Shown here: piece by piece, positions 1 to 64,000 of the stretch
How positions within the stretch are numbered: the stretch's first letter is position 1
How the letters are laid out: every line of letters begins with the position of its first letter
Assembly: GCA_963722305.1 (NCBI GenBank)
Contig: CAVRKE010000001.1
Location: 245,549-309,548, forward strand
Length of the DNA: 64,000 bases
DNA from: Candidatus Levyibacteriota bacterium
Lineage (GTDB): Bacteria > Patescibacteriota > Microgenomatia > Levybacterales > UBA12049
Direction of reading: 5' to 3'
The notes under the pieces: model-generated
Told to the model about the DNA's origin: nothing
Seen by the model: only the letters and a program-made list of their open reading frames with translations
Databases searched by the model: none
Program-made: the position numbers and the translations under genes

Positions 1-277
1 GATCCGTAATTCCTCTTTCAATATCCGAAACTGCGGCATGAGAACGACTTAAGACTTTTCCTAACTTTCTGGGATTTACTGTTTTTTTGTCTTAGTTCTT
101 CTATATTTTTGCTCCTATTTCTTCTCGCGTTGTCATAATCGGAGTGTAGCACTTACTTACATAAAAAGCAATATTGTAAGAAAAGTTGACAGAAGTTAAC
201 TATTGTTGTAAGATAATCTTAAGCTAATTTAAGTTTTGCTTAAACAGCTACTCTCTGGCAGGAAGGAGGAGAATCTT

Positions 278-570
278 ATGATAGAAATTCAGATAATTGG
301 AATTAGGAAACCGGGAGGAGCTTACAACACTCACTCTGCAATAACCATTACCAGTGGCTTGATCAGACAGGCAAAACTGGTATCTGGACAAGGCAAGAGA
401 TGATAGATTGGCTTCTCAGCGACTTAAACCAGCATAAAGCTTTTGTTCGGGATCGTCAAGGGGATAAAGCGTATTGCAAGGTCGTAAAAAATCAATTTGG
501 AACGATTTTTTTAGAAACCTACGCAGACGGAACAATTGCAGATAATTTACTGAATTTACCACTCTGCTAA
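278..570 (+). CDS. DUF3892-like small protein, split into two ORFs (278..403 and 400..570) by a -1 frame change at an ATGA overlap
   Basis: AGGAGG Shine-Dalgarno 8 nt upstream of ATG 278; translations MIEIQIIGIRKPGGAYNTHSAITITSG... and MIDWLLSDLNQHKAFVRDRQGDKAYCKVVKNQFGTIFLETYADGTIADNLLNLPLC, whose C-terminal NLLxLPxC signature I recall from DUF3892. Confidence 0.35.
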
Positions 571-631
571 AACAGGGATAATTTTAGTAATTTGAAAAGG
601 TGGCAGCCAGAGCTGCCTTTTCTTTTTCTAG

Positions 632-892
632 CTAGTAGTTAATCTTTTCCTTGAAGTTCTTCAACATCTCGTTCAGTCTATCAGTTATCAACTTCTCTTT
701 ATTATCGTCTATATATTCACCAGAAAGAAGCTTCCAATCAACCTCTCCTTCGTTAATCTGCTCATCAACTTTGTCGATATTCCCGTCTTGCTTTATATAA
801 GCCTGCATTAAGACTCCGTTTTCAAGTTTGTAATAAGAACTCATGTCCTTATACGCATACCATTGATTATTTGTTTTTATATTTTTATCCAT
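632..892 (-). CDS. hypothetical protein, 1 nt downstream of the MTase on the same strand
   Basis: 86-aa ORF with charged composition and no recognised motif. Confidence 0.4.
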   Translation of the reverse strand: MDKNIKTNNQWYAYKDMSSYYKLENGVLMQAYIKQDGNIDKVDEQINEGEVDWKLLSGEYIDDNKEKLITDRLNEMLKNFKEKINY

Positions 893-893
893 A

Positions 894-2128
894 TTATAGA
901 AAGCTTTTATCAGAGATTATCTGATTATTTTCTCTAATATCCTCCTTATTAAAATTCTCGTTAATTATATACCTTTTTTCAAAATCTGACATAAACTCAA
1001 AACTTGAAGTGCCTTTATACCGAGAGGTTAAACTATGATAACTCTCTAATTCCTCACCATTTATATGGCTCATGATTGCTTTGCCTGCCATATAGCCTAA
1101 CTCAACAGGCACGGCATTTCCGATTTGTTTATAAACGCTTATTGGTTTTCCGACAAATTTCCAATCTTTAGGAAATTGTTGAATAAGCGCGTATTCTTGA
1201 ATACTTAGAGGTCGTAGCTCGTCCGGGTGAACGAGCATTGTGGCTGGCATTGTCGGGTGAGTAACCAAGGTAGGTGAGGGCTTATCCCAATTAAATCTTC
1301 TATAAAATCCCGTTTTCCCCCCAGAAAGGTAATAAGATTTACTCATTGCTTCTTCTTGAAGCTCATCTGGCAAATCCCTCCAATCCTGACCTCCGTTAAG
1401 AAGTTTTATATATTTTAAATGATTTTCTCTTAACTTAATAAAATCATGTTGTCCTTTTTGTATGCTTCCTATTGCGTCTCTAAGCGTTACGAGATTTAAT
1501 GCAGAAGTAGGTTTGGGAATTGCAATAGGATTCGAAGATAAAGCTCCGAACATGATAAATCTTTCTCTTCGTTGAGGAACAGAATAAAGAGAGCTGTCAA
1601 AGAGGTTGAAGGAATTGAATAACCAAGTTTTTCAAATTCTTTATAAAGAAAATAAACCACACTTTCTGGAACATCTTCAATTTTTTTATATTCCTGATAT
1701 TCGGGAGGAGTGTTCTCAAGTTTTGCATACAAAATTCCTCGAACATTTTCCATGATGAAATACTTAGGCTGTATTTCTCGCACATAGTCTAAAAATCTCA
1801 CAATTACGTTTCCGCGAAAGTCATCGAAACTTCTTCTATGTCCGGCAGTGCTAAATGCTTGACAAGGTGGCCCTCCAACAATTAAATCAACCTCGCCTGC
1901 TTTTAAATTTAAATCTTTTAGGATATCGCTTGGCTCAATAAGGTTAATGTCATTTTCATATACCTTTAATTCAGGCCTGTTTAGCTTGATTGTCTTAACG
2001 CATGTTGCGTCATTCTCAATACACGCGACGACTTTAAAGCCTGATTTCTCTATTCCCAGGTCTAAACCTAAAACGCCACTGAATAGCGATATCGCTTTTT
2101 TTGTTTTTCCTGACTTACGTTGCGTCAT
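894..2128 (-). CDS. DNA (cytosine-5)-methyltransferase, interrupted by an apparent frameshift (ORFs 1496..2128 and 894..1553 overlap)
   Basis: Motif I FSGVLGLDLG, motif IV GGPPCQAFS and motif VI ENV in the upstream ORF; motif X QIGNAVPV in the downstream ORF; junk-like tail after the TRD in the first ORF. Confidence 0.85.
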
Positions 2129-3087
2129 ATGTATCTTTCCAAAACTTGCTCTACAGAGAGGCCTTTGTATTTATTTTCCCAGTAGCCTTTAAATTCTTTT
2201 ATCTTCTCATCTATAAGCTCAATAAAACTTTTATTAAGTATTCCCGTTGAAGAATTATCTAATATATTAAAAAGGTCTTTGTAAAAATCTTTTTTCTCGC
2301 TTATAAAATCCCAAAAATCTCTACCAATCAATATCTTTTCTTTCCCTCCACGCAAATGACCTATTTGGTCAGATAATCTATCCTTTGTTCCATAAGTTAT
2401 TCCAAGCAATCCTTTAGCCCCTGGTCTTTCTCTCTCTAGCTCAGATATTGCTTCTCCAAGGCTTGTTACCATTCCAACGTTCATTGAATTGGGGCCACTT
2501 TTGATTTGAATATAATAGTCAACATTTTTAATGCTTTTCATTAAATCGAAATTTGTTCCTTTTTTATCTTTAATGATGTAATCATTATCTTTGCAACCTG
2601 TAAATTTGGCTATAGATTCTACTGTATCTCCCCATGAGGTTACCACTGACCTTGTTATAGTTTGATAAAGATTGAAAACTATAATTTTTTCAGGCGTATC
2701 AAGATTTAATCCCTTAGCTAATAAAGGATTTATATCTAAATTCTCAAATTTTAATTGAACAAGCATTTCAACCTGCGACTTTAAAAATTCACGGCCTAAG
2801 TAAAAAACCCAACTTTCTTCCAAGGATAGTCTCTGAGGTAATGGCGCTTTTGATTTAATAAGTTCATCTATTTGTTCCGTAGATAATACTTGCTTATCTT
2901 TTGAATTTTTTATTTGAGAAAGACGCGCTATGTCAGCTGCTAGGAATTCCTGAAGGTTGCCTTCAAAATCTGCTGCAATCATTCCAGCAGTAGCAGTTCC
3001 TACACCGTTAACAGACCTTGCAATTTTCATTATTAAGGTGTCTACGGACTCTTTTATACCCTCTATTGCTGGTTCATTAGTTGCCAT
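2125..3087 (-). CDS. putative type II restriction endonuclease partnering the m5C MTase
   Basis: ATGA start/stop overlap with the MTase gene; N-terminal helix-hairpin-helix-like ARSVNGVGTATAGMIAADF; candidate PD-(D/E)xK-like NVDYYIQIK. Confidence 0.45.
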   Translation of the reverse strand: MATNEPAIEGIKESVDTLIMKIARSVNGVGTATAGMIAADFEGNLQEFLAADIARLSQIKNSKDKQVLSTEQIDELIKSKAPLPQRLSLEESWVFYLGREFLKSQVEMLVQLKFENLDINPLLAKGLNLDTPEKIIVFNLYQTITRSVVTSWGDTVESIAKFTGCKDNDYIIKDKKGTNFDLMKSIKNVDYYIQIKSGPNSMNVGMVTSLGEAISELERERPGAKGLLGITYGTKDRLSDQIGHLRGGKEKILIGRDFWDFISEKKDFYKDLFNILDNSSTGILNKSFIELIDEKIKEFKGYWENKYKGLSVEQVLERYI

Positions 3088-3183
3088 TATAAAACCATTA
3101 TAATCTACTTCATTAATTTAATCATCATCCTAATTTTCTCCGAAAGTCTTTAAAATAATTATACAACCGGCATAATATTGCTT

Positions 3184-3597
3184 TCAACTCCAAGGGAGTT
3201 TCTGAATCATTTCTCCAACTTCATCTACAACTCTTGTAGTAAATTTATCGATGTCCGATAAGTCTTTTTCGATTACTTTTTTTACACCTCTATCTTGTGC
3301 CTGCTTATTAAATCTTGTTACTGCTGAAATCGCAATTACTTTTTCTACTCCTAGATGCTCTACGTCTAGAACATGAAAACTTGCATTTATCTTGCAATCG
3401 CGATCGAGAATTATTATGTCAAACTTTGCCTTAGGGTTATCATTGATAAGATTCTCTACCTGCTCTGAATCATTAATTACTGTTAAGGAGAATTCGAAGG
3501 GTTGGCGATCTTCTAATGTCGAAAGTTTTTCGAGTAACTTAGAAAGAACTAGATAATTATCTTCTAAAATAAGGATCCGTTTTATTAATAGCGTCAT
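3184..3597 (-). CDS. stand-alone response regulator receiver (CheY-like) domain protein
   Basis: ILILEDN acidic pocket, FDIIILDRD phospho-acceptor Asp, VIAISA Ser/Thr and a conserved Lys. Confidence 0.7.
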   Translation of the reverse strand: MTLLIKRILILEDNYLVLSKLLEKLSTLEDRQPFEFSLTVINDSEQVENLINDNPKAKFDIIILDRDCKINASFHVLDVEHLGVEKVIAISAVTRFNKQAQDRGVKKVIEKDLSDIDKFTTRVVDEVGEMIQKLPWS

Positions 3598-3631
3598 CTG
3601 TAAGCATTATAAATCAATAATCTCTTGAAGG

Positions 3632-4039
3632 TTAAGTTTTCTTTAGTCTATCCGGATATACTATTTCTCCCTTAGGTTTACCTTTCATATATACTGAGGG
3701 GTCTTTGGGGTCGTATTCTAGCCAATCACACGGCGCTGTAACGCCTTGCACAAGATCAACTACAGCTAACTCATTCCAATACCTTTTTCCATCTTTTATT
3801 TTAAACGGAGTTAATCCTTGCTCTACCCAAAATCTAATAATTTCTTCAATATCCTCTGGCCCCATCGCACCGTCTTTATAAAGATATTTATCGTATAGAA
3901 TCTTTTTTCCGATCCATTGCCTATTAAGCTCAAGCACACCTTTTAACTTTCCTAAGTGCTTACACTTTTTTTCAATGATTTTAATTGGAATTACAACCGC
4001 AATGAATTGATGATAAATAGCCATATAGTGTTTGGACAA
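3632..4039 (-). CDS. hypothetical protein
   Basis: 135-aa ORF, no recognised motif. Confidence 0.4.
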   Translation of the reverse strand: MSKHYMAIYHQFIAVVIPIKIIEKKCKHLGKLKGVLELNRQWIGKKILYDKYLYKDGAMGPEDIEEIIRFWVEQGLTPFKIKDGKRYWNELAVVDLVQGVTAPCDWLEYDPKDPSVYMKGKPKGEIVYPDRLKKT

Positions 4040-4042
4040 AAA

Positions 4043-4276
4043 CTAATTATTGTTTTGCTGTTTATTCCTAAATATTGAAGCAACAATAATAAAAATTACA
4101 GTAATAATTAATGAGGCTGTGAAGAGACTGTAACAATCGTGTCCCCTTGATGCGCAAGTTCCGGATCCATTATGGTTAGTCACATGTATCCAGTCGATAA
4201 GTAAAGAAATGATATAGATTACAGCAATAAATTTTTGCTTTTTATTCTCAACTAAGTTATTAAAAAAAATGTTCAT
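4043..4276 (-). CDS. small membrane protein (hypothetical)
   Basis: 77 aa with two hydrophobic segments. Confidence 0.3.
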   Translation of the reverse strand: MNIFFNNLVENKKQKFIAVIYIISLLIDWIHVTNHNGSGTCASRGHDCYSLFTASLIITVIFIIVASIFRNKQQNNN

Positions 4277-4292
4277 ATAAATTAAACATTAT

Positions 4293-4802
4293 CTATATAA
4301 TATCTTTTGACTTAACATCATCTATTGCTCTTTGAACGGTGATTCTGTAATTTTCATTCTCGTTTTTCAAAAGATCGGATGAGTAATCCAAGAATAACCG
4401 GTAATATGCCTTAGCATCATCAATCTTGCCTGCTCTTTCTAGGACTGTGCCGGCCTTATAGGTATTTAGTGGATCTGGATCAATTGAAGCTGCTTTTAAA
4501 GCTGAGGCAATAGCTTTCTCAAACAACTCCTTTTTTTGGACAATTGTTATTCTTTGTATAGAAGAGGGGAATCTTATTCTGTTTAAATACTCTTCCGCGA
4601 GGCTAAACAGAGCTTGAGAGGCAATAGTTTTATGCATTATTTTAACTAGTTCTTCGGGCGCATACCACTCTCCCTGAGCTTCTTCTTTTTGTTTAGCCGA
4701 CAGAAATTGTTTCCATGCACTATTTACTGTCTGCTTTTCCTCATCTGTTAGATGAATTTCTTTCTTGCTTTTGTTATCTGATTGCATAAGTAAAATATAC
4801 AT
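4293..4802 (-). CDS. hypothetical protein, TPR-like helical
   Basis: 169 aa; AYYRLFLDYS and AIASALKAASIDPD look like TPR. Confidence 0.4.
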   Translation of the reverse strand: MYILLMQSDNKSKKEIHLTDEEKQTVNSAWKQFLSAKQKEEAQGEWYAPEELVKIMHKTIASQALFSLAEEYLNRIRFPSSIQRITIVQKKELFEKAIASALKAASIDPDPLNTYKAGTVLERAGKIDDAKAYYRLFLDYSSDLLKNENENYRITVQRAIDDVKSKDII

Positions 4803-4845
4803 CTTTTGAGATCATAATGCTAGTTATTGTCTGTAGAGTTATTGA

Positions 4846-5079
4846 ATGCATTTTCATACTATTCTAGATATGAAAACAACGCCGGCACGAAAACAACTTG
4901 GAGAACGGATTAGAAAGCTAAGAAAAAAGCAAGGGATCTCTCAAGAAGAACTTGGATTCAGATCGAAGCTACACAGAACATATATTGGTGCTATTGAGCG
5001 CGCAGAGCAAAATGTTTCTATTGATAACATCCATAAGATTGCCAAGGCTCTAAAAGTATCCCCAAAAGAACTTTTGTAA
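4846..5079 (+). CDS. XRE-family helix-turn-helix transcriptional regulator (Cro/C1 type)
   Basis: LGERIRKLRKKQGISQEELGFRSKLHRTYIGAIERAEQNVSIDNIHKIAKALKVSPKELL is a classic HTH_XRE. Confidence 0.75.
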   Translation: MHFHTILDMKTTPARKQLGERIRKLRKKQGISQEELGFRSKLHRTYIGAIERAEQNVSIDNIHKIAKALKVSPKELL

Positions 5080-5089
5080 AATAAAAATT

Positions 5090-5800
5090 CCGCCATCTTC
5101 CACCATCAACGAGGCTGTGTAAAGATTACTTAATCACGAAAATGCTGAAAAATGCTGAAATTTTTCGCACTTCTATGCAAAAATGTTAAGTTTTGTTAAG
5201 GTTTTCTGCATTATTTATACTTAAATAAGAGTTTGGTGACACGATAAAAAGAAGCTAAAAAGTAGTTTATTATCACTATAAAGATGGAACTATGATAAGA
5301 ATTGATAAGATTTTTCGCGCTACATACGAAAATACTAAAATTTCCTGAAATTTTTAGAGTTATCTATGCGTGAATGAAAGTTTCTTGACACGATAAAAAG
5401 AGGCTAAAGAATAGTTTCTTCCCACTATAAAAGGGAATATATTGAGTTTTATTGAGGTTTTTCATATATTTAGCCAGCAAATGCTAAGTTTTGCTAACCT
5501 TTTTGACATCTAACTGCCACAAAACTAGTTTTGTGGCACTATAAAAGAGGCTAAAGAATAGTTTCTCCTCACTATAAAAAGAAATATGCTGAGAATTGCT
5601 GATATTTTTCGTTTTACAAGCTACAAATGTTGAGGTTAGTCAAGGTTTTTCATGTATTTTAGTCAAGAAATGTTATTATTTGTTATTATTTTCCGCTATT
5701 ACCACACATAACTAGGCACAATAAAGAATTTTTCGGCACTTATAAAGAAGCTAAAATTGAGTTTTCCGCCGCTTTACGCGCGCGCGTGCGCGCGAGATTC
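5090..5800. repeat. tandem array of four degenerate ~149-bp units (core starts 5238, 5387, 5536, 5736), each with a conserved ~45-bp core GACAC(G/T)ATAAAAAGAGGCTAAAGAATAGTTTCTNCNCACTATAAAAG and an internally duplicated variable part
   Basis: Direct reading; spacing 149, 149, 200 bp; AT-rich. Confidence 0.8.
5777..5797. repeat. alternating CG tract ACGCGCGCGCGTGCGCGCGAG, palindromic and Z-DNA-prone, isolated in AT-rich DNA at the end of the repeat array
   Basis: Direct reading. Confidence 0.7.
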
Positions 5801-5850
5801 TTTGAGTAAATTTATTAAATCCTGTAAAATGTAGATAGATTGAAATGTAG

Positions 5851-6543
5851 ATGAATATGAAGCAAAAAGATTTTAGTATCAATTACTCTTTGCGAAAACT
5901 TATTCAAGATAAGTTTATTCAAAGCATGGTAGCGGATTTATATAAGCACAGAAAAGAAACAGACCCGGTAACCATCTTTCTTCCGCTTACAAATGACCGT
6001 TTTAATAAAATCGCCTCTGATCCTGACCATGAAGGCATAGAAAATTTTGAGGAGCTTTGTCTAACTTTTGATGACAGTTTATTCTTAAATGAGCTTTTCA
6101 AGTTGAGAGTTTTGTCTAAAAAAGAATGCGCAGACGAGGATTTTTCGGCGTGTGTGAAAATAATCAATCCAGAGTTTATCGAACATATTCATGCGTGGAT
6201 AAAGGACAAAAATCTCATTATCAATTACGGCATTTTTAGCCTTCACACTTTTTCAGGAGAAGCATATTGTTTGGATAACAAATATGTTTTCCATGCCGGA
6301 AAGAGATCATTTCGGGTATTTCGATCCTTTCTCGAAGAGCCAACGCATATACTTGACTATCAAACCATTTATAAAATATTTTACAAAGGAGAAAAGAACA
6401 GACCGACTTACCGAATGAGTCCTACACAAATTCACCAAATAATAGGCGATATAAGGGAAAAACTACACATGAAGGGGGAACTCTCAAAATTGTTTGTCCC
6501 ATCATCAGATCAATACATCCTAAAATCAGATTTAGGCCTTTAA
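5851..6543 (+). CDS. DNA-binding protein with C-terminal OmpR/CadC-type winged-helix domain; candidate partner of the upstream repeat array
   Basis: C-terminal RVFRSFLEEPTHILDYQTIYKIFYKGEKNRPTYRMSPTQIHQIIGDIREKL matches the Trans_reg_C pattern (ends in an LRKKL-like motif). Confidence 0.5.
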   Translation: MNMKQKDFSINYSLRKLIQDKFIQSMVADLYKHRKETDPVTIFLPLTNDRFNKIASDPDHEGIENFEELCLTFDDSLFLNELFKLRVLSKKECADEDFSACVKIINPEFIEHIHAWIKDKNLIINYGIFSLHTFSGEAYCLDNKYVFHAGKRSFRVFRSFLEEPTHILDYQTIYKIFYKGEKNRPTYRMSPTQIHQIIGDIREKLHMKGELSKLFVPSSDQYILKSDLGL

Positions 6544-6652
6544 TACAATCCATTCAATTAGGTAATCTTCAAAATACTCCCCGATAGTTCCCCACCTATG
6601 ACTAGCCCATACCAAGAGACTCCTGCTTTATTTCTTTTTAGTATTCCACTAT

Positions 6653-6904
6653 ATGGAAAATAAATTTACAACTTACGACATACTTCTCTCCTCTTTTTTG
6701 CTTACCAATGAAATCAATCTTATAGGAATAAAAGAGACTTTTCCCCGTCGTTTTATTTTTATACTTTCAGATACCGATAAGTGTGAAAAACTTTCCAAAG
6801 AATATATTAACAACGCTTCGGCTCCTGCGCGAGAACTTTTTTCCAATCGAGAAATGCTTATCAATGAAATAAATAGAAAAATGACTAATGCAGTAAGGGG
6901 ATAG
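6653..6904 (+). CDS. hypothetical protein
   Basis: 83-aa ORF; weak. Confidence 0.25.
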   Translation: MENKFTTYDILLSSFLLTNEINLIGIKETFPRRFIFILSDTDKCEKLSKEYINNASAPARELFSNREMLINEINRKMTNAVRG

Positions 6905-7146
6905 AGAAGCGTATTGAAAACGCAAGCCGAAAGGCTAAGTGGTAATCGACTGCCACAACCTACCGCAGAAGGACTGTTCGGATTGAAACAAGCGGTTTCC
7001 CGATCACACCAAACGAACAGATAAGATGCTTTGCAAGACCGTTGAAACGCGTGAGCAAAGATTAACATCAAAAACCTTCTGGTTTATCTCTCTTCTTCTA
7101 AGAAATGAGATGAGTAACAGTAGTAACTAGGGAGAGGAAAAAGAAT

Positions 7147-7311
7147 ATGGAAAATCGAAAAATCGATCAAAAAACAACAAAACAACTAGTTATAGATGCC
7201 GGGTTGCACCAAAGACTTAAGATGATGGCGGCGGAGCGCTCTATGACTATTAAAACGCTCGTGGAAGGGTGTCTAGCGGAACTTCTAGTAGTTAAAGGAG
7301 AGGATTTATGA
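7147..7311 (+). CDS. ribbon-helix-helix (CopG/Arc-like) small DNA-binding protein
   Basis: 54 aa MENRKIDQKTTKQLVIDAGLHQRLKMMAAERSMTIKTLVEGCLAELLVVKGEDL has the RHH beta-alpha-alpha pattern; not in the ORF track because it is short. Confidence 0.5.
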   Translation: MENRKIDQKTTKQLVIDAGLHQRLKMMAAERSMTIKTLVEGCLAELLVVKGEDL

Positions 7312-7469
7312 CACCGGAAGAATTTAAACAAGCAATTCAAGAATTTAAGGTCATTTACAAAGAGGTATTCGGCGTCGAATTGAATGGTGAAGAAGCAACT
7401 ATAAAAGCCCGGAGCTTACTTCAGTTGTTCGACTGCTTGACAACAGGAACAGGAAAGGGATTACAATGA
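7308..7469 (+). CDS. small hypothetical protein, translationally coupled (ATGA overlaps on both sides)
   Basis: 53 aa MTPEEFKQAIQEFKVIYKEVFGVELNGEEATIKARSLLQLFDCLTTGTGKGLQ. Confidence 0.35.
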   Translation: MTPEEFKQAIQEFKVIYKEVFGVELNGEEATIKARSLLQLFDCLTTGTGKGLQ

Positions 7470-9210
7470 AATTAGAAGAGATAGAAATGCAAAAGCATCC
7501 AATAACCAAAAACGAAAAAAAGTTTTATATTATATACTGCCGTAAATCATCTGAAGCAGAAGATAGACAAGTTGAAAGCATCAATGACCAACTTAAAGAA
7601 GCTGATAAAATAATTCTTCAAAGAAGTCTCGACGTTAAAGACAAACCGTTTACCGAATCGCGCTCAGCAAAAAAACCGGGTAGGCTAGAATTTAACCGAA
7701 TGATTGAGGAAATTGATAATAGGCATGACATTAAAGGCATTATTTGTTGGAAATTAAATAGACTTTTTAGAAATCCTGAAGATGAAGGTAAAATAAGACA
7801 ACGACTTTCAGACGGAAGAATCGAAGAAATAGTTACGCCTTCAAAAACATACCTAGAGGCTGATAGTGATTTTACAATGGCGGTAGAAGGAGCTCAAGCA
7901 CAAAGGTTTATCAGAGATTTGAAGGAAGATACTGCAAGAGGAATCAAATCAAAACTTGATAAGGGTATTGCTCCGATATTAGCTCCACCGGGTTATCGTA
8001 ATTGCCTTGAAAAAAGACAAGGGGAAAGAAACATAGAGCCTGTTCCCGATCAATTTACTTTATCAGAAACTTATTCGAGATATATCTTACCGGCAATTAC
8101 TCCGTTCAACAACTATGGTTTAAGGCAAAAGAATTGGGTATAAAAAGCAATAGGGGCAATATTATTAGCTTAACGCAACTTTATAAAATGCTGACAAACC
8201 CATTCTACACGGGCACAAGATATGTCTATGCGGACAAGCTATATACAAACGGAGTTCACAAAAGAATGTTAACCGACGAAGAATATAATCTTATACAAGA
8301 AATTCTTTCAAAGAGAACGCATCCAAGGGGCTCAATTCATATGGATTTACTAACTGGAATTATGAGATGTGGGGAATGCGATAGAACAATCACTACCGAA
8401 GTTAAAACCAAACACTATAAAAATGGCACATCTCAAACATTTGTTTATTATCGCTGCACCAAGAAATGGAAAGGTAAAAAATGCACTCAACCTTATATTC
8501 GCGCAGAATTACTTGAAGAGCAAGTAATGAAGTATCTTGATGGATTACAACTTTCTCCACGCTTTGTGGAATGGGCAATCAAATGGCTTCAAGTAATGCA
8601 CGGGAAGCAAGAAAAATTACGGGAAGCAAAATATAAAACGATAGAACAAGCATATCAAGAAGTTGTTAAAAAGATTGTTAGAGTGGTTGACTTAACCCTT
8701 TCCGGGATGTTAACAGCCGAAGAAGGCATATTAAAGAAGCAAGAATTAGAGGTAGAAAAGAAAAGATTATCTGAAGAATTAGAAATGATTGATACTCATG
8801 TTTCAGAATGGAGCAGTCTTGCTATTCAAACTTTCGACCTTGTTAAAAACATCAAGGAAAGATTTACTAGCGGGTCTATTGAACAAAGAAAAACAATACT
8901 CCGCGTTATTGGCTCGAACCTAATATTAAAAGACAAAACTATTCAAATTGAGATTCGAAAACCTTTTGAGTATATACAAAAGGTTGTAAGTCAATTAAAC
9001 GAAGATAAACGGCTCGAACCTATCGATTTGCCTGATATAACAAGCCAAGAAGCCTTTTTGCACTCTCCAAATATAATAGTGGGTGGAAGACGGGTGCTGC
9101 CCCCGCTACTTCCTGGACCACAACCAGGCGCTCTACTGTTGAGCTACATCCACCGAGTGAAACGAGGTAGTACTATACCGAAGGTACAGTACACCGCACC
9201 TCAATTATAA
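7466..9210 (+). CDS. large serine recombinase (integrase/resolvase type) with an apparent +1 frameshift near 8048-8060; the C-terminal tail reads through an antisense tRNA-like sequence
   Basis: Catalytic YIIYCRKSS...DRQ; resolvase-domain GRLEFNRMIEEI; recombinase domain resumes in the other frame (IRNLFEIYLTGNYSVQQLWFKAKELGIKSNRG...NPFYTG); zinc ribbon CGECDRT...YYRCTKKWKGKKC; coiled coil. Confidence 0.85.
9082..9154 (-). tRNA. degenerate tRNA-His(GUG)-like sequence, possibly an att-site remnant or pseudo-tRNA
   Basis: G-1 plus GUGGAUG acceptor pairs with CUUCCAC and C73 (one U-U mismatch); D-arm GCUC/GAGC; anticodon stem CCUGG/CCAGG with loop UUGUGGU; T-stem GCGGG/CCCGU but a non-canonical T-loop GGCAGCA and a short D-loop. 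Confidence 0.35.
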
Positions 9211-9254
9211 CATCTTTTGAGGCTCAATAAAAATAAATTGTGTTACAATAAATT

Positions 9255-9854
9255 ATGGTTTCAATCAGTGAAATTTGGGAAGACAAAGAAGGTTTTGAAC
9301 AGTGGTTTGAAAATCCCCAGTTGCATCTTCGGTTAAGAGACTTCCGCAAACCTCCGCCTTTAGCGGAAGAAGATTTAGTTTTATTAACTGAGCTTGGAAC
9401 TGGACCAAAAACTTATGATACGGGTTTGGTCATTGGCCGCTTTCAACCGCTTCACTACGGACACATCTTTTTAATGATGCAGGCGCTTAGGGTCTGCGAT
9501 CAAATTGCCGTTGGTATTGGAAGCGCCAATGTTGTCGACGAAAAAAATCCTTTTCCCATAGACTTAAGGGAACAAATGTTAAGGGAGGCACTACACGATT
9601 TTGGACTTACTGCAAGACTAACGCAAATTGTCAGAATTAATGATGTTAATGATGACCAACAATGGTTTGAGCAAACACGTTTGCTTACAAAATTTGATGT
9701 GGTTGTGGGTAACAATGAATCCGGCGTAAACAGAATCTTCAGAGAAAGGGGGATTCCGACCGTGCAAACCCCTCTTTTGAACCGCGCTTTTTATCAGGGG
9801 ACACATATCCGGTGGACGCTGAGCAACGAAGGTTTACTACCTCAAATCATTTAG
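9255..9854 (+). CDS. nadM: nicotinamide-nucleotide adenylyltransferase, archaeal NadM-type cytidylyltransferase fold
   Basis: GRFQPLHYGHIFLM HxGH nucleotidyltransferase motif, about 200 aa. Confidence 0.75.
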   Translation: MVSISEIWEDKEGFEQWFENPQLHLRLRDFRKPPPLAEEDLVLLTELGTGPKTYDTGLVIGRFQPLHYGHIFLMMQALRVCDQIAVGIGSANVVDEKNPFPIDLREQMLREALHDFGLTARLTQIVRINDVNDDQQWFEQTRLLTKFDVVVGNNESGVNRIFRERGIPTVQTPLLNRAFYQGTHIRWTLSNEGLLPQII

Positions 9855-10744
9855 GATGCAGGCTTGGTGGCTAAAAGTATGTTGTACGAAGTTGCCCCGG
9901 AATTAAATAATCCTTCCTGGTACATCCCCCATAAGCTATTTTTAACCATAAAATCGGGGACTATTCTTAATTTACCCGCAGAAACTGCCAGTGGATAAGT
10001 AACTCTGCACATCATTCTCATTCTTGCTGCCGAAGGCATTACTTCATTTGTTAGGTCTGAATTAGCTACAGCTGTAAATCCTGCCTGTTGCATAACTTTA
10101 GCTATATTTGCTGCTGTCCTAAAATCGTTAAAACAACCGGACACCTCTTGCCCTACTTTCATCTGACTTATTTCTTGCGGAGTTAAATCTGTTCTTCCTA
10201 AAAACGTAGCGACAATTATTAATCTTCCGCCTGGTTTTAGCATCCTAAAAGCTTCTTTAATAAACTCATCCGGATCACTTGCGTGTTCCAGGCTTTCCAA
10301 AGACCATACTACGTCAAATGATTGATCCGGAAAGGGCATTTGCTGATAATCTCCTTCCTCAAAAGTGACCAAATCGGAAAGTCCTTTCTTCCGGGCAATC
10401 TTTCTACCTTCTTCTATTTGTTTCTGCACAATATTTAAACCGACAACCTTCGCTCCTCTATTTTTAGCCAACCAAATACCGCTACCTCCAATCCCGCAAC
10501 CCGCATCCAAAACCCGATCACCGGGTTTTATAGCGATCATATCTGCAAGCACTCTATTTTCATTGATAATTGCTTCGAAACGGTTTTTCATACCTTTTTC
10601 CCACAGTCCGTAATGTAAACCGTTTGTTCCACGGTGCCATGCGAGCCTATAAAAAAGGTGAGCTTTTTCATAGTACCGAATAATTCTGCTTTTATGCTCC
10701 TCCTCAGATGAGTTTAATCTAAGCGGTCTGTCTTCAATACTCAT
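9851..10744 (-). CDS. class I SAM-dependent methyltransferase
   Basis: Motif I VLDAGCGIGGSG, acidic motif II, LKPGGRLII. Confidence 0.8.
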   Translation of the reverse strand: MSIEDRPLRLNSSEEEHKSRIIRYYEKAHLFYRLAWHRGTNGLHYGLWEKGMKNRFEAIINENRVLADMIAIKPGDRVLDAGCGIGGSGIWLAKNRGAKVVGLNIVQKQIEEGRKIARKKGLSDLVTFEEGDYQQMPFPDQSFDVVWSLESLEHASDPDEFIKEAFRMLKPGGRLIIVATFLGRTDLTPQEISQMKVGQEVSGCFNDFRTAANIAKVMQQAGFTAVANSDLTNEVMPSAARMRMMCRVTYPLAVSAGKLRIVPDFMVKNSLWGMYQEGLFNSGATSYNILLATKPAS

Positions 10745-10782
10745 AGAACCCGATTTTAGCAGTTATTTTATCTTTATTCAAA

Positions 10783-11562
10783 CTATAAGTTATTGTTAAG
10801 GTGGTAGGGGACTCTTAATTTGTAGGCATTATTTTCGGCAAACTCAATAATTTTTTTTGCCCCCGGATACATTTGCTCAATCGAAAAAGCCGAATTCTTT
10901 TTATCAAAATACAAAAGTAGAACCGGATCCGCTTCTTTGTAGGTAAAACCGAACTCTTTTTCGTCGGTTTGCTCTCCCCATAAACCCGCTGAAGGATGTT
11001 TTGAAATAATTAACTCCGGAATTTTTAAATATTTTGCCAATTCATAAACCTGAGTTTTGTACAGATGGACAATCGGTTCAATATCGGAAGCCGCGTCGCC
11101 AAAACGAGTGAAGTAGCCCAAAAAATGTTCCGAACGGTTTTCCGTACCAACCACCATGGCATTATTTTTTTTGGCAGTGTCAAAAAGCATCATCATACGG
11201 ACCCGCGCCATAATATTTCCCTTACGGACCAAATCTTTTTCGGGAACCTTTAATTCTTTGATCAAACTGTCCGCCATTATTTTGATTGAGAAAATCTGCA
11301 GATTAGATTTTGGAATATTTAAACTTTGTAGCAGTTGGTTAATATCATCAGCTTCATCCTTAAAATAGGGAAGATGTAAAATTTTGATGTTTTGAGAAGG
11401 TATTGCCTTGCTTAAAAGCGCCAAACTGACGGCCGAATCGATTCCACCGGAAACTCCGATCACTGCTTTTTTGATTTTTTGGTCCAAAAAAGTTTGCCTT
11501 AAAAAAGAGACAATTTTGGAAACCTCTTCTTCTGTGTCTATTTCCAACAAGTCTTTAAACAT
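10783..11562 (-). CDS. nadE: NH3-dependent NAD+ synthetase
   Basis: PP-loop IGVSGGIDSAV (SGGxDS); likely start MFKDLLEI inside the longer ORF. Confidence 0.85.
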   Translation of the reverse strand: MFKDLLEIDTEEEVSKIVSFLRQTFLDQKIKKAVIGVSGGIDSAVSLALLSKAIPSQNIKILHLPYFKDEADDINQLLQSLNIPKSNLQIFSIKIMADSLIKELKVPEKDLVRKGNIMARVRMMMLFDTAKKNNAMVVGTENRSEHFLGYFTRFGDAASDIEPIVHLYKTQVYELAKYLKIPELIISKHPSAGLWGEQTDEKEFGFTYKEADPVLLLYFDKKNSAFSIEQMYPGAKKIIEFAENNAYKLRVPYHLNNNL

Positions 11563-12120
11563 ATAATTTATGCTCCTTAATATACATCTCCACTTTTTCC
11601 GGCACAAGACCATGAATTGATTTTCCTTGTTTAACCCTTTCTCTGATTTTAGTCGAAGAAAAATCGGTGGTAATCAGTGTTGGTGAACTAAGCACTTCAA
11701 AACCTTCGGGAATTTTAGAGGGAATGGCGTGTGGATCGCGCGGTACAATCAGAAATGTGGCAAGCTTCAAAAGCTCATCTGCCTTTGCCCACCTTCTAAA
11801 TTCCGGCAATATATCCGAACCGCACACCCAGAAAATTTCCGCCCCGGTTTGACTTTTAACTTCTTTAATCGTATCAACGCTATAACTGATTCCCCTCCTT
11901 TTGATTTCGATATCCGAAATTTCTACCCGCGGTTGTAAAAAAACTTTCAGCATTTCCATTCTGTCTTTAGGACTGGCAACAATCGGTTTCCACTGGTGTT
12001 GAAAAGTCGGTACTAACAACAATTTATCGATATCCTTACGGAATTTTAGAACTTGTTTAACGGCTAAAAAATGACCAAGGTGGGGAGGATCAAATCTTCC
12101 GCCAAAAATTGCAATCTTCA
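11555..12120 (-). CDS. nadD: nicotinate-nucleotide adenylyltransferase
   Basis: IAIFGGRFDPPHLGH HxGH motif; start placed at MKIAIFGG because the longer ORF N-terminus overlaps tRNA-Arg. Confidence 0.8.
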
Positions 12121-12181
12121 TTCTGTGATATATTGTATCAAAATTTCCATTTCTTAGCCCCATTTGATAAAATATGAGTAC

Positions 12182-12254
12182 GGCCCTGTAGCTCAACGGA
12201 TAGAGCGAGTGCATTCTAAGCACCAGGTTGGGGGTTCGATTCCCTCCAGGGTCA
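12182..12254 (+). tRNA. tRNA-Arg(UCU)
   Basis: Manual fold: acceptor GGCCCUG/CAGGGUC, D-arm GCUC/GAGC, anticodon loop AUUCUAA, T-arm GGGGG-UUCGAUU-CCCUC. Confidence 0.85.
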
Positions 12255-12359
12255 CAAGTTGTATCTAAGCTCCGCAATTACAAACAGGTTCAATTGTTGT
12301 ATAATCTTTTTGAACTTATTAATCCTGTTAAATCCGATTAAATTTGATAGTAATTAAAT

Positions 12360-12620
12360 ATGACGAGATTTTATTACACTTATATTTTACAATCGAAAAC
12401 AGATAAGAAGTTTTATACTGGTTTTACAAATGATTTAATCGGAAGATTTAAGCTTCATCAGACTGGAAAAGTTTCCTCAACAAAAAACAGAACACCATTT
12501 AAGTTAATTTATTATGAAGCGTGCTTAACTCAAAAAGACGCGACAAGAAGGGAGAAGTATTTAAAAACCTATCTGGGTAAAATGTTATTACGCAATAGGC
12601 TTAAATCTTATTTAACATGA
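12360..12620 (+). CDS. GIY-YIG nuclease domain protein
   Basis: YYTYILQSKTDKKFYTGFTNDLIGRFKLHQ matches the GIY-YIG signature. Confidence 0.75.
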   Translation: MTRFYYTYILQSKTDKKFYTGFTNDLIGRFKLHQTGKVSSTKNRTPFKLIYYEACLTQKDATRREKYLKTYLGKMLLRNRLKSYLT

Positions 12621-12623
12621 TAA

Positions 12624-13469
12624 ATGAAAAAATTTAAGAAATTATTAATTGAGCAGGCTTTGCCAATTCTTCTAACGTTTTTCACTTTTCTAGTTTTAGC
12701 CACTCTACTTTACGGCCTACTGTTAATTCTTGATTCGCTTAAACTGGGCGCGCCGATAATTTTGGATTTCCGCAGAAGAGAGGTTTTATTCGGAATCATT
12801 ATTTACCTTAAAACTGCCATCGACTTTGCCATTTTTATCGGAAACCTGATGCGCACCAACCCCGGTTGGAAAAAAAGGATTGCCATAGAACTTGGAACAG
12901 CCGTAGGGAATGGCCTTGGCACTTTTCTGATTTTAATTATCTGGACCGTACTTAAAGCAGTGCCGCTTTTGATGATAGTGATGATTTTTATCGCCTCGGT
13001 CGTGCTTTTGCGTATGGCTCAGGAAAGCTTTGAAGAATTCTTAAAACAAAGACAAAGCTTTATCAAATTAAAAATGCCGGTTTCGCTTTTACAGGACCAG
13101 CTAAATTTAGTTAACAAAATTTTTAGGCCAATTCTGCGCTTTTTCGTTCCGAATTTGAACTTGACCAAAACCAAAAAATTGTCTTTTGTCAACTTAGTGG
13201 TCTTTTCTCTAACCATTCCTTTTGTCTTGGGTCTGGATGACTTTGCCGGCTACATTCCTTTGTTTACATTAATAAACGTTTTTGGATTCACGCTCGGAAT
13301 TTTACTCGGTCACATGCTTTTAACCATCGGGCTTTTCGCGTTTCCGAAAAAAACTGTCGAGGTTGTGAAGCATCCGATTGTCCTAATTGCCGGAGGCCTG
13401 GCTTTTATCGGACTCGGACTTTACGGTTTTTATGAAACATTTTTAATTCTTCTTGGCCTCGTCCACTAA
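12624..13469 (+). CDS. polytopic integral membrane protein (hypothetical)
   Basis: 281 aa with 7 or more hydrophobic helices. Confidence 0.6.
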   Translation: MKKFKKLLIEQALPILLTFFTFLVLATLLYGLLLILDSLKLGAPIILDFRRREVLFGIIIYLKTAIDFAIFIGNLMRTNPGWKKRIAIELGTAVGNGLGTFLILIIWTVLKAVPLLMIVMIFIASVVLLRMAQESFEEFLKQRQSFIKLKMPVSLLQDQLNLVNKIFRPILRFFVPNLNLTKTKKLSFVNLVVFSLTIPFVLGLDDFAGYIPLFTLINVFGFTLGILLGHMLLTIGLFAFPKKTVEVVKHPIVLIAGGLAFIGLGLYGFYETFLILLGLVH

Positions 13470-13516
13470 CCTACGCACTTGAGTGTGAATAAAGCGTTTA
13501 GTATAATAGTTTATAC

Positions 13517-13589
<73 letters not shown>

Positions 13590-13590
13590 A

Positions 13591-13620
13591 AAAAATCCCC
13601 TTTTTTAGGGGATTTTTAAT
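13591..13620 (+). terminator. rho-independent terminator after tRNA-Gly
   Basis: AAAAATCCCC-TTTTTT-AGGGGATTTTT hairpin plus T-run. Confidence 0.7.
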
Positions 13621-13721
13621 TGACCTTGATTACAATCATTGAATTAAACCGAATTGTAAGGTAAAATTGTAATACGTTAGTCTCGACCCCTGCCTCGAAT
13701 TTCGGGGTCGAGTCTATACGC

Positions 13722-13806
13722 GCCGCGGTGGTGGAATGGCAGACACGAGGGCCTTAAGAGCCTTTGCCTTTAATCGGGCGTGAGAGTTCGACTCTCTCTC
13801 GCGGCA
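13722..13806 (+). tRNA. tRNA-Leu(UAA), type II
   Basis: Acceptor GCCGCGG/UCGCGGC, D-arm GUG-GAAUGGCAGA-CAC, anticodon loop CUUAAGA, long variable arm, T-arm GAGAG-UUCGACU-CUCUC. Confidence 0.85.
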
Positions 13807-13826
13807 CTTCTTCATAAACTTATTTC

Positions 13827-14007
13827 CGGGGAATAGCTCAGTTGGTAGAGCGCGCGGTTTGCCTGCCCGCCATAGCTACGGAGTGTAGTTCATCGGTAGA
13901 ACGCTCGGTTTGGGACCGAGAAGTAGGAGGTCCAATTCCTCTCACTCCGACAAGGCAAGTGCAGGCGGGGGACCGTGAGGCCGGAGGTTCGAGTCCTCTT
14001 TCCCCGA
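13827..14007 (+). tRNA. split/intron-containing tRNA-Ala(UGC)-like gene; the ~108-nt insertion in the anticodon loop is itself a complete tRNA-Pro
   Basis: 5' half CGGGGAA-UA-GCUC-AGUUGGUA-GAGC-G-CGCGG-UUUGC; 3' half (A)CCGUG-AGGCC-GGAGG-UUCGAGU-CCUCU-UUCCCCG-A; acceptor 7/7 bp, anticodon stem 5/5 (one G-U), canonical D and T loops. Confidence 0.5.
13879..13950 (+). tRNA. tRNA-Pro(UGG), nested inside the tRNA-Ala-like gene
   Basis: Acceptor CGGAGUG/CACUCCG, D-arm GUUC-AUCGGUA-GAAC, anticodon stem CUCGG/CCGAG with loop UUUGGGA, T-arm GGAGG-UCCAAUU-CCUCU (C55 unusual), discriminator A. Confidence 0.6.
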
Positions 14008-14078
14008 CTAAAGAGGACGAGAAGCCAGCTCGAAGAGCAGTCCTGAGACGAAGCATAAGGAAGTCCTCTTTCCCCGAC
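13992..14078. repeat. 17-bp perfect direct repeat AGTCCTCTTTCCCCGAC (13992..14008 and 14062..14078) duplicating the T-arm/acceptor 3' end; the first copy is followed by its complement AAAGAGGAC, forming a hairpin
   Basis: Direct reading. Confidence 0.8.
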
Positions 14079-14080
14079 AA

Positions 14081-15043
14081 CTATCCATGCTGCGGAGGAG
14101 TAATGCCTTCCGACTTTAAGGAGTAATCCAAAAGCTCAATCATTTCACCCCTTCTATCATCACTTCCCAAAATGACGGCAATAATTTTGTGTCCGCCGTA
14201 ATCTAAGTAAGTCACTAAACATAAACCCGCTTCGGGCGTGTAACCGGTTTTAACGCCTTTAACACCGGGGTAACTGGTCAAAAGATTAGTCTGGTTTTCC
14301 AGATAAAAAGCTTTGTGCTCCACAGTGTAGGGGATATCGTAATCAAAAGTCGAAACGACCTGGTCAAACAAGGGAAAGTTAGAAATGGCATAGTCTGTAA
14401 TCACTAATAAATCATAGGCGGTGGTATATTGCTTGCCGTCCCCCTCAAGCCCGGTCGGGTTGGTAAAATTAGTATCGGAAAGACCCAACGATTTTACCTT
14501 ATCATTCATCGCTTTAATAAAAAATTCTCTGCCCGGAAAATTTTCGGCCAGCACCTCTGCCGCATCATTGCCGCTAGTTAGTATCAACCCATACAATAAA
14601 TCACTCAGAGTGAGCGTTTCACCGGTACTTAAGCCCATTGAATCTTCTCCGACCAAATCGTCCTGTTTAACAACGTAAGCATCATCCAGTCTTTTATTCT
14701 CTAAGGCAATGACGGCGGTCATAATTTTTGTGAGGGAGGCCATCGGCAATCTTTCTTGCGGGTTTTTGGAGTAGAGCACTTGTTTTGAAGTTGTATCGTA
14801 AATTAACGCCGACTTGGCGCTAATTTGCGGTGCCTGAAAACTAACCGAAATTTTGTTCCTTAAAGAAGGCAGCCAGAGATTTAGGCTTGAAACTTGCTTG
14901 TTAAGAAAAGCTGTTAAAAAATCGGGGACAGGGGAAACAATTGGACCTTTATTATTCGTCACTTTCGCGTAAATATTCAGCGAGGCAAAACCTAAAATTC
15001 CTAAAAAACACAAAAAAAACAAAAACAGCATAACTTTCTTCAT
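14081..15043 (-). CDS. D-alanyl-D-alanine carboxypeptidase (serine-type PBP5/6 family)
   Basis: SxxK ASLTKIMT, SGN LTSGNDAA, KTG VKGVKTGYT, N-terminal signal peptide. Confidence 0.85.
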   Translation of the reverse strand: MKKVMLFLFFLCFLGILGFASLNIYAKVTNNKGPIVSPVPDFLTAFLNKQVSSLNLWLPSLRNKISVSFQAPQISAKSALIYDTTSKQVLYSKNPQERLPMASLTKIMTAVIALENKRLDDAYVVKQDDLVGEDSMGLSTGETLTLSDLLYGLILTSGNDAAEVLAENFPGREFFIKAMNDKVKSLGLSDTNFTNPTGLEGDGKQYTTAYDLLVITDYAISNFPLFDQVVSTFDYDIPYTVEHKAFYLENQTNLLTSYPGVKGVKTGYTPEAGLCLVTYLDYGGHKIIAVILGSDDRRGEMIELLDYSLKSEGITPPQHG

Positions 15044-15063
15044 AAATTTTATTGTACACGATT
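15036..15063. repeat. 28-bp sequence TTCTTCATAAATTTTATTGTACACGATT covering the start codon and 5' UTR (minus strand), identical at 16248..16275
   Basis: Direct reading. Confidence 0.8.
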
Positions 15064-15064
15064 C

Positions 15065-16255
15065 TCAGCGTGAAACTTCGAGCTTTGTTTTTCTCTTTAA
15101 CAGAAACCAGTAGAGCAACACCAGCGATATTGAAAAAAATATCATCAGGAAATTTAATAAATTAAGCATGAATGGTAATGGCGGATTTGCGTTACCCAGA
15201 TATAGATAGGGTACATAAGTGAGCGTCGAAAACGATATCAGAATTATACTGGGAATAAACAAGTAATATTTTCGTATCGCAATCGCCGCAAATGGCAAAT
15301 AATAAATCAGATACCAGGGCTGAAAATTAGTCCTGCTTGAAGCAACAATAACAGCCGTGCCCATTAGTAATGAAGCTAAAGTAAATAGCATGTCCGGTCT
15401 AATCGTGTTTTTTTTATACTGCAAATATCCAATAAAAAGATATACGGGCAATGCAAAAATAGTTGCAAATTTTACTCCCACAGACAACACAAATAAAATT
15501 ATCGCTACTTTATAGTTTTTACGCAGTAGATAGTAAAGGCTTGCTAAAGCAAAGAAGAGCATCATAATATCGTTATGCGGAGAAACCACATTTTCAATAA
15601 GAAACAAGGGGCTTAGACCAATAAACACAACGCTTAAAGCTGCGAATTCGAAAGTAAATATTTTGACAATTTTTTGAACATAGTAGAGTGTTCCTAAAAA
15701 AGAAAAGGTTATTAACATTTTGAATAAAATTAGAGTTGGAATAAAAAATCCCATTCCCAAATAAGATAAAGGGACTGTTAAAACAAGCCAAACAGGCCCG
15801 TATGGATAAGTTTGTCCTGTCCAACGCATAAAATTTACCATCGGATCATTCGGGTAATTATGCGGTGTTTGTAAATAGGGATTCTGGTGATATTGAAGGA
15901 TAATCTTTGGATAAAAAAGATAATTAAAAATATCGTAGGAAAAAGCATTATAAGAAAGCAGCAGTATTGGGACGACTATCAATAACAATTTCCAAACAAA
16001 GGAAACACTTAACCTTTTCTTATACGCTTGGTATAAAAAATAAAAAAAACATAAATGTAAACCAATTAAAATCCCGATATAAATTTCCGTCGATAGAGGA
16101 CGGTTATAATAACCTACATATTGAAAATTTTTAATCATTGTATGTATTAGAGGAGAACGCGAAAGAGTTAAATTCAAATCCACCTGGGTAAATGAATACA
16201 AGAAAAGAAATAAGCAATTAAAAACAAAAAACAAAGCCACAGCAATATTCTTCAT
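15065..16255 (-). CDS. polytopic integral membrane protein (hypothetical, possibly glycosyltransferase-like)
   Basis: 396 aa with more than 10 TM segments; shares its first codons and 5' UTR with the carboxypeptidase gene. Confidence 0.6.
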   Translation of the reverse strand: MKNIAVALFFVFNCLFLFLYSFTQVDLNLTLSRSPLIHTMIKNFQYVGYYNRPLSTEIYIGILIGLHLCFFYFLYQAYKKRLSVSFVWKLLLIVVPILLLSYNAFSYDIFNYLFYPKIILQYHQNPYLQTPHNYPNDPMVNFMRWTGQTYPYGPVWLVLTVPLSYLGMGFFIPTLILFKMLITFSFLGTLYYVQKIVKIFTFEFAALSVVFIGLSPLFLIENVVSPHNDIMMLFFALASLYYLLRKNYKVAIILFVLSVGVKFATIFALPVYLFIGYLQYKKNTIRPDMLFTLASLLMGTAVIVASSRTNFQPWYLIYYLPFAAIAIRKYYLFIPSIILISFSTLTYVPYLYLGNANPPLPFMLNLLNFLMIFFSISLVLLYWFLLKRKTKLEVSR

Positions 16256-16294
16256 AAATTTTATTGTACACGATTTTTGCTACTTAATGAAGCA

Positions 16295-16963
16295 TTATGA
16301 GCTCTGAATCTTAATAATTTCAATTACTTCCTTAAGGTTGTTAATTAAGTAATCGGGCTTTGCCGCTTTAAGCCTGGCGGTTGAACAATTTCCATCAGTG
16401 ATGGCTACAGTAGGGGAGCCTAATTCTTTTCCAATTTCAATTTCCTCAACCGTGTCTCCGATAATTAATGCTTCCGTCGGTAAAATATTGTTGTCTTTAA
16501 GGAAGGCTTGTAACTTATCTTTTTTGTATCTTGAGTCTAATGCGGCAGTGATATGCGAATTGGCTAAAACCGCAGAAAAGTAATTTTCAATTCTCAATCT
16601 TTTCAGCTGCTTTTTAATTTGTTCGTCGATATGATTGCTAAAAATTATTGACTTAATATTATTTTTATCCGCCCATTCCAGAAGTTGTCTTACATTGGCA
16701 CGAGTCCTAATTTTAGTTGCTCTTTGCTCATAAAAAGTATGAAAAGTCTTGGCAACCAGCGCAGAGTTTTTGGCAGATTGTTCAATAGGAACACCAAGAC
16801 GAGAATAACTTTTGCTTACCGGCACATCAAAAATTTGCTGCAAGTATTCTAAAGTTGTCTGTTTTAATTTAAACAGTTTAAGCACTGCATTAACGCCATC
16901 CAGAATGGCAGCCGTATCGGCAAAAATTGTTCCGTTCCAATCAAAGGCGATTAGTTTAATCAT
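16295..16963 (-). CDS. HAD-superfamily hydrolase
   Basis: Motif I IAFDWNGTI (DxxGT variant), C-terminal IIGDTVEEIEIGKELG. Confidence 0.7.
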   Translation of the reverse strand: MIKLIAFDWNGTIFADTAAILDGVNAVLKLFKLKQTTLEYLQQIFDVPVSKSYSRLGVPIEQSAKNSALVAKTFHTFYEQRATKIRTRANVRQLLEWADKNNIKSIIFSNHIDEQIKKQLKRLRIENYFSAVLANSHITAALDSRYKKDKLQAFLKDNNILPTEALIIGDTVEEIEIGKELGSPTVAITDGNCSTARLKAAKPDYLINNLKEVIEIIKIQSS

Positions 16964-16991
16964 ATTTGGATTATAGCAAAAGCAAAAACTT

Positions 16992-17000
16992 TGGTATAAT
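16992..17000 (+). promoter_or_regulatory. extended -10 promoter element TGGTATAAT upstream of tRNA-Gln
   Basis: TGnTATAAT match about 70 bp upstream of the tRNA. Confidence 0.5.
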
Positions 17001-17016
17001 TAGCGTTAGAGAACAT

Positions 17017-17081
17017 TCAATGCGGGATCGTCCACACAGGGACGCACCCACCAAGTAAGGTAAAAATCAATGCGGGATCGT
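17017..17081. repeat. 15-bp direct repeat TCAATGCGGGATCGT (17017..17031 and 17067..17081); the second copy contains the tRNA-Gln 5' end
   Basis: Direct reading. Confidence 0.8.
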
Positions 17082-17141
17082 ATAATGGTAGTACAGCGGA
17101 CTTTGGATCCGTTTATCATGGTTCGAATCCATGTCCCGCAG
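17071..17141 (+). tRNA. tRNA-Gln(UUG)
   Basis: Acceptor UGCGGGA/UCCCGCA, anticodon stem GCGGA/UCCGU with loop CUUUGGA, T-arm CAUGG-UUCGAAU-CCAUG. Confidence 0.85.
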
Positions 17142-17329
17142 CCGATATCGACAGGAGGTTCGTCAGCATCACGAATAGCTTGATACAACGGGCTAATCGT
17201 GTAGTTTATATAGCTAATTTTTAATATCAAACTACATACTCCCGTTTTACACTTCGAACCCAGTAGGTTTCTAATTAAGCACGTCCAGTTATAGTTGACA
17301 ACAAAAAAGGCATTCGTTATACTCGGCTT

Positions 17330-17683
17330 ATGAGTGAGTTTAGGGAAGGAGTAGGTGAACCCGCGCCAATTATAGTAACTTTTGTAAGTGATACTACAGA
17401 AGGAGAACAAATTAGGGTTATAACTGATCAAGGTTTGCCTAATAAGGTAAGGGTTCAAAGAGTACTTGTATTTCCACGAGAGCAATATGGAGAAAAAGAA
17501 ATTATAAATGAAAAGATTAAAGGAGAACAATCTTTTGGAGAAGAAGATGTGAGAGCAGGTGTTGATTGGCTTTCGAAACAGGACCCATATGGTAATGGAG
17601 GTCCTAATAGATCTCCAAATTTGGGAGTTGTTGGGGTAACTTTGGCCAAGGTTGATGTAGCTCTTAGAGTATTGGGCAGTTAA
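17330..17683 (+). CDS. hypothetical protein
   Basis: 117-aa ORF with protein-like composition; preferred over the overlapping minus ORF, which runs antisense through tRNA-Gln. Confidence 0.3.
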   Translation: MSEFREGVGEPAPIIVTFVSDTTEGEQIRVITDQGLPNKVRVQRVLVFPREQYGEKEIINEKIKGEQSFGEEDVRAGVDWLSKQDPYGNGGPNRSPNLGVVGVTLAKVDVALRVLGS

Positions 17684-17812
17684 TTTTTTAAAGTTAAAAG
17701 ATTCAACTTTCATGATCCTCCTCGCTTTGATATACTAGTCTAAGTTGTTCAATTGAAGCTAAAGTTAGTACGAACTGTTTATACGACAGGCAGCCAAGAC
17801 GGGCACCCTTAG

Positions 17813-18541
17813 GTGATCGTACTGCTTAAAATGTCTTCAAAAAAGTTAAATGTTCTAAGATTCGCTGTTGGGTATCCTGAAAACTGTAAATCATGGGTTT
17901 GGAGAATGTGGGTGAATGGTGATGATGTGTATTTAGGTGCTCGTAATGCTTTGCAAGCTTTTAAGGTTAGCTTACATAAATCAAACATTTGGAGAATAGC
18001 GTTTGTTGAGGAATTAAAGAGGGATAATCCCGAATCGGATAGAATAATTTTAAGATGGGAAAGGCCAGGTGAATTTGCTCCCGGATGGACACCTAGTATT
18101 GCCGTACTTGTTTCATCTATTGACGCAAAAAAACCATTTAAGAATATGAAGATTGAGGATTCGCGTATTCAATGGTTTGATCCTCCTTCATCAAAAAATA
18201 AGCTTATCTTTAAAGTTTTATTCTCAAAACCAGCAACTTCTGATGATGATTTCAAGAAGATAACTATCTCAGGGGATAAACTAGTTGGGAAGTTGCTCAA
18301 GAAATCAGGAGAAATTGCATGGCTAGTTTTACGAGAAGATCCATTAACTGAAATTGAAATAGGGAGAATAACAGACATCATGGAAAAAACAAAGATTCAT
18401 TTAGAAGAGGGTTCTTCGGATAACTCTTTAACAGATGCTACGCGTGCACTTTTGGTCGTTTCAGAGAGTAATCCATCATTTACTACGCAACCAACAATAC
18501 TTGATATTCCATTAGGCAAAGAAAATGTTGAAATACCATAG
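17813..18541 (+). CDS. hypothetical protein
   Basis: 242-aa ORF, no recognised motif. Confidence 0.45.
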   Translation: MIVLLKMSSKKLNVLRFAVGYPENCKSWVWRMWVNGDDVYLGARNALQAFKVSLHKSNIWRIAFVEELKRDNPESDRIILRWERPGEFAPGWTPSIAVLVSSIDAKKPFKNMKIEDSRIQWFDPPSSKNKLIFKVLFSKPATSDDDFKKITISGDKLVGKLLKKSGEIAWLVLREDPLTEIEIGRITDIMEKTKIHLEEGSSDNSLTDATRALLVVSESNPSFTTQPTILDIPLGKENVEIP

Positions 18542-18633
18542 TTAAAGATTTTTATAAGGACAAACGGGTTCTAGACCGAGATGCTCAGCTGCGTAGCCTC
18601 AAAGTCAATCCTATAGTTGAAAAAGCGGTATTT

Positions 18634-18843
18634 TTGTTATATACTGTATCCATGGAGAAATTAAGACCAAGTATCAAGACAGAAGTAATATCACATGCAA
18701 GGGAAATAGCTATTCTTGTTCCTTATATGGTGGTTGTTGCATTAGCTATGAATGCGGCTTTAAATGCCTTAGGAGTTCATTTAGATGAAAATGTTATAAT
18801 CGGTACATCAGCTGCAGTAGTGGTGGCATTAGGCAATCCATAA
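18634..18843 (+). CDS. small hydrophobic hypothetical protein
   Basis: 69 aa. Confidence 0.3.
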   Translation: MLYTVSMEKLRPSIKTEVISHAREIAILVPYMVVVALAMNAALNALGVHLDENVIIGTSAAVVVALGNP

Positions 18844-19332
18844 GAAGATAATTATTTTAGTTCCTATATAGTCCAATAAAGTTATCTTAAATAGCTGCAA
18901 AACAGGTTTGTATCATTCCCCTAGAGAAAGGTATACTGAAAACGGAGAGCCAGCGAAAATAGGTTTCGGGATAGTATTTTTACTATGCCCACTGTTAGAG
19001 CAACTGGTCTTCCCGGTAAGTAGAAAGCGATCTATTCCTGGTTGTGCTTGAAGGCACACATAACCAACAAGCATATCGTAGTACTTCCTAAGGCAAGACT
19101 TTTAAGCTCTCCTTTTCTTTCTTCTCTTTCTCTTCTTTCTTTAAGGCTTAAAAGAAAAGGAGGTGATGAAAATGATAGTTGTAGGCGTAGATGTCTCAAA
19201 AGACACCCTTGTTGCTGTGGCAATTGATAAATCAATACGAATAAAGCATTCATTTACCGTTAAGAATAACAAGGAAAGTATAATGGACCCCATAATCTGC
19301 ACAGTCACCTTAGACTAAGATAGAATAGTTCT

Positions 19333-19629
19333 ATGGATCAAAAAATACGCAGAATTCATCCACCGGCATTTAAAGCCAGAGTTGCTCTGGAGGCAATTAA
19401 GGAACAAAAAACAATTGCGGAGCTGTCAAGTATGTACGGTGTACATTCAACCCAAATAACGAAATGGAAACGCCGGGCGTTGGAGATTCTCTCGCAAGGG
19501 TTTTCAGAACATCTTATTCAACGGAAACGGGATGACCGTGAGCTGGTACAGGAATTGTATCGGCAAATAGGAAGATTAAAAGTCGAAGTAGACTTTCTTA
19601 AAAAAAAGATGGGCATCTTCGACGAGTAG
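19333..19629 (+). CDS. IS3-family transposase OrfA (HTH plus leucine zipper)
   Basis: AFKARVALEAIKEQKTIAELSSMYGVHSTQITKWKRR is an IS3 OrfA HTH; ends after an A8G run. Confidence 0.85.
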   Translation: MDQKIRRIHPPAFKARVALEAIKEQKTIAELSSMYGVHSTQITKWKRRALEILSQGFSEHLIQRKRDDRELVQELYRQIGRLKVEVDFLKKKMGIFDE

Positions 19630-20470
19630 GGATATCCTTACTCCCGGAGAAATTGCTCTGCACATTAACAAAACAGAAAGCGTATTACCAAAGAGTATAC
19701 GGGCTGATCTTCTGGATATTTCCAGATCAAGTTTGTACTATCAGCCAAGACCGGTTAAACCCGAGGCACTCATTTTAATGAACAGAATTGATGAGGTATA
19801 TACTGCCCACCCTTTTTATGGTTCAAGACGTATGGCAAAAGAGGTTGGTGTTAACAGAAAACAGGCACAACGCCTGATGCGTGAAATGGGCTATGAGGCA
19901 TTGTATCCGAAGCCTAATTTGAGTAAACCCGATAAACAACACATGTTCTATCCGTATTTACTCAAAGGAGTAGTTGCAGGATATCCAAATCATATCTGGG
20001 GCACAGATATTACGTATATTCGGATGAAACATGGGTTTGTATATTTAACTGCCTTTCTTGATTGGTTTACCAGATTTGTTGTTTCCTGGAAGCTCTCAAT
20101 TACCCTTGAAACAGACTTTTGTTTTGATGCTGCAACTGAAGCAATTGAGAAATTCGGAAGACCAACCATTATTAATGAAGATCAGGGATCACAAAATACC
20201 GATCATCTGATGACAGATCTCTGGGAAAATCACAATGTCAAAATCAGCATGGACTCACGGGGACGGGCACTGGACAATATCTTCACCGAGAGGTTATGGA
20301 GGAGTGTTAAATATGAAGAGGTATACTTAAAAGAATACGCTACTGTTTTGGAAGCAAAAGAAAACATTGAAAACTATTTTTACTTTTACAATTATGAAAG
20401 AAAACACCAATCGCTTAATTACAGAACACCGGCTGAAATATATTTTGGAAAGGAGGAAAACTTAGTCTAA
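19592..20470 (+). CDS. IS3-family transposase OrfB (DDE integrase core); reading frame is +1, not the canonical -1, relative to OrfA
   Basis: LDISRSSLYYQPR..., GTDITYIRMKHGFVYLTAFLDWFTRFVVSWKL, NEDQGSQNT (DDE). Confidence 0.85.
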   Translation, partial: TFLKKRWASSTSRDILTPGEIALHINKTESVLPKSIRADLLDISRSSLYYQPRPVKPEALILMNRIDEVYTAHPFYGSRRMAKEVGVNRKQAQRLMREMGYEALYPKPNLSKPDKQHMFYPYLLKGVVAGYPNHIWGTDITYIRMKHGFVYLTAFLDWFTRFVVSWKLSITLETDFCFDAATEAIEKFGRPTIINEDQGSQNTDHLMTDLWENHNVKISMDSRGRALDNIFTERLWRSVKYEEVYLKEYATVLEAKENIENYFYFYNYERKHQSLNYRTPAEIYFGKEENLV

Positions 20471-21578
20471 GTTTAGCCGTTTTACTGTGTTGACAATGGG
20501 GTCCACCTTAAAGTATCGATAAGTGGTTAAATGCTCTTCCGTACAAAAAGATGCTGCTCTCTTGTGAGGCAACTGCCGAATACCACAGGGTACTTGCACT
20601 TTTGGCTCTTTCTTCTAAAATACCATTGAGGTTATTAAATCCCATTGTGACTAAGCAATATACCAAAGCAACTGTTCGAAAGAGAAAAACTGACCCTCAA
20701 GACGCATTAACCATTGCTAAGCTGGCTCTTGCCGGAGAAGGAAGGCTGATAAGTACCCAAACTTTTCACATTGCCAAAACCCATGAGAGAACCGCCATAA
20801 AGCTAACACACATGAAACAGCGTCTTTTACTAATACAACAGCACGTACAAGAGGTAGATCCGGATGATACAGCTTCTTTTGAGGAGTTGCAGGTCTGTAT
20901 TGATACCATAGAACAGTCAATCAAAGCATTTAGGAAGAAAGCAGAAGAAGAGGTTGATTCAAAACTTGTTAAACTGCTTTGCTCTATACCGGGAGTGGGA
21001 GAAACAATAGCAACGGTACTTCTTGCGGAAATCGGAGATATTAATCAGTTCAAATCAGATAAAGCCCTCGTTGCTTATGCGGGATTGGATCCAAAGGTCA
21101 AACAATCAGGAGGAAGATTACACCATAATACCCATTTAACTAAAAGAGGCTCTCCTTACCTTAGACAGATGCTCTATACAGGAGCTTCTATTGCACAACG
21201 GCATGATAAGGAACTTAAGGCGTATTACGAGAAGAAGAGAGCTGAGGGAAAGAGGTACAAAGAAGCAACCATTGCGGTATCAAGAAAACTGCTCAATAGA
21301 GTATATGCAGTTTTAAAAAGGCAGACACCTTATATACCTGGATGAGATACATCGGTAACACTTTGAGACCAGGGGTCTTGACAAAAGATTCCTGGTCTCT
21401 AACGTCCCTCTTTCGCCAAAGGCTTCAGAAGGACAGACGTCTCCATTCGGCTTCGCTTTAGATTTCTCCTTCGATACTCTCAGGATTTCACTTCGTTCAA
21501 AATTCGCTCAATACATGAATAAATTCAGTATCTCTATGAATCTCGACATTCCTCGATGCGGATAAATATTTAGAAAAA

Positions 21579-22556
21579 TTATTGATTGTTGATTAAAGAC
21601 ACGAGGTGATCCAAAAGTTCTTGGTAATCACACATCGCAAGACATATTCCCTGGTCGCCTGATCCATAGTACACATAAAGATTTTCTCCAAAAACCACGG
21701 CGCCTTCCGGGAATGCAACATGATTTACTATCCCATGCAGCTCACGTTCTGTTTCCGGTTTTAAGAGATAGTCAACATTTGCCAAGATCTTTCTTGGATC
21801 ATGTAAATCTAAGAGTGCCGCACTTATTGACCATTCGGGATAGTCACCAACTTGACTAATCGCGCTATAAATAAACAGCCATCCATGAGGCGTTTTAAGA
21901 GGTACTGCTCCTACTTCATTTCCTCTGCCCTCACTTGGTCTAAAAACTACATGGTCTTCATATTCTTCATTCACGATTCGGTTCATTCTTTCTTTCGAGG
22001 GGAAAAATACGTCATAAAGATCATCAAATTGAGCCATCATAATGGTCGCTTTTGGACTCTCCAGCTCAAAAGTAAAAAGCATGGTGTATTTTCCATTAAT
22101 TTTTTCAGGGAAAAGGCAACCAGCTTTTGAAAAAAGATCCGGCCCTATCAATCCGTGTTTGTTCCAGTGAACAAAATCCTTACTGGTAGCAAGAGCCATT
22201 CTTACCTTTTGTTCATGTCCCGCGCCCCCTACAGCTGTATAATAGAGATAATAAACACCGTCAATTTTGGTTATTCTTGGATCCTCGCATCCCAAACCGT
22301 TCTCATAGCTTTCTGTGGGAGAAAGTATAGGTTCTTCAAATCTTTCAAAATGCATTCCGTCAACGCTTTCTGCATATCCCAAAGAGGACATGTACGCACC
22401 TTCAATGTCGGGATGGACGTCATTGGTTGCACGGTATACCATTCGAAAGAACCCATTTTCATAAAAGACCCCAGGATTTAGAACTGATCCTTTTTCCCAA
22501 TCATGCTCTGGATCTCTCTCTAAAATCGGATCCCCCCGAAATCGTCTTAGTTTCAT
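21579..22556 (-). CDS. glycoside hydrolase family 130 (beta-mannoside phosphorylase-like)
   Basis: DPILERDPEHDWEKGSVLNPGVFYENGFFRMVYRA; five-bladed-propeller-like repeats typical of GH130/DUF377. Confidence 0.75.
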   Translation of the reverse strand: MKLRRFRGDPILERDPEHDWEKGSVLNPGVFYENGFFRMVYRATNDVHPDIEGAYMSSLGYAESVDGMHFERFEEPILSPTESYENGLGCEDPRITKIDGVYYLYYTAVGGAGHEQKVRMALATSKDFVHWNKHGLIGPDLFSKAGCLFPEKINGKYTMLFTFELESPKATIMMAQFDDLYDVFFPSKERMNRIVNEEYEDHVVFRPSEGRGNEVGAVPLKTPHGWLFIYSAISQVGDYPEWSISAALLDLHDPRKILANVDYLLKPETERELHGIVNHVAFPEGAVVFGENLYVYYGSGDQGICLAMCDYQELLDHLVSLINNQ

Positions 22557-22650
22557 ATAACTATTGTAGCAGTAATTTAATTATCAAGTAAACTAGTACT
22601 AATTAATTTCTTATGATAGTTAGCAAAAAAGACCATTAACGATTTATATT

Positions 22651-24048
22651 CTATAATTGTTTTTTTAAAATTTCCGGAAAGTTGTCAAAAACAGTTAAAA
22701 TTAATTCCCCAAACAGTGAATTAACCCATGCAAACCAGTGACGGGTATAGCGATACGCGTCATCTACATCGACGCTTTCATGTATATAAAAGGTTTTCCC
22801 ATGTGTCCTTTTGAGAGTGGCTAGACACTCTAAGATTTCCGTTTCATCTTTAGTAGTGAGCGCTTGCATAATTGTTGCCATCGGCCAAAAATGATCACAA
22901 ACGCCAACATGCGGGGAGGTTAACCCACAGGCAATCTGCCCTTTTGCGAAAAATGAATTCCACTCGGAAAGGATAAGCTTGCGCGTGTTTTGGTAAATCT
23001 CATTACTTAGGTCACAATATCCAAGATAGGGAAGACTTAATAGGCTTGGAATATTAGGATCATCCATAATGCAGCTTGAACCAAAACCGTCTACTTCATA
23101 CGCATAGATTTTGCCAAATTCTTTATGCTCTACTATTCCCCACTCAAAAATTCCGTTTTCAATCTGGTCGGAAAGAAGGTGAGAACGATTTAATAAATCG
23201 TTTGCTCCCAGCTCTTCAAAAATGAACTTCATTCTACGAAGGTTTACAACAGTCATTGCATTGGCAGGAATAATATATGGAAAAACTGTTTCATCATCAG
23301 ATGGTCGAAAGACACAGCGGGAAAGTCCGCAGCGTTTTGACGGATATCCATAACCACTAAGCCTTACAGCCGGATGAAGATGTCCCGAATGTGTTTTAAA
23401 TTGGAAAAGGAACTCGTGGTTGTCTTTATTTAAAGTATTTTGTTCTACATGAATTACTTGAAGAGCTTTATCAATAGCTTGAAGCCACTTACCATCAAAT
23501 GGAGATATGTCCTTTGTCACTTGATAATACCCGCAGGAGAGACGGAAAAATGCCGCCAGGCTGTCCAACTCGTACTTTCGTTCCCAGACCTCGGCTTTAT
23601 TGTCTTTCACATCACGTTTAAATGCATTCGCATAGGGATCGGAAAGAACACATAATGTTTGTCTATGAATAAGCCCGATAAAAAGTTTTTTGATTTCATC
23701 ATCTTTTTCGATAAAACGTAGTAAAGGCCACACTTGATTGACAGAGTCGCGAAGCCACATTGCCGGTATATCACCGGTTACAATAAATGTATCGGGTCTA
23801 CCTTCGCGATCTTGATGGTAAACAGTTGTATCAAGCGTATTCGGAAAACATTGTGCAAACATTCTGCGGATATCTTCGTCATTGATACCGGCAGAAACAA
23901 TTTCAATAGTTTTCTCTATAACATCACTGCGGAATAATCTGTCATGCGGTTCGGGCCTTGAATTTAAATGGGAAAAATTTTGCAGATCCCCGGGATTTTT
24001 ATATGGCATAATCTTATTGTATAGAAGAATTGAAACGTACGCAAGCAA
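22651..24048 (-). CDS. glycoside hydrolase family 125 (exo-alpha-1,6-mannosidase-like, DUF1237); true start probably MPYKNPG
   Basis: [12 protein letters not shown] motif characteristic of GH125. Confidence 0.65.
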
Positions 24049-24135
24049 TTTTATGAAAAATAATATTGTAATATTTTAGCCTCAAAACCGAGACATCACC
24101 TTAATGATATAATAGTTCCAGTAAAGGACAGTAAT

Positions 24136-24852
24136 ATGAAAAGAAGTTTATTAACTTTCTTAATTATTTTTCTAACAAGCATCGTTTTTCTGGCAATTGG
24201 AAAAGCTGCTGTTTTTGCCTTTACCGGCGGGCCGGTAAACCCTTATTCGTTTAGTGCAACTCCCGGAAGACAAGTGGGAACTGTTAGCTTAACCTGGTAT
24301 GACGATGGAAACGAAAATCAATTTAATCTTTTATACGGCACTAATCCCTCCAATTTTCAGTTTGGTGAAGTGGCTTTACCGGATATTCACAATTCAACCA
24401 ACACCTTTACGGTTGGTTATTTAACCCCGGGTACAACCTATTATTTTTCACTTATCGGCATTAACGGCGGCAGTACTTATTCGTCAGGCCCGGTGATGGC
24501 TGTGGCTTCTACGGGCAATAGCTCTTCATTAAGCGCTAGCCAGTCTCTGCTTAATTCCTTAAATACCCAGTCTACTATTCCTTATGATTTTCGCGTCGGC
24601 CAAACTGCTCCCGGAACAGTGACGCTTATTTGGACCGATAACCAAACGGCCAACCGCTATGATATTGTCTATGGCACCACTCCGGGAAATTATGTTTATG
24701 GAGCACAAAACGTTCCCTTTACACCAAATAATGCCAGTGTCTATTCCATCGGATATTTACAACCAAATACGATTTATTATTTTGCGTTGGTGGCGGAAAA
24801 AGATGGTAATGTAGTGGAGTGGACAAATCCGGTTGCCGCCCTGACAAAATAA
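24136..24852 (+). CDS. secreted protein with two fibronectin type III-like repeats
   Basis: Signal peptide; repeated ...GTTYYFSLIGING... and ...NTIYYFALVAEKDG... modules. Confidence 0.55.
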   Translation: MKRSLLTFLIIFLTSIVFLAIGKAAVFAFTGGPVNPYSFSATPGRQVGTVSLTWYDDGNENQFNLLYGTNPSNFQFGEVALPDIHNSTNTFTVGYLTPGTTYYFSLIGINGGSTYSSGPVMAVASTGNSSSLSASQSLLNSLNTQSTIPYDFRVGQTAPGTVTLIWTDNQTANRYDIVYGTTPGNYVYGAQNVPFTPNNASVYSIGYLQPNTIYYFALVAEKDGNVVEWTNPVAALTK

Positions 24853-24857
24853 ATAGA

Positions 24858-25448
24858 ATGAGAACTTCTCGTTATTTTCTTTCTTTGTTTATTCTCCTTG
24901 TCTTTCTGATTAGTGGTTTTCTATTTTTGTCGCATAACCAGCCACCAACCGAAAAAACTTCTTCTTCGCCGACGCCAATGGTCATTGGCACTTCTACCAG
25001 TTCCTTAAATAGTAAATGCCATGCGATACACATTAACTCGGTGGATCCGCAGGCTTATCTGCCCGACCCGGTCTGTACTCCCGGAGTGATTGATCCGGCG
25101 GTCACCCAAGCCAATCTTTTTACGACCATTTGCCATGCCGGCTATACCGAAACGGTCCGGCCGCCGGTTTCCTATACTAATTCCTTGAAAAAGCAGCAAA
25201 TCATAGATTATGGGTACGAAGATACAAATATGAAAGACTATGAAGAAGACCATTTTATTTCGCTGGAACTTGGCGGCAGTCCGACCGACCCTCAGAATCT
25301 TTGGCCCGAACCCCATCCGTCTCTTAATGAAAAAGATACGGTTGAAAATTATCTGCATGACCAGGTCTGCTCCGGAAAAATCTCCCTGTCTCTGGCTCAG
25401 CAGGAGATTACCAAAAACTGGTATCAGATTTATCAAGAAATTCACTAG
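24858..25448 (+). CDS. membrane-anchored HNH endonuclease domain protein
   Basis: N-terminal TM; EEDHFISLELGGSPTDPQNLWPE matches the HNH DH..GG...N pattern. Confidence 0.45.
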   Translation: MRTSRYFLSLFILLVFLISGFLFLSHNQPPTEKTSSSPTPMVIGTSTSSLNSKCHAIHINSVDPQAYLPDPVCTPGVIDPAVTQANLFTTICHAGYTETVRPPVSYTNSLKKQQIIDYGYEDTNMKDYEEDHFISLELGGSPTDPQNLWPEPHPSLNEKDTVENYLHDQVCSGKISLSLAQQEITKNWYQIYQEIH

Positions 25449-25464
25449 GGATATTAATTTTAAG

Positions 25465-25713
25465 ATGTTTTACGTTTATATTCTCAGGACTTCTGCCAAC
25501 ACTTTGTATATTGGCCAAACCAATAATTTGGAGCGGCGGATGAAAGAACATAAAAGCAAAAATTCCCAATCCGCCAAATACCTGCAGCGTTTCACCTCGT
25601 ATGAATTAGTCTATTCCGAAAAACACAAAACCAGAAAATCTGCGATGCGGCGCGAGGCATATCTCAAGACCTGGACAAAAGAGAGAAAAGAAAAATTGAT
25701 TCAAGGACTATAG
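25465..25713 (+). CDS. GIY-YIG nuclease domain protein
   Basis: MFYVYILRTSANTLYIGQTNNLERRMKEHK; internal start within the longer ORF. Confidence 0.7.
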   Translation: MFYVYILRTSANTLYIGQTNNLERRMKEHKSKNSQSAKYLQRFTSYELVYSEKHKTRKSAMRREAYLKTWTKERKEKLIQGL

Positions 25714-25749
25714 TGCCGAGCGAAGCTGAGGGGAAAATAACCAACTCGA

Positions 25750-26412
25750 TTACAAATTATATTTACCTCTCACCAGTTCTTTTTTGAGCGAATCTGAGCT
25801 CTTAAAAGAAATGTTATGTTCTAAGTATTGAATTAATCCATCTTTTTTTAACTTATTTAATACAACACTGGCAGTCTCTCTGGTTACTCCGACCAAAGTA
25901 GCAATATCCTGATGAGTAAACTTATGATGAATAACAGTTCTTCTGCGTGTTTTCTCGCCAAGATGCTTCCCAAGATACAACAACTCCGCAATAACTCTCT
26001 TATAGGCGCTGCTATATGCCAGATATTCCATACGGACTTGAGTTTCTTCGTAATCGTCTAGAAGTTCGCTCATTAAATCAAAAATTATTTGTGGCTTATC
26101 TCGGATAAATGTTACCACTTTTTCTCTTGGAGCACGCCAGACTTCAATATCGGTCATGGCTTCGTAATTGTAAACATTTTGCGTACCGTTGATTGCCCAA
26201 ACCATCGGAAAGTACGCAATCGGTTTTAATATCAATAGTGTCAGCTCTGTCCCTTCCGAGGTTATCGAGTACTTACGAACATATCCATTTATCAAACAAT
26301 AAATCCCTAGCGGGTCGTCATCCGCCCTGATGAGGATTTCTCCTTTTTTGTAATGGCGGGGCGTAAATTGTTTATAAAAATCCTCAAACTCTTTACGCTT
26401 AATTAAATCCAT
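25750..26412 (-). CDS. Crp/Fnr-family transcriptional regulator
   Basis: cNMP-binding-like N-terminus; C-terminal HTH HQDIATLVGVTRETASVVLNKLKKDGLI. Confidence 0.8.
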   Translation of the reverse strand: MDLIKRKEFEDFYKQFTPRHYKKGEILIRADDDPLGIYCLINGYVRKYSITSEGTELTLLILKPIAYFPMVWAINGTQNVYNYEAMTDIEVWRAPREKVVTFIRDKPQIIFDLMSELLDDYEETQVRMEYLAYSSAYKRVIAELLYLGKHLGEKTRRRTVIHHKFTHQDIATLVGVTRETASVVLNKLKKDGLIQYLEHNISFKSSDSLKKELVRGKYNL

Positions 26413-26413
26413 G

Positions 26414-27586
26414 AGACCGTTGCATTTTGGTCACCTGAAAGAGGGTATTTAGATTGTTCTAACAAACAAAAGCAGTAATTCCACTCAGTGAGAATTGTCT
26501 TTGTTGATGATATACTCCTTGAGTGAAAAAAAACAGCATCTTACAGATGTCCCCACTGCGAAAGCCAAAATACTATCCGTAAAGGAGTAAGAAGAGGAAA
26601 AATTAAATATGTTTGTAGAAAGTGTAATAAATGGTTTCAGATAAATAGGATAAAGAAAAACTCCACTGGAAAATTGCTGTTTGCTCATCTGACCGGAGTA
26701 TCTTTCCGCTCCTTAGGAGAAACCTACCAAATTGACCCATCTACTGCCTACAGACGCTGCCTTAAGGAATTAGGAGAGCTCCCTCATTTAGCAGACGTAA
26801 CAAGAAAATACTGCAGTAAGTTCTGTGGGATATTAGTGGTTGATGGAAAATATATTAAAGTGAAGGGATACGAAAGAAAGATTCCGGTTTTGTATGGGAT
26901 TGATTACCTTACTCATGATATCCCAACATATATTTTCTCCCAATCTGAAAGCTACCAAACTTGCCGGACGTTTTTCAACTCCTTACGATTATTGAATTAT
27001 CCTTTACAGGCCATTGTTTCTGATGACAATGCCAATATCTATGATGCCTGTGTGTCAGTATATCCTAAAGTGCTTACTCAACTTTGCCATAATCACTACA
27101 AGGAGAATATCAGGACAACTCTTGGAGTCAGAACTGATACAACATATCTTCCTTTTATGCAGAGAATAGAAGACTTGTTCTCTCACAAAAGAGCGGAAGA
27201 TGAATTCCTCACATTAGCCGCAAAACTGTATAATACCTACAAACATGATTCATTACTTTCTGCGATCCTTTTAGACATGCAAAGGAGATTACCGCAATTA
27301 AACACCTACATGAATAACAGAACTATTCCCACCACTACTAATCTGATTGAAAGTTACAACTCGCACTTAGAAGCCAGAGTAAAGCCGCTGAAAGGTTTTG
27401 AATCATTTAAACACGCTGATATGTGGTTAAATGCATATTTCTTAAGACGAAGACTGAAAGTCTTTACCGATTGTACCGCTAAATTCAGAATGTTAAATGG
27501 AACATCTTCACTTCAACAGACCATGAAAAACCCTGAGGAAATTGGAGAACTCTTGAGGCTATTCAGGTGACCGTTTTTGCAACGGT
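26414..27586 (+). mobile_element. IS1/IS1595-like insertion sequence (about 1.17 kb) with imperfect terminal inverted repeats sharing ACCGTTGCA and TCACCTG blocks (left GACCGTTGCATTTTGGTCACCTG, right CAGGTGACCGTTTTTGCAACGGT)
   Basis: Zinc-finger DDE transposase flanked by the inverted repeats; the left IR abuts the Crp start codon. Confidence 0.55.
26507..27570 (+). CDS. IS1/IS1595-like transposase with N-terminal zinc ribbon; needs a -1 frameshift at a GAA AAA AAA C site (A8 run 26526..26533) to join start ATG 26507 to the zinc-finger frame
   Basis: CPHCESQNTIRKGVRRGKIKYVCRKCNKWF zinc finger resembles IS1 InsA; DDE-like VVDGKYIKV, SDDNANIYDA and CHNHYKENI. Confidence 0.6.
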
Positions 27587-27673
27587 ATCTAAATCCATTG
27601 CCTTTGGCACTTCTATTTTAGCATAAACTGTCAACTAATTAAACATAGATAAAATTTACAAATTGATCTGCGA

Positions 27674-27877
27674 ATGTATAATACAGTTATGAAAGGGTTT
27701 TGGTATTTTGTTCCCAAATCCGGAGTGGCTTTTATTTTCTTAAGCGTTTTTTTTATCGCCGTCTGGAATATCTATAGGGACAACCTTGACCATCCCTACG
27801 TTTGGATTTTTACTCTTGAACTGATTTTGTTCGCTATTTGTTTTTTTATTGCCAACCGCGAAAGCAACTCGAATTAA
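27674..27877 (+). CDS. small membrane protein (hypothetical)
   Basis: 67 aa with two TM helices. Confidence 0.3.
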   Translation: MYNTVMKGFWYFVPKSGVAFIFLSVFFIAVWNIYRDNLDHPYVWIFTLELILFAICFFIANRESNSN

Positions 27878-27918
27878 AAAACACAAAATCAATCTCATCT
27901 GATGCTATAATTCTTGTT

Positions 27919-28413
27919 ATGCAAATTATTGTTGTGTTTGGCCTTCCCGGAGCAGGGAAGTCATTTGTCGGAAACGCCTTGCAGGAATATTTTAATTACC
28001 ACCATTATGATGCAGATGTCGATATGCCGGCGGATTTATTGCAGGCAGTCAACACGCAAGACTTGGTTACCGACTCAATGCGCGACAGATTCTTTCAAGC
28101 AATTATTGACAAGACCAAACAATTACAAAAGAAGCAGCAAAAAATAGTCATATCACAAACTTTTATCAAGGAAAAATACCGAGGGTTATTCCTGCGGGAA
28201 TTTCCCGAAACAAAATTTATACTGGTTCAAACCGCTTCTAAAATTAGAGAAAGCCGCCTCAGACAAAGAAAAAACTTTCCGTTAGATTTAGAGTATGCAA
28301 AAAAAATGTGTTTGATTTTCGATCAACCGCGTATTCCTTATTGCATTGTGAACAATGACAGCGATGGGGAAGAAAGTATTCAGAAACAACTTAATTTTCT
28401 TCCGGTAATTTAA
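27919..28413 (+). CDS. P-loop kinase (gluconokinase/shikimate-kinase-like NTPase)
   Basis: Walker A FGLPGAGKS near the N-terminus; internal start MQIIVVFG. Confidence 0.6.
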   Translation: MQIIVVFGLPGAGKSFVGNALQEYFNYHHYDADVDMPADLLQAVNTQDLVTDSMRDRFFQAIIDKTKQLQKKQQKIVISQTFIKEKYRGLFLREFPETKFILVQTASKIRESRLRQRKNFPLDLEYAKKMCLIFDQPRIPYCIVNNDSDGEESIQKQLNFLPVI

Positions 28414-28470
28414 CCGGCTGACTATTCTCCTCACCATTTCTTCTTTCAATAGGACTATAATGAGTCAGCA

Positions 28471-28860
28471 ATGATTGATACGAATTCTCCAGGTTTAATT
28501 CTCTTAACTTACAAAGGCAAAGTACTTTTGATGCATAAACAAAAAGGTGTACTGGACGAAGAACAACACCCTTGGTGTCTGATTGGCGGACTCCGGGAGA
28601 AAACAGAATCTTTTGAAGAAACCCTGCGAAGAAGAGTGCAAAAAGAAACGGGCGTCAAAATTGACAACGTTGAATTTGTATCCGAACTTTGCTACCGCGC
28701 GGAATTGACAGATGACAATGTCAATAAGATGCAACGGCAGGAATTTCAGCTGCTTGATTTTTTTACACCAAGGGAATTAGAAAAGCTTTTTTTAGCCCAT
28801 TCCACCCAGCAATTTATTTCCAAACACGCCTCCCTAATTAACGTCAGAAACTGGTCCTAA
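28471..28860 (+). CDS. NUDIX hydrolase
   Basis: Nudix box IGGLREKTESFEETLRRRVQKETGV. Confidence 0.7.
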   Translation: MIDTNSPGLILLTYKGKVLLMHKQKGVLDEEQHPWCLIGGLREKTESFEETLRRRVQKETGVKIDNVEFVSELCYRAELTDDNVNKMQRQEFQLLDFFTPRELEKLFLAHSTQQFISKHASLINVRNWS

Positions 28861-28899
28861 AAATGCATAATTTGTAGTAGAATATGCTATAGCCAAAAT

Positions 28900-29925
28900 A
28901 TGAAAAAATTGCTGCTTATTTGTATTATTTTGCTTGCAATTATTGGGGGAGAGAGTTGGTATATTTTTAATCAGCTTCAGCCGGAAAAAAAAGTCCCAAC
29001 GCCAAAACCCTTACTCGCTTATACATTTGAAAATCTTCGGAAAACTAATTTTCCCGCCACCCAAATTACACTTGGTCCCGTTACCGCCGAAACAGCGGAC
29101 TCATTTTCACAAGTCTTTTATTTTTCCGTACCCCAGACTCCCGGCAGTAAAACCATGCTTCAAGCCAGCGGCTTAATGAATATTCCTAAAAAAAACGGAG
29201 ATTATCCGGTGATTGTGATGTTTCGCGGTTATATTCCGGATGATGCTTATCAGCCCGGCGCCGACACTCAGCCCTCAGCCAGTGTGTTTGTTAAAAACGG
29301 TTTTATCACCCTTGCCCCGGATTTCTTAGGTTACGGAAGATCGGCCAGCCCTTCCGCCGACCCGTTTGAAAACAGGTTCCAAACTTACACCACCGCATTA
29401 AGCCTTTTATCATCATTGAAAACTTTAAACCAAGCGCTGCAAACAGACTATCAGGCCACTATTTCTGCCGACCTAAGCAAAATCGGTATTTGGGGACACA
29501 GTAACGGCGGACACATTGCTTTGGCGACATTGGCGATTAGCGGCGTGACCTACCCGACGGTGTTGTGGGCGCCGGTATCAGCCTCTTTTCCTTACTCAAT
29601 TTTGTATTACACCGACGAGTCGGATGACCAGGGAAAAGCTTTAAGACAGACCTTAAGCAGCTTTGAAGCAATTTATAATACTGATGATTTTTCGCCGACA
29701 AATTATTATGCGTGGATTAAAGCGCCGCTGTTAATTAACCAAGGTTTAAGTGATGAAGAAGTACCTTACTGGTGGTCGGATAATCTGGTTGCAACCCTCA
29801 AAAAAGACGGGGGCAATGTAAGCTACCTGACTTATCCCAATTCCGACCATAATTTTTTACCCGCCGGCTGGTCTGACGCGGTTAACAATTCTCTGGCTTT
29901 TTTCAATCAACAATTCACAAAATAA
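28900..29925 (+). CDS. secreted alpha/beta-fold hydrolase (esterase or S9-peptidase-like)
   Basis: Signal peptide; nucleophile elbow GIWGHSNGGHIA (GxSxG). Confidence 0.7.
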   Translation: MKKLLLICIILLAIIGGESWYIFNQLQPEKKVPTPKPLLAYTFENLRKTNFPATQITLGPVTAETADSFSQVFYFSVPQTPGSKTMLQASGLMNIPKKNGDYPVIVMFRGYIPDDAYQPGADTQPSASVFVKNGFITLAPDFLGYGRSASPSADPFENRFQTYTTALSLLSSLKTLNQALQTDYQATISADLSKIGIWGHSNGGHIALATLAISGVTYPTVLWAPVSASFPYSILYYTDESDDQGKALRQTLSSFEAIYNTDDFSPTNYYAWIKAPLLINQGLSDEEVPYWWSDNLVATLKKDGGNVSYLTYPNSDHNFLPAGWSDAVNNSLAFFNQQFTK

Positions 29926-30590
29926 TGTTTAGCTTTTTCAAAAATATTTTATTGGGTATCGCTTCCGCTCTAATCGGGATTCTGATTTTTATTTTGGGGT
30001 TTATTTTACTTTCTCATCAGAACGTTACTATTCAAAATCCCTTTTTACCCACCACTCATTTTTCCCTGGAAAATGCGCCAAACCAGTCTTTAAAAGCAGA
30101 CATTGTCTCTCTTTCCGGCAAAGTCACCTGGGTTTCCAGAACCGCCGTTTTGGGAAAGCTGATTAGCTCTCCCATTAGCCTTGGCCAGGGAGAAGAAATT
30201 GCCGCCGATGGGAACGGCGCTGTCGCGATTGAGTTTCCGGATGCAATTCTAGTGCAAATGAATTCCAACTCCGATTTAAGCTTAATCCAGATGTTGCCTG
30301 TCGATATTGTCCTGTTGCAAAATCAGGGAACCGTCAGCTACCAAAATCCCGAGAATAAAATTCCGCTGAGCATTAGAGGCTTGGACCTTTTGCTCAATAT
30401 TAAACAGGGAACGTCTCAGGTTTTGGTTGATAAAGACAATTCCAGAGTTGTCGTTTCCGTTGCCTCGGGCTCGGCCACCGCCGCTTTTACCGATAATCAG
30501 GGCAATACGCAGCTTGAAACAATTGAAAACGGGAAGCAAATGACTTTTGACAATAATAGCAAAACGGCGGACATTGAACCTTTACCGTAG
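29925..30590 (+). CDS. membrane-anchored hypothetical protein
   Basis: N-terminal TM; 221 aa. Confidence 0.5.
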   Translation: MFSFFKNILLGIASALIGILIFILGFILLSHQNVTIQNPFLPTTHFSLENAPNQSLKADIVSLSGKVTWVSRTAVLGKLISSPISLGQGEEIAADGNGAVAIEFPDAILVQMNSNSDLSLIQMLPVDIVLLQNQGTVSYQNPENKIPLSIRGLDLLLNIKQGTSQVLVDKDNSRVVVSVASGSATAAFTDNQGNTQLETIENGKQMTFDNNSKTADIEPLP

Positions 30591-31751
30591 TTAGCGATAA
30601 CCTATTAAGGGTTGTAAAATTGTCTCCCCTTCGTAGCCCAAAGCCCACAAAGCCAAACCCCCCAAGTCCAAATTATTGGCAAGATTAATTTTGGCAAGCG
30701 TCGAATTTTTATCCGGATAAAAAATAAGGTGGTAAACATTGGCCGAAGCATCAAAAAAAGTCAGATATTTTTCGTCTGCTTGCGTATCTGTACTCAGACT
30801 ACAGTTAGTACAGGTACTTATGAGATTTTCCGCTCGTCGGTTGCTGGCAGTAACTCCGGAATTAGGAACATCGGCGGAGCGCGGGTTTGGGCTTAAAGTT
30901 TGCCATTCATAGCCGTAAAGCGGTACTCCCAAAATTAATTTGCTGCTGGGAATTTGCAGCAGTGCTTTTTCGGCGGCACTGGTTACATCATACTCGGAAA
31001 CTATTCCGGCGCCGCTAAGCGGCGCAACCGGCCCGGAGACAAAAGAAGTAGGGGAGTGAAAATCATAAGCCATCAAAACGATATAGTCGGCGATTTTCCC
31101 CACTGCTTTTGGGTCAATCAAGTCATTTCTAATGACATCATTGCCGGTAATTTCGGCGGTTAAAGTAATTTGCTTATTTAAGTCTTTTCTAATCTCCTGG
31201 ACAAATTGCGTGAATTTTGTTTGGGCTGCCAAAGTAGCGGTCTGCGTGTATTCAATATCCAAGTTCAAATCCGTAAATTTATATTGCTCAAGAAGCGGCG
31301 TAACATCGGCGACAAAATTTTGCGCGTGGCGAATAGGGTCATCCATCAGCCGGTCGATCGACACACTATCGCCGTTGGAAACCAAAAGTGACAGCGACAC
31401 ATTTTTATTTTCCGCCGCCTCTAAAAACGGCTCGACTTTCCCGGAATTTAAAGCCACAAACCCCGGTTCTCCCTGCGTCGGGGTTGTCAGTCTGAGGATT
31501 GTTCCGTCGCTGTCAATCCTTAAACCAAAATAAGTCAGCGTACTGATATATTTTGAGTAGTCCAAAGAAGCGTTGTCTAACAGCCAGTACGGCAAAAAAC
31601 CGATTACCTGTTTTTTGGGGGAGAGGGGACTTAACAGTACGTTTGGTGACGATTGGATGCGGAAAGGAAACAAGGAAGTATAAAAAATAATCCAGTAGCC
31701 GATTAAAAGCCCCGCTGTTATTCCTAATAAAATTATCAGAATTTTCCGCAT
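30591..31751 (-). CDS. glycoside hydrolase family 18 domain protein, membrane-anchored
   Basis: DLNLDIEY matches the GH18 DxxDxDxE catalytic motif; N-terminal TM. Confidence 0.7.
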   Translation of the reverse strand: MRKILIILLGITAGLLIGYWIIFYTSLFPFRIQSSPNVLLSPLSPKKQVIGFLPYWLLDNASLDYSKYISTLTYFGLRIDSDGTILRLTTPTQGEPGFVALNSGKVEPFLEAAENKNVSLSLLVSNGDSVSIDRLMDDPIRHAQNFVADVTPLLEQYKFTDLNLDIEYTQTATLAAQTKFTQFVQEIRKDLNKQITLTAEITGNDVIRNDLIDPKAVGKIADYIVLMAYDFHSPTSFVSGPVAPLSGAGIVSEYDVTSAAEKALLQIPSSKLILGVPLYGYEWQTLSPNPRSADVPNSGVTASNRRAENLISTCTNCSLSTDTQADEKYLTFFDASANVYHLIFYPDKNSTLAKINLANNLDLGGLALWALGYEGETILQPLIGYR

Positions 31752-31842
31752 AAGCTATTTTAGCATGCTTTAACTGAATTTAACCTAAAATTTCTTTATA
31801 TGCTATAATCCTCTAGGATTTGTTTCCCGAATTTATCTAATT

Positions 31843-32583
31843 ATGTTTGTTAGAAGTTTAGAAGCAAGAAGTTATCCAAGAGTCCCAGAACCTCGCGAAA
31901 ATGGACAGAGGATTTTAACTGTAGAGCTTGCAGGACGGGCAATCGACTTACCCCTAATCGATGGTACTCCGGTAATTAACGGTGTACCTCACATAGAGGA
32001 ATGGATAGCCTATTTTGATCCACGGGTTGAGAGGGTTAAGGAAGCCGGGGCTCTGGAACTTGCCCAACGAGTACTTGCCTTAGATATCGATGTCATGGTT
32101 ACACCGTCATCGGACAAATCACTTCCAATGATGCGACGTGTCCAACGAATTGTTGCAGACTATGGAAAATATGTAAACTTGGTTATTTTGACCCGCGGTA
32201 AACCCGGTAGTCCCGAAATGCGAGACTGCATACAAAATGCCGCGGACAAAATAATTTACAGGCCAATTACCTCGGGAAACGAAGACAGGATAATGGTTGC
32301 TTCTCCGGAGGATGAGCAACGCCTGGGAAAATACCTGCAAAATTATGACAGACTTGGTATACTGGATGACGTTTACAGCACGGGCAAAACAATACAGGCA
32401 GTTAAATACCTTATCGATTGTGTTTGCCGCTGGGCGGGAATGGGAGAGGAATCTCCAAATCTTCCGATGCTTGCGGTCATGCGGGAGTGCAAAATGAACG
32501 CACAGGGAGAGTTGGACATGCCGGACATTCCCGACCTCTACACCGCTATTGCTACACCGGTTATTTCCGGCCCTCTTATTTAA
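31843..32583 (+). CDS. phosphoribosyltransferase-family protein; GC content visibly above the neighbourhood
   Basis: PRTase type I motif GILDDVYSTGKTIQAV; TGCTATAAT promoter element at 31802..31810. Confidence 0.55.
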   Translation: MFVRSLEARSYPRVPEPRENGQRILTVELAGRAIDLPLIDGTPVINGVPHIEEWIAYFDPRVERVKEAGALELAQRVLALDIDVMVTPSSDKSLPMMRRVQRIVADYGKYVNLVILTRGKPGSPEMRDCIQNAADKIIYRPITSGNEDRIMVASPEDEQRLGKYLQNYDRLGILDDVYSTGKTIQAVKYLIDCVCRWAGMGEESPNLPMLAVMRECKMNAQGELDMPDIPDLYTAIATPVISGPLI

Positions 32584-32628
32584 TTTGAAATCTTCATTTC
32601 CTAAGTTGTTTTTGTTATTATTTGAAGT

Positions 32629-33408
32629 ATGAAGTTAATCTCATTGAACATTTGGGGAGGACAGAGGCATCAAGAGCTTTTGGAATTTGTTAAGAGGATG
32701 AGTAACAAAATTGACATTTTCTGTTTTCAGGAAGTTTTTCAGTCCGACTTTGACATTTTCTCAAACCGCTCCAAAATGAATATTTATTCAGACATTGCAA
32801 AAGTTTTAACCAACTACCAAATTTTCTTTGCCCCAATTTTTACCAATTATGATTTAATCGCTAAAACCGATTTTAATGTCCTTTTCGGACAAGCAACTTT
32901 CGTCAAAAACGATATAAAAATTCTTACTCACGGAGATTTCTTTATCTACAGGGAATTTGATCAAAAACATTATCTTAAATATCCCGGATTTGAAAAATAT
33001 TTTGATCTTCCGAGAAACATACAATTTGTTGTTATAGAAAAAGGAAGCAAAGAAAGTCTAATCGCCAACGTTCACGGCTACTGGAAACCGGGGGCAAAAC
33101 TTGACACCAAACAAAGCCTTGAGCAATCGGAAAAAATTATTAAGTTCTTAGATAAATTTAGTTGTCCGAAAATTCTTTGTGGAGATTTAAACCTAAGACC
33201 TGATACAAAAAGCATCAAAATACTGGAGAATAACTTAATAAACTTAATTACCAAAAATAATATTACTAATACAAGAAGCAGTTTTAATGACAGTGAAGAA
33301 AATTTTGCCGACTATATATTTGTCTCACCACAAGTCAATGTGAGAAAATTTGCGGTTATTGATGAAGAAGTATCCGACCACCTGCCGCTTTATTTGGAAT
33401 TTGCGTAA
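32629..33408 (+). CDS. endonuclease/exonuclease/phosphatase (EEP) family protein
   Basis: NIWGG...IDIFCFQEV, GDLNLRPD, SDHLP. Confidence 0.8.
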   Translation: MKLISLNIWGGQRHQELLEFVKRMSNKIDIFCFQEVFQSDFDIFSNRSKMNIYSDIAKVLTNYQIFFAPIFTNYDLIAKTDFNVLFGQATFVKNDIKILTHGDFFIYREFDQKHYLKYPGFEKYFDLPRNIQFVVIEKGSKESLIANVHGYWKPGAKLDTKQSLEQSEKIIKFLDKFSCPKILCGDLNLRPDTKSIKILENNLINLITKNNITNTRSSFNDSEENFADYIFVSPQVNVRKFAVIDEEVSDHLPLYLEFA

Positions 33409-33764
33409 AAATTTTTGGCCGCAATTAAATCTTTTTTCATTTGCGCAATTAGCTCTTTTTCCGATTTGAATTTGATGTTGCCGCGCAGTTTTTTAAAAAG
33501 ACTAATAACTATCCACTGTCCGTAAATATTCTGCTTAAAATTTAAGATATAACTTTCGACCATTTTTTGGCTTTCCCCAAAAGTTCTGGCCGCACCGACA
33601 AAAGTCAAAGCTTGAAATCTCCGTCTGTTAATTTCTACTTTTGCGACGTAAACGCCTTCGGGAATATCCTTATGCAATAAAATATTGGCCGTTGGAAAAC
33701 CTAAGTGTTTTCCTCTATTATTTCCTCTTTTCACTTTACCCCAAACAAAAACTCGCTTTTCCAT
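33390..33764 (-). CDS. riboflavin kinase (monofunctional flavokinase)
   Basis: GKHLGFPTANI matches the RibF C-terminal domain signature. Confidence 0.75.
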   Translation of the reverse strand: MEKRVFVWGKVKRGNNRGKHLGFPTANILLHKDIPEGVYVAKVEINRRRFQALTFVGAARTFGESQKMVESYILNFKQNIYGQWIVISLFKKLRGNIKFKSEKELIAQMKKDLIAAKNFYANSK

Positions 33765-33818
33765 AGTCTGAATGATACCAGATTGACGAAGGACTTACTA
33801 TTGTGAGATGCTATCTCT

Positions 33819-34163
33819 ATGGAACAAACAATCTGCAAGTTTTGCGGCCAAACTGTGGCAACAAATTATTATTTTTGTCCTTATTGCGGTAAGAAATTAA
33901 TTGAACCTCCAATCTCGGCTATTAAAGAAATCGGGGTTTATCTTTTGAGCGTTTTTTTGCCTCCCTTAGGGCTTTGGCCGGGAGTAAGATATTTGCTGCA
34001 AAAGAACCCGAAAGCAAAAAGGGTCGGCACGATTGCCATTATTTTAACTATCATTTCATCTGTGGTGACAATTTGGCTTTCCGTCATCGCTTTTAACGGC
34101 TTAAGTCAAACCTTAAATTCGCAACTAAACAACCAATCCCAATTGCAAAACTTTGGTTATTAG
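33819..34163 (+). CDS. zinc-ribbon domain membrane protein
   Basis: CKFCGQ...CPYCGKK followed by two TM helices. Confidence 0.55.
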   Translation: MEQTICKFCGQTVATNYYFCPYCGKKLIEPPISAIKEIGVYLLSVFLPPLGLWPGVRYLLQKNPKAKRVGTIAIILTIISSVVTIWLSVIAFNGLSQTLNSQLNNQSQLQNFGY

Positions 34164-34178
34164 TTATAGAATAACGAC

Positions 34179-34748
34179 ATGCTTAAATTAAAGAAAAATC
34201 AGATAGCAATTTTAAAGGCCTGGCTCCCTTTGGCCGTGGTTATCACCTGTCTTTCGGGCTTAATTTACCTAACCGTTCAACAAAATATCAGGATGGGTGC
34301 AAACGATCCGCAAATTCAAATCGCCGAAGATGTTTCCGCTCAACTGGCTACCGGCCAAAATCCACAATATTTTGTTCCGCAAACGACAATCGAACTTTCC
34401 AAAAGCTTGGCTACTTATATTATGGTTTTTGATCGGAACGGAAAACTAATCGCTTCTTCCGTCACTTTAGACGGAAAACAGCCGGCTGTCCCACCGGGCG
34501 TTTTTGCCTCCACTAAGGACAGTACCAGCAAAGAAACCAGATTTACCTGGGAACCCCAAAATGGGATAAGAAGTGCGGTGGTAGTCGATTATTATCAAGG
34601 CCCGGTACCGGGATTTGTCTTAATCGGAAGAAATATTAGAGAAGTCGAAATCAGGGAAGACCAACAGGAGCGGATTGTCCTGGTTGCTTGGTTTATCACC
34701 ATGCTGGCAAGTTTAGCCACCATTTTTGCGCTGAGTAAGCTTAAGTAA
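34179..34748 (+). CDS. membrane-anchored hypothetical protein
   Basis: N- and C-terminal TM segments. Confidence 0.45.
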   Translation: MLKLKKNQIAILKAWLPLAVVITCLSGLIYLTVQQNIRMGANDPQIQIAEDVSAQLATGQNPQYFVPQTTIELSKSLATYIMVFDRNGKLIASSVTLDGKQPAVPPGVFASTKDSTSKETRFTWEPQNGIRSAVVVDYYQGPVPGFVLIGRNIREVEIREDQQERIVLVAWFITMLASLATIFALSKLK

Positions 34749-34750
34749 TC

Positions 34751-36316
34751 TTAAGCAGCCACGGGCTTAAGCTCAAGAGTTTTCCCTTTGCAATTTTTCT
34801 TCAGTGTATAAATTCCAATGCTATTTGGGCCATACGGATTCTTAATCGTCTGCATTTTTTGTAAGAATTTATCAAGACCGACCAGCTGCTCTTCCCTGGC
34901 CACAAAATAAACAGGCGTCTGTGAAGAGAAACAATCATAGGCCAAAACAGAGGACGGGAAATACCTACCATCCATATAAATTACCTGAACATTTGGGGAT
35001 TTATTAAAGTAAACAAGTATGGCGCTTTCGGGATTGCCCGTATTTTCGGCAACTGTCACAATCATTTTATCTCCACCGGCCAGACTGTTTAAATAATCTA
35101 TGGTTTCATTTACGCCATAGCCCGCTGTTGCCCCGCGAAGATAAGTTCCGTTAGTAAAGTAAGTCAACTTTTCCGTCAAAAGTAAATAACCGGCAGGAGC
35201 TGCAACCTGAAGAACTGTTAAATAAAACGGCACAATAAAAACAAGCACCAGAGAAAATTCACCAATAATTTTATGTTTAGAAATGACAAAATAAATTAGA
35301 CATGCAGCCGGAATAATTAAAAATGGTAAAAACGCAACCAGATACCTATCGGTTGGAGCACTTACTACAATAGTGGTAATCAAAAACGCTGTCAAAAAAA
35401 AGCTCAGGAAATGTTTACTTAAACTGTCTTTTCTGATAAAAATTATTGTTATTCCGATTAAACTAGCCAAGAAAAGCAGGGGAGTAATTCCGTAAAAACC
35501 TATTTGGATATTGGCCAAAAAAGACTGCGCCCACCTGCTAAAAGGAAATGCTAAAATTTCGCTCAAAGTTAAAGTGTATCTTGAATTCAAACTAAGCGTA
35601 TCCCAAAATTGAGGATTAATTAACAGTAAGGCAACGGATGCCAAAAAAATAACAGCCGTATAAAAAAAACTGACAATCAACCTAAACTGTCTGAAAAAAA
35701 GAACGTGAATAAGTACTGTCACCAGATAGGCGATGAAAAACACCAATGCAGAAGATTTAATAAAAAACCCGATTCCAAAAATTAGTCCCAAAATGATTGG
35801 GTATTTCAAGGATGCTTTGTCTTTAACCAATTTGATTAAGCAGTATCCCGACCAAATACCCACAGCCATGACAGAACTTTCCATTAAAGCCAACCGGTCG
35901 TAAAAAGAAAACAGCGGGATGCTGATATATAAAACGGCTGCAATTATGGCTACTTTTTCTGCAAAAAGATATTTGCTAACTCGCCAAATTCCTACCAGTG
36001 TTAAAAAACCCGTCAATACGGAAACTACCCTTCCGGCAAACAGCGGGTCAGGAAAAATACTTTCCATAATTCCAAAAATCCACATTAAAAACGGCTGTTT
36101 TGCGTCATACAATGAATAATACAAATTACCCGGCCGGTGGATTTCGCGCCAGCCCCAGTCAAGATAGATTGCCTCGTCGTTAAAAATAGGCAGCTTTGTC
36201 AGGTTAATTAATCTGATGATAAAATAAAACAAGACTACCGCCAAAATTAATTTATTGTTTTTAATCCAGAAGAAAATTGAAGTTGTAATTTTGTGCATTG
36301 AACATATTATTGACAA
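34751..36316 (-). CDS. GT-C-fold membrane glycosyltransferase (GT39/ArnT/PMT-like)
   Basis: 521 aa with about 12 TM helices and an N-terminal DE-containing loop LPIFNDEAIYLDWGW. Confidence 0.6.
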   Translation of the reverse strand: MSIICSMHKITTSIFFWIKNNKLILAVVLFYFIIRLINLTKLPIFNDEAIYLDWGWREIHRPGNLYYSLYDAKQPFLMWIFGIMESIFPDPLFAGRVVSVLTGFLTLVGIWRVSKYLFAEKVAIIAAVLYISIPLFSFYDRLALMESSVMAVGIWSGYCLIKLVKDKASLKYPIILGLIFGIGFFIKSSALVFFIAYLVTVLIHVLFFRQFRLIVSFFYTAVIFLASVALLLINPQFWDTLSLNSRYTLTLSEILAFPFSRWAQSFLANIQIGFYGITPLLFLASLIGITIIFIRKDSLSKHFLSFFLTAFLITTIVVSAPTDRYLVAFLPFLIIPAACLIYFVISKHKIIGEFSLVLVFIVPFYLTVLQVAAPAGYLLLTEKLTYFTNGTYLRGATAGYGVNETIDYLNSLAGGDKMIVTVAENTGNPESAILVYFNKSPNVQVIYMDGRYFPSSVLAYDCFSSQTPVYFVAREEQLVGLDKFLQKMQTIKNPYGPNSIGIYTLKKNCKGKTLELKPVAA

Positions 36317-36350
36317 TCGGTAACTTCAAGTCAAATGCTATAATTGTTTT

Positions 36351-37058
36351 ATGAACGCTGACAACGTCATTAGAGATTTAAACAAATTTGCCGATAAAAA
36401 TAAGGCGCAGCTTCTGCAAGGATTTTTTAAAACCGGAAAGGGCGAGTACGGGGAAGGCGACATTTTTATCGGGGTGGTTGTTCCCAGTCAAAGACTGGTT
36501 GCCAAAAAGTACCGGGAACTGCCTTTAAACGAAGTCCAAAAACTACTCAATAGTAGAATTCACGAGCACCGTTTAACCGCACTGCTAATTTTGACTTATA
36601 AATTCACCAAAGCCGACGAAAAAATGCAAAAACAAATTGTCGATTTTTATTTAAAGAATACTCGGCATATCAACAATTGGGATTTAATCGATTTATCATC
36701 CGTAGAAATACTGGGCGAATATTTTTTGGAACACCCGGAGTATAAAAAGACTCTTTACAAATTCGCAAATTCGCAAAGTCTTTGGGAACGAAGAATTTCA
36801 ATTATTGCCACCTTTACTTTTATTAAAAGCCGCCAGTTTACAGATTCACTAAAAATTGCGGAAATGCATTTAGATGACAAGGAAGACCTAATTCACAAAG
36901 CAGTTGGCTGGATGCTAAGGGAAATCGGCAAAAGGGACCTGACAATCGAGGAAAATTTTTTAGAGAAGCACTATCAAACAATGCCAAGGACCATGCTTCG
37001 CTATGCGATTGAAAAATTTCCCGAACAAAAAAGACAACATTATCTGTTGAAAAAATAA
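36351..37058 (+). CDS. DNA alkylation repair protein (AlkD/AlkC-like HEAT-repeat glycosylase family)
   Basis: Resembles the DNA_alkylation family (GFFKTGKGEYGEGDIFIGVVVP...W..R); TGCTATAAT upstream. Confidence 0.65.
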   Translation: MNADNVIRDLNKFADKNKAQLLQGFFKTGKGEYGEGDIFIGVVVPSQRLVAKKYRELPLNEVQKLLNSRIHEHRLTALLILTYKFTKADEKMQKQIVDFYLKNTRHINNWDLIDLSSVEILGEYFLEHPEYKKTLYKFANSQSLWERRISIIATFTFIKSRQFTDSLKIAEMHLDDKEDLIHKAVGWMLREIGKRDLTIEENFLEKHYQTMPRTMLRYAIEKFPEQKRQHYLLKK

Positions 37059-37082
37059 CCAAACTCTTGATATAATTTTACT

Positions 37083-37526
37083 ATGGCAAGCAAAAAAGAA
37101 ACTTTTAAAAAACTTTACCGATCTGAAACAAACCGTGTTTTGGCGGGAGTGGCGGGGGGACTGGGAGAATATTTCGGAATTGACCCGACCCTTATCCGGC
37201 TGATATTGGTACTTATTACAATTTTTGGCGGCAGCGGAATCCTTATCTATATAATCCTTTGGATCTTAATTCCCAGCGAAAACGATCTTGATACAGATTC
37301 CAAGGATACACTCAAGCAAAATGCTCAAGAGCTAAAGACAAAAGCCAGGGTTTTCGCCCAAGAAATTAAAGGAATGCCCAGAGGAGACCATCCGCGGAAT
37401 TGGTTCGGTTTTATCATCATTGTCTTGGGGCTTTTATTTTTATTTGATAATTTGGGATTTTTGCAATTCCATTTATTCTGGCCGCTAGTTCTAATCGCAT
37501 TAGGATTATTCCTGTTATTTAAATAA
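37083..37526 (+). CDS. pspC: PspC-domain protein
   Basis: LYRSETNRVLAGVAGGLGEYFGIDPTLIRLILV is the PspC signature; TGATATAAT upstream. Confidence 0.8.
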   Translation: MASKKETFKKLYRSETNRVLAGVAGGLGEYFGIDPTLIRLILVLITIFGGSGILIYIILWILIPSENDLDTDSKDTLKQNAQELKTKARVFAQEIKGMPRGDHPRNWFGFIIIVLGLLFLFDNLGFLQFHLFWPLVLIALGLFLLFK

Positions 37527-37546
37527 TACTAAAAAGATAAAATAAT

Positions 37547-37891
37547 ATGGCAAAAGAAGAAAGTAAATTAGAAGACGAAACACCTGTTTATACTTACAGT
37601 TCTTGCCGCAAACACTACGGTGGGGGAATGCTCGGCGGACTTTTTCTGGTCTTTATCGGCTTAATTTTTTTACTGAATAATTTAGGCCTTGTCCCGGGAA
37701 GTGTCTGGGGGCAGCTTTGGAAATTTTGGCCGGTGTTAGTAATCCTAATCGGCATCCGCATTTTAGCAGGCAGGAATATTGTTTCCAGAATAATCATTGC
37801 TTTAGTAACGCTATTTGTTTTTGCCGGTGTGCTTGCTTACATCCTTTACTTCTATGGGGTTCTGCAAAGTTTAGGGTTCCCGAATTTTTAG
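37547..37891 (+). CDS. membrane protein (LiaF/DUF-like PspC partner)
   Basis: Three or four TM helices, adjacent to pspC. Confidence 0.5.
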   Translation: MAKEESKLEDETPVYTYSSCRKHYGGGMLGGLFLVFIGLIFLLNNLGLVPGSVWGQLWKFWPVLVILIGIRILAGRNIVSRIIIALVTLFVFAGVLAYILYFYGVLQSLGFPNF

Positions 37892-38727
37892 TGCGCGCTT
37901 GAAGAAGCCGGTGGATTACTTGTTTTTAAACCTTTTAAACCATCTCTGATTTGTAAAGCGTCTTGATAAGCCGCTTTTAGATCCGTAACTGCAGTTTTTA
38001 ATTTTAATCTGGCATCGCTAAGAGTAGCTTTATTCCCCGGATAGCCTTGTGCCGTTAAGGGCGTCAATTCTGTTTGGGCGGCGGTAATTTGCGTATTAGC
38101 ATCCGTTAGTTTTGCGTTCATGTCCGAAAGAGTAGTATTGAGGGTTGTCACATCATTTCCGTCGGCTTGAGCCTGATTAATCCTGGTTTGTAATTTAGTG
38201 TAAATCAAATTCAAGCTATCCGTTGTCGTAGAGGCTTTGTCCGCTGCAACCAGCAGATTTACCTGGACCCGGAAAAATAGAAAAATATAATAATTGCCAA
38301 CTATCGACTTCACATCCGCTCTTAAGGTCGTATTATCCGTATCGGCTTTAATTTTTGCTTCCAAAGCGTTCAGGCTGTCAATCTGAGTCTGAATTTGTCC
38401 CTGAAGGTCTGTTTTTTCGGCAGATGATAATTTTTTGAGACCATTAATTTTGGTGATAAGCTCGTTTAAGAAGCTTAGCCTTCTGGTAATTTCCGTTTGT
38501 GCCCTTTGTTGCAAATTTTGTGTAATATTAGCCTGCGTCTGTGTGATCATCGCTTCCCTTGAAGCAACACGGTTTTCTCTCTGAACCAAGTTTGTTCCTG
38601 TGCTCAAAGAACTGTCAAGAGCATAAACCGTACCGGTCGAAAGCATTATTCCTAAAAATACTAATAAAATTATTTTTTTCATATTATTGTAAATTGGTTT
38701 GCTGGTCGTTAAAACTTTGGTCAACAT
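37888..38727 (-). CDS. secreted coiled-coil protein
   Basis: Signal peptide; Q/T/A-rich heptad-like sequence. Confidence 0.5.
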   Translation of the reverse strand: MLTKVLTTSKPIYNNMKKIILLVFLGIMLSTGTVYALDSSLSTGTNLVQRENRVASREAMITQTQANITQNLQQRAQTEITRRLSFLNELITKINGLKKLSSAEKTDLQGQIQTQIDSLNALEAKIKADTDNTTLRADVKSIVGNYYIFLFFRVQVNLLVAADKASTTTDSLNLIYTKLQTRINQAQADGNDVTTLNTTLSDMNAKLTDANTQITAAQTELTPLTAQGYPGNKATLSDARLKLKTAVTDLKAAYQDALQIRDGLKGLKTSNPPASSSAH

Positions 38728-39136
38728 TATTTAGGTCTGTATCCAGACTGTTTAAGCTTTGGCTGCTCACCTGCGTATCTTGATCAATGGCATTGTCACT
38801 GGTATCTTTAGGATTTATTTGGTAAACCGAAGGCGTTGGGGTGGCAATTGGTTTTACCTTAACAGTTGGCTGGGGATAAACTTGGGCCGTATTGGTATTC
38901 TTTTTGGCGTTACCCATCAGCAACATATAACCAGTGACCAACAAAATAATAATAATTAGGACCGCCAAAATAAACATTATCATATTTCTTCCCATGTTTG
39001 ATTTTGGCTTTGATGGCAAAACTGTTGGCAGAGGATTGCTAACCGGCGGCATCACCGGAACCGTTGGGTTAGTCGGTGTAACCGGAGCAACAGGGGCAAC
39101 TGGTTGAACAGGGGTAGCAGTTGGAATATTTTCCAT
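38684..39136 (-). CDS. proline/threonine-rich membrane protein
   Basis: PVAPVAPVTPTNPTVPV repeats plus one TM. Confidence 0.45.
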   Translation of the reverse strand: MENIPTATPVQPVAPVAPVTPTNPTVPVMPPVSNPLPTVLPSKPKSNMGRNMIMFILAVLIIIILLVTGYMLLMGNAKKNTNTAQVYPQPTVKVKPIATPTPSVYQINPKDTSDNAIDQDTQVSSQSLNSLDTDLNNVDQSFNDQQTNLQ

Positions 39137-39495
39137 ATTAAAATTTTACTCTTTGCAAAAAGTTTTTGTCAAGGAATAAAATTACTATATTTGCTATCAG
39201 GAAATGATAAATGGTTATTTTGTGCGGACGTGAAGTACAATTCATCCCAGATTATCCTCAGAAAATGTGCAGCATCTGGGATGACGTTCGTACCTACCTA
39301 ATTTTAGATATTGATCCGAAAGAGAAAGCTTTTTTAATGGCAACTTTCGCTCATTTCAAAAAGAAAGAAGAGGTACATTCATGAATTGGTACAAAAAACC
39401 CCAAATAACGCACGAACCTCTTTCAGAATCTAACTCCAATAAAAAAGTGTATAGATTTGTAATTTATTAAAATTTGTTTTAGACTAAACTAAGAG

Positions 39496-39524
39496 TTGAC
39501 AAGATTAGTTAAATACGATATAAT
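39496..39524 (+). promoter_or_regulatory. consensus sigma70-type promoter TTGACA-17 bp-TATAAT upstream of the AbiE operon
   Basis: TTGACA at 39496..39501, TATAAT at 39519..39524, 17-bp spacer. Confidence 0.6.
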
Positions 39525-39566
39525 CTCTACTAGATGTTACAATAATTGTAACTTCTGGTAGTAAAT

Positions 39567-40151
39567 ATGAATAATGATATAATTCTTAAAATACACAGTT
39601 TGCCTCAAAGCGTGTTTTCGCTTGGCGAGTTGTCTTTACTCTTTCCTGATATTGAATACCCAAATTTAAGACGAAGAATGCGTTATTTTACAAAAGTAGG
39701 AAAGCTTAAAAGATTACATCAAGGTATATATGCAAAAATAGAATACAACCCTTTAGAACTTGCCAATAAGCTATATAAACCATCGTATATTAGTTTAGAA
39801 ACAGTATTGGCAAAAAAAGGCGTTGTTTTTCAATATTATGAGAGAATATTTGCAGTTTCTTATTTAACCCGGGAAATAAAGATAAATGATCTTACTGTGC
39901 AATACCGCCAAATAAAGGCAGACGTATTAACCAATATGGAGGGAATAGAAAGTGAAAACGGGTATTTTATAGCATCCCTTGAAAGAGCTTTCTTAGATGC
40001 TTTATATATCTATAAAGATTATCATTTTGACAACTTAGGAGCTTTGAACTGGGAAAATGTATTTAATTTGCAAGCAATCTACAAAAGCAGTGCTTTGAAT
40101 AAGAGAGTTAAAGATTATTATAAGGATTACAAAAAAGACAATGTTAAATAA
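39567..40151 (+). CDS. AbiEi-family antitoxin/transcriptional regulator (type IV TA)
   Basis: Size and position immediately upstream of, and overlapping, an AbiEii-like gene; N-terminal winged-helix-like region. Confidence 0.6.
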   Translation: MNNDIILKIHSLPQSVFSLGELSLLFPDIEYPNLRRRMRYFTKVGKLKRLHQGIYAKIEYNPLELANKLYKPSYISLETVLAKKGVVFQYYERIFAVSYLTREIKINDLTVQYRQIKADVLTNMEGIESENGYFIASLERAFLDALYIYKDYHFDNLGALNWENVFNLQAIYKSSALNKRVKDYYKDYKKDNVK

Positions 40152-40839
40152 AGATATACATAAAAACTTTCTCATCAATACGCTTAACAGTATCTATAAA
40201 GATACTCAAATTCGCACGTTTTTAGGATTTAAAGGCGGAACAGCGGCTTTATTGTTCTATGATCTTCCCCGTTTTTCCGTAGATCTTGATTTTGATCTTT
40301 TGGACCCAAGTAAAAAAGAGCTAGTCTTTCAAAGACTTAAGGAAATATTGTCTAAAGTAGGAAAAATTGATCAAGCTCATGAGAAACAAAATACTCTCTT
40401 TTTATTAATTAATTATCAAAGTCAGGAGAGAAATATAAAAGTAGAGATATCAAAAAGAGCGATAAAATCAGAATACGAAGTTAAAAACTATCTAGGTATT
40501 CCGATGCTTGTAATGAAAAAAGATGATATGGCGGCTTCAAAGCTTGCGGCTCTTGTTGAGAGAAAAAAATTTGCTGCAAGGGATATGTTTGATTTATGGT
40601 TTTTCTTAGTAAATAATTGGCCGATTGATGAAGAGCTTCTTCAAGAAATTACTGGATTTTCTCTTTACGACATGCTTAATAAAGCGCAGGAGCGAATTAA
40701 AGATATTAAAAAAACTGAACTTTTGGCAGGATTGGGAGATTTACTGGACAATAAACAAAAAGCATTCGTAAAAGAAAAACTTCAAGCAGAACTTTTATTT
40801 CAGCTGAGACTTTATTTATCGAATATACCTCAAAAATAA
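40141..40839 (+). CDS. AbiEii/AbiGii-family nucleotidyltransferase toxin (DUF1814)
   Basis: FLGFKGGTAALLFYDLPRFSVDLDFDL matches the DUF1814 GGTAL...R.S.DlDf motif. Confidence 0.75.
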   Translation: MLNKDIHKNFLINTLNSIYKDTQIRTFLGFKGGTAALLFYDLPRFSVDLDFDLLDPSKKELVFQRLKEILSKVGKIDQAHEKQNTLFLLINYQSQERNIKVEISKRAIKSEYEVKNYLGIPMLVMKKDDMAASKLAALVERKKFAARDMFDLWFFLVNNWPIDEELLQEITGFSLYDMLNKAQERIKDIKKTELLAGLGDLLDNKQKAFVKEKLQAELLFQLRLYLSNIPQK

Positions 40840-41052
40840 GAGAAACTCTTTAAATATCTCCCGATGATAATCCTATTATTTCCTGTTTAGGCATATTTAG
40901 AAAGTTTGGGTTCGAGCGAGGTTCGACTCTTGCATTGGTAAATAAAATTAGCCTCGAGATTTTAAAAGATTTTATTTTAGCTCGTACTTAAGTTTCCTTA
41001 ATTTAGATTGGTATAACAATCTAAACGTTAGTCGTAGTAAAATGTCCTCTAT

Positions 41053-41139
41053 TGGTGCGGATGAGAGGACTCGAACCTCCACGCTTTTTAGGGCACAGCC
41101 ACCTCAAGGCTGCGTGTATGCCAGTTTCACCACATCCGC
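41053..41139 (-). tRNA. tRNA-Leu(GAG), type II, CCA encoded
   Basis: Reverse complement folds: acceptor GCGGAUG/CAUCCGC, anticodon stem CAGCC/GGCUG with loop UUGAGGU, long variable arm, T-arm GGAGG-UUCGAGU-CCUCU, ACCA. Confidence 0.85.
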
Positions 41140-41329
41140 TCGTCGCGAAGCGACGAGCGTCTCCGCTTTGACACAGTCAAAGCTTAAACCTTTCGTCGAT
41201 CGCTCCTCTTTCAAATTTCTTCGAAATTTGAGAAATAACTTTAATGTGCTTAAAGATTATAACAAAAATCCAATTTCTATTTTCTCTATTTCTAATTATG
41301 AATTTTGAATTCTATATTATTAATTTCCG

Positions 41330-41416
41330 TGGTGCCCGGGGGGGGATTCGAACCCCCAATCCCTTACGGGAATAGCGTCCTGAACGCTACGCGTCTGCCA
41401 GTTTCGCCACCTGGGC
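41330..41416 (-). tRNA. tRNA-Leu(CAG), type II, CCA encoded
   Basis: Reverse complement folds: acceptor GCCCAGG/CCCGGGC (one A-C), anticodon stem UAGCG/CGCUA with loop UUCAGGA, T-arm GGGGG-UUCGAAU-CCCCC. Confidence 0.8.
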
Positions 41417-41529
41417 TTAATTACTATTATATCATTCCGGTTTTAAAAAAGAACCCGTTCTTGCATTAAAATACAATTAAAATAAAATGGTTCTTCCCAA
41501 GCGTGATATAATAGAGCAGTAAATATTTT

Positions 41530-42312
41530 TTGAATATGGATATCCTAACCACAATAATAATATTTGTAATCGCTATACTGATAGTTTTGTTTTTCCTAAG
41601 CGTCAGAATTGTTCAGGAATATGACCGGGGAGTAATTTTCCGCCTCGGAAGATACACCGGCGTCCGCGGTCCAGGATTGATTCTCTTAATTCCGTTAATT
41701 GAAACGATGACTAAAGTAACCCTTAGAACTATTACCATGGCCATTCCTTCACAAAAGATAATCACCAAAGACAATGTTTCGATTGATATCGCCGCCGTTG
41801 CCTACTATCACATTATTGACCCGAAAAAATCCGTGATTGCGGTCGAAAACGTTTACCAAGCGGTCAACCAAATCAGCCAGACGACTGTTCGAAACGTCGT
41901 CGGTCAATTCGTTTTGGACCAGCTTTTATCAAAAACTGCCGACATTAATACTAAAATCAAAAACGTTATTGATGCCCACACCGAACCTTGGGGAGTAAAA
42001 GTTACAGCCGTCGAAATAAAAGACATTATTCTTCCCGATAATATGCAACGGGCAATGGCTAAAGAAGCCGAAGCGGAAAGAGAAAGAAGAGCCAAAATCG
42101 TCGCAGCCGAAGGAGAATTTCAGGCCGCACAAAAACTCGGCCAGGCGGCGGAATTAATTGCCAAACATCCGGTGGCACTGCAATTAAGAACTTTGCAGAC
42201 CATGGCGGAAATTGCCACCGAAAAAAATTCGACCATTATTTTCCCGGCACAGTTTATGACCACGGTTCAGGAAGCCATAAAAACCATCGGTAAAGATTTA
42301 GTAAACAAATAA
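41530..42312 (+). CDS. SPFH/band-7 (stomatin-like) membrane protein
   Basis: N-terminal TM and PHB-domain pattern, with a C-terminal coiled coil. Confidence 0.85.
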
Positions 42313-42466
42313 CGCTATTTTTAACACCATCAGTCGGCCGATAAAAAAATTTCTGCTTTTCTTCAAATTTTATATTCTTTAAGCGGTTTGTTAAAACGAA
42401 CAAATAGTTTGACATTGAATTAACCACTGACGTATTATTTAACTATAGGAACTAATATCAATTATA

Positions 42467-43312
42467 ATGTTTTCTTTTCTTAAAACACGCAGGGGGTTAT
42501 TAATTGTTGGCTTATTGGTAGTTGTTTTAATCGGTCTTCCTGTAACGATTTATTTGGTTGGAAATCCACAACTGCTTCAGCAATTTGCGTGTGTTCCCGA
42601 ACCTAAGGCAACAACTGCTTGTAGCGGCTCCGACGTTATTATTTCGTTTACGTATACAATTTCCGACCTTCCGACAAATGTTAATTCCCAAGTTTCCGTA
42701 ACGGATTCGCAAAACCTAGTGACAGACAGTTTTGCATTCAACTATGGAGCGCCGACATATTCAAAAACAGTCGATACCCACCAATCCGTTATACAAGCTG
42801 GAATTTTAACATTCAATACCGTATCAACTAATGGCTTCAAAAAAACAAATCAGATAGGATACCCTGCGACAGGTCCGTGTGCCGCACCTACCGGTACACC
42901 GACTCCAACTCCTACAGAGGAAGTAACGCTCACTCCTACCCCAACGCTTACTCCTGTTCCGACCTCACCGCCTGCGGCAACGGATACACCGACTCCAACT
43001 CCTACAGAGGAAGTAATTACTACCGATACTCCTACGCCTACATCTGGGCCAACTTCACCGCCTGCGGTAACGGATACACCGACTCCAACTCCCACGGGAG
43101 AAGCAACAACTACGGCGACCCCTACACCGACGTCCGGACCCGGACCAACTTCAACACCTGGGCCAACAGCGACTCCCAATCCTCAACCAACAGTTATCGT
43201 GCAAGGACCAACTGTTGCACCGACCGGACCATCCGGAAATATTATATTTAATGTAGGGATTATGGGAATTATAATTACTGTTATCGGAGGATTACTGCTA
43301 CTTAGTCTGTAA
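42467..43312 (+). CDS. cell-surface protein with Pro/Thr-rich tandem repeats and a C-terminal TM anchor
   Basis: Signal peptide; three imperfect ~90-bp DNA tandem repeats at 42890..43130 encoding TDTPTPTPTEEV...TSPPA; C-terminal hydrophobic helix. Confidence 0.6.
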   Translation: MFSFLKTRRGLLIVGLLVVVLIGLPVTIYLVGNPQLLQQFACVPEPKATTACSGSDVIISFTYTISDLPTNVNSQVSVTDSQNLVTDSFAFNYGAPTYSKTVDTHQSVIQAGILTFNTVSTNGFKKTNQIGYPATGPCAAPTGTPTPTPTEEVTLTPTPTLTPVPTSPPAATDTPTPTPTEEVITTDTPTPTSGPTSPPAVTDTPTPTPTGEATTTATPTPTSGPGPTSTPGPTATPNPQPTVIVQGPTVAPTGPSGNIIFNVGIMGIIITVIGGLLLLSL

Positions 43313-43446
43313 TATTACTTAAATAATTTTCTGACTCCAGTTTGATTACGAAACCAAATTCATTTATAATTTGAGGTGGAATTTGAGGCAAGTAGCCCGA
43401 AGGTGCCCGCAAGAGTGTCAGCGGTATAACGTTGTACGCCACGCTT

Positions 43447-43518
43447 GGATCCTTAGCTCAGCGGTAGAGCGCTGCGTTTACATCGCAGATGTCGCAGGTT
43501 CAAATCCTGCAGGATCCA
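43447..43518 (+). tRNA. tRNA-Val(UAC)
   Basis: Acceptor GGAUCCU/AGGAUCC, anticodon stem CUGCG/CGCAG with loop UUUACAU, T-arm GCAGG-UUCAAAU-CCUGC. Confidence 0.85.
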
Positions 43519-43646
43519 CAAGGACGTTGGCGCATCGCAAGCGGGTTTCGCAGAACGACGCACGCGAAAGGGTGACTCTGGGGTCCGCATGAAAGCAACT
43601 CGAATTAAAATTACCAAACCGACTACTTGTAAACCCATCCGAAAAT

Positions 43647-45614
43647 CTAAGAATAAAATAAGTAAAAATTTGTAAAAAAAGTTATAAAAATTAACGCCTT
43701 TAACCAAAAAGAGAAAGATTTTCTAACTGCGAAGAGCAAAATCACAAAAAGAAAAGGATAAAAATCCAGAGCATATCTATAACCATATTGGAAGTAGCCT
43801 ATTCCATAATATCCCATAACCGCAATAAAAATTAGAAAAGCTGTTATTGCCGAAAAGATTACAAATTTATTTTTGGGATTTGCCTTAAAAATTGCCAAAA
43901 ACATGGGGGACGTAATAAAGATACTCATACCCCATGGGTTGTAATGAAGATATGGAAACACAAGCAGCTGGGAGCCATGCGCAAGAATAGGGTCTGGACC
44001 TCGCAGGAATAAATAAAACAAGTTAGCAGGGAAATGGACAAGGCTCCAAAGGCCTGCAGAGCGATTTGCATAAAGCTCGGGGATACCAAGCTTTTGAAAC
44101 GAATATCCCTGCTCAAAAAACCGGCCAAACCGCAAAAAATTATAAACTCCAAGAGATAATAAGGAAAAAACCACCGGAATTAAAAAATAAATAGCATTCT
44201 TGATTTTTTTTATAATTAGCGTATTGTCCCACAAAATAATAGAAAGAAAGAAAATACTGGCTAACACCATATCTAAACGAGTAGCTATTGCGCAGGCTAC
44301 AAAACAACCAATAACTGCTGGGTGCCATTTTCTAAAAACTCCCAAAATGGCAAGAAATATCAATAGGTTTTGAACAAGCTGGGCAAACTGCCATGAATAA
44401 GGAGATAGCGCTACTCCAATAAAAGCCGTTGAAAATACATAGCCAGTACTAGCCCAAAAAGAACTCATTTTATTTCTGGTTATGTTTAAGCCAAGTAAAA
44501 AAGTTAGAATGAAAATTACTCCAACAACTATTGGACATAAATTCCCCTCTGTAAATTGATTGCCTACAACAACTACAAAAAGCATAACTATAAAAGCGGG
44601 GAAGGGACCAAGCGGCCAATAATAATGTCCGTTAAAAAATGCTGTGTCTTTATATAATTGTGCATTTTGCAGAAAATAGAGTTTTCCGTGCAAAAAAGAA
44701 TTTGCAAGAGAGGAAAACTGCATAATATTGGCCTGCATAAGTAATTTGTTTATATATACATTGTCTAAAAATAATATATTTACGGATATGAAAGCAAAGC
44801 CCAAAAAAACCAGCCCACATAGCAATAAAGCTTCTCTGTTAATCTTTCCGTGGAAAGCATTCCTCTTGAGTCCAAATTTTTGAGAAATAGTAAGCGCTAT
44901 CACTCCAAGACCATACCGTAGACTTCTTGCCAGATTTATGCTTGAGGCCTCTTTAAAATATGCGGTTTTTACAGGAACCTCCATAAATTTTGCCTTCTTA
45001 TTGATACACTCTATAAGCATTTGATTATCAAACAGATAATCATCGGAAAACTTATTAAAATTTACTTTTTTAAGCATTTTTCTGTTGTACGCCCTGTAAC
45101 CGGTATGGTATTCCGAAAAATGCATATTAAGCATCTTATTCTGGAAAAAAGTAAGACACTTATTGGCAACAAACTTATAAAAAGGCATTCCACCTTCAAG
45201 CGCGCCACCATAATGTGGATTTCCCAAAATTCTTGAAGCCAAAACAACGTCAGCATAGCCATATTCTATGGGAACAGTTAGGCTTGGGAGTATTGCCGGG
45301 TCATACTGATAATCTGGATGAAGCATTACAACTATGTCAGCGCCCCTTTTTAGAGCTTCCATATAACAGGTTTTTTGATTTGCGCCATAACCCTTATTCT
45401 CCTGATGAACAAAATATTTTATTCCAAGCTTTTCGGCTATCTTTATAGTTCCATCTGTAGAACCGTCATCCACTAGAATTATTTCATCATAGGACCCTTT
45501 AGGAATTTTTTTGTATGTTTTCCTCAGAGTTTTGGAAGCATTGTAGGAGGGGAGCACTACAATTATTTTTTTCCTCTTTTTCATAAATAGAGGGCAGAAG
45601 ATAAATATTAACAA
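43647..45614 (-). CDS. family 2 glycosyltransferase fused to a C-terminal polytopic membrane domain
   Basis: GT2 N-terminus (VLPSYNAS...ILVDDGSTDGT with a DxD region) followed by about 10 TM helices. Confidence 0.75.
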   Translation of the reverse strand: MLIFIFCPLFMKKRKKIIVVLPSYNASKTLRKTYKKIPKGSYDEIILVDDGSTDGTIKIAEKLGIKYFVHQENKGYGANQKTCYMEALKRGADIVVMLHPDYQYDPAILPSLTVPIEYGYADVVLASRILGNPHYGGALEGGMPFYKFVANKCLTFFQNKMLNMHFSEYHTGYRAYNRKMLKKVNFNKFSDDYLFDNQMLIECINKKAKFMEVPVKTAYFKEASSINLARSLRYGLGVIALTISQKFGLKRNAFHGKINREALLLCGLVFLGFAFISVNILFLDNVYINKLLMQANIMQFSSLANSFLHGKLYFLQNAQLYKDTAFFNGHYYWPLGPFPAFIVMLFVVVVGNQFTEGNLCPIVVGVIFILTFLLGLNITRNKMSSFWASTGYVFSTAFIGVALSPYSWQFAQLVQNLLIFLAILGVFRKWHPAVIGCFVACAIATRLDMVLASIFFLSIILWDNTLIIKKIKNAIYFLIPVVFSLLSLGVYNFLRFGRFFEQGYSFQKLGIPELYANRSAGLWSLVHFPANLFYLFLRGPDPILAHGSQLLVFPYLHYNPWGMSIFITSPMFLAIFKANPKNKFVIFSAITAFLIFIAVMGYYGIGYFQYGYRYALDFYPFLFVILLFAVRKSFSFWLKALIFITFFTNFYLFYS

Positions 45615-45695
45615 AAGTTTATCAGGAAGTTTATTTTAAAACAATAGGGTTTATCGCTTTATTTTCAGCGTGTTTTTTGCTATCATTACTCTTGT

Positions 45696-45778
45696 GCTGA
45701 GGTAGCTCGAAGATGTGGTCAAGGCATACTTTTCTGAAGGAAAAGTACTAATGCCTGTTCGACTCAGTCGAACACGCC
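45696..45778 (+). pseudogene. tRNA-Phe-like degenerate copy: same 5' acceptor and anticodon loop CUGAAGG, no matching 3' acceptor; ends in a perfect GTTCGAC-TCA-GTCGAAC hairpin
   Basis: Aligned to the downstream tRNA-Phe: GCUGAGGUAGC... and anticodon stem-loop UACUUUU-CUGAAGG-AAAAGUA. Confidence 0.35.
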
Positions 45779-45801
45779 ACTTTGAAAAGATATGTAGCTC
45801 T

Positions 45802-45874
45802 GCTGAGATAGCCAAGGTGGTCAAGGCACCTGTCTGAAGAACAGGCTATGCGTGTTCGACTCACGCTCTCAGCA
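45802..45874 (+). tRNA. tRNA-Phe(GAA)
   Basis: Acceptor GCUGAGA/UCUCAGC, anticodon stem CCUGU/ACAGG with loop CUGAAGA, T-arm GCGUG-UUCGACU-CACGC, discriminator A. Confidence 0.75.
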
Positions 45875-45923
45875 CTAGACGGTTTTTTAGCTTCGCGAAA
45901 ATTTACCACATTGAACCAAGATT

Positions 45924-46643
45924 CTAAAGATTAAATATGCTATTTTTAAACGTGGGAAGCTGTCGAACTTGTGATTTAACGGTAATGGATTCAATAGCTG
46001 AAAAAGGAATTAAATAATCGTGTCTAGAAGCACGGCCAATATACCCATAGTCTCCGATTGGCGCTTTAAACCATTTGGTTAGTTCTAAATAAAGCTGTCC
46101 TTTCTCTGCCCCAATCTCTTCGCCCATGTAAATAGTTCCCATCTGTCCGCTAATTTGTAATAATTTAGTAGGGAAGCGATCTACCTGATCGGAAAAAAAT
46201 CCGCGCACGCTATCTACAAACCCTACTCTTCTTCTAGCATTTCTTGGATCCACATAATTAAACTCACTTTCAATTGCCGGTTGATAAAGAGCTGTGGAGC
46301 CTAGCATAAGGTTTACCACCATAGCTAAAGCACTATCTGCATTTTCCAATCGAGTTTTTCTTTCCAATAGAGCTGCTCTCGTCCGCAGAACAGTTTCCGA
46401 ACTAAGTCGCCCGGCTCTCAAATCTGTTACAACTTTGGCTATATCACTTGCAAAACTTGTAGGTGTACCACCTTCCGACTCCAATACTCCTCTGAGCATT
46501 TCCTGAGCAGGATGCCCTTGGTTTAAAGGAGCTTGAGGGACTTCTGGGGGACGCACGACATGCCCATGAGCTATTCTGCTAACAGCTTCTCTTATTCCTT
46601 TTCCGAAACTTCCTTGTTCTGCCATGTTGGAATTATAGCGCAA
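45924..46643 (-). CDS. hypothetical protein; GC visibly above the flanks
   Basis: 239-aa ORF, no recognised motif; probable start MAEQGSF. Confidence 0.45.
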   Translation of the reverse strand: MRYNSNMAEQGSFGKGIREAVSRIAHGHVVRPPEVPQAPLNQGHPAQEMLRGVLESEGGTPTSFASDIAKVVTDLRAGRLSSETVLRTRAALLERKTRLENADSALAMVVNLMLGSTALYQPAIESEFNYVDPRNARRRVGFVDSVRGFFSDQVDRFPTKLLQISGQMGTIYMGEEIGAEKGQLYLELTKWFKAPIGDYGYIGRASRHDYLIPFSAIESITVKSQVRQLPTFKNSIFNL

Positions 46644-46804
46644 ATTATTGTTGTGTCAATACTATAGGAAACTTACGATATATTCTTATTATTTTCTGCC
46701 CGAAAACTATATCACCTACTTTTCTTCAAAAGTTTGATATGAAAACATCAATTTGGCAAAATGTACGAGAAGCGGTTCAAAATAAATAAGAGCTTCCGCA
46801 CAAA

Positions 46805-47167
46805 CTATTTTTCGGGGATGAATTTGATCGATAGGGAATTGACGCAGTGCCGCACATTTTTGGCCGTGAACCCTTCTCCTAGGAACACATGACCCAAATG
46901 ACCACCACACTTGGCACAAACTATTTCAGTTCTTACTCCGTCGGGGTCGGGAATTGTTTTGACCGAATCTTTTACGAAATCGTCAAAAGCCGGCCAGCCG
47001 CAGCCGGCGTCGAATTTGGCTTTTGAGGAATATAAAGGATTATTGCACTGCCGGCAAACATACATCCCCTTTTGGTAAAACTCATCGTATTCACCACTAA
47101 ACGGCGCTTCGGTTTGCTTTCCGATAATTACCGCTTGCTCTTCGTCTGTTAATTTATTCAGCTTCAT
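46805..47167 (-). CDS. msrB: peptide-methionine (R)-S-oxide reductase
   Basis: CxxC...RTEIVCAKCGGHLGHVF is the MsrB signature. Confidence 0.85.
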   Translation of the reverse strand: MKLNKLTDEEQAVIIGKQTEAPFSGEYDEFYQKGMYVCRQCNNPLYSSKAKFDAGCGWPAFDDFVKDSVKTIPDPDGVRTEIVCAKCGGHLGHVFLGEGFTAKNVRHCVNSLSIKFIPEK

Positions 47168-47704
47168 TTTTGTATTCTTCCTTCATATCTTTTCCATATT
47201 TTTGCAGTAATTTCTGAATTTTTGGGTTAATCACAAAAGTGCAATAGGAATCATCCTTATTTTTGTCGTAATAATCTTTGTGATAATGCTCTGCCGGATA
47301 GAAATTAGTGAAGGGAACTATTTCGGTAACGATTTTATCTTCGTAAACCTTTTCTTTCTCCAATGCGGTTTTTGAATCCTGGGCCATTTCTTTTTGTTTT
47401 GGGTTGTGATAAAAAATTGCCGAGCGGTATTGCGTTCCAACATCGTTTCCCTGACGGTTTAATGTTGTCGGGTTATGCGTGTGCCAAAAAACATCGAGAA
47501 TCTTTGCGTAAGGAATAATTTGCGGGTCAAATTCAATCTGAATTGCTTCGGCGTGACCTGTATCTCCCGAAAAGAATTGTTCGTAACTTGGGTTTTGAAC
47601 GCTACCACCGGAATAGCCTGATATTACCAACTGAACTCCCTTTAATCTTTTAAAATTGCCTCTGTACACCAGAAGCATCCTCCGGCCAATGTTGCAGTTT
47701 CCAT
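47154..47704 (-). CDS. msrA: peptide-methionine (S)-S-oxide reductase with an apparent 1-nt frameshift near 47647-47660 separating the GGCFWC active site from the rest
   Basis: Upstream frame METATLAGGCFWCTEA then stop; downstream frame FKRLKGVQLVISGYSGGSVQNPSYEQFFSGDTGHAEAIQIEFDP is the MsrA core. Confidence 0.8.
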
Positions 47705-47781
47705 AACCTATTATTATAAATGAATTTACTGAAATAATACTGTAAGCTAATTTACCGAATACTTTTTGAGGAAAAAAGATG

Positions 47782-47853
47782 AGCGGGCGATGGGGATCGA
47801 ACCCACTGCCTTCTCCTTGGCAAGGAGACGTTCTACCGGTGAACTACGCCCGC
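47782..47853 (-). tRNA. tRNA-Gly(GCC)
   Basis: Reverse complement folds: acceptor GCGGGCG/CGCCCGC, anticodon stem UCUCC/GGAGA with loop UUGCCAA, T-arm GUGGG-UUCGAUC-CCCAU. Confidence 0.85.
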
Positions 47854-47968
47854 GCAGAGGACAGTATAGCAAATTCAAACTCTTAGCTCAAGACTTTGAA
47901 ATTTGACTTTTTGGCAAAAAAGGTGCATAAACAAACTTAGATTTTTGGTTCGGAGGAGGTGATGGATT

Positions 47969-48220
47969 TTGGGTAAAAGCATTTTGCTTGGAACAGTCAT
48001 CCACTATTACGATAAAATCGGGGTTGCCGTTGTTAAGCTTTCTAAGGGAATAAAAGAAGGGGATAGTGTTAAATTTGTCCACGGTGACAAAGAATTCGAA
48101 CAATCAGTCGCTTCAATGCAGTTGGAACACGAACAAATCAAATCAGGTAAAAAAGGCCAGGAAGTGGCACTAAAAGTCGACCAGGAGGTTAAAAGCGGCA
48201 CTAAAGTTTTCAGCGCTTAG
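47969..48220 (+). CDS. hypothetical small protein
   Basis: 83-aa ORF; the overlapping minus ORF is less protein-like. Confidence 0.4.
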   Translation: MGKSILLGTVIHYYDKIGVAVVKLSKGIKEGDSVKFVHGDKEFEQSVASMQLEHEQIKSGKKGQEVALKVDQEVKSGTKVFSA

Positions 48221-48234
48221 TTTTTTTTGAGAAT

Positions 48235-49500
48235 TTATTGAGTCCCTTCGTTCCAGGAGGATAAGTAAATTTTTTGTTCTTCGGTTAATTCGTCTATCGA
48301 AATCCCCATCGCTTTAAGTTTTAGAGTCGCCACTTCTTTATCAAGGTTTTCCGGCAAAACATAAACCTTATTTTTGAGCTTTCCTTTATTTTTGACAAAA
48401 AACTCCGCCGCCAAAGCCTGGTTGGCAAAAGACATATCCATCACTTCCGCCGGATGCCCTTCAGCCGCAGCCAAATTGACCAATCTTCCCTCGCCAAGTA
48501 CGTAAACTTTCTTACCCGACGGCATGACATATTCATCTAAGTTATCTCTTAATCTTCTTTTGGCTTTGGCGGTTTTCTCCAAACCTGCCATATCGATTTC
48601 GACATCAAAATGACCGGAATTGGCAATGATTGCGCCGTCTTGCAAAAGATTGATAATTTTGAGAGAAATAACGTGTTTATTGCCGGTGGCCGAAACAAAA
48701 ATATCTCCGGAGGATGCCGCGTCCTCAAGCTTCATCACTACGAATCCGTCCATTGCCGCCTCTAAAGCTTTGACCGAGTCAACTTCGGTCACCACCACTT
48801 TTGCCCCCATTCCTTTGGCCCGCATGGCGATCCCTTTACCGCACCAGCCGTAACCGCAAACCACAAACGTTTTCCCGGCCAAAAGAATGTTGGTGGCTCT
48901 AATCACTCCGTCAATTGTTGACTGTCCTGTACCGTAACGGTTGTCAAACAAATGCTTCGTATTGGAGTCGTTAACCGCGATGACCGGCAGCTTTAAAGCG
49001 CCATCTTTTTCCATCGCTTTAAGCCTGATGACGCCGGTGGTCGTTTCTTCCGACGAACCGATAACTTCACCAAGCTGTTCTTTTCTTTTGGTATGCAGCT
49101 CGTGAACAAGGTCTGCTCCGTCGTCCATGGTGATTTGCGGATGAAAGTTAAGCACCGCATTCAAATGTTCGTAATAAAGCTTACTGTCTTCACCTTTAAT
49201 GGCAAATGTCGGAATATCAAAATCCTTGACCAGCGAGGCCGCCACACTATCCTGGGTAGAAAGGGGATTGGAAGCGCAGGCGGCGACTTGGGCTCCACCG
49301 GCTTTAAGGGTGGCTAACAGATTGGCCGTCTCACTGGTAATATGCAAACAAACTCCGATGGTCAAGTTTTTGAACGGTTTTTCTCTCTCAAATCTAAGCT
49401 TGATGCTTGATAACACCTGCATTTGCTGAGAAGCCCACTCGATTTTCAGTTTTCCCTTTTCAGCCAAATTCAAATCTTTAACGTCGTATTTGTTAATCAT
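48235..49500 (-). CDS. ahcY: adenosylhomocysteinase (S-adenosyl-L-homocysteine hydrolase)
   Basis: 421 aa with SAHH family conservation throughout and an NAD-binding Rossmann GxGxxG ([10 protein letters not shown]). Confidence 0.9.
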
Positions 49501-49504
49501 ATCC

Positions 49505-50437
49505 TTACAACTTTAACAGACTGTTAAAATTTTGTCTATACCGCTCAATAAATTCCTCTTTTGTAAACGCGTGTTCCTGTGTTCCGTAATGCTCAATTGC
49601 GTAAGCGCTCGTCAGAGCACCCATTTGTCCGGAGGTTTTTAAATCATAGTCACGTTGTAAACCGGCTAAAAAGCCCGCTCGCCAGGCATCTCCGGCGCCG
49701 GTCGGGTCAACCGCTTTTTCCACTCTGACCGCCTTAATCTCCTCAATTTTCCCCTGATGGCTAATTTGCGCTCCGTTTGCGCCAAGTGTAGTAATAATCA
49801 TTCTTTCGGCAAAGATGGTTTGCCAATCCTTAACTCTGTCCTTAATTAAAGTTATTTCGTAGTCATTGCCGATAATCATCTTTGCATTCTGAACACCAAG
49901 CGAAAGGTCCTGGTCGGAAATCTGGGTAAGGATAAACCCGGGATCAAATAGGTACGGAATTCCTAAGCTAATACACTGCTTTAGCAAAGACATGGAGCCG
50001 GCTGCGCCCGAGGGCCCGACCAAAACTAGGTCATCCTTTTTGGCGACACTTCCCAGCTTTAGGTCTTTGATTCCTTCCGCAGCGCCGTAAAAATAGCCCC
50101 AAATCTGGTTGTCGTTTTTGTCGGTCATCGCAAAACCGGTGGAAGTATAAGCATTTTTATCAATTAGCACGTTTTTGAGGCTAATTCCTAACTTTTCAAA
50201 TTCTTTTTGATAGTCGGCAAAATCTTTTCCGGCTACCGAAAATAAAATGTGCGGCGTTGATAAAAGCCCTAAAGAGTAGGAAACATTGCCGGCGGTTCCA
50301 CCGCGCCTTTTGGCAAATTTATTGACGATAAAAGACAGGTTAATTTTATGAATTTCCTGGGGGAGAATGTGCTCCGAAAACATTCCCGGAAAATCCATTA
50401 TATAATCGTAGGCGATAGTCCCTGTAACGATAATCAT
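49505..50437 (-). CDS. PfkB-family kinase, likely adenosine kinase given ahcY next door
   Basis: PfkB signature [13 protein letters not shown]. Confidence 0.8.
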
Positions 50438-50555
50438 CTAAAAGATAGCTTCTTTAAGCAATATACCAGATATGGAAAAGAAAATAAACCCGAGGGCATC
50501 TTTTTAACCCGAAAAGCTTGACAAACAGGCTTAAATCTGTCATTCTAAATTATCA

Positions 50556-51134
50556 ATGAGAAAGGTTATCCTGCTCACTGCTTACCTCCTTTTAACTCCA
50601 ATTGTTTTGGCTCTGGCGCTGTCCCTGCTGACCTTTACCACCTTTCAGAAAAATAGCCTCACAGCCCTCTACAACAACCCACGAGTGGCTTTCGCCGCCC
50701 TTCCGGTAGCCTCGGGAACACTAAAAACGACTATTGTTTCCCAGGATGCAAGACTAGCTGCTGTCAAAAACTTTTTTAAAAAATATCACTCCGATCTTCT
50801 ACCATACGCTGATGAAATAATCAGCTCGGCCGACAAATATGGCCTTGATTATAAGCTGCTTCCGGCGATTGCCATGGAAGAATCAACCGGCTGCAAAAAT
50901 GCGCCAAAAGACTCATATAATTGTTGGGGATTTGGAATTTACGCCAAAAAGATTACTAAGTTTAAAAATTACCCGGAAGCAATAGATACAGTGACGCAGA
51001 CATTGGCAAAACAATATAAAGCCAACGGCTTGGAAACCCCGGAGCAAATAATGACTAAATATACTCCCGGCAGCAACGGTGCTTGGGCAAAAGGAGTTAC
51101 TCAATTCATGAATCAGCTAGCTATTAACCTATAG
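50556..51134 (+). CDS. secreted peptidoglycan hydrolase-like protein (glucosaminidase/FlgJ-like domain)
   Basis: Signal/TM; DKYGLDYKLLPAIAMEESTGCKNAPKDSYNCWGFGIY resembles the glucosaminidase domain; paralog of the next gene. Confidence 0.45.
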   Translation: MRKVILLTAYLLLTPIVLALALSLLTFTTFQKNSLTALYNNPRVAFAALPVASGTLKTTIVSQDARLAAVKNFFKKYHSDLLPYADEIISSADKYGLDYKLLPAIAMEESTGCKNAPKDSYNCWGFGIYAKKITKFKNYPEAIDTVTQTLAKQYKANGLETPEQIMTKYTPGSNGAWAKGVTQFMNQLAINL

Positions 51135-51281
51135 TTTTCCTCTTGACAAACCTATAGTCCTATGTTATAATCTTTTTCAGATCCTAAGGTATGTCTTTCC
51201 AAATACATACGTTAGGATTTTTTAATGGTTTTAATCCCTGTCTGAAGCTTTGCTAAGACTGGGACAAACACCAAAATACAT

Positions 51282-51836
51282 ATGAAGAATAAACTCTTGC
51301 TCGCTGTTTTTGCAGCAGTAATCATGCTTATTCCTAAGCCCGCGTTTGCGGATTATAACGCCACCGATTCATCCTCAATACTGCAAAACCCAAGCTTAAC
51401 ACAAGTGGGGATTGACTGCCGTGTCAGAATTCTTGCCAGCTATCTTAAGCAAAATGATTCACCTTTAGTCCCTTTTGCTGCGGATTTCGTCCAAATGGCA
51501 GATAGGTATAATCTCGATTGGAAGTTGGTTGCCGCTATTTCGGGTGTCGAATCGACTTTTGGTAAGGAAATTCCTGCCAATTCTTATAATGCCTGGGGTT
51601 GGGGAGTGTACGGAGACAATGTCGTCCGCTTTAAATCTTGGGATGATGGAATTACTACAATCTCCCAGGGCTTAAGAGAAAAATACATGGACGAGCTTGG
51701 CGGCAAGGATATCTACCAAATCGGAGCAATGTATGCCTCTTCAAACGCCTGGCCTTTTCACGTTGAATACTACATGAATGACATTGAAAATTTTGCTTTA
51801 AGAGACCCGCAAGATGCTCTTTCGATTTCTCTCTAA
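51282..51836 (+). CDS. paralogous secreted glucosaminidase-like protein
   Basis: DRYNLDWKLVAAISGVESTFGKEIPANSYNAWGWGVYGDN; TGTTATAAT upstream. Confidence 0.45.
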   Translation: MKNKLLLAVFAAVIMLIPKPAFADYNATDSSSILQNPSLTQVGIDCRVRILASYLKQNDSPLVPFAADFVQMADRYNLDWKLVAAISGVESTFGKEIPANSYNAWGWGVYGDNVVRFKSWDDGITTISQGLREKYMDELGGKDIYQIGAMYASSNAWPFHVEYYMNDIENFALRDPQDALSISL

Positions 51837-51863
51837 ATCTTGTATAATCTTTCTACCATTTAA

Positions 51864-51944
51864 GCCAAGGTGGTGAAATGGTAGACACGCATGGTTTAGG
51901 ACCATGTGCCGTAAGGCTTGGAGGTTCGACTCCTCTCCTTGGCA
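51864..51944 (+). tRNA. tRNA-Leu(UAG), type II
   Basis: Acceptor GCCAAGG/CCUUGGC, anticodon stem CAUGG/CCAUG with loop UUUAGGA, T-arm GGAGG-UUCGACU-CCUCU; TGTATAAT upstream. Confidence 0.85.
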
Positions 51945-51953
51945 CTTTATAAT

Positions 51954-52781
51954 ATGACAACAGCTATCAAAAGAGACGAAGACGGAACAATTCAGCTAAC
52001 GGTGACCATTCCTTGGGAATTAGTGAAAAAAACCAAGGAAGAAGTTATCGAAGAACATACCAAAGAAGCTCAAATGCCGGGATTTCGTAAAGGCAAGGCT
52101 CCCAAGAAACTGGTTGAAGAGAATTTAGACCAGGAGCACCTTCGGGAAGACGTTTTAAAGAAACTCCTACCACAAGGCTACGTAGAGGCTCTGAAAGAGC
52201 ACAAGCTTAATCCTGTCTTAAATCCCAAGGTTCACGTCGAAAAGCTGGAAGACGGCAAGGACTGGGCCTTTACGGCCCTTACGGCTGAGGCTCCGGAAGT
52301 AACACTCGGAAAATACAAAGATGCCGTGGCTAAAGTTACGGCCAAAGGAAAAATTATTGTTCCGGGCAAAGAACAAGCTCAAGTTAGCTTTGAAGATATT
52401 TCCCAAGCCCTTTTGGAGAGTGTTAGCTTGCAAATTCCGAAAATTATTATTGAGCAGGAAGTTGACCGGCTGTTATCACAAACTTTGGATGAGATAAAAC
52501 GTCTGGGGTTGACCCTTGATCAATATTTAGCCTCGACCGGCCGGACTATTGAGGCTTTAAGAGCGGACTACCAGAAAAAAGCCGAAACCGACATCAAACT
52601 TGAATTTGTCTTACAAAAAATCGCTGCATCCGAAGGAATTAAAGTTGAAGATAAGGAAATTGATGAAGCTATTGCCCAGGCTAAAACCGACGCGGAAAGA
52701 CAAAATCTTGCTAACAACCGTTACCTCCTGGCAGGCATCATCAGGCAACAAAAAACGCTTGATTTCCTAAGACAACTGTGA
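51954..52781 (+). CDS. tig: trigger factor lacking the PPIase domain
   Basis: GFRKGKAP ribosome-binding signature; N- and C-domains directly joined; start set at MTTAIK downstream of the tRNA. Confidence 0.8.
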   Translation: MTTAIKRDEDGTIQLTVTIPWELVKKTKEEVIEEHTKEAQMPGFRKGKAPKKLVEENLDQEHLREDVLKKLLPQGYVEALKEHKLNPVLNPKVHVEKLEDGKDWAFTALTAEAPEVTLGKYKDAVAKVTAKGKIIVPGKEQAQVSFEDISQALLESVSLQIPKIIIEQEVDRLLSQTLDEIKRLGLTLDQYLASTGRTIEALRADYQKKAETDIKLEFVLQKIAASEGIKVEDKEIDEAIAQAKTDAERQNLANNRYLLAGIIRQQKTLDFLRQL

Positions 52782-52797
52782 TATATAGGATAGTGCT

Positions 52798-53466
52798 ATG
52801 ACAGCTAAAAGTACTAATAGTAAAAGGGTCAATAAATACTTTGATAAAAACCCTGTTGAGGCTGTGCTAAGAGACACCATCGACGGGACTTTGAGCGCTG
52901 CTCAAAAAGCGATTATCCAAGAAGGCCAAGAAACAGCCAGCACGCTTTGGAGACAACTCCTGGGGGAAAATGCTGCTAACAAACCCGATAAGGAAGGACA
53001 AATGTCGGGAGACCTTACCGAAGGCGAAGAATTGGATTTGACTAGGAAACAGCAAAAACTGGCGGAAAAATTGTCCAATATTGAAGCCGGCTACGATTAC
53101 AAAAACGAGATTCTCCATTTTGAGAAAAAAGAAGCCCAAGAAACCCAAACCCAAACCAGTTCACGCGTCCAGGAAATTTTGGTGGAAATTAAAAACTTAA
53201 GCAAAAGCGTCAAAGAACTGGAAATCGAGGTCAAAGATGTCTCCATGGATAGCGTTCCGGCGAAGGCCGGAAAATATCACCAAACATTCTTTGAATATCT
53301 TTTGACAGTTTTGCGAAATGCCAGGTTAAGAGTAGAGAATTCGGCCAACTGGCTACACGCCTTAACCGGCAAAAAAGCGAAAAAGGGATATTGGGATTTG
53401 GCCAAAAAACACGGAACCAGCTACTCATTGTCTGCCGACCGGGTAGTTTCGCAACAGGTGGGCTGA
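52798..53466 (+). CDS. hypothetical protein
   Basis: 222 aa, charged and helical. Confidence 0.5.
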   Translation: MTAKSTNSKRVNKYFDKNPVEAVLRDTIDGTLSAAQKAIIQEGQETASTLWRQLLGENAANKPDKEGQMSGDLTEGEELDLTRKQQKLAEKLSNIEAGYDYKNEILHFEKKEAQETQTQTSSRVQEILVEIKNLSKSVKELEIEVKDVSMDSVPAKAGKYHQTFFEYLLTVLRNARLRVENSANWLHALTGKKAKKGYWDLAKKHGTSYSLSADRVVSQQVG

Positions 53467-53702
53467 GGCAACATTAGTTGCCGAAGTACCAAAAATCCGC
53501 AGGTTTTTGGTACTGAGATAGAGCGCTAAGTAATAAGCGACTTGTCGCGAAGTCCTTAAGCGTTAGCGAAGGAATAAAAGCGCCTCTTGACAAACGCTAA
53601 GCCTATTCCATAAAATTTATTTATACAATGAAATCTTTATCGATTGCCAAGCTCCTTATTAAGATCGCCTAACGGGCGGGGAGTTTGGCTTTTGTAAAGA
53701 AG

Positions 53703-53733
53703 CAACCCGCCTGAAAAGGGCGGTTTTTTTATG
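53703..53733 (+). terminator. rho-independent terminator-like hairpin abutting the next start codon
   Basis: CCGCC-TGAAAAG-GGCGG plus a T7 run, then ATG at 53731. Confidence 0.55.
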
Positions 53734-54141
53734 GGAAAAGAAGATAACGAAATAGCATTTGCTTACGAACAAAATCGAAGGAGAGAAAATGACGGTTTAC
53801 GACCGTATGACAGCAGTCTTATCGATAGAAATGTAGACTTAAACTGGTTTGCGCTAAATAGGGCTAGGGCGCTAGAAAGGATGATAGATATGCCGCTATC
53901 GACTCCTTTCAGAACGACAGAAACCGTAATAGCGGGTCTTCGAGAAGTAACAGTTGTAACAGGAAAAATTGAGGCTCCGGAAATAGGAGAACGGAGAGCA
54001 AGAGCGATAGACATGTTGAGACGTGAATTAATAGCGTTAGGAGAACAACCCGTAGCAGACCGAATTATAGCCAATAATGGTCTCGTTGAATCAGAAATGT
54101 TAAGAGCTGCGGAAAAGCTAACAAATGGTCAAAGAAAATGA
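53731..54141 (+). CDS. hypothetical protein (GC-richer)
   Basis: 136-aa ORF, no motif. Confidence 0.4.
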   Translation: MGKEDNEIAFAYEQNRRRENDGLRPYDSSLIDRNVDLNWFALNRARALERMIDMPLSTPFRTTETVIAGLREVTVVTGKIEAPEIGERRARAIDMLRRELIALGEQPVADRIIANNGLVESEMLRAAEKLTNGQRK

Positions 54142-54157
54142 AAGGTGGTGATATTTT

Positions 54158-54370
54158 ATGGGAACTCCAGATAATTTGAAAGGAAAACCGTTAGGGATGG
54201 ATCGACCACCTGTAAGAAAAGGTTTCCATGGTGTTGAAGGATGGCTAGATCAACATGCCAGAAGATTTGGTGACCCAAACAGAGATCAGGAATATCGTGA
54301 TCCTTATGCTAGACCGCTGAGCGTAGTTTTTAGCGCATCGCAACCTAACAAGGACGACATAATGTCGTAA
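54158..54370 (+). CDS. hypothetical protein (GC-richer)
   Basis: 70-aa ORF. Confidence 0.3.
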   Translation: MGTPDNLKGKPLGMDRPPVRKGFHGVEGWLDQHARRFGDPNRDQEYRDPYARPLSVVFSASQPNKDDIMS

Positions 54371-54443
54371 TACCAAATTGTAAAAAGAAACTTATTTTGT
54401 TAGAATTAAACGAGTCTTTGAGGGAAGGCTCGTTTAAGATTTT

Positions 54444-54517
54444 GGAGTTGTAGCTCAGTTGGTTAGAGCGTCGCATTGACATTGCGAAGGTCACAGGTTC
54501 GAATCCTGTCAGCTCCA
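54444..54517 (+). tRNA. tRNA-Val(GAC)
   Basis: Acceptor GGAGUUG/CAGCUCC, anticodon stem UCGCA/UGCGA with loop UUGACAU, T-arm ACAGG-UUCGAAU-CCUGU. Confidence 0.85.
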
Positions 54518-54746
54518 CATATTTTACCCTTACGGAGTTTACCTCAAATCAAAGCTAAATTAGTTCCAGACAATACTTTAACGTCTTGTATTTTTAGCCT
54601 CACAGCCATCAAGGAATCGAACTAACATATTTAATACGGAGTTTTGACTATAAAGTTTTAATTAGGTCTATCACTTTTATTATATCAGTCTCCGTTTTTG
54701 TTTTACAGAATTGTAAAAGATTTTAAAATCGCTAAAATTTTAAGAT

Positions 54747-54932
54747 ATGGAAGATACTGATATTGAAGAAGCAAGAGAAATTTTAGGAGATACAGCAAAA
54801 CAATTGACCGACGAGCAGTTAAAAGATATCTGTGTTGAAATACAATTTCTTGTTGAATCATGGCTTGACGAATATGAAAGGTCTGTATTTAATGGCAAAA
54901 CGCTACGAGAATTATTAGGAGAATCTGTATGA
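54747..54932 (+). CDS. small acidic protein upstream of the integrase (possible excisionase or accessory factor)
   Basis: 61 aa; ATGA overlap with the recombinase gene. Confidence 0.35.
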   Translation: MEDTDIEEAREILGDTAKQLTDEQLKDICVEIQFLVESWLDEYERSVFNGKTLRELLGESV

Positions 54933-56371
54933 AAAGCATTCCAAAGCAAGCCTTACTGTACTTAAGGGTATCTACCGAAGAACAAGTTGATAATTTTTCT
55001 TTAAAAACCCAAGAAGACATCTGCCGCAAAGAGGCTGAAAGACGAGGTTATATAATTGAAAAAATATTCAAAGAAGAAGGGAAATCAGCCAAAAATATTA
55101 GCGGCAGGCCTACGCTCGCAAAATTACTTGACTACTGTCGTAAAAATCAAAAAAGGATTGGTGCTTTAATTGTTTACAGGCTAGACCGGCTCTCAAGGCA
55201 AACTGGGGATTATCTTACTATTCGTAATAAACTAAACAATTACGGTATCGCCTTAATTTCAACCGCTGAGCCAACGGGAACATCGCCAACCGAAAAACTA
55301 ATTGAAACAATCCTGGCTGGATTCGCACAACTGGAAAACGATATTCGAGGGGAAAGATCAAGAAATGGAATGCGGACAAGATTCATGTCTGGACTTCCGA
55401 ATGGTGTTCCACCTCCGGGCTATCTAATGCTCAACGGCTATGTTGTAAAAGATATAAATTGTTTCGATAAGGTTAGAAAAGCTTGGGATATCATGGCAAC
55501 AGGAACAAAATGCTTTAAAGAAATGGCGGAAATTCTAAACAACTTTAAATTAAGAAACGGTAAGACCGGTAAACGCTATAAATTTACTCCTAAAAACATC
55601 TATCGTATCTTTAAAAATAAACATTATATGGGAGTTATAGTATCCGAAACGTATCAATTGGAAGTACAAGCCCAACATGTTCCAATGATTACTAAAGAAC
55701 AATTCTTAAAAGTACAAGAAATAATGAACGGGAACAATAAAAATAAGATAGATCTTGTACGAAAAAATCAAAATAATGAAGATTTTCCTTTAAGAAGATT
55801 TATTAAGTGTGTTAAATGCAAACAAGCTTTTACCGGCAGCTGGAGTAGTGGAAGATGCAAAAAATATGCTTATTATCATTGCAATAATAAATGCAAAAAC
55901 GCCAGCGTACCCAGAAATCTGATTCACAGTTATTTCTCTAATCTTCTTAAAGCCAGACCAGCTACGACAGAATACATTGTGTTTTATCTGTTTCTTTTGG
56001 AAAACGTATTTCAAAAGAGATTTAGCAAAATTAAGCAAAAACAGATACGAACAGCATCGCAAATTAGTAAACTTCGAAATTTTCGCCAATCGTTAATAGA
56101 TAAAAACCTTGCGGGCATTTATTCTGATAAAGATTTCAAAGAACAATTTGACCTTATTGAAGACCAATTACGCAATATGGCACTTTTTAGTAACCAAACC
56201 TCGCTGGAACAGTACACAAAAGAAGCTACTAGAGAATATATCAAAAAGAAAATAATCAACCTACCAAATTCATATGAGTCTTTTGATATAAAACAGAAAC
56301 GCACAGCAATATCTCTTTTATTCCCTAAGGGATTTGTCTGGGAATATCCAGGACTTACCGTTGTACCTTAA
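54929..56371 (+). CDS. large serine recombinase (integrase), intact
   Basis: ALLYLRVSTEEQ catalytic Ser, resolvase-domain LDRLSRQ, recombinase domain, zinc ribbon CVKCKQAF...YYHCNNKCKN, C-terminal coiled coil. Confidence 0.85.
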   Translation: MKSIPKQALLYLRVSTEEQVDNFSLKTQEDICRKEAERRGYIIEKIFKEEGKSAKNISGRPTLAKLLDYCRKNQKRIGALIVYRLDRLSRQTGDYLTIRNKLNNYGIALISTAEPTGTSPTEKLIETILAGFAQLENDIRGERSRNGMRTRFMSGLPNGVPPPGYLMLNGYVVKDINCFDKVRKAWDIMATGTKCFKEMAEILNNFKLRNGKTGKRYKFTPKNIYRIFKNKHYMGVIVSETYQLEVQAQHVPMITKEQFLKVQEIMNGNNKNKIDLVRKNQNNEDFPLRRFIKCVKCKQAFTGSWSSGRCKKYAYYHCNNKCKNASVPRNLIHSYFSNLLKARPATTEYIVFYLFLLENVFQKRFSKIKQKQIRTASQISKLRNFRQSLIDKNLAGIYSDKDFKEQFDLIEDQLRNMALFSNQTSLEQYTKEATREYIKKKIINLPNSYESFDIKQKRTAISLLFPKGFVWEYPGLTVVP

Positions 56372-56384
56372 AAGCAACTTTAAA

Positions 56385-56609
56385 CTAATCAAGAATGGGC
56401 AGTCCTTTTAAAAATCTGGCCAAATCATATTCGTAAACAAGAGGTTCTCCTTTATATACTCCAACCGTTTGACCAGAGATCCAACTCAAGAATTCTGCAA
56501 ACTTTTCTGGCTCAAGCACCTCTTTAATGTTACTTATCAGATATCCACTGTATGCATTTTTTACCTTAATTAACTTTAACTTTTGTTTATTTAGTCGTTT
56601 TTTGTTCAT
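56385..56609 (-). CDS. small hypothetical protein overlapping the 3' end of fic
   Basis: 74 aa; 4-nt overlap. Confidence 0.4.
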   Translation of the reverse strand: MNKKRLNKQKLKLIKVKNAYSGYLISNIKEVLEPEKFAEFLSWISGQTVGVYKGEPLVYEYDLARFLKGLPILD

Positions 56610-57640
56610 ATTTCTTTCAAGACATAATAAGTTGCTTTTCCCTTACCTTTTCTTTCAATTAAACCTAGTATGAGTAATTTCTTAAAATCTTGAGTTCTCG
56701 TTGCTTTAGCGCGACTGACAAGCTTTGCATAATCTCGATCCGCAATAAATCCTGTTTCTCGTATGTATTTAATGATTTTCAAGTGTTGTGTTTTTAAATG
56801 AGTTTCCGGACTAACAGCGATTTTAGGCAGTAATTTTTCTACTCTAAGCAATTCATCAATAATTCCCTCCGTAAAATATTCAAGCCAGTTGCTAAAATCT
56901 ATCTTCTCAACAAGTTCATAATAATTACCAAATTCTCCAACTGTTTGAAAGTATTTTGTAACATTTTGGTTATAGTAGTTTTCAAAACTAAAGAGGTTAA
57001 ATGTATTAAGCCCCATCGCAGCCAGTAGCGCTTTCGTAACGAGTCTCGTTGTTCTTCCGTTGCCATCCATAAAGGGGTGGATAATAACCATTTGTTTATG
57101 AAAGATACCAGCCAGAATAAGAGAATCTATCCTATTCTCATTTTCGTTAATAAATTGAACTAAATCTTCCATCATCGATTCCACGTCTTTTACATCCGGT
57201 GGAAGATAAACTGGTTGTCCGATTCTTGGATCATTTACAACTACCGGTTTCCCCCTAAGTTGTCCTGACTCAAATTCTGGCAATAATCCTTCCGTAACCT
57301 GCTTCTGAGTTCCTAAAATTAAATTAAGAGATATTTTTATATTTCCTTTACCAAGTAACTTATCTAAACTTTGTAACGCTTGATTATAATTTAATACTTC
57401 TTTTTCGCTATCCCGTATATGAGTTGGTTTTAACTTAAGAATTTTTTTGACTTCAGTTAGAGGGAGAGGATTACCTTCAATACTTGTTGAAGCGTAAGAA
57501 GAAACCTCACGCGCGGTTCTTTCTAATTCAAGCAAGATTACATTTGGGAATCTCCTGTTATTAAGCTCGTGGACTAGGTAATTTATTCTCTTTATATTTG
57601 CTAAGAGGTTATTAGTAATAGTGTATTTAGGTTTAAACAT
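56606..57640 (-). CDS. Fic-family protein (AMPylator/adenylyltransferase fold)
   Basis: HPFMDGNGRTTRL is the canonical Fic motif. Confidence 0.85.
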   Translation of the reverse strand: MFKPKYTITNNLLANIKRINYLVHELNNRRFPNVILLELERTAREVSSYASTSIEGNPLPLTEVKKILKLKPTHIRDSEKEVLNYNQALQSLDKLLGKGNIKISLNLILGTQKQVTEGLLPEFESGQLRGKPVVVNDPRIGQPVYLPPDVKDVESMMEDLVQFINENENRIDSLILAGIFHKQMVIIHPFMDGNGRTTRLVTKALLAAMGLNTFNLFSFENYYNQNVTKYFQTVGEFGNYYELVEKIDFSNWLEYFTEGIIDELLRVEKLLPKIAVSPETHLKTQHLKIIKYIRETGFIADRDYAKLVSRAKATRTQDFKKLLILGLIERKGKGKATYYVLKEI

Positions 57641-57673
57641 ATAGTCGAATTATAGTCGATTTATAGTCGATTT
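57641..57673. repeat. three tandem 11-bp direct repeats ATAGTCGA(A/T)TT directly abutting the fic start codon
   Basis: Direct reading: ATAGTCGAATT ATAGTCGATTT ATAGTCGATTT. Confidence 0.85.
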
Positions 57674-57857
57674 GCAATAGGGGAACTAAAAATTTCCCAT
57701 CGTAAAGAGTAGGATTAAACACTTAAGTCCTCCTCGCTACTTTCAATTATGACTACTTTTCCGTTATAATAAGTAAAGCCGAGCTGGGTTAGCTTGTGAG
57801 ACATAGTAATCAGGGAATCAAAGATTCTTTTCCACCTAACCACGCTAGGGCCCACAC

Positions 57858-58721
57858 TTATAAAAAACTTAGCCAAATCGCGGAAGCTATCATAATAATT
57901 GTCGCAGAAAAACGCACAAGGTAAACTCTTGTGGAATGTGTTTCCAAAAACCTAGCATATTTTTTAGACAATAAATAAGTGAATACTATTGAAAATGGTA
58001 ATGAAATTATTACACTACTTAAGGCTAGATTATGCCCATAAGCTAAGGTGGAAGTTACAGAGTATATAAAATCTGCCAACCCCAAAAATATAAATGGAAA
58101 TAATTTTTTTAAATTAAGCTTCTCCTGACTATTTTTTATAAATCTCAAGGTTGGTAAAAGAATAATTAAAGTTAAAAAATCCTGCCACAGAATAGTAGTT
58201 GCATAACCGTTTCTGGCCACCGAAATATTTGTAAATAATCCTTTAAATGCCAAAACCAACATACAGACGAGAGCAATAAAAATGTATTTTTGAAAAAAAG
58301 CTCTAAGCTTTAACTTTTCATCATAAGCAGAAAAAATGCTAAAAAAAACAATCACTGCTATTAACAGTATTCCAAGCGCATTAACTTTTTCATGAAGAAT
58401 TACAACTCCTAAAATAACCGCAAATACAGTTCGCAGACTAAATAACGGACTCAATGCTGTAATGTCCATTTTGAAAAGTGAAAGTGTATAGAAAATATAA
58501 AATAAGGCAGAACAAAATGACAACATTAATATTGATATCCAATCTTGCGGCAAGCCTCCACCCTTGATGAGAGCAAAAACTACAATCAGAGGAATTCCGG
58601 AGGCAGTCCAAAGTACATTAAACAACCAAGGATTTTTAATCAAAGACTTACTGGATGCTTTGATGATGAGAGGCTCGATTCCCGAAGTAATGCTGGCAAT
58701 CCAGGCAAATAGTATACCCAT
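57858..58721 (-). CDS. EamA/DMT-family transporter
   Basis: About 10 TM helices in two EamA-like halves; start set at MGILFAW to avoid overlap with the HD gene. Confidence 0.7.
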   Translation of the reverse strand: MGILFAWIASITSGIEPLIIKASSKSLIKNPWLFNVLWTASGIPLIVVFALIKGGGLPQDWISILMLSFCSALFYIFYTLSLFKMDITALSPLFSLRTVFAVILGVVILHEKVNALGILLIAVIVFFSIFSAYDEKLKLRAFFQKYIFIALVCMLVLAFKGLFTNISVARNGYATTILWQDFLTLIILLPTLRFIKNSQEKLNLKKLFPFIFLGLADFIYSVTSTLAYGHNLALSSVIISLPFSIVFTYLLSKKYARFLETHSTRVYLVRFSATIIMIASAIWLSFL

Positions 58722-58760
58722 TAGTTGATTATAACAAATGAATAGTTCTACAATAATAAT

Positions 58761-59330
58761 ATGACAAGGGACGAAGCATACCAAATCCTGACCGGTTTGG
58801 TTAAAAATAAAAACCTGCTTAAGCATCACTTGGCGTGTGAGGCGGCGATGAAAGCCATCTATAAAAAAATCTCGCCAAAACCAACTCCGGAGGAAGAAAC
58901 AGCCTGGGGACTGGTCGGATTGTTACACGATGCGGATTACGAACTATGCAAAAATCATCCGGAAAAACATACCTTGGTTTTGGAGGAAAAAATCGGTTAC
59001 AAACTGGACCCGAAACTAATGTACGCTATTAAATCCCACAACTGGGCGAATAACGGTTTTGAACCAAAAAGCTATTTGGACTGGGCGATTTATTGTTGCG
59101 ACGAATTAACCGGTTTGATTGTGGCGGCGGCGCTGGTTCATCCGGAAAAGAAACTGGCACCACTTACGGTTGAGTTTGTGATGAACAGGTTTAATTCTCC
59201 ATCCTTTGCCAAAGGCGCAAATCGAGCGCAGATTATGCTCTGCGAAAAGGAACTGAGAATTCCGCTAAATGAATTTGTCGGCCTGGTGCTTAACTCGATG
59301 CAAGAAATTGCCCAAAGCCTAGAACTGTAA
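58761..59330 (+). CDS. HD-domain phosphohydrolase
   Basis: H...LVGLLHDADYE HD motif. Confidence 0.75.
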   Translation: MTRDEAYQILTGLVKNKNLLKHHLACEAAMKAIYKKISPKPTPEEETAWGLVGLLHDADYELCKNHPEKHTLVLEEKIGYKLDPKLMYAIKSHNWANNGFEPKSYLDWAIYCCDELTGLIVAAALVHPEKKLAPLTVEFVMNRFNSPSFAKGANRAQIMLCEKELRIPLNEFVGLVLNSMQEIAQSLEL

Positions 59331-59380
59331 ATTGACCATTGACACTACTATAAAACTTAAACTATTCTTTTTATAGGACC

Positions 59381-59605
59381 ATGGAAAGATACGACGAGAC
59401 TAAAGAATCAAGGGCAAAAATTTTCATCAACAATTTTCTTGGCGGAATTGCCTGGGCGTGGGGCGCAATGGTCGGAGTAGCTTTTGTTGTCGCTATTCTG
59501 ACGCTAGTTGTTAAAAACATTAATTTTATTCCGTTTTTCGGTAATTTTGTCGCAGGAGTTATCCAGTTTATCATCCAAAAAAATCCGAATTTATTCGGGA
59601 GATGA
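59381..59605 (+). CDS. small membrane protein
   Basis: 74 aa, two TM helices. Confidence 0.4.
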   Translation: MERYDETKESRAKIFINNFLGGIAWAWGAMVGVAFVVAILTLVVKNINFIPFFGNFVAGVIQFIIQKNPNLFGR

Positions 59606-59636
59606 AATTAAAGCTTGTACCTGATAAAATAACCTC

Positions 59637-61023
59637 ATGGATAAAAATTTAAAAGACCACAAACAATTAGGGCAAGAACTGGAGTTATTTTTTTCTCATG
59701 ATTATGCCCCCGGGACGCCCTTTTGGCTGCCAAAGGGCATGGTAATTTTTAAGGAGCTGGAGAAATATATCCGCGAACTAACCGAAAAAGCCGGCTACGT
59801 TGAAACTTCAACTCCGATAATGGTCAGGTCGCAATTGTTTAAAGAATCCGGGCACTGGGTTAAGTTCGGAGAGCATAACATGTACAATTTACAACTTTGG
59901 GAGGAAGAAGAAGTATTCGATCTTGCGGAAATAATGAAAAAAGAAGAACCCAAGATAATAGATGAAATCAAAAAAAGACCAGAACCAAAATTTCCATTTA
60001 ACTACATAATTGAATATCAAAATCAAAGAACAGAAATTCCCATTTTGAGTTATGAAGAAACAAAAGGCATACAGTTTATGCTACCTGTTAATTACACTTT
60101 AAAGCCGATGAATTGCCCGGAGTCAACCATTCTTTACCGCTTTAGACCCAGAACCTATAAGGAATTACCGCTAAGACTGGCGGAAATCGGCAGGTTACAC
60201 CGCAGGGAAAAATCTGGGGAAGTGAATGGGTTGTTAAGAGTTAGGCAATTAACGATGGATGATGCCCATATTTACGCCCGCGAGAGTCAGATTTTCGACG
60301 AGGTTTCCAACATTTTAGATATGATGGTGACTTTTTATAAAAATTTTCAGTTTGAATATGAATTTAGATTTGCCACCAGACCGGAAACCAGAGCCGGGAC
60401 CGATGAAAATGTGGGACAAAGCCGAAAAAGACTTGGAAGAAGTATTAAAGAAAAAAGGCATCAAAGCCGGCGACAAAAAAGGCGACGGCGCATTTTACGG
60501 CCCAAAAATCGACCTGCACATTAAAGATGCCCTGGGGCGGGAATGGCAGCTGGCCACCGTTCAACTGGATTTTCATATGCCTACTGCTTTTGATCTAAAA
60601 TACGTTAACGAAAAAGGCGAGTTTGAAAAACCGGTCATGATTCACCGGGCAATTTTTGGCAGCTTTGAAAGGTTTATCGCTATTTTAACCGAGCATTTTC
60701 AGGGCGCTTTTCCATTATGGCTGTCGCCGGTACAGATTGCGCTTTTGCCCATAACTGACAAGCAGAATGCATATACAAATGAAGTGGCGGAGAAATTAAG
60801 AGCGGATGGCCTTCGAGTTGAGGTGGATTCCCGTAACGAAAGACTGCAAGCCAAAATTAGAGACGCCACTTTACAAAAAGTCCCATATTTAGGTATAATA
60901 GGCAAACAGGAAGTGGAGTCCAAATCCATTTCTTTAAGGTTAAGAGACGGGAAAGATTTAGGCAAAGCAACAATCGAAAATCTAACCCAAAGGTTAAAAC
61001 AAGAAATTGATAAAAAGATATAA
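59637..61023 (+). CDS. thrS: threonyl-tRNA synthetase, catalytic core plus anticodon-binding domain only, with an apparent frameshift at an A-run near 60405-60410 (ORFs 59637..60524 and 60352..61023)
   Basis: Class II motifs: FWLPKG, RLAEIGRLHRRE, ATRPE then MWDKAEKDLEE in the other frame, GAFYGPKIDLHIKDALGREWQLATVQLDF, HRAIFGSFERFIAIL. Confidence 0.9.
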
Positions 61024-61642
61024 ACGACACGAGAATACCAGAAGGTTTTACAGAGTTAATGAACGTATCTATGCTCCGACTCTTCGCGTATTAGGAAGCG
61101 ACGGAAAGCAGATAGGCATACTGGCAAAGTTCGAGGCTCTGGACAAAGCCAGAAGTCAAGAACTTGATTTAGTAGAAATAGCGCCGATGGCCAAACCGCC
61201 GGTCGCAAAAATAATTGACTTCAAGAAATTCTTGTATCAGGAAGAAAAGAAAAAACGCGAAGAGAAGAAAAAGGCGAAAACAACCGAGACGAAAGAAATC
61301 AGACTCGGGCCTTTTATGAGCGATAACGACCTGGGGGTTATGATAAGAAGGGCCAAAGAGTTTTTGGAAGCAGGAGACAAAGTCAGGTTGGTAGTTTCAT
61401 TTTCGGGCAGGCAAATCACTCATCCCGAATTTGGACACCGGATTTTGGATAAAGTCTTGGAAAGCTTATCCGAAATTTCTAAACTAGACAGGGAAAGACA
61501 TTTGGAAGGGAAGAAATTAATCGCTTTAATTTCGCCCGACAAGCATCGTCCTGAGCATACAGTCGAAGGAAAAGGCGCCGCAACAACAAACGGCGAAGAA
61601 ATACAAAATGGCAAAGAAGAAAATCAAGAAATCAATCGCTAA
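61007..61642 (+). CDS. infC: translation initiation factor IF-3; true start likely internal or non-canonical
   Basis: RVLGSDGKQIGILAKFEALDKARSQELDLVEIAPMAKPPVAKIIDFKKFLY aligns with IF3 N and C domains. Confidence 0.85.
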   Translation: MIKRYKRHENTRRFYRVNERIYAPTLRVLGSDGKQIGILAKFEALDKARSQELDLVEIAPMAKPPVAKIIDFKKFLYQEEKKKREEKKKAKTTETKEIRLGPFMSDNDLGVMIRRAKEFLEAGDKVRLVVSFSGRQITHPEFGHRILDKVLESLSEISKLDRERHLEGKKLIALISPDKHRPEHTVEGKGAATTNGEEIQNGKEENQEINR

Positions 61643-61805
61643 AAGATTTAAGGTTACCAGAACCGGTAAGGTTTTATTTAGTCATCAATACGGCAGTCAT
61701 AAAAAACTGACCAAATCAAGGGCCAGAGTAAGAAGACAAAAGGAAATCGGAATTTTGAAAGGAACATTCGCGAAAAAAATTAAGCAAGCACTGGGTAATC
61801 AATAA
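61608..61805 (+). CDS. rpmI: 50S ribosomal protein L35
   Basis: MAKKKIKKSIAKRFKVTRTGKV... Confidence 0.9.
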   Translation: MAKKKIKKSIAKRFKVTRTGKVLFSHQYGSHKKLTKSRARVRRQKEIGILKGTFAKKIKQALGNQ

Positions 61806-61940
61806 TGCGACAAAGAAATATTAATTTTAGGGAAACACGTTCGGAAAGGGCAGGCGAGAGTTCGTACAAAAACTTTCACCGAACAATTATCAAAAATTTA
61901 AAAATTCATTTAAAATATTCATTAGATAAAATTAAAAAAT

Positions 61941-62291
61941 ATGGCCAGAATTAAACGAGGAACCGTTTCAAGAAGAAAACATAATAAATTGGTAAGCCTG
62001 ACAAAAGGATACCGAGGAACAAAAAGTAGGCTGGTTAGAAAACAGCACGAGACGGTTTTGCATGCCGGCGCTTACGCTTATCATGGCAGAAAACTGAAAA
62101 AAAGAGACATCCGGTCTTTATGGATTACCCGGATTGCCGAAGCTGCCAAAAAAGAAGGGGTATCGTACAGCAAATTAATGGACCAACTTAAGAAAGCCAA
62201 TGTGGAACTTGACAGGAAGATTTTAAGCGAGTTGGTTTTAAATGATCCGGAAGCTTTTGCCCAGCTGATAAAAACCACTAAATCAAATTAA
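61941..62291 (+). CDS. rplT: 50S ribosomal protein L20
   Basis: MARIKRGTVSRRKHNKLVSLTKGYRG... Confidence 0.9.
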   Translation: MARIKRGTVSRRKHNKLVSLTKGYRGTKSRLVRKQHETVLHAGAYAYHGRKLKKRDIRSLWITRIAEAAKKEGVSYSKLMDQLKKANVELDRKILSELVLNDPEAFAQLIKTTKSN

Positions 62292-62328
62292 CCATTTCGG
62301 CTTCGCCTCAATCTGCTAAAATGTTGCT

Positions 62329-62784
62329 ATGACAATTATTCCATTTACCAAAATAGGTTATGAGAATTTAAAAAAAGAGTTGGAAAGTGAAATTGCCAAA
62401 CGACCCGCGGCAGTTGCAGTTTTAAAACGCGGGCGAGAAATGGGCGACCTTTCGGAAAACGGATTATACAAAGCGGCAAAGATGGAATTATCTGATATTG
62501 ACAGACAAATTCGGCATCTTCAGAATTTAGTTTTGTATGGAAAAGTTTTTGAACCGGCAAACAATAATACTGTTCAACTCGGGCACACTGTAACAGTTGA
62601 AACTGAAAGCGGAAAAAAAACTTTTCAGATTGTCGGCGAGTGGGAAGCAAATCCAAAGGAAAACAAAATTTCGCTCAAGTCTCCAATCGGACATAATCTA
62701 ATGGGACGAAAAGTCGGAGACAAAATATCAATACGAACACCAAATGGCCCCACTGAATATAGAATTATCAGTATTGCCAAGTAA
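62329..62784 (+). CDS. greA: transcription elongation factor GreA
   Basis: DLSENGLYKAAK and ISLKSPIGHNLMGRKVGD signatures. Confidence 0.85.
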   Translation: MTIIPFTKIGYENLKKELESEIAKRPAAVAVLKRGREMGDLSENGLYKAAKMELSDIDRQIRHLQNLVLYGKVFEPANNNTVQLGHTVTVETESGKKTFQIVGEWEANPKENKISLKSPIGHNLMGRKVGDKISIRTPNGPTEYRIISIAK

Positions 62785-62886
62785 TATTACCTATGTTATG
62801 ATCATTGACATGAAGAATTTGACAGCAGTTTATTATTACTTTACATCCTCCAATGCGGGGTAGGTTTTCGTGAAGTAAAAAGACCA

Positions 62887-62908
62887 CCCCGCCAAGGCGG
62901 GGTTTTTT
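62887..62908 (+). terminator. rho-independent terminator after greA
   Basis: CCCCGCC-AA-GGCGGGG plus a T6 run. Confidence 0.7.
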
Positions 62909-62931
62909 AGTGGTTAAAGGATGTGGTTTTT

Positions 62932-63129
62932 ATGACAATCGCAGAAAAATGTTTACAACAAAGAATTGGTAATTGTGCCGGCTGTCCCGTCTTAGGAATT
63001 GTTTTAGACAAAAGAGGACCAATGCCGATAGCAGAAGAACGAACTTTAATTTCAAAAATTAGCAGGGAGTTGTGTCCGAACGGAACAGTTATGCAAGTTC
63101 CCGCAAAACCGGAAAGACCTCTTATGTAA
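62932..63129 (+). CDS. small Cys-containing hypothetical protein between greA and pheS
   Basis: 65 aa with CAGCP and CPNG motifs; weak. Confidence 0.3.
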   Translation: MTIAEKCLQQRIGNCAGCPVLGIVLDKRGPMPIAEERTLISKISRELCPNGTVMQVPAKPERPLM

Positions 63130-63164
63130 TGAAAAAACATTGAGGTTATGCTATTCTTAAAGCT

Positions 63165-64000
63165 ATGGAAGAGGAATTAATCGGGATTAAAAATACGGCG
63201 TTATCTTTTATTCTGGAAGCGGAAGATTTGGAAAGCCTGGAAGAAACCAAACTGCAGTTTTTGGGCAGAAGCGGCAAGCTAACTTTGGCAATGAAGGAAA
63301 TTACCAAAGTGCCGGTGGAAAAACGGAAAGAATTTGGGTTGTTGGCGAACGAAGTTAAACAGACCATTGAAGATGCCTTGGAAAGTCAAAAGTCAAAATT
63401 GAAAACTCAAAAGCTTGGAAGAGTAATTGCCAAAATTGATGTCACCAATCCGGGCATTAGACCAAGCTTAGGGCATTTGCATTTGGTAACTCAGGCGATT
63501 GAAGAAATAACCGGCATTTTTGCCAAAATCGGTTTTGAAAGAGTGAGGTACCCGGAAGTAGAATGGGATTGGTATGCATTTGAAGCTTTGAATTTTCCGG
63601 AAAATCACCCGGCCAGAGATGACTGGGAAACTTTTTTTATTAAAGGCGAACCTGATCCCAAAAAAGGCCCGCTGGTTTTGACTCCCCATACTTCATCCGG
63701 TCAAATCCGAGAAATGGAGCGAAAACAAAAACCGCCAATTCGGATGTTAAATATCGCCAAGTGCTACAGAAGGCAATCGGATGTTTCGCACGTGCCGATG
63801 TTCCACCAGTTTGAAGGCTTGGTGGTTGATGAAAACATTTCGATTGTCCATTTAAAAGGAACTCTGGATTATTTTGTCAAATCATTTTTTGGAGAAAGCA
63901 GAAAATCGAGAATCAGACCCTACCATTTTCAGTTTACCGAACCGTCATTTGAAGTTGATGTCAGCTGCGGCGTTTGTGGAGGGCGCGGGTGCAAACTGTG
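63165..64000 (+). CDS. pheS: phenylalanyl-tRNA synthetase alpha subunit (3' end runs past the window)
   Basis: FPENHPARD, LTPHTSSGQIR, KCYRRQSDVSHVPMFHQFEG, FQFTEPSFEVDVSCGVCGGRGCKL; the ORF track missed it because it is truncated at the window end. Confidence 0.85.
   Translation, partial: MEEELIGIKNTALSFILEAEDLESLEETKLQFLGRSGKLTLAMKEITKVPVEKRKEFGLLANEVKQTIEDALESQKSKLKTQKLGRVIAKIDVTNPGIRPSLGHLHLVTQAIEEITGIFAKIGFERVRYPEVEWDWYAFEALNFPENHPARDDWETFFIKGEPDPKKGPLVLTPHTSSGQIREMERKQKPPIRMLNIAKCYRRQSDVSHVPMFHQFEGLVVDENISIVHLKGTLDYFVKSFFGESRKSRIRPYHFQFTEPSFEVDVSCGVCGGRGCKL

Follow-up and report, generated by a model that had tools for sequence, protein, structure and literature searches.

Serine integrases typically act on common cores of 5–8 bp, and those that have been studied insert within protein-coding genes, disrupting them (PMC8092301). 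Prophages of tyrosine integrases (Int-Y) have cores of 25–76 bp, with the 3′ part of a tRNA gene duplicated at both ends (PMC8092301), and mycobacteriophage Ms6, which also uses a tyrosine integrase, targets the T loop of a tRNA-Ala gene (PMC1762012). Docking at tRNA genes is usually ascribed to the tyrosine enzymes, and a preprint presenting a large census of large serine recombinases makes no mention of tRNA targets. A further point of comparison is the integration-dependent immunity of mycobacteriophages as mentioned in PMC8092301, in which the gene concerned is a repressor and the switch, which removes a degradation tag, has a regulatory role.

Here, we describe a locus in which a large serine recombinase gene runs into a tRNA-His gene on the opposite strand. 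The window, i.e. the whole stretch of DNA that was analysed, is 64 kb long and comes from a genome of Candidatus Levybacteria (Patescibacteria). From comparison with related sequences we conclude that positions 9080–9154 are very probably the attR of a mobile element inserted exactly at the tRNA-His 3′ end, between the tRNA gene and mgsA. The features of the locus are collected in Table 1.

Table 1. Features of the island and of its junction with the tRNA-His gene, in window coordinates
Feature	Position	Strand	Details
Right-hand part of the integrated element	1..9079		Left junction beyond the window start; no L001 similarity, mgsA absent, GC shift
Type II R-M cargo	894..3087	(-)	C5 DNA methylase ORFs 1496-2128 and 894-1553, EcoO109I-like endonuclease 2125-3087 (Pfam)
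Iteron-like direct-repeat array	5136..5764		Beside HTH gene 4846-5079; repeat families D1-D6
Large serine recombinase (integrase) gene	7466..9210	(+)	1-nt deletion between 8059 and 8060; repaired product 581 aa
GGCTCGAACCT copy 1 (T-arm-like TCGAACC)	8912..8923	(+)	Inside recombinase coding region
GGCTCGAACCT copy 2	9010..9021	(+)	100 bp after copy 1
Element-derived P arm of candidate attR	9045..9079	(+)	Encodes the last recombinase residues (..QEAFLHSPNIIV)
Candidate common core TGGGT	9080..9084		Antisense of tRNA A71-C72-C73 plus trailer CA; L001, L044 and L049 comparisons
tRNA-His gene	9082..9154	(-)	G-1 = 9154, G1 = 9153, C73 = 9082; anticodon GTG; CCA not encoded
Read-through tail, host-encoded, 40 residues and stop	9088..9210	(+)	Codon 9088-9090 AGA = antisense of U65-C66-U67

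The tRNA-His gene of Candidatus Levybacteria

The minus strand of window 9082–9153 matches the Rfam tRNA model (RF00005) with 44.2 bits, above the gathering score of 29, and with an E-value of 1.5e-7 locally and 3.8e-6 over the whole window. The initial annotation had described an antisense tRNA-His cloverleaf here, with a GUG anticodon, a G-1:C73 pair, odd D and T loops and one acceptor mismatch, and all of these are present. The anticodon loop is UUGUGGU, the acceptor stem GUGGAUG/CUUCCAC has the single mismatch U6:U67, and the D and T loops read AACAGUA and GGCAGCA. In the remaining tRNAs of the window (12/12), the D loop contains GG and the T arm is of the canonical G(T/C)TC(G/A/C)A type (GTTCGA, GTTCAA or GTCCAA). 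The minimum-free-energy fold is the cloverleaf, but it is no more stable than that of shuffled sequence (z = -1.0), so that folding energy lends the tRNA no support; its standing rests on the covariance-model score and on comparison with relatives. ARAGORN calls the odd form neither in the window nor in L005, whose copy scores 50.2 bits against the Rfam tRNA model, and for this reason Levybacteria genomes can seem to lack a tRNA-His.

The same annotation had called the sequence degenerate, a description that does not survive comparison with relatives, for which 8-kb loci were set beside the 64-kb window of the source genome. An identical tRNA-His is found in strain L001 (98.7% identical), which has no recombinase, and the same D and T loops recur in 23 Candidatus Levybacteria species genomes. 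Across relatives, the 22 pairs of the cloverleaf are paired in 95.5% of cells, with five pairs changed on both sides; none of 500 shuffles reaches these values, and slid controls are only 37–53% paired. Pairing is complete (100%) in the D, anticodon and T stems, and RNAalifold independently predicts the same four-arm cloverleaf. As judged by these comparisons, the window tRNA-His is the chromosome's own, lineage-typical gene and not a degenerate one.

One might still read the odd tRNA-His as a non-functional relic or decoy that is kept as an integration site while a canonical tRNA-His elsewhere does the decoding. The elbow consensus (G18-G19, T54-Psi55-C56/A58) is indeed missing, including the near-universal G18, which is replaced by A, and T54-Psi55; the acceptor stem has non-Watson-Crick pairs (U6:U67, joined in some Levybacteria by U5:U68); the covariance-model score is low; and in one species, L016, a canonical tRNA-His is found 500 nt from a truncated copy of the odd gene. 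Against this, compensatory changes in four of the five anticodon-stem pairs hold that stem paired across species, and the His identity set, i.e. the GUG anticodon and an encoded G-1 paired with C73, is invariant in 14/14 distinct sequences. The elbow retains G19, C56 and R57, and in its T-loop variants (GGCAGCA, GGCGGCA and AGCAUCA) positions 54 and 58 covary as G..G or A..U. The odd gene also adjoins NAD synthase and tRNA-Arg(tct), the syntenic place of the canonical tRNA-His of L026, which supports orthology of the two forms, and the replacement in L016 implies that they are interchangeable. Finally, ARAGORN and Rfam together found no other tRNA-His within the 64-kb window, which has 12 other tRNAs. 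We therefore regard a relic as improbable. That the chromosomal gene is the lineage's only tRNA-His, and so a rare bacterial elongator tRNA without a canonical elbow that standard finders miss, is somewhat more likely than not.

The island and its attachment junction

The homology between L001 and the window, 98.7% identity over 9080–14720, begins at T9080, the tRNA-His 3′ end. In place of the island, L001 carries mgsA and other chromosomal genes. In L001, L004 and L021, mgsA directly adjoins the 3′ end of tRNA-His; it is absent from the window, where positions 1–9079 have no similarity to L001 positions 1–9825 and a GC content of 33–38% vs 40–43% to the right. Because mgsA ancestrally abuts tRNA-His at 9080, window 1–9079 is assigned to an island exceeding 9 kb. 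These comparisons bear out two proposals of the initial annotation, that the tRNA marks an attachment-site junction and that the R-M system, repeat array and recombinase sit on an integrated element extending leftward past the window start. P′-type motifs were sought in the window (TCGAACC in 1–8900; GGGT + N10-22 + TCGA in 1–9000) and none was found; as the left flank of L001 was not matched either, the left junction of the island is placed off the window.

The island comprises an HTH gene, the repeat array, small RHH genes, the R-M cargo, whose two methylase ORFs overlap, and the large serine recombinase. The repeat array is similar to L049 9080–9217, in a related 7-kb element, and in related elements its position is taken by replication genes (Prim-Pol, Rep_O or DnaG-type); it is presumably the replication or regulatory region of the element. 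An exact-protein look-up of the island protein 5851–6543 returned no record.

In the window, the attachment site would have the tRNA-His as its B′ arm, and only TGGGT is common to attB (L001) and attR. The related element L049 (~7 kb), in which both junctions are visible, gives the same picture from within one element, its attL and attR sharing only TGGGT. Its attL consists of the tRNA trailer as B arm (AAGTTGAGGCTAAAAACTT, as in the empty sites L004 and L015), TGGGT and unrelated DNA; in its attR, TGGGT stands between the P arm and the tRNA. The L049 ends and the comparison of the window with L001 thus both display the short core of serine integrases, without long direct repeats.

Candidate attP forms that are un-integrated were found in phage-like contigs (L044, L045-47, L048), which diverge after GTGGGT; the contigs have no terminal repeats, so their circularity is not demonstrated. 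No attP belonging to the window element itself turned up, and the right-hand limit of the core was set from relatives that are 63–67% identical. In relatives, the P arm carries the motif GGTYCGAG/GGTTCTAA 12 nt before GGGT, where the window has CACTCTCC. The attP of L045 looks like an imperfect inverted repeat, and in both L044 and L045 the outer motif of P′ is 5 bp more distant from the centre than that of B′. The idea that the P-arm motif mimics the odd T arm in odd-T-loop hosts was rejected, there being no convincing similarity.

Insertion could alternatively have followed the manner of tyrosine integrases. The element would then lie inside the tRNA-His gene and supply an imperfect 3′ part, as the initial annotation supposed, with the original 3′ segment displaced to the far end, where it would form a direct repeat. 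Such an event would account for the odd T loop and the acceptor mismatch. In its favour, the tRNA scores lowest of the 13 in the window and escapes ARAGORN, the junction falls exactly at a tRNA gene, and the far end of the island, where a repeat might lie, is off the window. Nevertheless, we consider it very unlikely. The whole tRNA, T loop and U67 included, is the same in the element-free strain and in at least 20 species without an adjacent recombinase, so the element has not supplied its 3′ portion. The closest relative of the element, L026, with an integrase 85% identical, sits on a host tRNA-His with a canonical T loop, which means that the form of the T arm depends on the host rather than on the element. 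Nor did a direct repeat of CCCGTCTTCCACCC appear, as would have been expected: a search of the window allowing ≤2 mismatches returned only the tRNA itself and an unrelated 2-mismatch match at 1309, blastn-short comparisons of the tRNAs of L026, L028, L031 and L005 with their respective elements gave no match on the element side, and the two ends of L049 have only their five core bases in common. The enzyme adjoining the junction is, moreover, a serine recombinase.

That there is no mobile element at all, the recombinase being a resident gene beside tRNA-His by chance and the difference from L001 an unrelated rearrangement, would suit a frameshifted recombinase and a left boundary outside the window, but is scarcely credible given the presence/absence polymorphism between 98.7%-identical strains, a 7-kb relative bounded by host trailer DNA and tRNA, the same element end in a different species (L051), the un-integrated homologues in phage-like contigs, and IMG/VR relatives at prophage ends adjoining tRNA-His, tRNA-Gly or tRNA-Thr. 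The viral-contig search recovered these relatives with an alignment as query and none with a single integrase. L051 also indicates that the element is, or was, mobile, since in this distinct host, whose protein neighbouring the element is only ~53% identical, the 238 nt of element DNA are 91% identical to the window, with one mismatch in the last 80 nt vs 20 in the preceding 158.

Under the serine-integrase model that we favour, the integrase would recombine attP with an attB in which the acceptor/T-arm of the tRNA-His is B′ and the trailer is B, exchanging strands at a dinucleotide inside TGGGT (tRNA A71-C73 + CA). The tRNA body would be host-derived and intact after integration, with no duplication, and the left junction would run from mgsA through ...CCTTGAGGCAAGTTTTGTGGGTATT-TGGGT- into element DNA, without a tRNA fragment. 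The predicted attP x attB recombination is indirectly supported by the presence/absence polymorphism, the recurrence of the same end in another species and the un-integrated forms.

The recombinase gene and its 3′ end

The recombinase is divided between ORFs 7466–8143 and 8134–9210, the frameshift reported in the initial annotation being due to the single-nucleotide deletion of Table 1, which sets the gene apart from L005 and all homologues. Because of this deletion the window copy of the element has probably lost its mobility. Both the deletion and the methylase frameshift could, however, be assembly errors, in which case that conclusion falls away. Pfam finds PF00239 (Resolvase), PF07508 (Recombinase) and PF13408 (Zn_ribbon_recom), the architecture of large serine recombinases, and an R-K-S motif, whose serine is the presumed nucleophile, shows no variation among 29 homologues. 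The integrase has >1260 homologues, most of them of 540–544 aa.

The recombinase 3′ end overlaps the antisense tRNA-His in L005, L026, L028, L031, L032, L049, L050 and L051, and the family is specific for tRNA-His, lying in a fixed register against its 3′ end in many lineages. Its usual stop is the antisense of U65-C66-A67 (TGA), and the recombinases of L026, L028, L031 and L049 terminate GGTGGATGA or GGTGGCTGA inside tRNA-His. The window frame stays open through the antisense tRNA and ends in a low-complexity tail, as had been pointed out, with its stop only at 9208–9210; the cause is that U67 in this lineage replaces the A67 that supplies the TGA in relatives. The same kind of read-through is seen in L005 and L050, also on U67 tRNAs. 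Among the best 120 homologues, nearly all end G(G/D/E) or bear antisense tRNA-His tails, in which 'PQ' is always present; its codons, CCACAA, are the GUG anticodon loop read antisense. In mechanistic terms, hosts with a U6-A67 pair would provide the integrase stop from the antisense acceptor stem (..GGT GGA TGA), and in Levybacteria U67 would convert it to AGA, giving the integrated gene a meaningless 40-residue tail.

Closely similar integrases use both tRNA types (for example L005/P0009 and window/P0001), so the sequence of the T loop does not act as a strict determinant. Upstream in the coding region, the Ser codon of copy 1 of GGCTCGAACCT is TCG in all loci examined, and copy 2 is kept across reading frames: the window, L026 and L049 read LEP there, L005 and L031 ART. 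The 100-bp spacing of the TCGAACC motifs had raised the idea of tRNA remnants in the integrase 3′ coding region; it was ruled out by a permissive Rfam search of 8000–10500, which returned only the tRNA-His and a chance Flavo-1 match (E = 5).

The remodelled elbow combines the changes G18->A and U55->G with a G:G or A:U pair at 54:58, and the phage attachment arms of the integrase family mimic the canonical T arm (GGTTCGA), 5 bp farther out than in the tRNA. It is conceivable, if doubtful, that the remodelling in Levybacteria is linked to the docking role, target-site pressure from mobile elements having reshaped, or being able to reshape, a part of an essential tRNA that is otherwise conserved universally. 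If so, the loss of the tRNA-supplied integrase stop (A67->U67) would be a by-product.

Comparison with known systems

Our literature searches returned no description of serine integrases at tRNA genes or of the tRNA-His of Levybacteria or CPR bacteria, which does not in itself prove novelty. The locus points to a clade of large serine integrases that docks on tRNA 3′ ends, namely tRNA-His and, in more distant relatives, tRNA-Gly and tRNA-Thr, and in which the integrase gene borrows its stop from the tRNA. It is also an annotation trap, as the odd tRNA-His of these Patescibacteria may be mistaken for a pseudogene. Patescibacteria have almost no genetic tools, and small elements (~7 to >9 kb) with defence cargo and short att sites could seed site-specific integration tools for them.

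Animal mitochondrial tRNAs and tRNA-Pyl have non-canonical elbows, without the G18-G19 and T54-Psi55-C56 consensus. The Levybacteria tRNA-His differs from them in being a bacterial cytoplasmic elongator for a standard amino acid, with a normal cloverleaf size and with G19, C56 and R57 in place, and in having canonical tRNAs for company in the same window.

The integration-dependent immunity systems share with this element an attP inside the 3′ end of a gene, whose C-terminus differs between the integrated and the excised state. Here, the integrase ends in ..GG and a stop or in a tRNA-antisense tail when integrated, and in ..GLP or ..GPQR and a stop, or in ~30 extra residues, when un-integrated. 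In contrast to those systems, the gene that is switched is the integrase itself, and the protein sequence of its alternative tails is not conserved.

The tRNA islands of tyrosine integrases resemble the present one in docking at a tRNA 3′ end, in leaving the tRNA functional and in lying immediately downstream of it. They belong to another enzyme family, and their long cores stand against the five shared bases found here.

The integrases of the Bxb1, phiC31 and A118/LI type share with the present one the Resolvase-Recombinase-zinc-ribbon organisation, an int gene beside attP, a very short core (5 bp here), the absence of target duplication and an attP that resembles an imperfect inverted repeat, as in L045. 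An offset of motifs between attP and attB has been described for the LI integrase, and the 5-bp offset of L044 and L045 would match it. Unlike the protein-coding targets of the studied serine integrases, the one used here lies at the very 3′ end of a tRNA gene and leaves that gene intact, and the integrase ORF crosses the crossover point, so that its last codons and its stop come from the target.

The tRNA-His gene and its relatives

The Rfam tRNA model covers 9082-9153 end to end with 44.2 bits (gathering score 29), at an E-value of 1.5e-7 in a 2.5-kb search and 3.8e-6 in the whole window. This confirms the antisense tRNA-His of the initial annotation (GGUGGAUGUAGCUCAACAGUAGAGCGCCUGGUUGUGGUCCAGGAAGUAGCGGGGGCAGCACCCGUCUUCCACC as reverse complement of 9082-9154), including the GUG anticodon, G-1:C73, the odd loops (D, AACAGUA; T, GGCAGCA), the single acceptor-stem mismatch (U6:U67) and, from the ORF map, the recombinase reading through it. 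The 12 remaining tRNAs of the window score 49-76 bits with the model, and all 12 combine GG in the D loop with a canonical T arm of the G(T/C)TC(G/A/C)A type (GTTCGA, GTTCAA or GTCCAA). ARAGORN, run on the window, did not call the tRNA-His at 9082-9154. Folded as a single sequence it forms a cloverleaf, with a stability not above that of shuffled sequence (z=-1.0).

The gene had also been described as degenerate, and here the comparison with relatives points the other way. A look-up of the neighbouring protein (9255-9854) identified L001 (ENA ERZ25039473, contig_39044), a strain without the recombinase in which tRNA-His is complete and sequence-identical, T arm and U67 included. A one-genome-per-species scan with the D-arm plus anticodon pattern matched 23 genomes, all of them Candidatus Levybacteria/Levyibacteriota or unclassified Patescibacteria, with certain record titles mislabelled. 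The D loop is identical in all 23 and the T loop is non-canonical in every one (GGCAGCA, GGCGGCA or AGCAUCA). Pairing and covariation were computed on the 14 distinct sequences, with 500 shuffles and slid controls. Cloverleaf pairing is 95.5% overall and 100% in the D, anticodon and T stems, and four of the five anticodon-stem pairs have changes on both sides; no shuffle matched the observed pairing or covariation, and the slid controls fall to 37-53% paired. RNAalifold, with no structure supplied, yields the same four arms. The U6:U67 mismatch, present in 12 of the 14 sequences, is characteristic of the lineage; U5:U68 occurs as well in some sequences, whereas two sequence types from three genomes (L003/L022 and L024) show full pairing. 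The neighbourhood of the odd tRNA-His (NAD synthase, a cytidylyltransferase-like gene and tRNA-Arg(tct)) matches that of the canonical tRNA-His in the related locus L026. Taken together, the gene at 9082-9154 is native and lineage-typical, not degenerate.

The canonical tRNA fold has G18 in contact with Psi55, a G19-C56 pair and a T54-A58 pair. Across the 14 sequences the odd T loop retains C56 and a purine at 57, position 55 is G throughout, positions 54 and 58 are G..G or A..U, and the D loop has A where G18 is expected. Since these changes fall on contact partners, they look like coordinated replacements rather than decay.

In one Levybacteria genome, L016 (MFOC01000005.1, minus strand, about 6337 to 5710), all that remains of the odd-type tRNA-His is a 5' fragment that breaks off within the anticodon stem, on its 3' side. 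A complete canonical tRNA-His (Rfam 67.9 bits) lies beyond it, separated by about 480 nt in which an ORF carries an HNH-like motif (HHKNGRRNDNRIENLELW). It looks as if the native gene was replaced by an HNH-plus-tRNA cassette, with the break in shared anticodon-loop sequence. Exact 15-19 nt pieces of the tRNA-His 5' half (D-arm region) occur at L031 11699-11717 and 11735-11751 and at L026 10963-10977; these duplicates sit on the tRNA's host side, immediately upstream of it, and both loci carry integrated elements.

The island and its attachment junction

The window is 98.7% identical to L001 over 9080-14720 and unrelated to it left of 9080. The distance from the 3' end of tRNA-His to the recombination-factor gene mgsA is 25-870 nt in L001 and in the related loci L004 and L021, and the window lacks mgsA; NAD synthase is on the 5' side of tRNA-His in L004 and in the window and L001 strains. 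GC content is 33-38% over 1-9079 versus 40-43% rightward. The homology break and the absence of mgsA bear out an attachment junction with an island extending leftward. The island is inserted exactly at the tRNA-His 3' end; it takes up the whole of 1-9079 and so exceeds 9.08 kb, with its left junction beyond the window.

Features of the island and of the tRNA-His at its right end
Feature	Position	Strand	Details
C5 methylase (two overlapping ORFs) and EcoO109I-like endonuclease	within 1-9079		Pfam
Several small genes	within 1-9079		no assigned function
HTH gene and 630-bp direct-repeat array	within 1-9079		
DUF5659 gene and RHH gene	within 1-9079		
Recombinase	within 1-9079		in two ORFs (next two rows), the second running on into tRNA-His
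Recombinase ORF 1	7466-8143	plus	Resolvase domain
Recombinase ORF 2	8134-9210	plus	Recombinase and Zn_ribbon_recom domains
tRNA-His	9082-9154	minus	anticodon GUG; G-1 (9154) opposite C73 (9082)

Both ends of a related 7.0-kb element are visible in L049, whose integrase is 81% identical. At the left junction the sequence is AAGTTGAGGCTAAAAACTT-TGGGT-TTACCCTG..., beginning with the tRNA-His trailer as in the empty sites L004 and L015; at the right junction it is ...TCTATTA-TGGGT-GGATGACGGGGATCGAACCC, ending in tRNA. TGGGT is the only sequence common to both, window identity with L001 starts at T9080, and the candidate un-integrated copies (L044; three phage-like contigs, L045-47; and L048, a 22-kb phage contig with DnaB, SNF2 and Rad52 genes and an NlpC/P60-like gene, a weak Pfam hit) match only up to GTGGGT. 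These observations point to a TGGGT core at 9080-9084, corresponding to tRNA A71-C73 plus trailer CA. At most three tRNA nucleotides could then be element-derived, and they are identical whichever their origin. A search of the window and the available element parts did not find the predicted direct repeat of the tRNA 3' segment. The initial interpretation is partly supported, with a tRNA that is intact and native and nothing duplicated.

Serine integrases use cores of 5-8 bp, and tyrosine integrases at tRNA genes use cores of 25-76 bp (PMC8092301). The 5-bp core fits the former, and we consider the junction to be of the serine-integrase type. (T)TCGAACC is present in the P' arm of L044 and L045 at positions 21/22-28 from GGGT, compared with positions 16-23 for the real T loop in the tRNA, and the L045 attP is an imperfect inverted repeat of GGTYCGARC with the core at its centre. 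In LI integrase structures the outer motif is reportedly shifted 5 bp outward in attP relative to attB.

The C5 methylase of the island's R-M system (minus strand, 894-2128) is divided between two overlapping ORFs, with 1496-2128 covering Pfam profile positions 2-122 and 894-1553 covering positions 184-322, beside an intact EcoO109I-like endonuclease; it could be frameshifted, really or by assembly error, or a naturally split methylase. The repeat array (5136-5764; 27-33-nt units at intervals of about 34 and 115 nt or of about 148 nt) lies between the HTH gene and a 230-aa ORF without assigned function, and is common to the L049 element (9080-9217). Related elements have Prim-Pol/PriCT, Phage_rep_O or DnaG-DnaB-like genes in the equivalent place, so the array is probably an iteron-type origin. 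In L001, BipA, a cytidylyltransferase-like gene and a peptidase S11 gene are in pieces while intact in the window or relatives, which suggests that this assembly carries indel errors, so its frameshifts should not be taken as biology.

The integrase reading frame

Recombinase ORF 2 spans the entire antisense tRNA-His, with its stop at 9208-9210. Compared with all homologues, among them L005 from another species of Levybacteria (80% identical), the window is one base short between 8059 and 8060; the repaired protein has 581 aa. More than 1260 homologues were found below E=1e-20, most of 540-544 aa. Nearly all of the best 120 have the C-terminus ..(V/L/M/W)G(G/D/E), and the remainder extend into tails such as GDRRDSNPQRPAPQAGALPL or GGVPELNRQPSGPQPDALT. 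These tails are translated antisense tRNA: GATTCGAACC, the canonical T loop, gives DSNP and ESNP, and CCACAA, the GUG anticodon loop in antisense, gives the invariant PQ.

The DNA bears this out: ARAGORN calls a tRNA-His(gtg) in L026 (where the integrase shares 85% identity with the repaired protein), L028, L031, L032 and L049, and this tRNA overlaps the last ~10 nt of the integrase ORF or directly follows it; in L032 it lies 50 nt past the mapped integrase, the mapping being limited to the conserved integrase part. The ORF in this set ends ..GGT GGA TGA or ..GGT GGC TGA, its stop being the antisense of U65-C66-A67. The family thus docks on tRNA-His in one constant register. In the window, L005 and L050, U67 gives AGA instead of TGA and the ORF continues through the tRNA. 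The low-complexity tail does come from antisense tRNA, as initially noted, and is a side effect of the lineage's U67, which removes the tRNA-supplied stop.

The 3' end of the integrase gene has further features at the DNA level. The T-arm-like motif GGCTCGAACCT occurs twice in the coding region (8912-8923 and 9010-9021) and at the same positions in L005, L026, L028, L031, L032, L049, L050 and L051, with a spacing of 100-101 bp and the second copy 81-83 bp ahead of the target tRNA's own T loop. It is retained across differing reading frames (LEP vs ART), and the first copy always has the Ser codon TCG, which makes up only about 13% of host-gene Ser codons; both points suggest DNA-level constraint. 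The window and L051 differ at one site in the last 80 nt before the core (9000-9079) and at 20 sites, mostly third codon positions, in the 158 nt ahead of those. An attP arm is expected to extend roughly 25 bp, and the conserved element DNA reaches well past this.

Mobility, cargo and comparison with known systems

In the JGI metagenome contig L051, the element end is identical to the window's at 217 of 238 nt and the tRNA-His is identical, but the host's neighbouring protein has only about 53% identity. Recent movement of the element family between species follows from this. The window copy is probably stuck through its integrase frameshift, barring assembly error.

The HTH/repeat module and the left junction enclose different cargo in the related elements: a block of four genes in L049, one of them for a pP_pnuc_1-domain protein (within 4775-8735), a complete type I R-M system in L031 (within 874-6491), and a type II R-M in the window. 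A YafQ/YoeB-like toxin pair in L049 (3993-4526) is on the host side, just beyond the left junction. These small elements appear to carry defence genes among Patescibacteria.

In IMG/VR viral contigs of 16-60 kb (L033-L040), phage integrases with 30-34% identity to this family lie at the very end and read into antisense genes for tRNA-Gly (tcc, gcc, ccc) or tRNA-Thr (tgt); tRNA 3'-end targeting seems to be a trait of a wider serine integrase clade.

The window recombinase has the architecture of a large serine recombinase; a tyrosine-integrase island was rejected on its defining tests. Neither serine integrases at tRNA genes nor the Levybacteria tRNA-His turned up in our literature search, and a large LSR census preprint makes no mention of tRNA. 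The target is unusual for a serine integrase: those studied insert into protein-coding genes (PMC8092301), whereas the integrase here is found at the 3' end of tRNA-His. Equally unusual is the geometry, in which the integrase ORF extends past the crossover and the tRNA supplies its stop codon.

Follow-up and report, generated by a model that had tools for sequence, protein, structure and literature searches.

The locus at 13827–14007 of the window (the whole analysed stretch of 64 kb) raises the question how a complete tRNA gene came to lie inside the anticodon loop of another one, and whether the interrupted gene still yields a tRNA. The sequence-only reading had described a tRNA-Pro(UGG) within a split gene resembling tRNA-Ala(UGC). 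The nesting itself was borne out: ARAGORN, Rfam and the predicted structure agree on a complete tRNA-Pro(UGG) that lies within the anticodon loop of a second tRNA gene, and the minimum-free-energy fold of 13827–14008 is one cloverleaf within another. All features of the locus are on the + strand. The halves of the outer gene occupy 13827–13861 (positions 1–35, ending CGCGG UUUG) and 13970–14007 (positions 36–73, starting GGA CCGUG). They are separated by 108 nt (13862–13969), of which 72 nt are the inner tRNA (13879–13950, the end being called at 13950 or 13951 by ARAGORN) and 36 nt are not tRNA, forming flanks of 17 and 19 nt. The left flank consists of an arm, CCTGCCCGCC (13862–13871), and a linker, ATAGCTA (13872–13878); the right flank is a linker followed by an arm, CAAGGCAAGT-GCAGGCGGG (13951–13969). 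The left arm and the right linker/arm each occur a single time in the 64-kb window. In the predicted folds the GC-rich ends of the insert base-pair, and the right linker/arm forms with the left arm a rod stacked on the outer anticodon stem. The claimed size of about 108 nt and the claimed paired GC-rich arms were both confirmed. The insert contains no ORF or recognizable ORF remnant, and no direct repeat borders the nest.

Upstream of the nest lies tRNA-Leu(UAA) (13722–13807, found by ARAGORN and Rfam), whose place ahead of tRNA-Pro(UGG) is conserved in the Leu-Pro(-Gly) cluster of CPR genomes. The Leu-Pro gene order is shared with the contigs L002, L009, L100, L288, L290, L059, L069, L164 and others. 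A consensus scan located a promoter-like site, TTGAAT-17-TAAAAT (13639–13667), upstream of tRNA-Leu(UAA), and a terminator-like hairpin (13598–13611) lies between tRNA-Gly and this site. Judged from the sequence, the promoter-like site probably drives a Leu-Pro transcript that carries the nested locus.

Which gene has been interrupted? The acceptor stem, D-arm, anticodon stem and T-arm of the outer gene are as had been claimed, the anticodon stem including one G-U pair. Its assignment to tRNA-Ala(UGC) did not hold. Bacterial tRNA-Pro is marked by C1:G72, A73 and G35 G36, and tRNA-Ala requires G3:U70. The outer gene has C1:G72, A73 and G3:C70, not G3:U70, and its intact orthologues are tRNA-Pro. 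These uninterrupted orthologues read ...CGCGGTTTGGGACCGTG..., with the loop UUUGGGA; therefore, the break is placed after UUUG (13861|13862, position 35/36) and not after UUUGC, and the C that the earlier reading took for anticodon base 36 already belongs to the insert, as its first base. A break at 34/35 would also be possible, since the G is repeated. It is this shift of the boundary by one base that turned Pro(UGG) into Ala(UGC), a pitfall of anticodon misassignment that has been pointed out for the tRNA introns of Patescibacteria (PMC13011429). When the two halves were joined in silico, a perfect cloverleaf resulted which is called tRNA-Pro(tgg) by ARAGORN. An intron-aware ARAGORN run, as the sequence-only reading had proposed, did not report the outer gene with introns of 0–200 nt allowed.

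The outer gene is the resident tRNA-Pro(UGG) of Levybacteria, here called type A. Of the 73 positions that its halves make up, 72 are the same as in the intact orthologues, and thus the resemblance is not due to chance. The single deviation lies in the 3' half, in the variable loop, which reads GGCC instead of the GGTC of all intact orthologues. The 5' half is identical to positions 1–35 in L002, L004, L290 and 12 species genomes. At the same locus, tRNA-Pro(UGG) is uninterrupted in L004 (with a neighbouring protein 92% identical), L002 (88%), L290 (83%) and L009, and among the species genomes all 12 matches from Patescibacteria (CPR) carry the type A gene without interruption. Thus, the insert is missing from the intact orthologues of the gene.

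The inner tRNA reaches 61.5 bits with Rfam RF00005 (gathering score 29). It shows C1:G72, A73 and the T-loop UCCAAUU and has no encoded CCA; C55 is found in 47 of 114 members of the inner-type family. Over 38 distinct sequences of this type, 98.7% of the cells of the cloverleaf are paired, nine pairs show compensatory changes and none of 500 shuffles reaches the score. The inner type (type B) is a separate lineage of tRNA-Pro(UGG), widespread and usually free-standing. The copy in the window is identical at 72 of 72 positions to free-standing genes in L062, L100 and L288, and in all of these (L288, 87%; L100, 86%; L062) the inner-type gene occupies the exact position of the type A gene after tRNA-Leu. 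Since these contigs carry the inner type free-standing, the nested and the fully replaced state both exist among close relatives, in which the gene identical to our inner one is the sole tRNA-Pro at this position. The inner gene is probably the working tRNA-Pro(UGG).

The ends of the insert mark a family. The arms CCTGCCCGC...GCAGGCGGG, with the consensus CCYGCCYGC...GCRGGCRGG, were found in other metagenome contigs of CPR bacteria, where they enclose tRNA-Pro, tRNA-Gly(UCC) or tRNA-Arg(UCU). Each tRNA cargo lies in a gene of its own kind, reads in the same direction as that gene and in most cases interrupts it precisely at 35/36. The family comprises bare hairpins of 33–47 nt as well as tRNA-carrying versions of 108–118 nt; ten distinct copies were counted in approximately 1 Mb of loci that stem from many CPR genomes, and one in the 64-kb window. 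Pro nests were collected among the 120 loci listed, whereas a search for the arm motif across the approximately 1 Mb of loci yielded those of Gly, Arg and Leu(CAG); the frequencies are rough. A Gly(UCC) gene sits within Gly(UCC) (L077) and an Arg(UCU) gene within an otherwise intact Arg(UCU) (L085), both exactly at 35/36. Furthermore, Arg lies within a decayed Arg (L153/L124), Pro within Pro (L059, L069, L158 and L164) and Leu(CAG) within a Leu-like remnant (L158). Removal of the insert leaves cognate tRNAs that are valid for ARAGORN. The same architecture and arms appear in at least six independent contexts and with three tRNA identities.

The left arm recurs in cassettes and hairpins of L059, L076, L077, L083, L085, L108, L111, L153 and L158, and the reverse complement of the right linker/arm is, with two mismatches, the left flank of the tRNA-Arg nest of L153. 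The arms are just 9–10 nt long, and their orientation with respect to the cargo varies. Conservation is higher at the ends than in what they enclose: a left flank of 20 nt is identical in L059, L158 and L164, although the stems of their cargo differ, and a right flank of 18 nt is identical in L059 and L158 and deleted in L164. Every cassette is predicted to fold into a rod that extends the axis of the outer anticodon stem, although the linker sequences differ. Bare hairpins of the family were seen solely in dead remnants or at intergenic sites. The exact insert of the window was found in the window genome and in contig L138 only, the latter holding it with one mismatch and a 3-nt deletion. At L077 and L085 the insertions are exact and no target-site duplication was found; no cognate transposase or recombinase could be linked to the arms, the IS3-type and serine-recombinase genes of the window not being adjacent. 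In viral contigs two patterns of the inner tRNA remained without a match, and all 113 matches to the arm pattern were due to chance, lying in GC-rich contigs and enclosing no tRNA.

The outer genes form a series of decay. In L158 the outer D-arm is lost, and in L164 the right flank has been lost precisely together with the outer 3' half. L059 and L069 hold additional hairpins within the outer D-arm, and in L056 the loop cannot be restored to 7 nt. In all of these and in L153 the outer gene is truncated, deleted or burdened with further hairpins, while the inner one is always intact. In the window, L077 and L085 the outer halves are essentially perfect, and the 5' half in L138 is identical at 35 of 35 positions despite a diverged neighbouring spacer. 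Near-perfect halves would fit a recent or horizontal arrival of the cassette; selection on the outer halves would fit as well.

The explanation that we favour, and consider probable although by no means certain, is that a non-autonomous palindromic cassette disrupts a tRNA gene and itself supplies the replacement, and that no split tRNA is spliced from this locus. On this view, a non-coding cassette of 108 bp that ends in inverted repeats has broken the single resident tRNA-Pro(UGG) gene of a Levybacteria genome at position 35/36, and its cargo is a whole tRNA-Pro(UGG) from another lineage. The Leu-Pro transcript would read through the nest, and arms and linkers would fold, above the outer anticodon stem, into the rod which presents the inner cloverleaf. 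RNase P, 3' processing and the addition of CCA would then free the inner tRNA to serve as the tRNA-Pro(UGG) of the cell, and the outer halves would be by-products that are never joined again. These halves may decay, or recombination between short repeats common to the ends of the inner and the outer gene may delete them, which would leave the new tRNA type at the old position. Mobility of the cassette is suggested by its distribution, and the enzyme that moves it would act in trans. As an essential single-copy gene has been destroyed and its substitute is supplied by the cassette, the latter could not be lost again; therefore, such elements would persist even in genomes that shed spare DNA. 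A stronger form of this explanation is tentative and rather doubtful: the armed cassettes could be an active class of selfish tRNA-replacement elements, in which the cargo gene or its transcript directs the insertion to position 35/36 of the cognate gene. If so, the rule that like sits in like would be mechanistic and not a matter of survivors of random insertion, and swapping of the host tRNA would make the element indispensable.

Could the nest instead stem from the traffic of homing endonucleases, as an ORF-less derivative in which a GIY-YIG cut in the resident tRNA-Pro was repaired from foreign tRNA-Pro DNA? Small GIY-YIG genes would then invade tRNA genes and carry tRNA sequence along, and the nest would not be a transposable cassette. 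We regard this as unlikely, even though such genes do associate with tRNA genes in these bacteria. Among the 120 tRNA-Pro loci listed, 14 of 32 GIY-YIG ORFs are no more than 300 nt away from tRNA-Pro, each of the 14 sharing its strand. A GIY-YIG ORF comes directly after an old 5' half that reaches as far as the anticodon loop in three contigs, L070 (Pro), L107 (Leu UAA) and L083 (Arg). Behind this ORF a complete tRNA stands in L070 and L107; the contig L083 ends inside the ORF. Moreover, homing by a GIY-YIG endonuclease with tRNA genes as its target has been proven for SegB of phage T4 (PMC2330249). In the window, the GIY-YIG ORF nearest to the nest encodes 86 aa (12360–12620); it is missing from that place in L002. 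However, the GIY-YIG proteins of this size, whose genes are abundant in these bacteria, are bare catalytic domains and lack a DNA-binding domain, the nest has flanks of merely 17 and 19 nt with neither an ORF nor a remnant of one, and the conserved arms are also present where there is no GIY-YIG gene. Repair from a foreign tRNA-Pro would furthermore be expected to give hybrids or half-duplications, as in L070, and not a whole tRNA between intact halves.

A trace that might be connected with such traffic is a 17-nt direct repeat, AGTCCTCTTTCCCCGAC, around a 54-nt spacer (13992–14078, copies at 13992–14008 and 14062–14078). This architecture resembles the tRNA 3'-end direct repeats which flank GIY-YIG ORFs in L005 and L117, but the spacer does not align with the GIY-YIG leader sequences of those cassettes. 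The repeat has the signature of an attachment-site duplication, and no integrase gene adjoins it. A homologous repeat with spacer is present in L002 and absent from L004 and L290. The repeat is a scar of its own, older than the nest, and marks the 3' end of the outer gene. Several recombination models were considered and rejected. With a tyrosine integrase and an overlap in the anticodon loop, attachment would take place at the loop of the cargo itself, which would produce hybrid tRNAs instead of a nest. Junctions of the L059 type, but not that of the window, are compatible with a serine recombinase for which the central dinucleotide is shared. An insertion in the style of IS200/IS605 beside a fixed tetranucleotide was discarded because the left neighbours of the bare hairpins are unrelated.

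The idea that the outer gene is functional after all has to be weighed next, with the insert as a true intervening sequence. RNase P and RNase Z, or RNase III acting on the rod, would excise it, and the outer halves would be joined again or work as a two-piece tRNA, so that the locus would yield two tRNA-Pro molecules. The intact outer halves in the window, L077 and L085 speak in its favour, as do the greater conservation of the flanks compared to the cargo and the rod that every cassette continues from the outer anticodon stem in spite of differing linkers. Position 35/36 is, in addition, the site at which tRNA introns of Patescibacteria are enriched (PMC13011429). Nevertheless, we judge this reading to be very improbable. 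There is no ribozyme core, and just 36 nt of the insert are not tRNA: Rfam gave no group I match over 13600–14200 even at E values up to 10, and no intron or ribozyme family was found across the locus at gathering or permissive thresholds. The earlier view that 108 nt are far too short for a group I intron, which in bacterial tRNA genes measures roughly 200 nt or more, is in agreement with this. Group I introns need a 5' exon with a terminal U and themselves end in G. [quoted passage not shown] The predicted folds contain no bulge-helix-bulge motif but continuous rods with single-base bulges. Nothing would be gained for decoding, because the inner and the outer tRNA share the anticodon. Finally, the outer genes are damaged in six nests whose inner gene is always intact, and bare hairpins of the family are confined to dead remnants or intergenic sites. 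A functional split tRNA, as it had been put forward, is therefore unsupported: both tRNAs decode the same codons, neither a ribozyme core nor a bulge-helix-bulge is present, and older outer halves decay or are deleted. The other proposal of the sequence-only reading, a disrupted pseudogene, comes closer to the truth as far as the disruption is concerned, but a one-off decayed rearrangement it is not, since the insert belongs to a recurrent cassette family.

That the locus is a one-off product of illegitimate recombination, dead with a working tRNA-Pro elsewhere, or an assembly chimera is hardly credible: the exact insert is indeed restricted to the window genome and L138, the count of tRNA-Pro genes covers 64 kb of a genome of approximately 0.6 Mb, and the Logan contig L001, which reproduces the 3' junction with 100% identity, stops within the inner tRNA, but independent assemblies reproduce both junctions (the 5' one in L138), these lie in unique flank sequence and outside k-mers common to the two tRNAs, and neither the recurrence of architecture and arms nor the fact that close relatives hold an identical copy of the inner gene here as their sole tRNA-Pro would be expected.

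How does the replacement cassette compare to known systems? Like MITEs and REP/BIME hairpins it is short and non-coding, has imperfect inverted-repeat ends, folds as a single hairpin and brings no enzyme of its own. It is also GC-rich in an AT-rich genome, and copies of the family are dispersed among many genomes and may point either way. In contrast to MITEs and REPs, some cassettes carry a complete tRNA gene and sit in the cognate tRNA gene, mostly exactly at 35/36, and neither a target duplication nor a partner transposase was found. To our knowledge, no MITE or REP with a tRNA cargo inside a cognate tRNA gene is known.

Islands and prophages with tyrosine integrases insert at sublocations in the anticodon loop, the T-loop or the 3' end of tRNA genes and restore the gene. 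Such integrative elements measure kilobases, encode an integrase and carry only the displaced part of the tRNA, so that the gene is restored as a hybrid, with a direct repeat left behind. They share with the cassette that a tRNA gene is interrupted while the tRNA remains supplied, and that the anticodon loop is a classic target. Yet the cassette has 108 bp, brings a whole foreign tRNA, leaves the old gene broken and forms a nest without a repeat; what looks like the attachment-site duplication of an integrative element in the window is the 17-nt repeat at 13992–14078.

SegB in the tRNA cluster of T4 is a free-standing GIY-YIG homing endonuclease that recognizes the T-arm region, the replacement occurring by recombination (PMC2330249). 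Its selfish spread with tRNA genes, by attack on tRNA regions which lack the element, is reminiscent of the cassette, and GIY-YIG ORFs are tightly linked to genes for tRNA-Pro, Leu, Gly and Arg in related CPR loci. In contrast to SegB, the nest of the window has no ORF and shows nesting instead of replacement by recombination, and the 86-aa proteins of CPR bacteria are known from sequence.

The group I introns of Patescibacteria occur in the same phylum, in the anticodon loop and with enrichment at 35/36 (PMC13011429), and they too cause gene finders to miss or misassign tRNAs. Their hosts in 95 complete genomes are the tRNAs for Asn, Asp, Tyr, Met, Phe and Thr (PMC13011429, Table 1), whereas the cassette, which has a tRNA cargo and no ribozyme, is hosted by Pro, Gly and Arg. 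Archaeal intron-containing and split tRNAs (PMC4033280) share with it a short non-ribozyme interruption that pairs at the junction, and ultrasmall reduced genomes. Here the host is bacterial, the two 3-nt bulges around a 4-bp helix are missing, the outer genes erode and the tRNA within the insert is redundant, all unlike the archaeal cases.

A search of the literature on nested tRNAs, replacement tRNAs and MITEs in Patescibacteria returned nothing relevant, and no published description of such an element was found. The cassette family looks like a route of tRNA gene replacement that has not been described before. For annotation this matters since gene finders overlook the outer gene, and simple intron logic gives a wrong anticodon, Ala and not Pro; counts of tRNAs serve as a measure of genome completeness. 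If our explanation is true, it would account for the replacement of single-copy essential tRNA genes by foreign ones in the smallest bacterial genomes, and it would present a case of selfish DNA that survives in a streamlined genome by an essentiality of its own making.

A direct reading of 13827-14008 bears out the sequence-only reading's description of this region. A complete tRNA-Pro(UGG) lies within a 108-nt insert (13862-13969) that splits a second tRNA gene at position 35/36 (a repeated G also allows 34/35). ARAGORN reports 12 tRNAs in the window, including this inner tRNA-Pro(UGG) at 13879-13951, which scores 61.5 bits with Rfam. The outer gene is still not reported in an intron-aware run allowing introns up to 200 nt. 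When its halves (13827-13861 and 13970-14007) are joined, a perfect tRNA results, which ARAGORN calls Pro(UGG) with the loop UUUG+GGA; assigning the following C to the exon turns the call into Ala(UGC). For 13827-14008 the minimum-free-energy structure has one cloverleaf enclosed by another (-76.6 kcal/mol, z = -2.46). An assembly artefact is rejected for the insert because its 3' junction is exactly reproduced in Logan contig L001 and the same 5' junction is present in metagenome contig L138. Transcription of the nest could start from a promoter-like site at 13639-13667, ahead of tRNA-Leu.

The assignment of the outer gene to tRNA-Ala(UGC), made from the sequence alone, did not hold. Three features mark it as a proline tRNA, namely C1:G72, A73 and G3:C70 instead of G3:U70, and its intact orthologues are tRNA-Pro(UGG). 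The host belongs to the Levybacteria (CPR/Patescibacteria); its flanking genes are bacterial, and the adjacent D-Ala-D-Ala carboxypeptidase has homologues under these names. Comparison contigs were chosen for encoding close homologues of this carboxypeptidase. In L004 (protein 92% identical) the end of the carboxypeptidase gene directly adjoins a tRNA-Pro(UGG) without interruption, placed as the outer gene is here, and this tRNA gene is also intact in L002 (88%), L290 (83%) and L005 (84%, one stem variant). The uninterrupted gene reads CGGGGAATAGCTCAGTTGGTAGAGCGCGCGGTTTGGGACCGTGAGGTCGGAGGTTCGAGTCCTCTTTCCCCGA, and the outer halves match the consensus except at a single base of the variable loop. 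When 185,579 species genomes were scanned for the 5' half, 46 loci matched; 12 of these were this tRNA-Pro, intact in 12 of 12 and never interrupted. From the three marks and the intact genes in relatives it follows that the outer gene is the resident tRNA-Pro(UGG), here called type A.

A metagenome scan with the D-arm and anticodon pattern of the inner gene yielded at least 120 loci. Among the matches listed, this second lineage (type B) is common in CPR contigs and mostly free-standing within a Leu(UAA)-Pro-Gly cluster. Its predicted cloverleaf is strongly supported by the alignment: 98.7% of cells pair, compensatory change is seen in nine pairs and none of 500 shuffles scores as high. The T-loop carries C55 in place of the near-universal U55 in 47 of 114 type B copies among the matches listed (alignment A2), the window's inner gene included, so that C55 is a family trait and not damage. 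Copies identical to the inner tRNA at 72 of 72 positions stand alone at the exact place of type A in L288 (neighbour protein 87%), L100 (86%) and L062. Since intact type A and free-standing type B genes thus occur at one position, the locus has three states of occupancy among close relatives: type A, type B or, in the window, type B nested in type A.

The nested arrangement itself is real and more general than could be seen from one sequence, as further nests are present among the at least 120 tRNA-Pro loci. L138 holds the window's cassette with one mismatch and a 3-nt deletion; its outer 3' half differs. The flanks GCCCGCCTGACTTGAAATGA[tRNA]CAAGTCATTTCGGGCAGG are common to L059, L069, L158 and L164, inside other tRNA-Pro genes; despite differences in the cargo stems, L059, L158 and L164 agree fully in the left flank, and L059 and L158 in the right one, which L164 has lost. 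A third flank type is found in L056/L082, and stacked fragments in L146/L167, L087, L091 and L106. The L146/L167 stack (~4230-4460 in L167) comprises three tRNA-Pro copies in the order of an outer 5' half that breaks off after UUUG, another that breaks off after GGUU, and a complete gene; it contains neither 3' halves nor GC arms.

The GC-rich arms pointed out in the sequence-only reading proved to be the key to the family. Searching all loci collected (about 1 Mb) for the paired arms CCYGCCYGC...GCRGGCRGG gave ten distinct elements, five enclosing a tRNA (108-118 nt) and five bare hairpins (33-47 nt). Cargo and host gene are both Pro(UGG) in the window (site 35/36), both Gly(UCC) in L077 and both Arg(UCU) in L085, where the host gene is otherwise intact; the site is exactly 35/36 in the latter two. 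In L153 (also L124) an Arg(UCU) cargo sits at about 35/36 of a decayed Arg gene, and in L158 a Leu(CAG) cargo sits in the D-arm of a Leu-like remnant. The bare hairpins lie within dead tRNA remnants in L059, L076 and L083, and outside recognisable tRNA sequence in L108 and L111. Removal of the inserts restores ARAGORN-valid cognate tRNAs. The orientation of the arms relative to the cargo varies, the cargo is always co-directional with the outer gene, and all cassettes, though their linkers differ in sequence, fold into rods that stack on the anticodon stem of the outer gene. All six independent nests are like-in-like, which cannot be chance under random insertion among about 40 tRNA species (rough estimate about 1e-9 or less).

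Two further observations concern these loci. In L085 (1204-1314, minus strand) the inner and outer tRNA-Arg(UCU) have an identical 41-nt core (positions 8-48) and differ in acceptor and T arms, perhaps because the nested copies underwent gene conversion or because the donor was very close. In L059 (~690-800, minus strand) and in L161, downstream of tRNA-Pro, GCGGG + CCTGCCCGCC...GGCGGG stands immediately 5' of tRNA-Gly(UCC) genes, the motif stopping right where the tRNA starts; it may be a leader hairpin or else an insertion with a 5-nt repeat.

In bacteria, the introns of tRNA genes belong to group I (PMC4033280); in Patescibacteria they are enriched at 35/36, in tRNA genes for Asn, Asp and Tyr, and anticodon mis-calls arise when a boundary is shifted (PMC13011429). 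A functional split tRNA, as the sequence-only reading had considered, is not supported. Rfam gives no group I signal at the nested locus, the predicted folds of the nests hold no bulge-helix-bulge motif, and splicing gains no decoding because the anticodon is identical in inner and outer gene. The outer halves are intact in the window, L077 and L085; elsewhere the outer D-arm is lost (L158) or carries extra hairpins (L059, L069), the right flank and 3' half are lost with a clean junction (L164), the outer loop cannot be restored (L056) or a fragment remains (L153). The inner gene is complete in every nest. On these grounds the outer gene is read as a probable relic. The best explanation, to which we give a somewhat better than even chance, is a family of palindromic, non-autonomous cassettes by which a replacement tRNA is placed inside its cognate gene, in the anticodon. 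The natural history would run from nest through eroded nest to clean replacement, the inner tRNA presumably being released by RNase P and 3' processing.

In the cassette we found no ORF, no target duplication and no linked enzyme, and scans of viral contigs turned up no inner tRNA and no tRNA cassette with arms. One lead is that small GIY-YIG nuclease genes may move the cassettes, for which T4 SegB is a known precedent (PMC2330249). The 644 kb of tRNA-Pro loci (at least 120) hold 32 such ORFs, 14 of them at most 300 nt from tRNA-Pro and on its strand, and in related CPR contigs they reside in Pro, Leu(UAA), Arg and Gly genes. In L070 (4627-4887, minus strand), L107 (~10660-10990) and L083 (~6060-6413) the ORF follows an old tRNA 5' half ending at the anticodon loop, with a complete tRNA 3' of it in the first two; L083 ends within the ORF. 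In L117 (~7190-7540) and L005 (5633-5990) it has a direct repeat of the tRNA 3' end on either side. The window's nest, however, has no such ORF, and the nuclease is therefore kept as a rival mechanism. Elsewhere in the window, an 86-aa ORF at 12360-12620 (plus strand), consisting of the GIY-YIG domain alone, sits in the interval from tRNA-Arg(UCU) to the following gene and is missing from the corresponding place in L002; a second GIY-YIG-like ORF is at about 25234-25710.

Other side observations concern the window. At 13992-14078 two direct copies of a 17-nt stretch from the outer tRNA 3' end (AGTCCTCTTTCCCCGAC) surround a 54-nt spacer; L002 has a homologous repeat and spacer, whereas L004 and L290 lack them. 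The arrangement resembles a scar that an earlier insertion left at the 3' end of the tRNA. A tRNA-His(GUG)-like sequence at 9082-9153 (minus strand; Rfam 44 bits, no ARAGORN call), with a D-loop devoid of GG and the T-loop GGCAGCA, overlaps the 3' end of a large serine recombinase (7466-9210, plus strand) split into two ORFs, one with Resolvase and one with Recombinase plus zinc ribbon. Directly upstream of the real tRNA-Phe(GAA) (45802-45875) is a decayed tRNA-Phe-like copy at ~45696-45780 (plus strand; GCTGAGGTAGCTC...GGTCAAGGCA...CTGAAG...TTCGACTCAG), which Rfam does not pick up with E values as high as 1. It could be a further remnant left by tRNA replacement in this genome. The ORF at 19733-20470 (plus strand), which follows one at 19333-19629, has HTH_21 and integrase core (rve) domains and looks like an IS3-type transposase.

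In the literature on nested tRNA genes, replacement tRNAs and MITEs in Patescibacteria we found no description of this arrangement. The cassette family resembles hairpin repeats as well as tRNA-targeting elements that restore their target, and would be a variant of these known kinds. What makes it interesting is that three of its features lend themselves to testing: the like-in-like rule, the constancy of the 35/36 site and the logic of its persistence.

Follow-up and report, generated by a model that had tools for sequence, protein, structure and literature searches.

A tRNA-Val-integrated element with a large serine integrase and a predicted self-repressing SoFic-type Fic cargo in a patescibacterial genome

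Introduction

In phages and ICEs, large serine integrases (for instance, phiC31, Bxb1, TP901-1 and A118) combine Resolvase, Recombinase and zinc-ribbon domains, use attP and attB sites of very short identity, and catalyse a simple attP x attB reaction which yields attL and attR. Large serine recombinases also excise small cargo elements, such as Tn4451/Tn5397 (TnpX/TndX) and SCCmec (CcrAB), as non-replicating circles. Islands of the Islander/TIGER class are inserted at the 3' end of tRNA genes by tyrosine integrases (PMC4383910), and the tRNA gene is regenerated because attP has a fragment of it. According to a 2015 report, tRNA genes are not among the targets of serine-type integrases. Regarding Fic proteins, (i) SoFic binds to its own promoter (first 100 bp; bioRxiv 10.64898/2026.07.09.737422); (ii) the HTH domain of CccR mediates repression of its own promoter (PMC9755527); and (iii) EcSofic is toxic, with a small antitoxin, AS1, encoded downstream (PMC12249575).

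Here we describe a locus in a window of 64,000 nucleotides from Candidatus Levyibacteriota bacterium, a Patescibacteria (CPR, Microgenomates-like) host. Its features (Table 1) are quite probably explained, as a whole, by a serine-integrase element at tRNA-Val which carries an autorepressed Fic gene of SoFic type. A serine-type integrase at a tRNA 3' end departs from the 2015 report.

The integrase resembles those of phages and ICEs in architecture, short att identity and type of reaction. But it differs from them in that (i) the target is a tRNA 3' end and attP mimics the tRNA end; (ii) the vehicle is of 3.3 kb, lacks phage and conjugation genes and resides in a CPR host; and (iii) a conserved partner of 61 aa is encoded upstream of the integrase and translationally coupled to it. 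As with Tn4451/Tn5397 and SCCmec, a large serine recombinase would excise a small cargo element; unlike them, the element lacks a Mob/oriT gene and targets a tRNA gene, and its integrase is the equivalog of none (scores of 44-91 against NCBIfam XisF, CcrB and CcrC, with cutoffs of 375-900). The insertion at a tRNA 3' end, the tRNA fragment in attP and the displaced copy at the far end are shared with the Islander/TIGER class, whose recombinase is, however, of the tyrosine type; in addition, the identity block here is only 5-11 nt.

The Fic protein has an inhibitory helix, Fic motif and C-terminal winged helix (wHTH) in common with two class II Fic enzymes, SoFic (from S. oneidensis and E. coli) and CccR (from Y. 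pseudotuberculosis), and its gene, like that of EcSofic, has a small downstream partner ORF, which is set apart from AS1 by size (74 aa versus 47 aa). Its sequence identity to SoFic is low (55 bits against the NCBIfam SoFic equivalog, far under the cutoff of 550). While the CccR operator consists of a pair of inverted 10-bp boxes spaced by 26 bp, here three direct repeats phased at 11 bp lie in the core promoter; likewise, SoFic and CccR are dimers on inverted or mixed repeats, unlike the three direct sites of this locus. The SoFic promoter fragment contains ATGTCGAT/ATCGACAT, with an ATCGAC core in common with the repeats here. Finally, in contrast to SoFic and CccR, this Fic gene is the cargo of an integrase element and is predicted to be leaderless.

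Table 1. Features of the tRNA-Val(GAC) locus (positions in the window).
Feature	Position	Strand	Evidence or remarks
tRNA-Val(GAC), integration target, B arm of attB	54444..54518	+	ARAGORN; Rfam RF00005, 76.3 bits
attL core CCACA	54515..54519	+	attL versus attR versus L002 attP junction
Mobile element	54520..57856	.	~3.34 kb; L002 junction, composition, L004 comparison
Promoter-like site of the integrase operon (TTGTAA-16-TAAAAT)	54711..54738	+	Promoter scan; transcription start predicted
61-aa acidic ORF	54747..54932	+	Overlaps integrase start by ATGA
Large serine recombinase (integrase), 480 aa	54929..56371	+	Pfam, PHROG
74-aa ORF, optional small Fic partner (candidate)	56385..56609	-	Overlaps fic stop codon by ATGA
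Fic, 344 aa, class II AMP-transferase, SoFic architecture	56606..57640	-	Pfam, PADLOC, PDB
Three 11-bp units TATAGTCGA(A/T)TT	57640-57673	-	Repeat finder family D2; TRF
Predicted operator, three direct TCGACTA units, 11-bp period	57642..57670	-	Repeats, conservation, covariation; TAGTCGA on + strand at 57642-48, 57653-59, 57664-70
Predicted fic promoter	57649..57677	-	-35 TTGCAA (57677-57672), 17-nt spacer, -10 TATAAT (57654-57649)
Small ORF o53	57715..57855	-	From attR toward fic; 46 aa if the start is the GTG in the att core
attR core CCACA	57852..57856	+	att-site comparison
EamA-family transporter, outside the mobile circle	57858..58721	-	Pfam EamA, E=6e-10
'HD-like' protein, 189 aa, core gene outside the element	58761..59330	+	Abuts tRNA-Val in empty-site relatives

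Extent and mobility of the element

An earlier note on this DNA had proposed an integrated element with a large serine integrase at tRNA-Val(GAC), and this proposal holds: a contig with an attP junction, empty sites and a copy in a second species all point to a real and mobile integrative element. The attP junction was found in L002, an independent metagenome contig from a different sample, which matches 57805..54515 at 99.3% before running on into 57856..57790, with an overlap of 16 nt between its two ends. In other words, the right end is joined to the left end, as in a circular form of 3336 bp or in a tandem integrated dimer. Both attL and attR are backed independently by contigs L001 and L003. 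Empty sites, in which tRNA-Val(GAC) directly adjoins the HD gene, occur in three patescibacterial relatives (L012, L013 and L023); in L012, the last base of the tRNA is 6999 and the HD gene starts with an ATG at 7001. In the second species (L004), an element 92% identical is found at the same tRNA, with flanks of only 74-76% identity. Composition is foreign: in the element versus the flanks, GC is 0.34 versus 0.43-0.45 and GC3 0.27-0.30 versus 0.43-0.50. Boundaries, attP junction, empty sites and intact genes under purifying selection are all read from sequence, and so are the conservation of the operator and its covariation with Fic (see below).

The suggestion that the element might reach thrS, with a transporter and an HD hydrolase inside, has to be abandoned. 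The element ends just ahead of the stop codon of the EamA gene, which is absent from the circular form in L002 and from the interval between tRNA-Val and the HD gene in L004, L012 and L013; this gene is strain-specific and of foreign-like composition (GC3 = 0.285). The HD gene (GC3 = 0.50), together with DUF5665 and thrS, belongs to the conserved core that adjoins tRNA-Val in relatives. The 'HD hydrolase' label came solely from visual inspection of an H...HD motif, and the protein has zero Pfam or NCBIfam matches at E<0.01.

Concerning the att sites, the attL core is made up of the last two bases of the acceptor stem (GGAGTTG/CAGCTCC, as read from the sequence), the discriminator A and the next 2 nt. 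Since CCACA is common to attL, attR and the L002 attP, crossover is placed within the attL core. The right arm of the element bears an 11-nt copy of a tRNA-Val 3' end (a mimic); the window attR reads ...CGCTAGGGCCCACA|CTTATAAAA, and the L012 tRNA terminates in ...TCTTCTAGGGCCCAC. As to the duplication of the tRNA 3' end that the earlier note proposed to look for, attL and attR of the window have just the 5 nt CCACA in common, while the element of the other host, L004, has an 11-bp direct repeat, CTAGGGCCCAC. Because the integrase is of the serine type, such a duplication is a poor test for refuting mobility. As for the mechanism, the large serine recombinase would recombine attP (the joined ends of the circle) with an attB consisting of the final bases of tRNA-Val(GAC) plus any sequence downstream. 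The exchange would occur inside CCAC(A), at a predicted catalytic position, leaving the tRNA intact; the tRNA gene is indeed unbroken after insertion.

Related elements occupy other sites. L008 has the same module with a 70%-identical integrase at tRNA-Lys(CTT), with CTCACAAA as core and a right arm resembling a tRNA. The L007 element has a different flank from that of the window, its left flank ending with the contig. Val-GAC and Lys-CTT are the only two tRNA targets found, and distant integrase relatives with other cargo have no tRNA within 6 kb.

It might be argued that the island is a fixed remnant, that is, an old immobile insertion whose integrase is decaying or domesticated. In agreement with this, the element contains no replication or transfer genes, and the same site is filled in two species. 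Nevertheless, we consider this explanation improbable: the attP-type junction was recovered at 99.3% identity in an independent sample, the element is far better conserved across species than the core flanks (92% versus 74-76%), related elements fill other sites (L007, L008), and all four ORFs are intact, with synonymous differences in excess with respect to L004, which indicates purifying selection.

Integrase and its upstream partner

The intact integrase and its coupled 61-aa upstream ORF are as the earlier note described. The integrase matches Pfam Resolvase (E=1e-33) and Recombinase (E=7e-10), PHROG 95 integrase (E=1e-74) and, in the PDB, the TP901-1 catalytic domain; Zn_ribbon_recom scores 24.8 bits, under the cutoff of 25.3. 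Among the integrases compared, neither the RVS15TEEQ nucleophile motif nor Cys294/297/318/322 varies, and homologues number >1000, for the most part from CPR. In the promoter-like site, kept in the window, L004, L007 and L008, the last base of the -10 box lies 8 nt ahead of the operon ATG, which is preceded by no Shine-Dalgarno sequence.

The 61-aa ORF is 60-89% identical across 8 loci, each time directly 5' of the integrase regardless of cargo, and differs from that of L004 by 8 synonymous and 2 nonsynonymous changes. It yielded zero matches across the family libraries searched. Conservation and overlap point to a translationally coupled partner of the integrase; a role as recombination directionality factor (RDF) or cofactor is our guess.

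Fic cargo and its predicted operator

The sole sizeable cargo appears to be a self-repressing Fic toxin/defence gene. As noted earlier, it is convergent with the integrase gene, has the canonical motif (HPFMDGNGR, residues 188-196) and overlaps a small downstream ORF. Fic matches Pfam Fic (E=5e-15), PADLOC SoFic (E=1.6e-43, full length) and Fic structures in the PDB. The full-length AF2 model is poor (mean pLDDT 53) and only the C-terminal domain is confident (pLDDT 74-87); the latter is modelled as a winged helix, with a beta wing and the helices 284-296, 301-307 and 312-324, the last being the predicted recognition helix. The protein would act as a toxin or abortive-infection effector under (i) an intramolecular inhibitory helix (STSIEG), probably; (ii) autorepression, probably through binding of the winged helix to the three TCGACTA sites; and (iii) possibly, and just within this clade, the 74-aa protein encoded downstream.

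The three tandem repeats reported next to the fic start are confirmed (TRF: period 11, 3.1 copies, score 61): the last unit stops 1 nt short of the ATG, and the exact 9-mer TATAGTCGA occurs 3 times in the 64-kb window, always in the array. Three units precede fic in 56 of 58 homologous loci from other metagenomes, most of which have neither integrase nor 74-aa ORF; such recurrence is far beyond chance. The operator is also invariant among elements whose surrounding DNA cannot be aligned. The array overlaps the -35 and -10 boxes, with the -10 box inside repeat 2; of the 56 loci, 46 have a -10 box that agrees with TATAAT at >=5/6 positions, 44 have a -35 box agreeing at >=4/6, and 41 have <=3 nt between repeat 3 and the ATG. 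Given that the ATG is 8 nt past the -10 box, the mRNA is predicted to be leaderless, from a predicted transcription start. Three sites one helical turn apart would cover the spacer, -10 box and start site.

Moreover, the variable position of TCGNCTA, its fourth base, shows covariation with residue 316 of Fic. This residue, which lies in the predicted recognition helix, ranks first among the alignment columns (normalised mutual information of 0.73, versus 0.52 for the next). It differs in 23/24 operator-discordant pairs versus 8/25 concordant ones (Fisher p = 3e-6, for greedily chosen pairs whose independence of phylogeny is only approximate). The covariation matches the published autoregulation of SoFic and CccR. 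The repeats are, then, best read as a promoter-embedded autoregulatory operator of a predicted leaderless fic, not as a 5' UTR feature.

Alternatively, the repeats could be bound by the 74-aa protein, as a repressor or antitoxin-regulator like those of type II toxin-antitoxin operons; the earlier note had proposed this binding as a check. The protein is paired with Fic in two separate genomic contexts, and its model weakly resembles small DNA binders (top PDB match BldC; also Bro-N, PrtN and excisionase). BldC binds head-to-tail to direct repeats. But all these matches are non-significant (PDB E >= 1; BFVD E >= 0.02), and it is a Fic residue that covaries with the operator base. Because more than 50 stand-alone fic loci (and also L007 and L008) keep the repeats but have no 74-aa homologue, binding of the repeats probably does not require this protein, and we give this alternative a small chance.

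Of the two modes of control suggested earlier, translational and autoregulatory, the second is the one retained as the operator reading. Action on the mRNA, via a structured or protein-bound 5' UTR, is suggested by the final repeat stopping 1 nt before the AUG, yet it is very improbable: the best promoter leaves a leader of <=2 nt, a Shine-Dalgarno sequence is absent, the Rfam search gave no matches, and folding energy is on a par with shuffled sequence (z = -0.59), so that the proposed check for structure returned no RNA signal. That the array represents replication-origin iterons or integrase accessory sites is barely credible, for in spite of three iteron-like direct copies phased at 11 bp and located 185 bp from the right end of the element, family-library searches found no Rep-like gene, the array also lies 5' of fic genes without a nearby integrase, and it sits exactly on the -35, -10 and start positions.

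Small ORFs next to fic

The 74-aa ORF belongs to a family of 24 proteins; neither L007 nor L008 has it in its element. In Curtissbacteria, a homologue of 69 aa is found 112 nt 3' of a 344-aa Fic, without integrase. It differs from its L004 counterpart by 9 synonymous and 3 nonsynonymous changes. The matches of its AF2 model (pLDDT 83) to the BldC, Bro-N and excisionase folds all stay below threshold. It is a candidate AS1-like antitoxin or small DNA binder.

The coding status of o53 is uncertain. Compared with L004, it shows 6 synonymous and 6 nonsynonymous differences, and in L002 it has a frameshift and a lost ATG. In any case, its peptide (RWKRIFDSLI..KLTQLGFTYYNGK..IIE) is kept in all integrase-Fic elements, and is found near fic in L027, L028, L044 and L048.

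Identification and Boundaries of the Element

The integrated element that the earlier note proposed at tRNA-Val(GAC) is a genuine mobile element, although its boundaries had to be corrected. All the features described for the region were found there (tRNA, 61-aa ORF, integrase, Fic, 74-aa ORF, repeats, and EamA), and mobility is supported by (i) an attP junction; (ii) empty sites; and (iii) a copy in another species.

Annotated features at the tRNA-Val(GAC) locus (window coordinates)
Feature	Coordinates	Strand	Details
tRNA-Val(GAC)	54444-54518		Rfam 76 bits
61-aa ORF	54747-54932		ATGA overlap with integrase start
Large serine recombinase	54929-56371		480 aa; Resolvase, Recombinase, and near-threshold zinc-ribbon domains
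74-aa ORF	56385-56609	fic strand	overlaps fic
Fic protein	56606-57640	opposite to integrase	344 aa; HPFMDGNGR
EamA transporter	57858-58721
189-aa protein (HD-like)	58761-59330

With the exact Fic protein as query, a Logan contig of 3352 nt (L002) was retrieved from a separate run (ERR11596056). It aligns with the window from 57805 down to 54515, at 99.3% identity, and then passes directly into window 57856-57790; the same 16-mer is present at both contig ends (16-nt terminal overlap). At its junction, where ...GCTATGGCCCACA is followed immediately by TATTTTACCC..., the segment's right end runs directly into its left end and, in consequence, the contig represents either a circle of 3336 bp or the junction inside a tandem dimer. 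In both cases, the junction is an attP.

In the integrated form, attL is formed by the tRNA 3' end and then the element (...CAGCTCCACA followed by TATTTTACCC), and attR by ...GCTAGGGCCCACA followed by CTTATAAAAAAC; independent coverage of these two junctions comes from L001 and L003, two contigs of a third run. In the window, the two ends have only CCACA in common (54515-19 and 57852-56). The suggested search for a direct repeat of the tRNA-Val 3' end within 54518-59640 revealed no long repeat, and a common stretch of just 5 nt is what is expected for a serine integrase.

Relatives were retrieved using the 189-aa protein as query. Three Patescibacteria MAGs (L012, L013, and L023) keep trigger factor, DUF5660, tRNA-Val(GAC), the HD-like gene, DUF5665, and thrS. 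In them, only 1-40 nt separate the tRNA from the HD-like gene (6999 is the last tRNA-Val position and 7001 that of the HD gene ATG in L012; the gap is 40 nt in L013), with no integrase, Fic or EamA in between, so they represent empty sites. In turn, L004, a JGI contig of another species, carries the element at the same tRNA, with 92% identity in the element vs. 74-76% in the flanks; there, the element directly adjoins the HD gene ATG and is bounded by the 11-bp direct repeat CTAGGGCCCAC. The common att core thus measures 5 nt for the window insertion and 11 nt for that of L004, CCAC being their intersection. On the basis of the window insertion, the predicted crossover must fall within CCAC(A), a stretch made up of the discriminator, the two final acceptor-stem bases before it and one or two bases after it. 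A third flank is provided by contig L007, whose integrase is 84% identical to that of the window and whose left junction is cut by the contig end; this element carries an additional PLD-like gene.

Composition also distinguishes the element, as GC3 is 0.27-0.30 in its genes vs. 0.43-0.50 in the adjacent core genes. From the joined ends, the integrated form, the empty sites, the L004 copy and composition, the element spans 54520-57856, with ends that can be placed to the base. The proposed extension up to thrS was, hence, ruled out: the HD-like gene (no family match was found for its 189-aa protein), DUF5665 and thrS are syntenic core genes. EamA lies outside the mobile unit, despite its foreign-like composition and its absence from relatives. 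No genes for transfer (conjugation, mobilisation or virion) were detected among the element ORFs with Pfam, NCBIfam and PHROG.

Some observations concern the locus and its relatives. The EamA gene, whose GC3 is element-like (0.285), does not occur in the tRNA-Val-to-HD interval of L004, L012 or L013 and may have been acquired separately, at the same hot spot as the element. In another relative (L011, DATKGY010000025.1, 6500-7010), a ~330-bp insert between tRNA-Val(GAC) and the HD-like gene carries a GIY-YIG-like fragment and a displaced 3' piece of a tRNA, together with an additional tRNA-like gene whose "anticodon" has 4 nt; as it occupies the same junction, this site is a hot spot for other insertions. 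In L007 (3084-3633), an o53-like ORF (o53 being a small ORF of the window element) and then a 146-aa PLDc_2 (Nuc-like) gene lie in the interval bounded by the fic promoter and the right end, which is a second cargo slot. Regarding L002, its fic does not differ from that of the window, and 18 of the 22 differences are grouped in one 220-bp patch (55095-55312) within the catalytic domain of the integrase, which suggests recombination between element variants. Two sequences of circle-like size with integrase homologues, P0011 (3123 bp) and P0026 (3330 bp), had other cargo types and were discarded as circles. Finally, thrS (59637-61023) appears as two overlapping ORFs owing to one extra G (indel at 60411), with a continuous frame in Logan contig L003; the split probably reflects either a mistake in the assembly or, in this essential gene, a strain-level frameshift.

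Serine Integrase and tRNA Targets

The sole recombinase of the element belongs to the serine family, and not to the tyrosine recombinases of classical tRNA islands. Its resolvase catalytic domain is present (PF00239, E=1.1e-33, residues 9-151), with the motif R13-V-S15-T-E-E-Q, which includes the nucleophilic serine, invariant in 14 homologues. It is accompanied by a Recombinase domain (PF07508, E=7e-10) and a zinc ribbon (PF13408) that, at 24.8 bits, is slightly below the 25.3 cutoff; cysteines C294, C297, C318 and C322 are all invariant.

The right arm of the window element terminates in CTAGGGCCCACA and, therefore, attP carries a mimic of the tRNA end, as in tyrosine-integrase islands. A second tRNA target was found in GCA_040960095.1 (L008-L010), where the same 61-aa/integrase/Fic module, with a 70%-identical integrase, lies immediately 3' of tRNA-Lys(CTT). 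At this site, CTCACAAA is the common core, and the right arm GCCGACTCACAAA is similar to the tRNA-Lys end GGCGGCTCACAAA. The generalisation of tRNA targeting is limited: no tRNA lies within 6 kb of the more distantly related integrases that share the 61-aa partner and carry copper-resistance or defence cargo. A scan of IMG/VR with the integrase alignment retrieved no close relative, only relatives at 28-29% identity. Within the left arm, a GGA(A/G)TCGAAC block (~54612-54622), conserved in L004, L007 and L008, is similar, when read on the opposite strand, to a tRNA T-loop; no tRNA is called there by ARAGORN.

The 61-aa ORF shows 60-89% identity over eight loci, is directly upstream of the integrase every time, and is under purifying selection. 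It matched no known family, and our guess is that it encodes a directionality factor or a cofactor; the 61-aa partner and the 74-aa ORF are no more than RDF candidates. The pair formed by this ORF and a serine integrase was also observed in five loci with quite different cargo: (i) copper resistance genes (CsoR, CopA, cupredoxin) in L026 and L107; (ii) TIR, caspase, methylase and HNH genes in L024; and (iii) SIR2, HTH_17 and DUF5677 in L025; the remaining one is L108.

Fic Cargo and the 74-aa ORF

The catalytic motif of the Fic protein (H188-P-F-M-D-G-N-G-R-T-T-R199) is invariant across homologues, as is the class II inhibitory motif S51-T-S-I-E55-G56, located in the same chain, N-terminal to the Fic motif. 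The PADLOC SoFic model matches over the full length (E=1.6e-43), and the NCBIfam SoFic equivalog model (NF046030) gives 55 bits vs. a cutoff of 550. A phmmer search of PDB matched 3eqx/9tc* with E=6e-7, over 90 residues only. The full-length AF2 model was too poor for use beyond the C-terminal domain, which is modelled as a winged helix (pLDDT 74-87, topology a-b-a-a-b-b) with a weak match to Pfam HVO_A0114. This protein can be best described as having a SoFic architecture but belonging to a separate subfamily, and not as a SoFic equivalog. By analogy with its homologues, it may have an anti-phage or toxic activity through AMPylation (PMC12249575; bioRxiv 10.64898/2026.07.09.737422).

The 344-aa Fic family is very large and comprises at least 4985 homologues at E<=1e-30, many of them from Microgenomates. 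No copy of the integrase family or of the 61-aa partner was present in 59 metagenome loci with a 46-85% identical Fic, three of which (L050, L057 and L079) have only a distant serine recombinase (22-23% identical). Therefore, the element captured a common stand-alone gene.

The 74-aa ORF belongs to a family of 24 proteins, shows 9 synonymous vs. 3 nonsynonymous differences, and in Curtissbacteria its homologue is paired with a Fic gene, the integrase being absent; it is a real gene. Its position relative to Fic is that of the AS1 antitoxin of E. coli Sofic (PMC12249575). A class I FicT/FicA toxin-antitoxin pair was rejected, since the 74-aa ORF lacks the (S/T)xxxE(G/N) motif, which sits within Fic itself. 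The model of the 74-aa protein, although confident (pLDDT 83), gave only sub-threshold matches to folds of small DNA binders (e.g., BldC, Bro-N, PrtN and excisionase).

A Probable Repeat Operator in the fic Promoter

Three 11-bp units, TATAGTCGA(A/T)TT, are located at 57640-57673, the last one ending 1 nt short of the fic ATG. In the whole 64-kb window there are three exact copies of the 9-mer, all of them in this array. On the fic strand, the order is TTGCAA-17 nt-TATAAT-8 nt-ATG, and the three TCGACTA units cover the start region and the -10 box as well as the spacer. Elements that can no longer be aligned in the adjoining DNA still keep this block unchanged. Three units at 11-bp spacing are present in 56 of 58 fic loci; a -10 box with at least five of six TATAAT positions was identified in 46/56 loci, and a -35 box with at least four of six in 44/56. 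As the ATG lies no more than 3 nt after repeat 3 in 41/56 loci, the mRNA is predicted to be essentially leaderless. All this points to the repeats being a promoter-embedded operator.

The fourth base of TCGNCTA varies among loci (A, T or G) and is usually identical across the three units of a locus. In 52 aligned proteins, the column most associated with this base is residue T316 (window numbering), within the predicted recognition helix 312-324, with a normalised mutual information of 0.73 vs. 0.52 for the next one. The pairing is (i) T, R, I or V with A; (ii) A, N or S with T; and (iii) K with G. Residue 316 differs in 23/24 operator-discordant closest pairs vs. 8/25 concordant ones (Fisher p = 3e-6).

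Among known Fic proteins, CccR is a repressor of its own promoter that acts through the HTH domain on two inverted boxes of 10 bp, 26 bp apart (PMC9755527), and SoFic binds its own promoter within the 100 bp that immediately precede the gene (bioRxiv 10.64898/2026.07.09.737422). The SoFic 100-bp fragment contains ACATGTCGATTGAATCGACAT and TATGTCGAT, with an ATCGAC core in common with the window repeats. The autoregulation that had been suggested for the repeats thus gains comparative support, from both the covariation (p = 3e-6) and the common core: Fic would bind and repress its own promoter. What is new, in contrast to CccR, is the arrangement of three direct sites at 11-bp spacing, one helical turn apart, within the core promoter, together with an apparent one-residue/one-base code (residue 316 vs. 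base 4).

Other roles for the repeats had been considered. Binding by the 74-aa protein does not hold as an obligate function, since this ORF is missing from the L007 and L008 elements and from stand-alone loci, and the operator is kept in all of them. Translational control through 5' UTR structure received no backing from RNA folding (z = -0.59, no structure signal), and Rfam detected no family in the region besides the tRNA itself. An iteron-type replicon was dismissed, as no element ORF has a Rep initiator domain.

A fourth operator-like site (TTGACTA, 54644) is not conserved in L007 or L008 and was treated as a chance occurrence. In both element operons (54711-54747 and 57640-57677), the -10 box ends 8 nt before the ATG and there is no Shine-Dalgarno, which suggests leaderless expression of both, perhaps a common feature in this host.

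Significance

In general terms, both the integration chemistry and the Fic regulation are of known kinds, but each has an unusual side that merits experimental follow-up: the serine integrase has a tRNA as its target, and the operator consists of direct repeats on a gene predicted to be leaderless. A tentative proposal, to which we give somewhat less than even credence, is that the element exemplifies an undescribed class of ~3.3-kb CPR/Patescibacteria integrative elements in which a large serine integrase and an obligate 61-aa partner specify tRNA 3' ends, attP carries a tRNA-end mimic, and related integrases move defence or metal-resistance cargo by the same module; the proposal also takes the three-site direct-repeat operator with its residue 316/base 4 code as a new wHTH-Fic autoregulation. 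Until now, the choice of tRNA 3' ends as target had been credited to tyrosine integrases alone.

The CPR mobilome is barely described. Island-finding software follows the working rule that a "tRNA target implies tyrosine integrase" (PMC4383910). A limited literature search yielded no counter-example to this rule, nor any description of a CPR serine integrase located at a tRNA gene, though post-2015 reports may exist. Should a serine integrase be able to specify a tRNA 3' end, the rule is incomplete and current counts of serine-integrase islands in tRNA genes would be too low, above all in CPR genomes. From a practical point of view, the defined attP (the L002 junction) and attB (the tRNA-Val 3' end) of this compact CPR integrase are ready candidates as genetic tools for Patescibacteria, an otherwise intractable phylum. 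Likewise, the covariation between operator and recognition helix offers a concrete, testable DNA-recognition code for wHTH-Fic enzymes, and ATCGAC is the probable binding motif in the SoFic promoter fragment, so far narrowed only to 100 bp. The element is also a minimal case of a toxin/defence gene carried along by an integrase.

Additional Observations

The small ORF o53 (57715-57855, - strand) runs from the att core toward fic, and the tRNA-end mimic encodes its first residues. Its peptide (RWKRIFDSLI..KLTQLGFTYYNGK..IIE) is found in all integrase-Fic elements and beside fic in four stand-alone loci. As the peptide is conserved but shows 6 synonymous vs. 6 nonsynonymous differences and a frameshift in L002, o53 is regarded as a candidate gene of undecided status. 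Elsewhere, the strongest array in the window is a 90-bp tandem repeat at 42895-43125 (2.6 copies, 79% identity, TRF score 281).

Follow-up and report, generated by a model that had tools for sequence, protein, structure and literature searches.

The gene for threonyl-tRNA synthetase (thrS), located at 59637-61023 on the + strand of the 64,000-nt stretch of DNA analysed here (the window), is split by one extra base in the deposited sequence but is intact in a second assembly that, by sequence comparison, is of the same strain. Since thrS is intact there, its interruption is a problem of sequence quality and not new biology. Four other genes of the window are also broken, and every one of the breaks is of a single-base nature. 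The explanation that we regard as highly likely for the whole set is that the thrS break is a spurious-G consensus error, that the four other breaks are contractions of short homopolymers, and that recoding is not involved.

An extra G splits thrS

In the window, thrS is represented by two overlapping + strand open reading frames, 59637-60524 (295 aa) and 60352-61023. Three-frame translation shows that the former encodes ...ATRPETRAGTDE and that the latter, in the +1 frame, encodes MWDKAEKDLEE...GAFYGPKID. In silico removal of the G at 60411 generates a 461-aa ORF, reading ...GTDENWDKAEK... across the junction. The joined protein carries a catalytic core and an anticodon-binding domain, with one match to tRNA-synt_2b (PF00587, 142 bits) and one to HGTP_anticodon (PF03129, 76 bits). 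It aligns to the ThrRS chain 8wij_B, which is near-identical to E. coli chains, e.g. 1evk, with E = 3.5e-110 and ungapped across the junction (TRPETRAGTDEMWDKAE in the window, TRPEKRIGSDEMWDRAE in 8wij_B). As in class IIa ThrRS, a class II core is combined with the HGTP anticodon domain, colinear with solved ThrRS structures. The ORFs, the Pfam matches and the ungapped alignment thus bear out the original prediction that thrS is split by a frameshift and that its motifs continue in the second frame. The sequence GATGAAAATG, to which the break had been assigned, was also found, but at 60402-60411 rather than 60401-60410; its A-run occupies 60406-60409.

The domain organization of this ThrRS deserves a separate remark. 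It is devoid of the N-terminal TGS and editing domains and, compared with E. coli, carries an insertion of ~60 aa in the catalytic core (residues about 79-151). This insertion is missing from the closest relatives (407 aa), and a scattered subset of ThrRS proteins (460-474 aa) has an insertion of different sequence at the equivalent place.

A second assembly of the locus was available from Logan, which provides per-run de Bruijn-graph assemblies of SRA data (k=31, singleton k-mers discarded, Minia3 simplification, Prodigal gene calls; PMC12424806). The contigs were obtained through exact-product look-ups of intact neighbouring genes, and all come from run ERR11594402. Identity with the window is 100% for four of them, namely L001 (window 61234-63953), L003 (45837-47809), L006 (9125-12211) and L088 (25232-26442). 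L002, aligned with window 56921-60897, shows one difference in 3,977 columns, and L004, aligned with window 1613-8047, shows 2 SNPs, one G5/G4 indel and a 3-nt tail. Judged from these six contigs and the 19,403 nt compared, the ERR11594402 contigs are of the same strain as the window.

The only difference between L002 and the window is the G at 60411, which is missing from L002. At this point L002 aligns as AAAAT-TGGG, so that AAAATGTGGG in the window corresponds to AAAATTGGG in the Logan contig. Its thrS reads GAT GAA AAT TGG (DENW) in a single open frame, and the gene call starts at the same ATG as in the window and extends over 420 codons to the contig end. When G60411 is omitted, the window thrS equals L002 at all 1260 shared nucleotides. 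Hence, the lesion is a G inserted between two T residues, with no change in run length. A miscounted A-run at 60406-60409 was considered as the lesion and was ruled out, as L002 differs only by G60411. The break was therefore correctly recognized in the original prediction, but its attribution to homopolymer length does not hold, since the additional base lies outside any run. The real thrS would read GAT GAA AAT TGG GAC (DENW) and would encode an ordinary ThrRS of 461 aa.

The related genomes, whose comparison had been proposed as a check, gave a concordant picture. We collected 80 thrS loci from GTDB species representatives, all of them Microgenomates-type Patescibacteria and, judging from contig names (NODE_, k141_), mostly SPAdes or MEGAHIT assemblies. 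The thrS motifs flanking the junction share one open frame in 80/80 of these genomes, and the best 120 ThrRS protein matches listed are all full-length (403-482 aa). The residue preceding the conserved Trp is variable in the family (DENW, DAMW, DEDW, DEMW). The closest relative found, P0002 (81% identity), has TDENWDKAEK. The motif could be located in 55 of the GTDB relatives; 15 of them have DENW, several with the 15-mer of L002, GATGAAAATTGGGAC, and 13 have DEMW (GATGAAATGTGGGAC). Since the window 16-mer is one indel away from both the DENW and the DEMW alleles, G60411 could possibly have arisen as a hybrid consensus of co-occurring AAT TGG and ATG TGG alleles. Exact DNA pattern searches for the same strain gave no match in GTDB genome contigs, in JGI metagenome contigs (thrS and msrA patterns) or in IMG/VR (recombinase pattern), and no record was returned when the thrS fragments, ORF 632-892, P0121 and the 3' fragment of the methyltransferase gene were looked up.

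The frameshifted thrS could also be a true population variant, the Logan contig representing a co-occurring intact allele. Indeed, at least two haplotypes of another region of the window coexist, as L004 and the window differ there by 2 SNPs, a 3-nt indel and a G5/G4 run, and the deposited consensus did choose the frameshifted form. On the other hand, ThrRS is essential, one copy was seen, and the structure alignment implies that its halves would be nonfunctional apart; such a null allele could not form the majority of a viable population. Furthermore, the 3,976 flanking nucleotides are identical, with no sign of a distinct strain. We consider a natural thrS variant improbable and retain the consensus error as the explanation of this break.

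Contractions in msrA and in a strain-variable island

The msrA gene (47154-47704, - strand) is split by a one-nucleotide deletion. A short ORF, METATLAGGCFWCTEAILKD followed by a stop, starts at ATG 47704, and the 174-aa remainder continues in the -1 frame. A break near 47650 had been predicted; it was located more precisely at the coding-strand T4 run at 47652-47655. A single ORF encoding CFWCTEAIFKRLKGV is present in each of the seven msrA relatives whose sequence was read (80-84% identical), and all further msrA matches listed are of full length (171-242 aa). Since the AIFKRLKG of the relatives requires ATT TTT AAA AGA, and hence T5, the T-run of the window is one base short. Of the five breaks, the Logan contigs cover those of thrS and msrA. 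In contrast to thrS, the msrA break recurs in the Logan data, as the T4A4 sequence is identical in L003 within its 1,973 nt. It cannot, therefore, be dismissed as an error of this assembler. Either a genuine inactivating deletion or an error shared at the read level would account for it. The original preference for assembly error over recoding is thus upheld for thrS, with its intact L002 copy and its single ORF in 80/80 relatives, and does not hold as stated for msrA.

How these observations should be read depends on the nature of run ERR11594402. If it is a short-read or HiFi run, the thrS error is proven and msrA is a true pseudogene. If it consists of the window's own long reads, Logan constitutes an independent assembler and consensus that restores thrS, and not independent data. 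With reads common to both assemblies, shared systematic errors, e.g. at msrA, are possible.

Programmed recoding is another reading on which msrA bears, as the break creates a U UUA AAA heptamer in phase for -1 frameshifting. If recoding were pervasive, it would act as a +1 shift at GAA A AUG in thrS and as a -1 shift at U UUA AAA in msrA. The latter site is a canonical X XXY YYZ in the zero frame, a -1 slip on it gives the conserved ...AILKRLKGV..., and an A-run separates orfA from orfB in an IS3-family element of the window. However, any one-nucleotide deletion in T5A4 would generate the same heptamer. The same strain has an intact thrS allele (L002), thrS is unsplit in 80/80 relatives, and AIFKRLKG is found in all seven msrA relatives read. 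The GAA A AUG site of thrS matches no known +1 motif and lacks an in-frame stop. The five sites have no common motif, and they require shifts in both directions. A downstream stimulatory RNA structure was sought in 88-89 nt compared with shuffled sequences, and none was detected at msrA (z = +0.62) or thrS (z = -0.14). Programmed frameshifting is consequently rejected for thrS, given the intact allele and the unsplit relatives, and is unsupported for msrA; as a pervasive mechanism it appears extremely improbable. It is similarly very unlikely, though slightly less so, that the msrA deletion is real and that some full-length MsrA would be produced by -1 slippage, which would make msrA a recent, unconserved frameshift-dependent gene.

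The three remaining breaks, in the DUF3892 gene, the methyltransferase and the recombinase, account for 3/5 of the window frameshifts and lie together at its left end. Homology with L005, a contig from a related strain (98.8% identity), extends only rightward from 9080. L087 (ENA contig ERZ25039480 contig_113136, 10.6 kb), which is 98% identical to window 1-9081, ends at 9081. These two limits indicate that the left end of the window, up to about 9080, belongs to an island that varies between strains. This island, of at least 10.6 kb, comprises an EcoO109I-like restriction enzyme (2125-3087), the methyltransferase, an HTH protein, the DUF3892 gene and the serine recombinase. L087 is error-rich and of a different haplotype than the window, and since the SNP alleles of L004 match L087 and not the window, at least two island haplotypes coexist.

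The DUF3892 gene (278-570, + strand) is split into ORFs 236-403 and 400-570 of the same strand. Its break was predicted at about 400; the break is real, but it is situated at a C2 run, 345-346. L087 has C3 at this position and an intact 97-aa gene (P0241, 96% identical), and the repaired 97-aa protein of the window matches PF13031 over positions 1-71 of 71. The m5C DNA methyltransferase (894-2128, - strand) is interrupted at a coding-strand T3 run (plus-strand A3) at 1586-1588, within the interval 1553-1600 initially proposed. After repair, it reads ...LGYSIPSTSLTALFYSVPQRRER... and forms a 411-aa protein with one match to PF00145 (positions 2-322 of 324, 208 bits). L087 has four bases in this run, and its methyltransferase is still fragmented despite the longer allele. 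A break at 1607-1621 was excluded, since this segment holds an in-frame 3-nt polymorphism (1610-1612) common to the L004 tail and L087.

The large serine recombinase (7466-9210, + strand) is split between its Resolvase and its Recombinase plus Zn-ribbon domains. The frame switch, expected near 8050, was confirmed and narrowed to 8045-8064, a stretch that contains the runs C3 (8045-8047), T3 (8054-8056) and T3 (8059-8061). L087 equals the window across this stretch, and no intact recombinase allele was seen. The lesion is probably a C4 to C3 contraction, in which case a C4 allele, deduced here and not observed, would restore the frame. L004 ends right after the C3 run at 8045-8047, and its other end coincides with the in-frame 3-nt polymorphism, about 22 nt away from where the methyltransferase breaks. 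These end points suggest read-level heterogeneity near both breaks. In the favoured explanation, each of the three island breaks is located at or beside such a heterogeneous position.

The island displays one further length difference, in a hypothetical gene (5851-6543). At 6474-6478 the window has G5 and L004 has G4, while L087 reads GGGGT, leading to a stop; the three versions result in three different C-termini.

The breaks of msrA and of the accessory genes could nevertheless be real slippage pseudogenes at short homopolymers, thrS being the only error. The commonest natural frameshifts are slippage deletions in homopolymers, the msrA T4A4 recurs in L003, which shows no difference from the window in 1,973 nt, and L087 carries the window's sequence at the recombinase site. 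Besides, three of the four breaks sit in an island missing from L005, where gene decay is plausible. Against these points, at least one false indel, that of thrS, is demonstrable in the same assembly, and L087 has the longer allele at the DUF3892 site, where the gene is intact, and at the methyltransferase site. The positions of the two L004 ends, in the recombinase stretch and close to the site where the methyltransferase breaks, suggest heterogeneous reads, and sister assemblies of the same submission batch are biased towards deletions. On balance, we consider genuine decay of these four genes a serious possibility, somewhat short of an even chance.

Indels and homopolymers across the assembly

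The four breaks other than thrS are one-nucleotide contractions: C3 to C2 (DUF3892), T4 to T3 (methyltransferase), T5 to T4 (msrA) and, probably, C4 to C3 (recombinase). The affected runs would thus measure 3-5 nt when intact, and those at the DUF3892, methyltransferase and msrA sites are C2, T3 and T4 as assembled. In each of the four genes, a one-base repair gives a single full-length Pfam match. The association of these other breaks with short homopolymers, noticed from the outset, is therefore well founded. Runs of 3 or more include 26% of the window bases, and the location of 4/4 deletions in short runs is more than would be expected by chance (about 0.005, from this base share). This association is compatible with replication slippage as well as with noisy long reads, which are biased towards deletions.

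On the other hand, the idea that homopolymers are systematically miscalled was not substantiated. Over the 19,403 nt compared, the window and the Logan contigs differ by two indels (G60411 and 6474-6478), SNPs at 1665 and 6616, and the 3-nt tail; all of these except the thrS indel fall in the island. A count of homopolymer lengths had been suggested, and all the runs of 7-8 nt covered by the Logan contigs (27/27) agree with the window. Given that the thrS lesion is not a run-length change and that the long runs are concordant, the errors do not follow a systematic pattern and do not cluster in long homopolymers. The run-length spectrum of the window also equals that of short-read relatives. 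The lack of any run above 8 nt was considered as a sign of global contraction and was discarded, since the short-read relatives share this cut-off; per 64 kb, they contain 12.7 A8/T8 and 0.74 A9/T9 and none longer. In 519 kb of related Microgenomates DNA (L007-L086), A8/T8 runs outnumber A9/T9 runs about 17-fold, with the same cut-off as in the window, which looks like a lineage-wide avoidance of long A/T runs.

The frameshifts are present in the deposited sequence itself, since the gene calls of the 608,320-bp source contig, available from NCBI and ENA, include the msrA and DUF3892 fragments. The sister ENA contigs L005 and L087 (ERZ25039473 and ERZ25039480, adjacent assembly accessions) have Flye-style names and are noisy and deletion-biased, the window being longer in 17/20 and 61/74 indel events, respectively. 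These features and, as a further indirect sign, the single-contig source suggest that the window comes from a long-read project, and a long-read consensus would be the probable source of the errors. The source genome would then keep a handful of residual one-nucleotide indels in one 608-kb Patescibacteria (Microgenomates/Levyibacteriota-like) contig, each of which would surface as a split gene because about 90% of the sequence is coding. Beyond the five genes and the IS elements, no further split genes were found among adjacent same-strand ORF pairs of the window.

Two of the window's transposases are situated at A8 runs. The IS3-family element (19333-20470) has its A8 at 19600-19607, and its orfB (rve) lies in the +1 frame relative to orfA, which is not the canonical -1 arrangement; a -1 slip on A AAA AAG misses the rve frame. 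The canonical arrangement would result from A9 or A6, and A7 would fuse the two ORFs in frame, so that this A8 may be another one-nucleotide run-length problem. The second transposase (26507-27570, A8 at 26526-26533) consists of an N-terminal zinc ribbon and a Mutator-family domain (PF00872). The zinc-ribbon ORF is not in the frame of its only upstream ATG (26507, MIYSLSEKK), and A9 would join the two. A one-nucleotide contraction is possible at this site, which lies beyond the Logan coverage (L088 ends at 26442).

Other mobile elements are found in the window. An IS110-family transposase (20551-21345) abuts the IS3 element, and about 45 positions are missing from the start of its DEDD domain; this transposase was probably truncated by the IS3 insertion. 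Another integrated element is probably represented by the region 54444-57649, where an intact second large serine recombinase (54929-56371) and, further on, a Fic-domain protein (56606-57640) immediately follow tRNA-Val(gac).

Annotation and comparison with known systems

The relevance of these results is limited to annotation hygiene; nothing here is new biology. In the deposited genome, thrS should be annotated as intact, and reads should be checked before the split DUF3892, methyltransferase, recombinase and msrA genes are entered as pseudogenes. Their status affects metabolic and gene-loss inferences for a reduced 608-kb genome of the candidate phyla radiation. Furthermore, deposited metagenome-assembled genomes can be screened for single-base errors by an independent comparison with per-run Logan contigs.

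Known cases of programmed ribosomal frameshifting include the +1 shift of prfB and the -1 shifts of dnaX and IS3-family elements at A AAA AAG. The window resembles them in having overlapping ORFs that can be joined by a one-nucleotide shift and, in msrA, a U UUA AAA site. However, its splits are conserved in no relative and have no stimulatory structure, the +1 site of thrS has neither a stop nor a hungry codon, and the same strain has thrS in an unshifted form.

The contractions in the DUF3892, methyltransferase and recombinase genes are similar to slipped-strand pseudogenes in mobile-element cargo, being located in a variable island. On present data, these island breaks are indistinguishable from sequencing error, and in the related haplotype L087 two of the three runs, those of DUF3892 and the methyltransferase, are present in the longer form.

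Residual homopolymer indels are a known problem of nanopore assemblies (PMC9262707), and single-base indels that fragment genes in long-read consensus have been diagnosed by truncated-ORF tests (PMC9262707, PMC12007338). The window departs from this pattern in that the base inserted in thrS does not lie in a homopolymer, its runs of 7-8 nt are concordant with the second assembly, and the msrA break recurs there. It conforms to the pattern in that single-base indels split conserved genes, one of them essential, 4/5 breaks are one-nucleotide homopolymer deletions, the sister assemblies are deletion-biased, and a second assembly of reads restores thrS.
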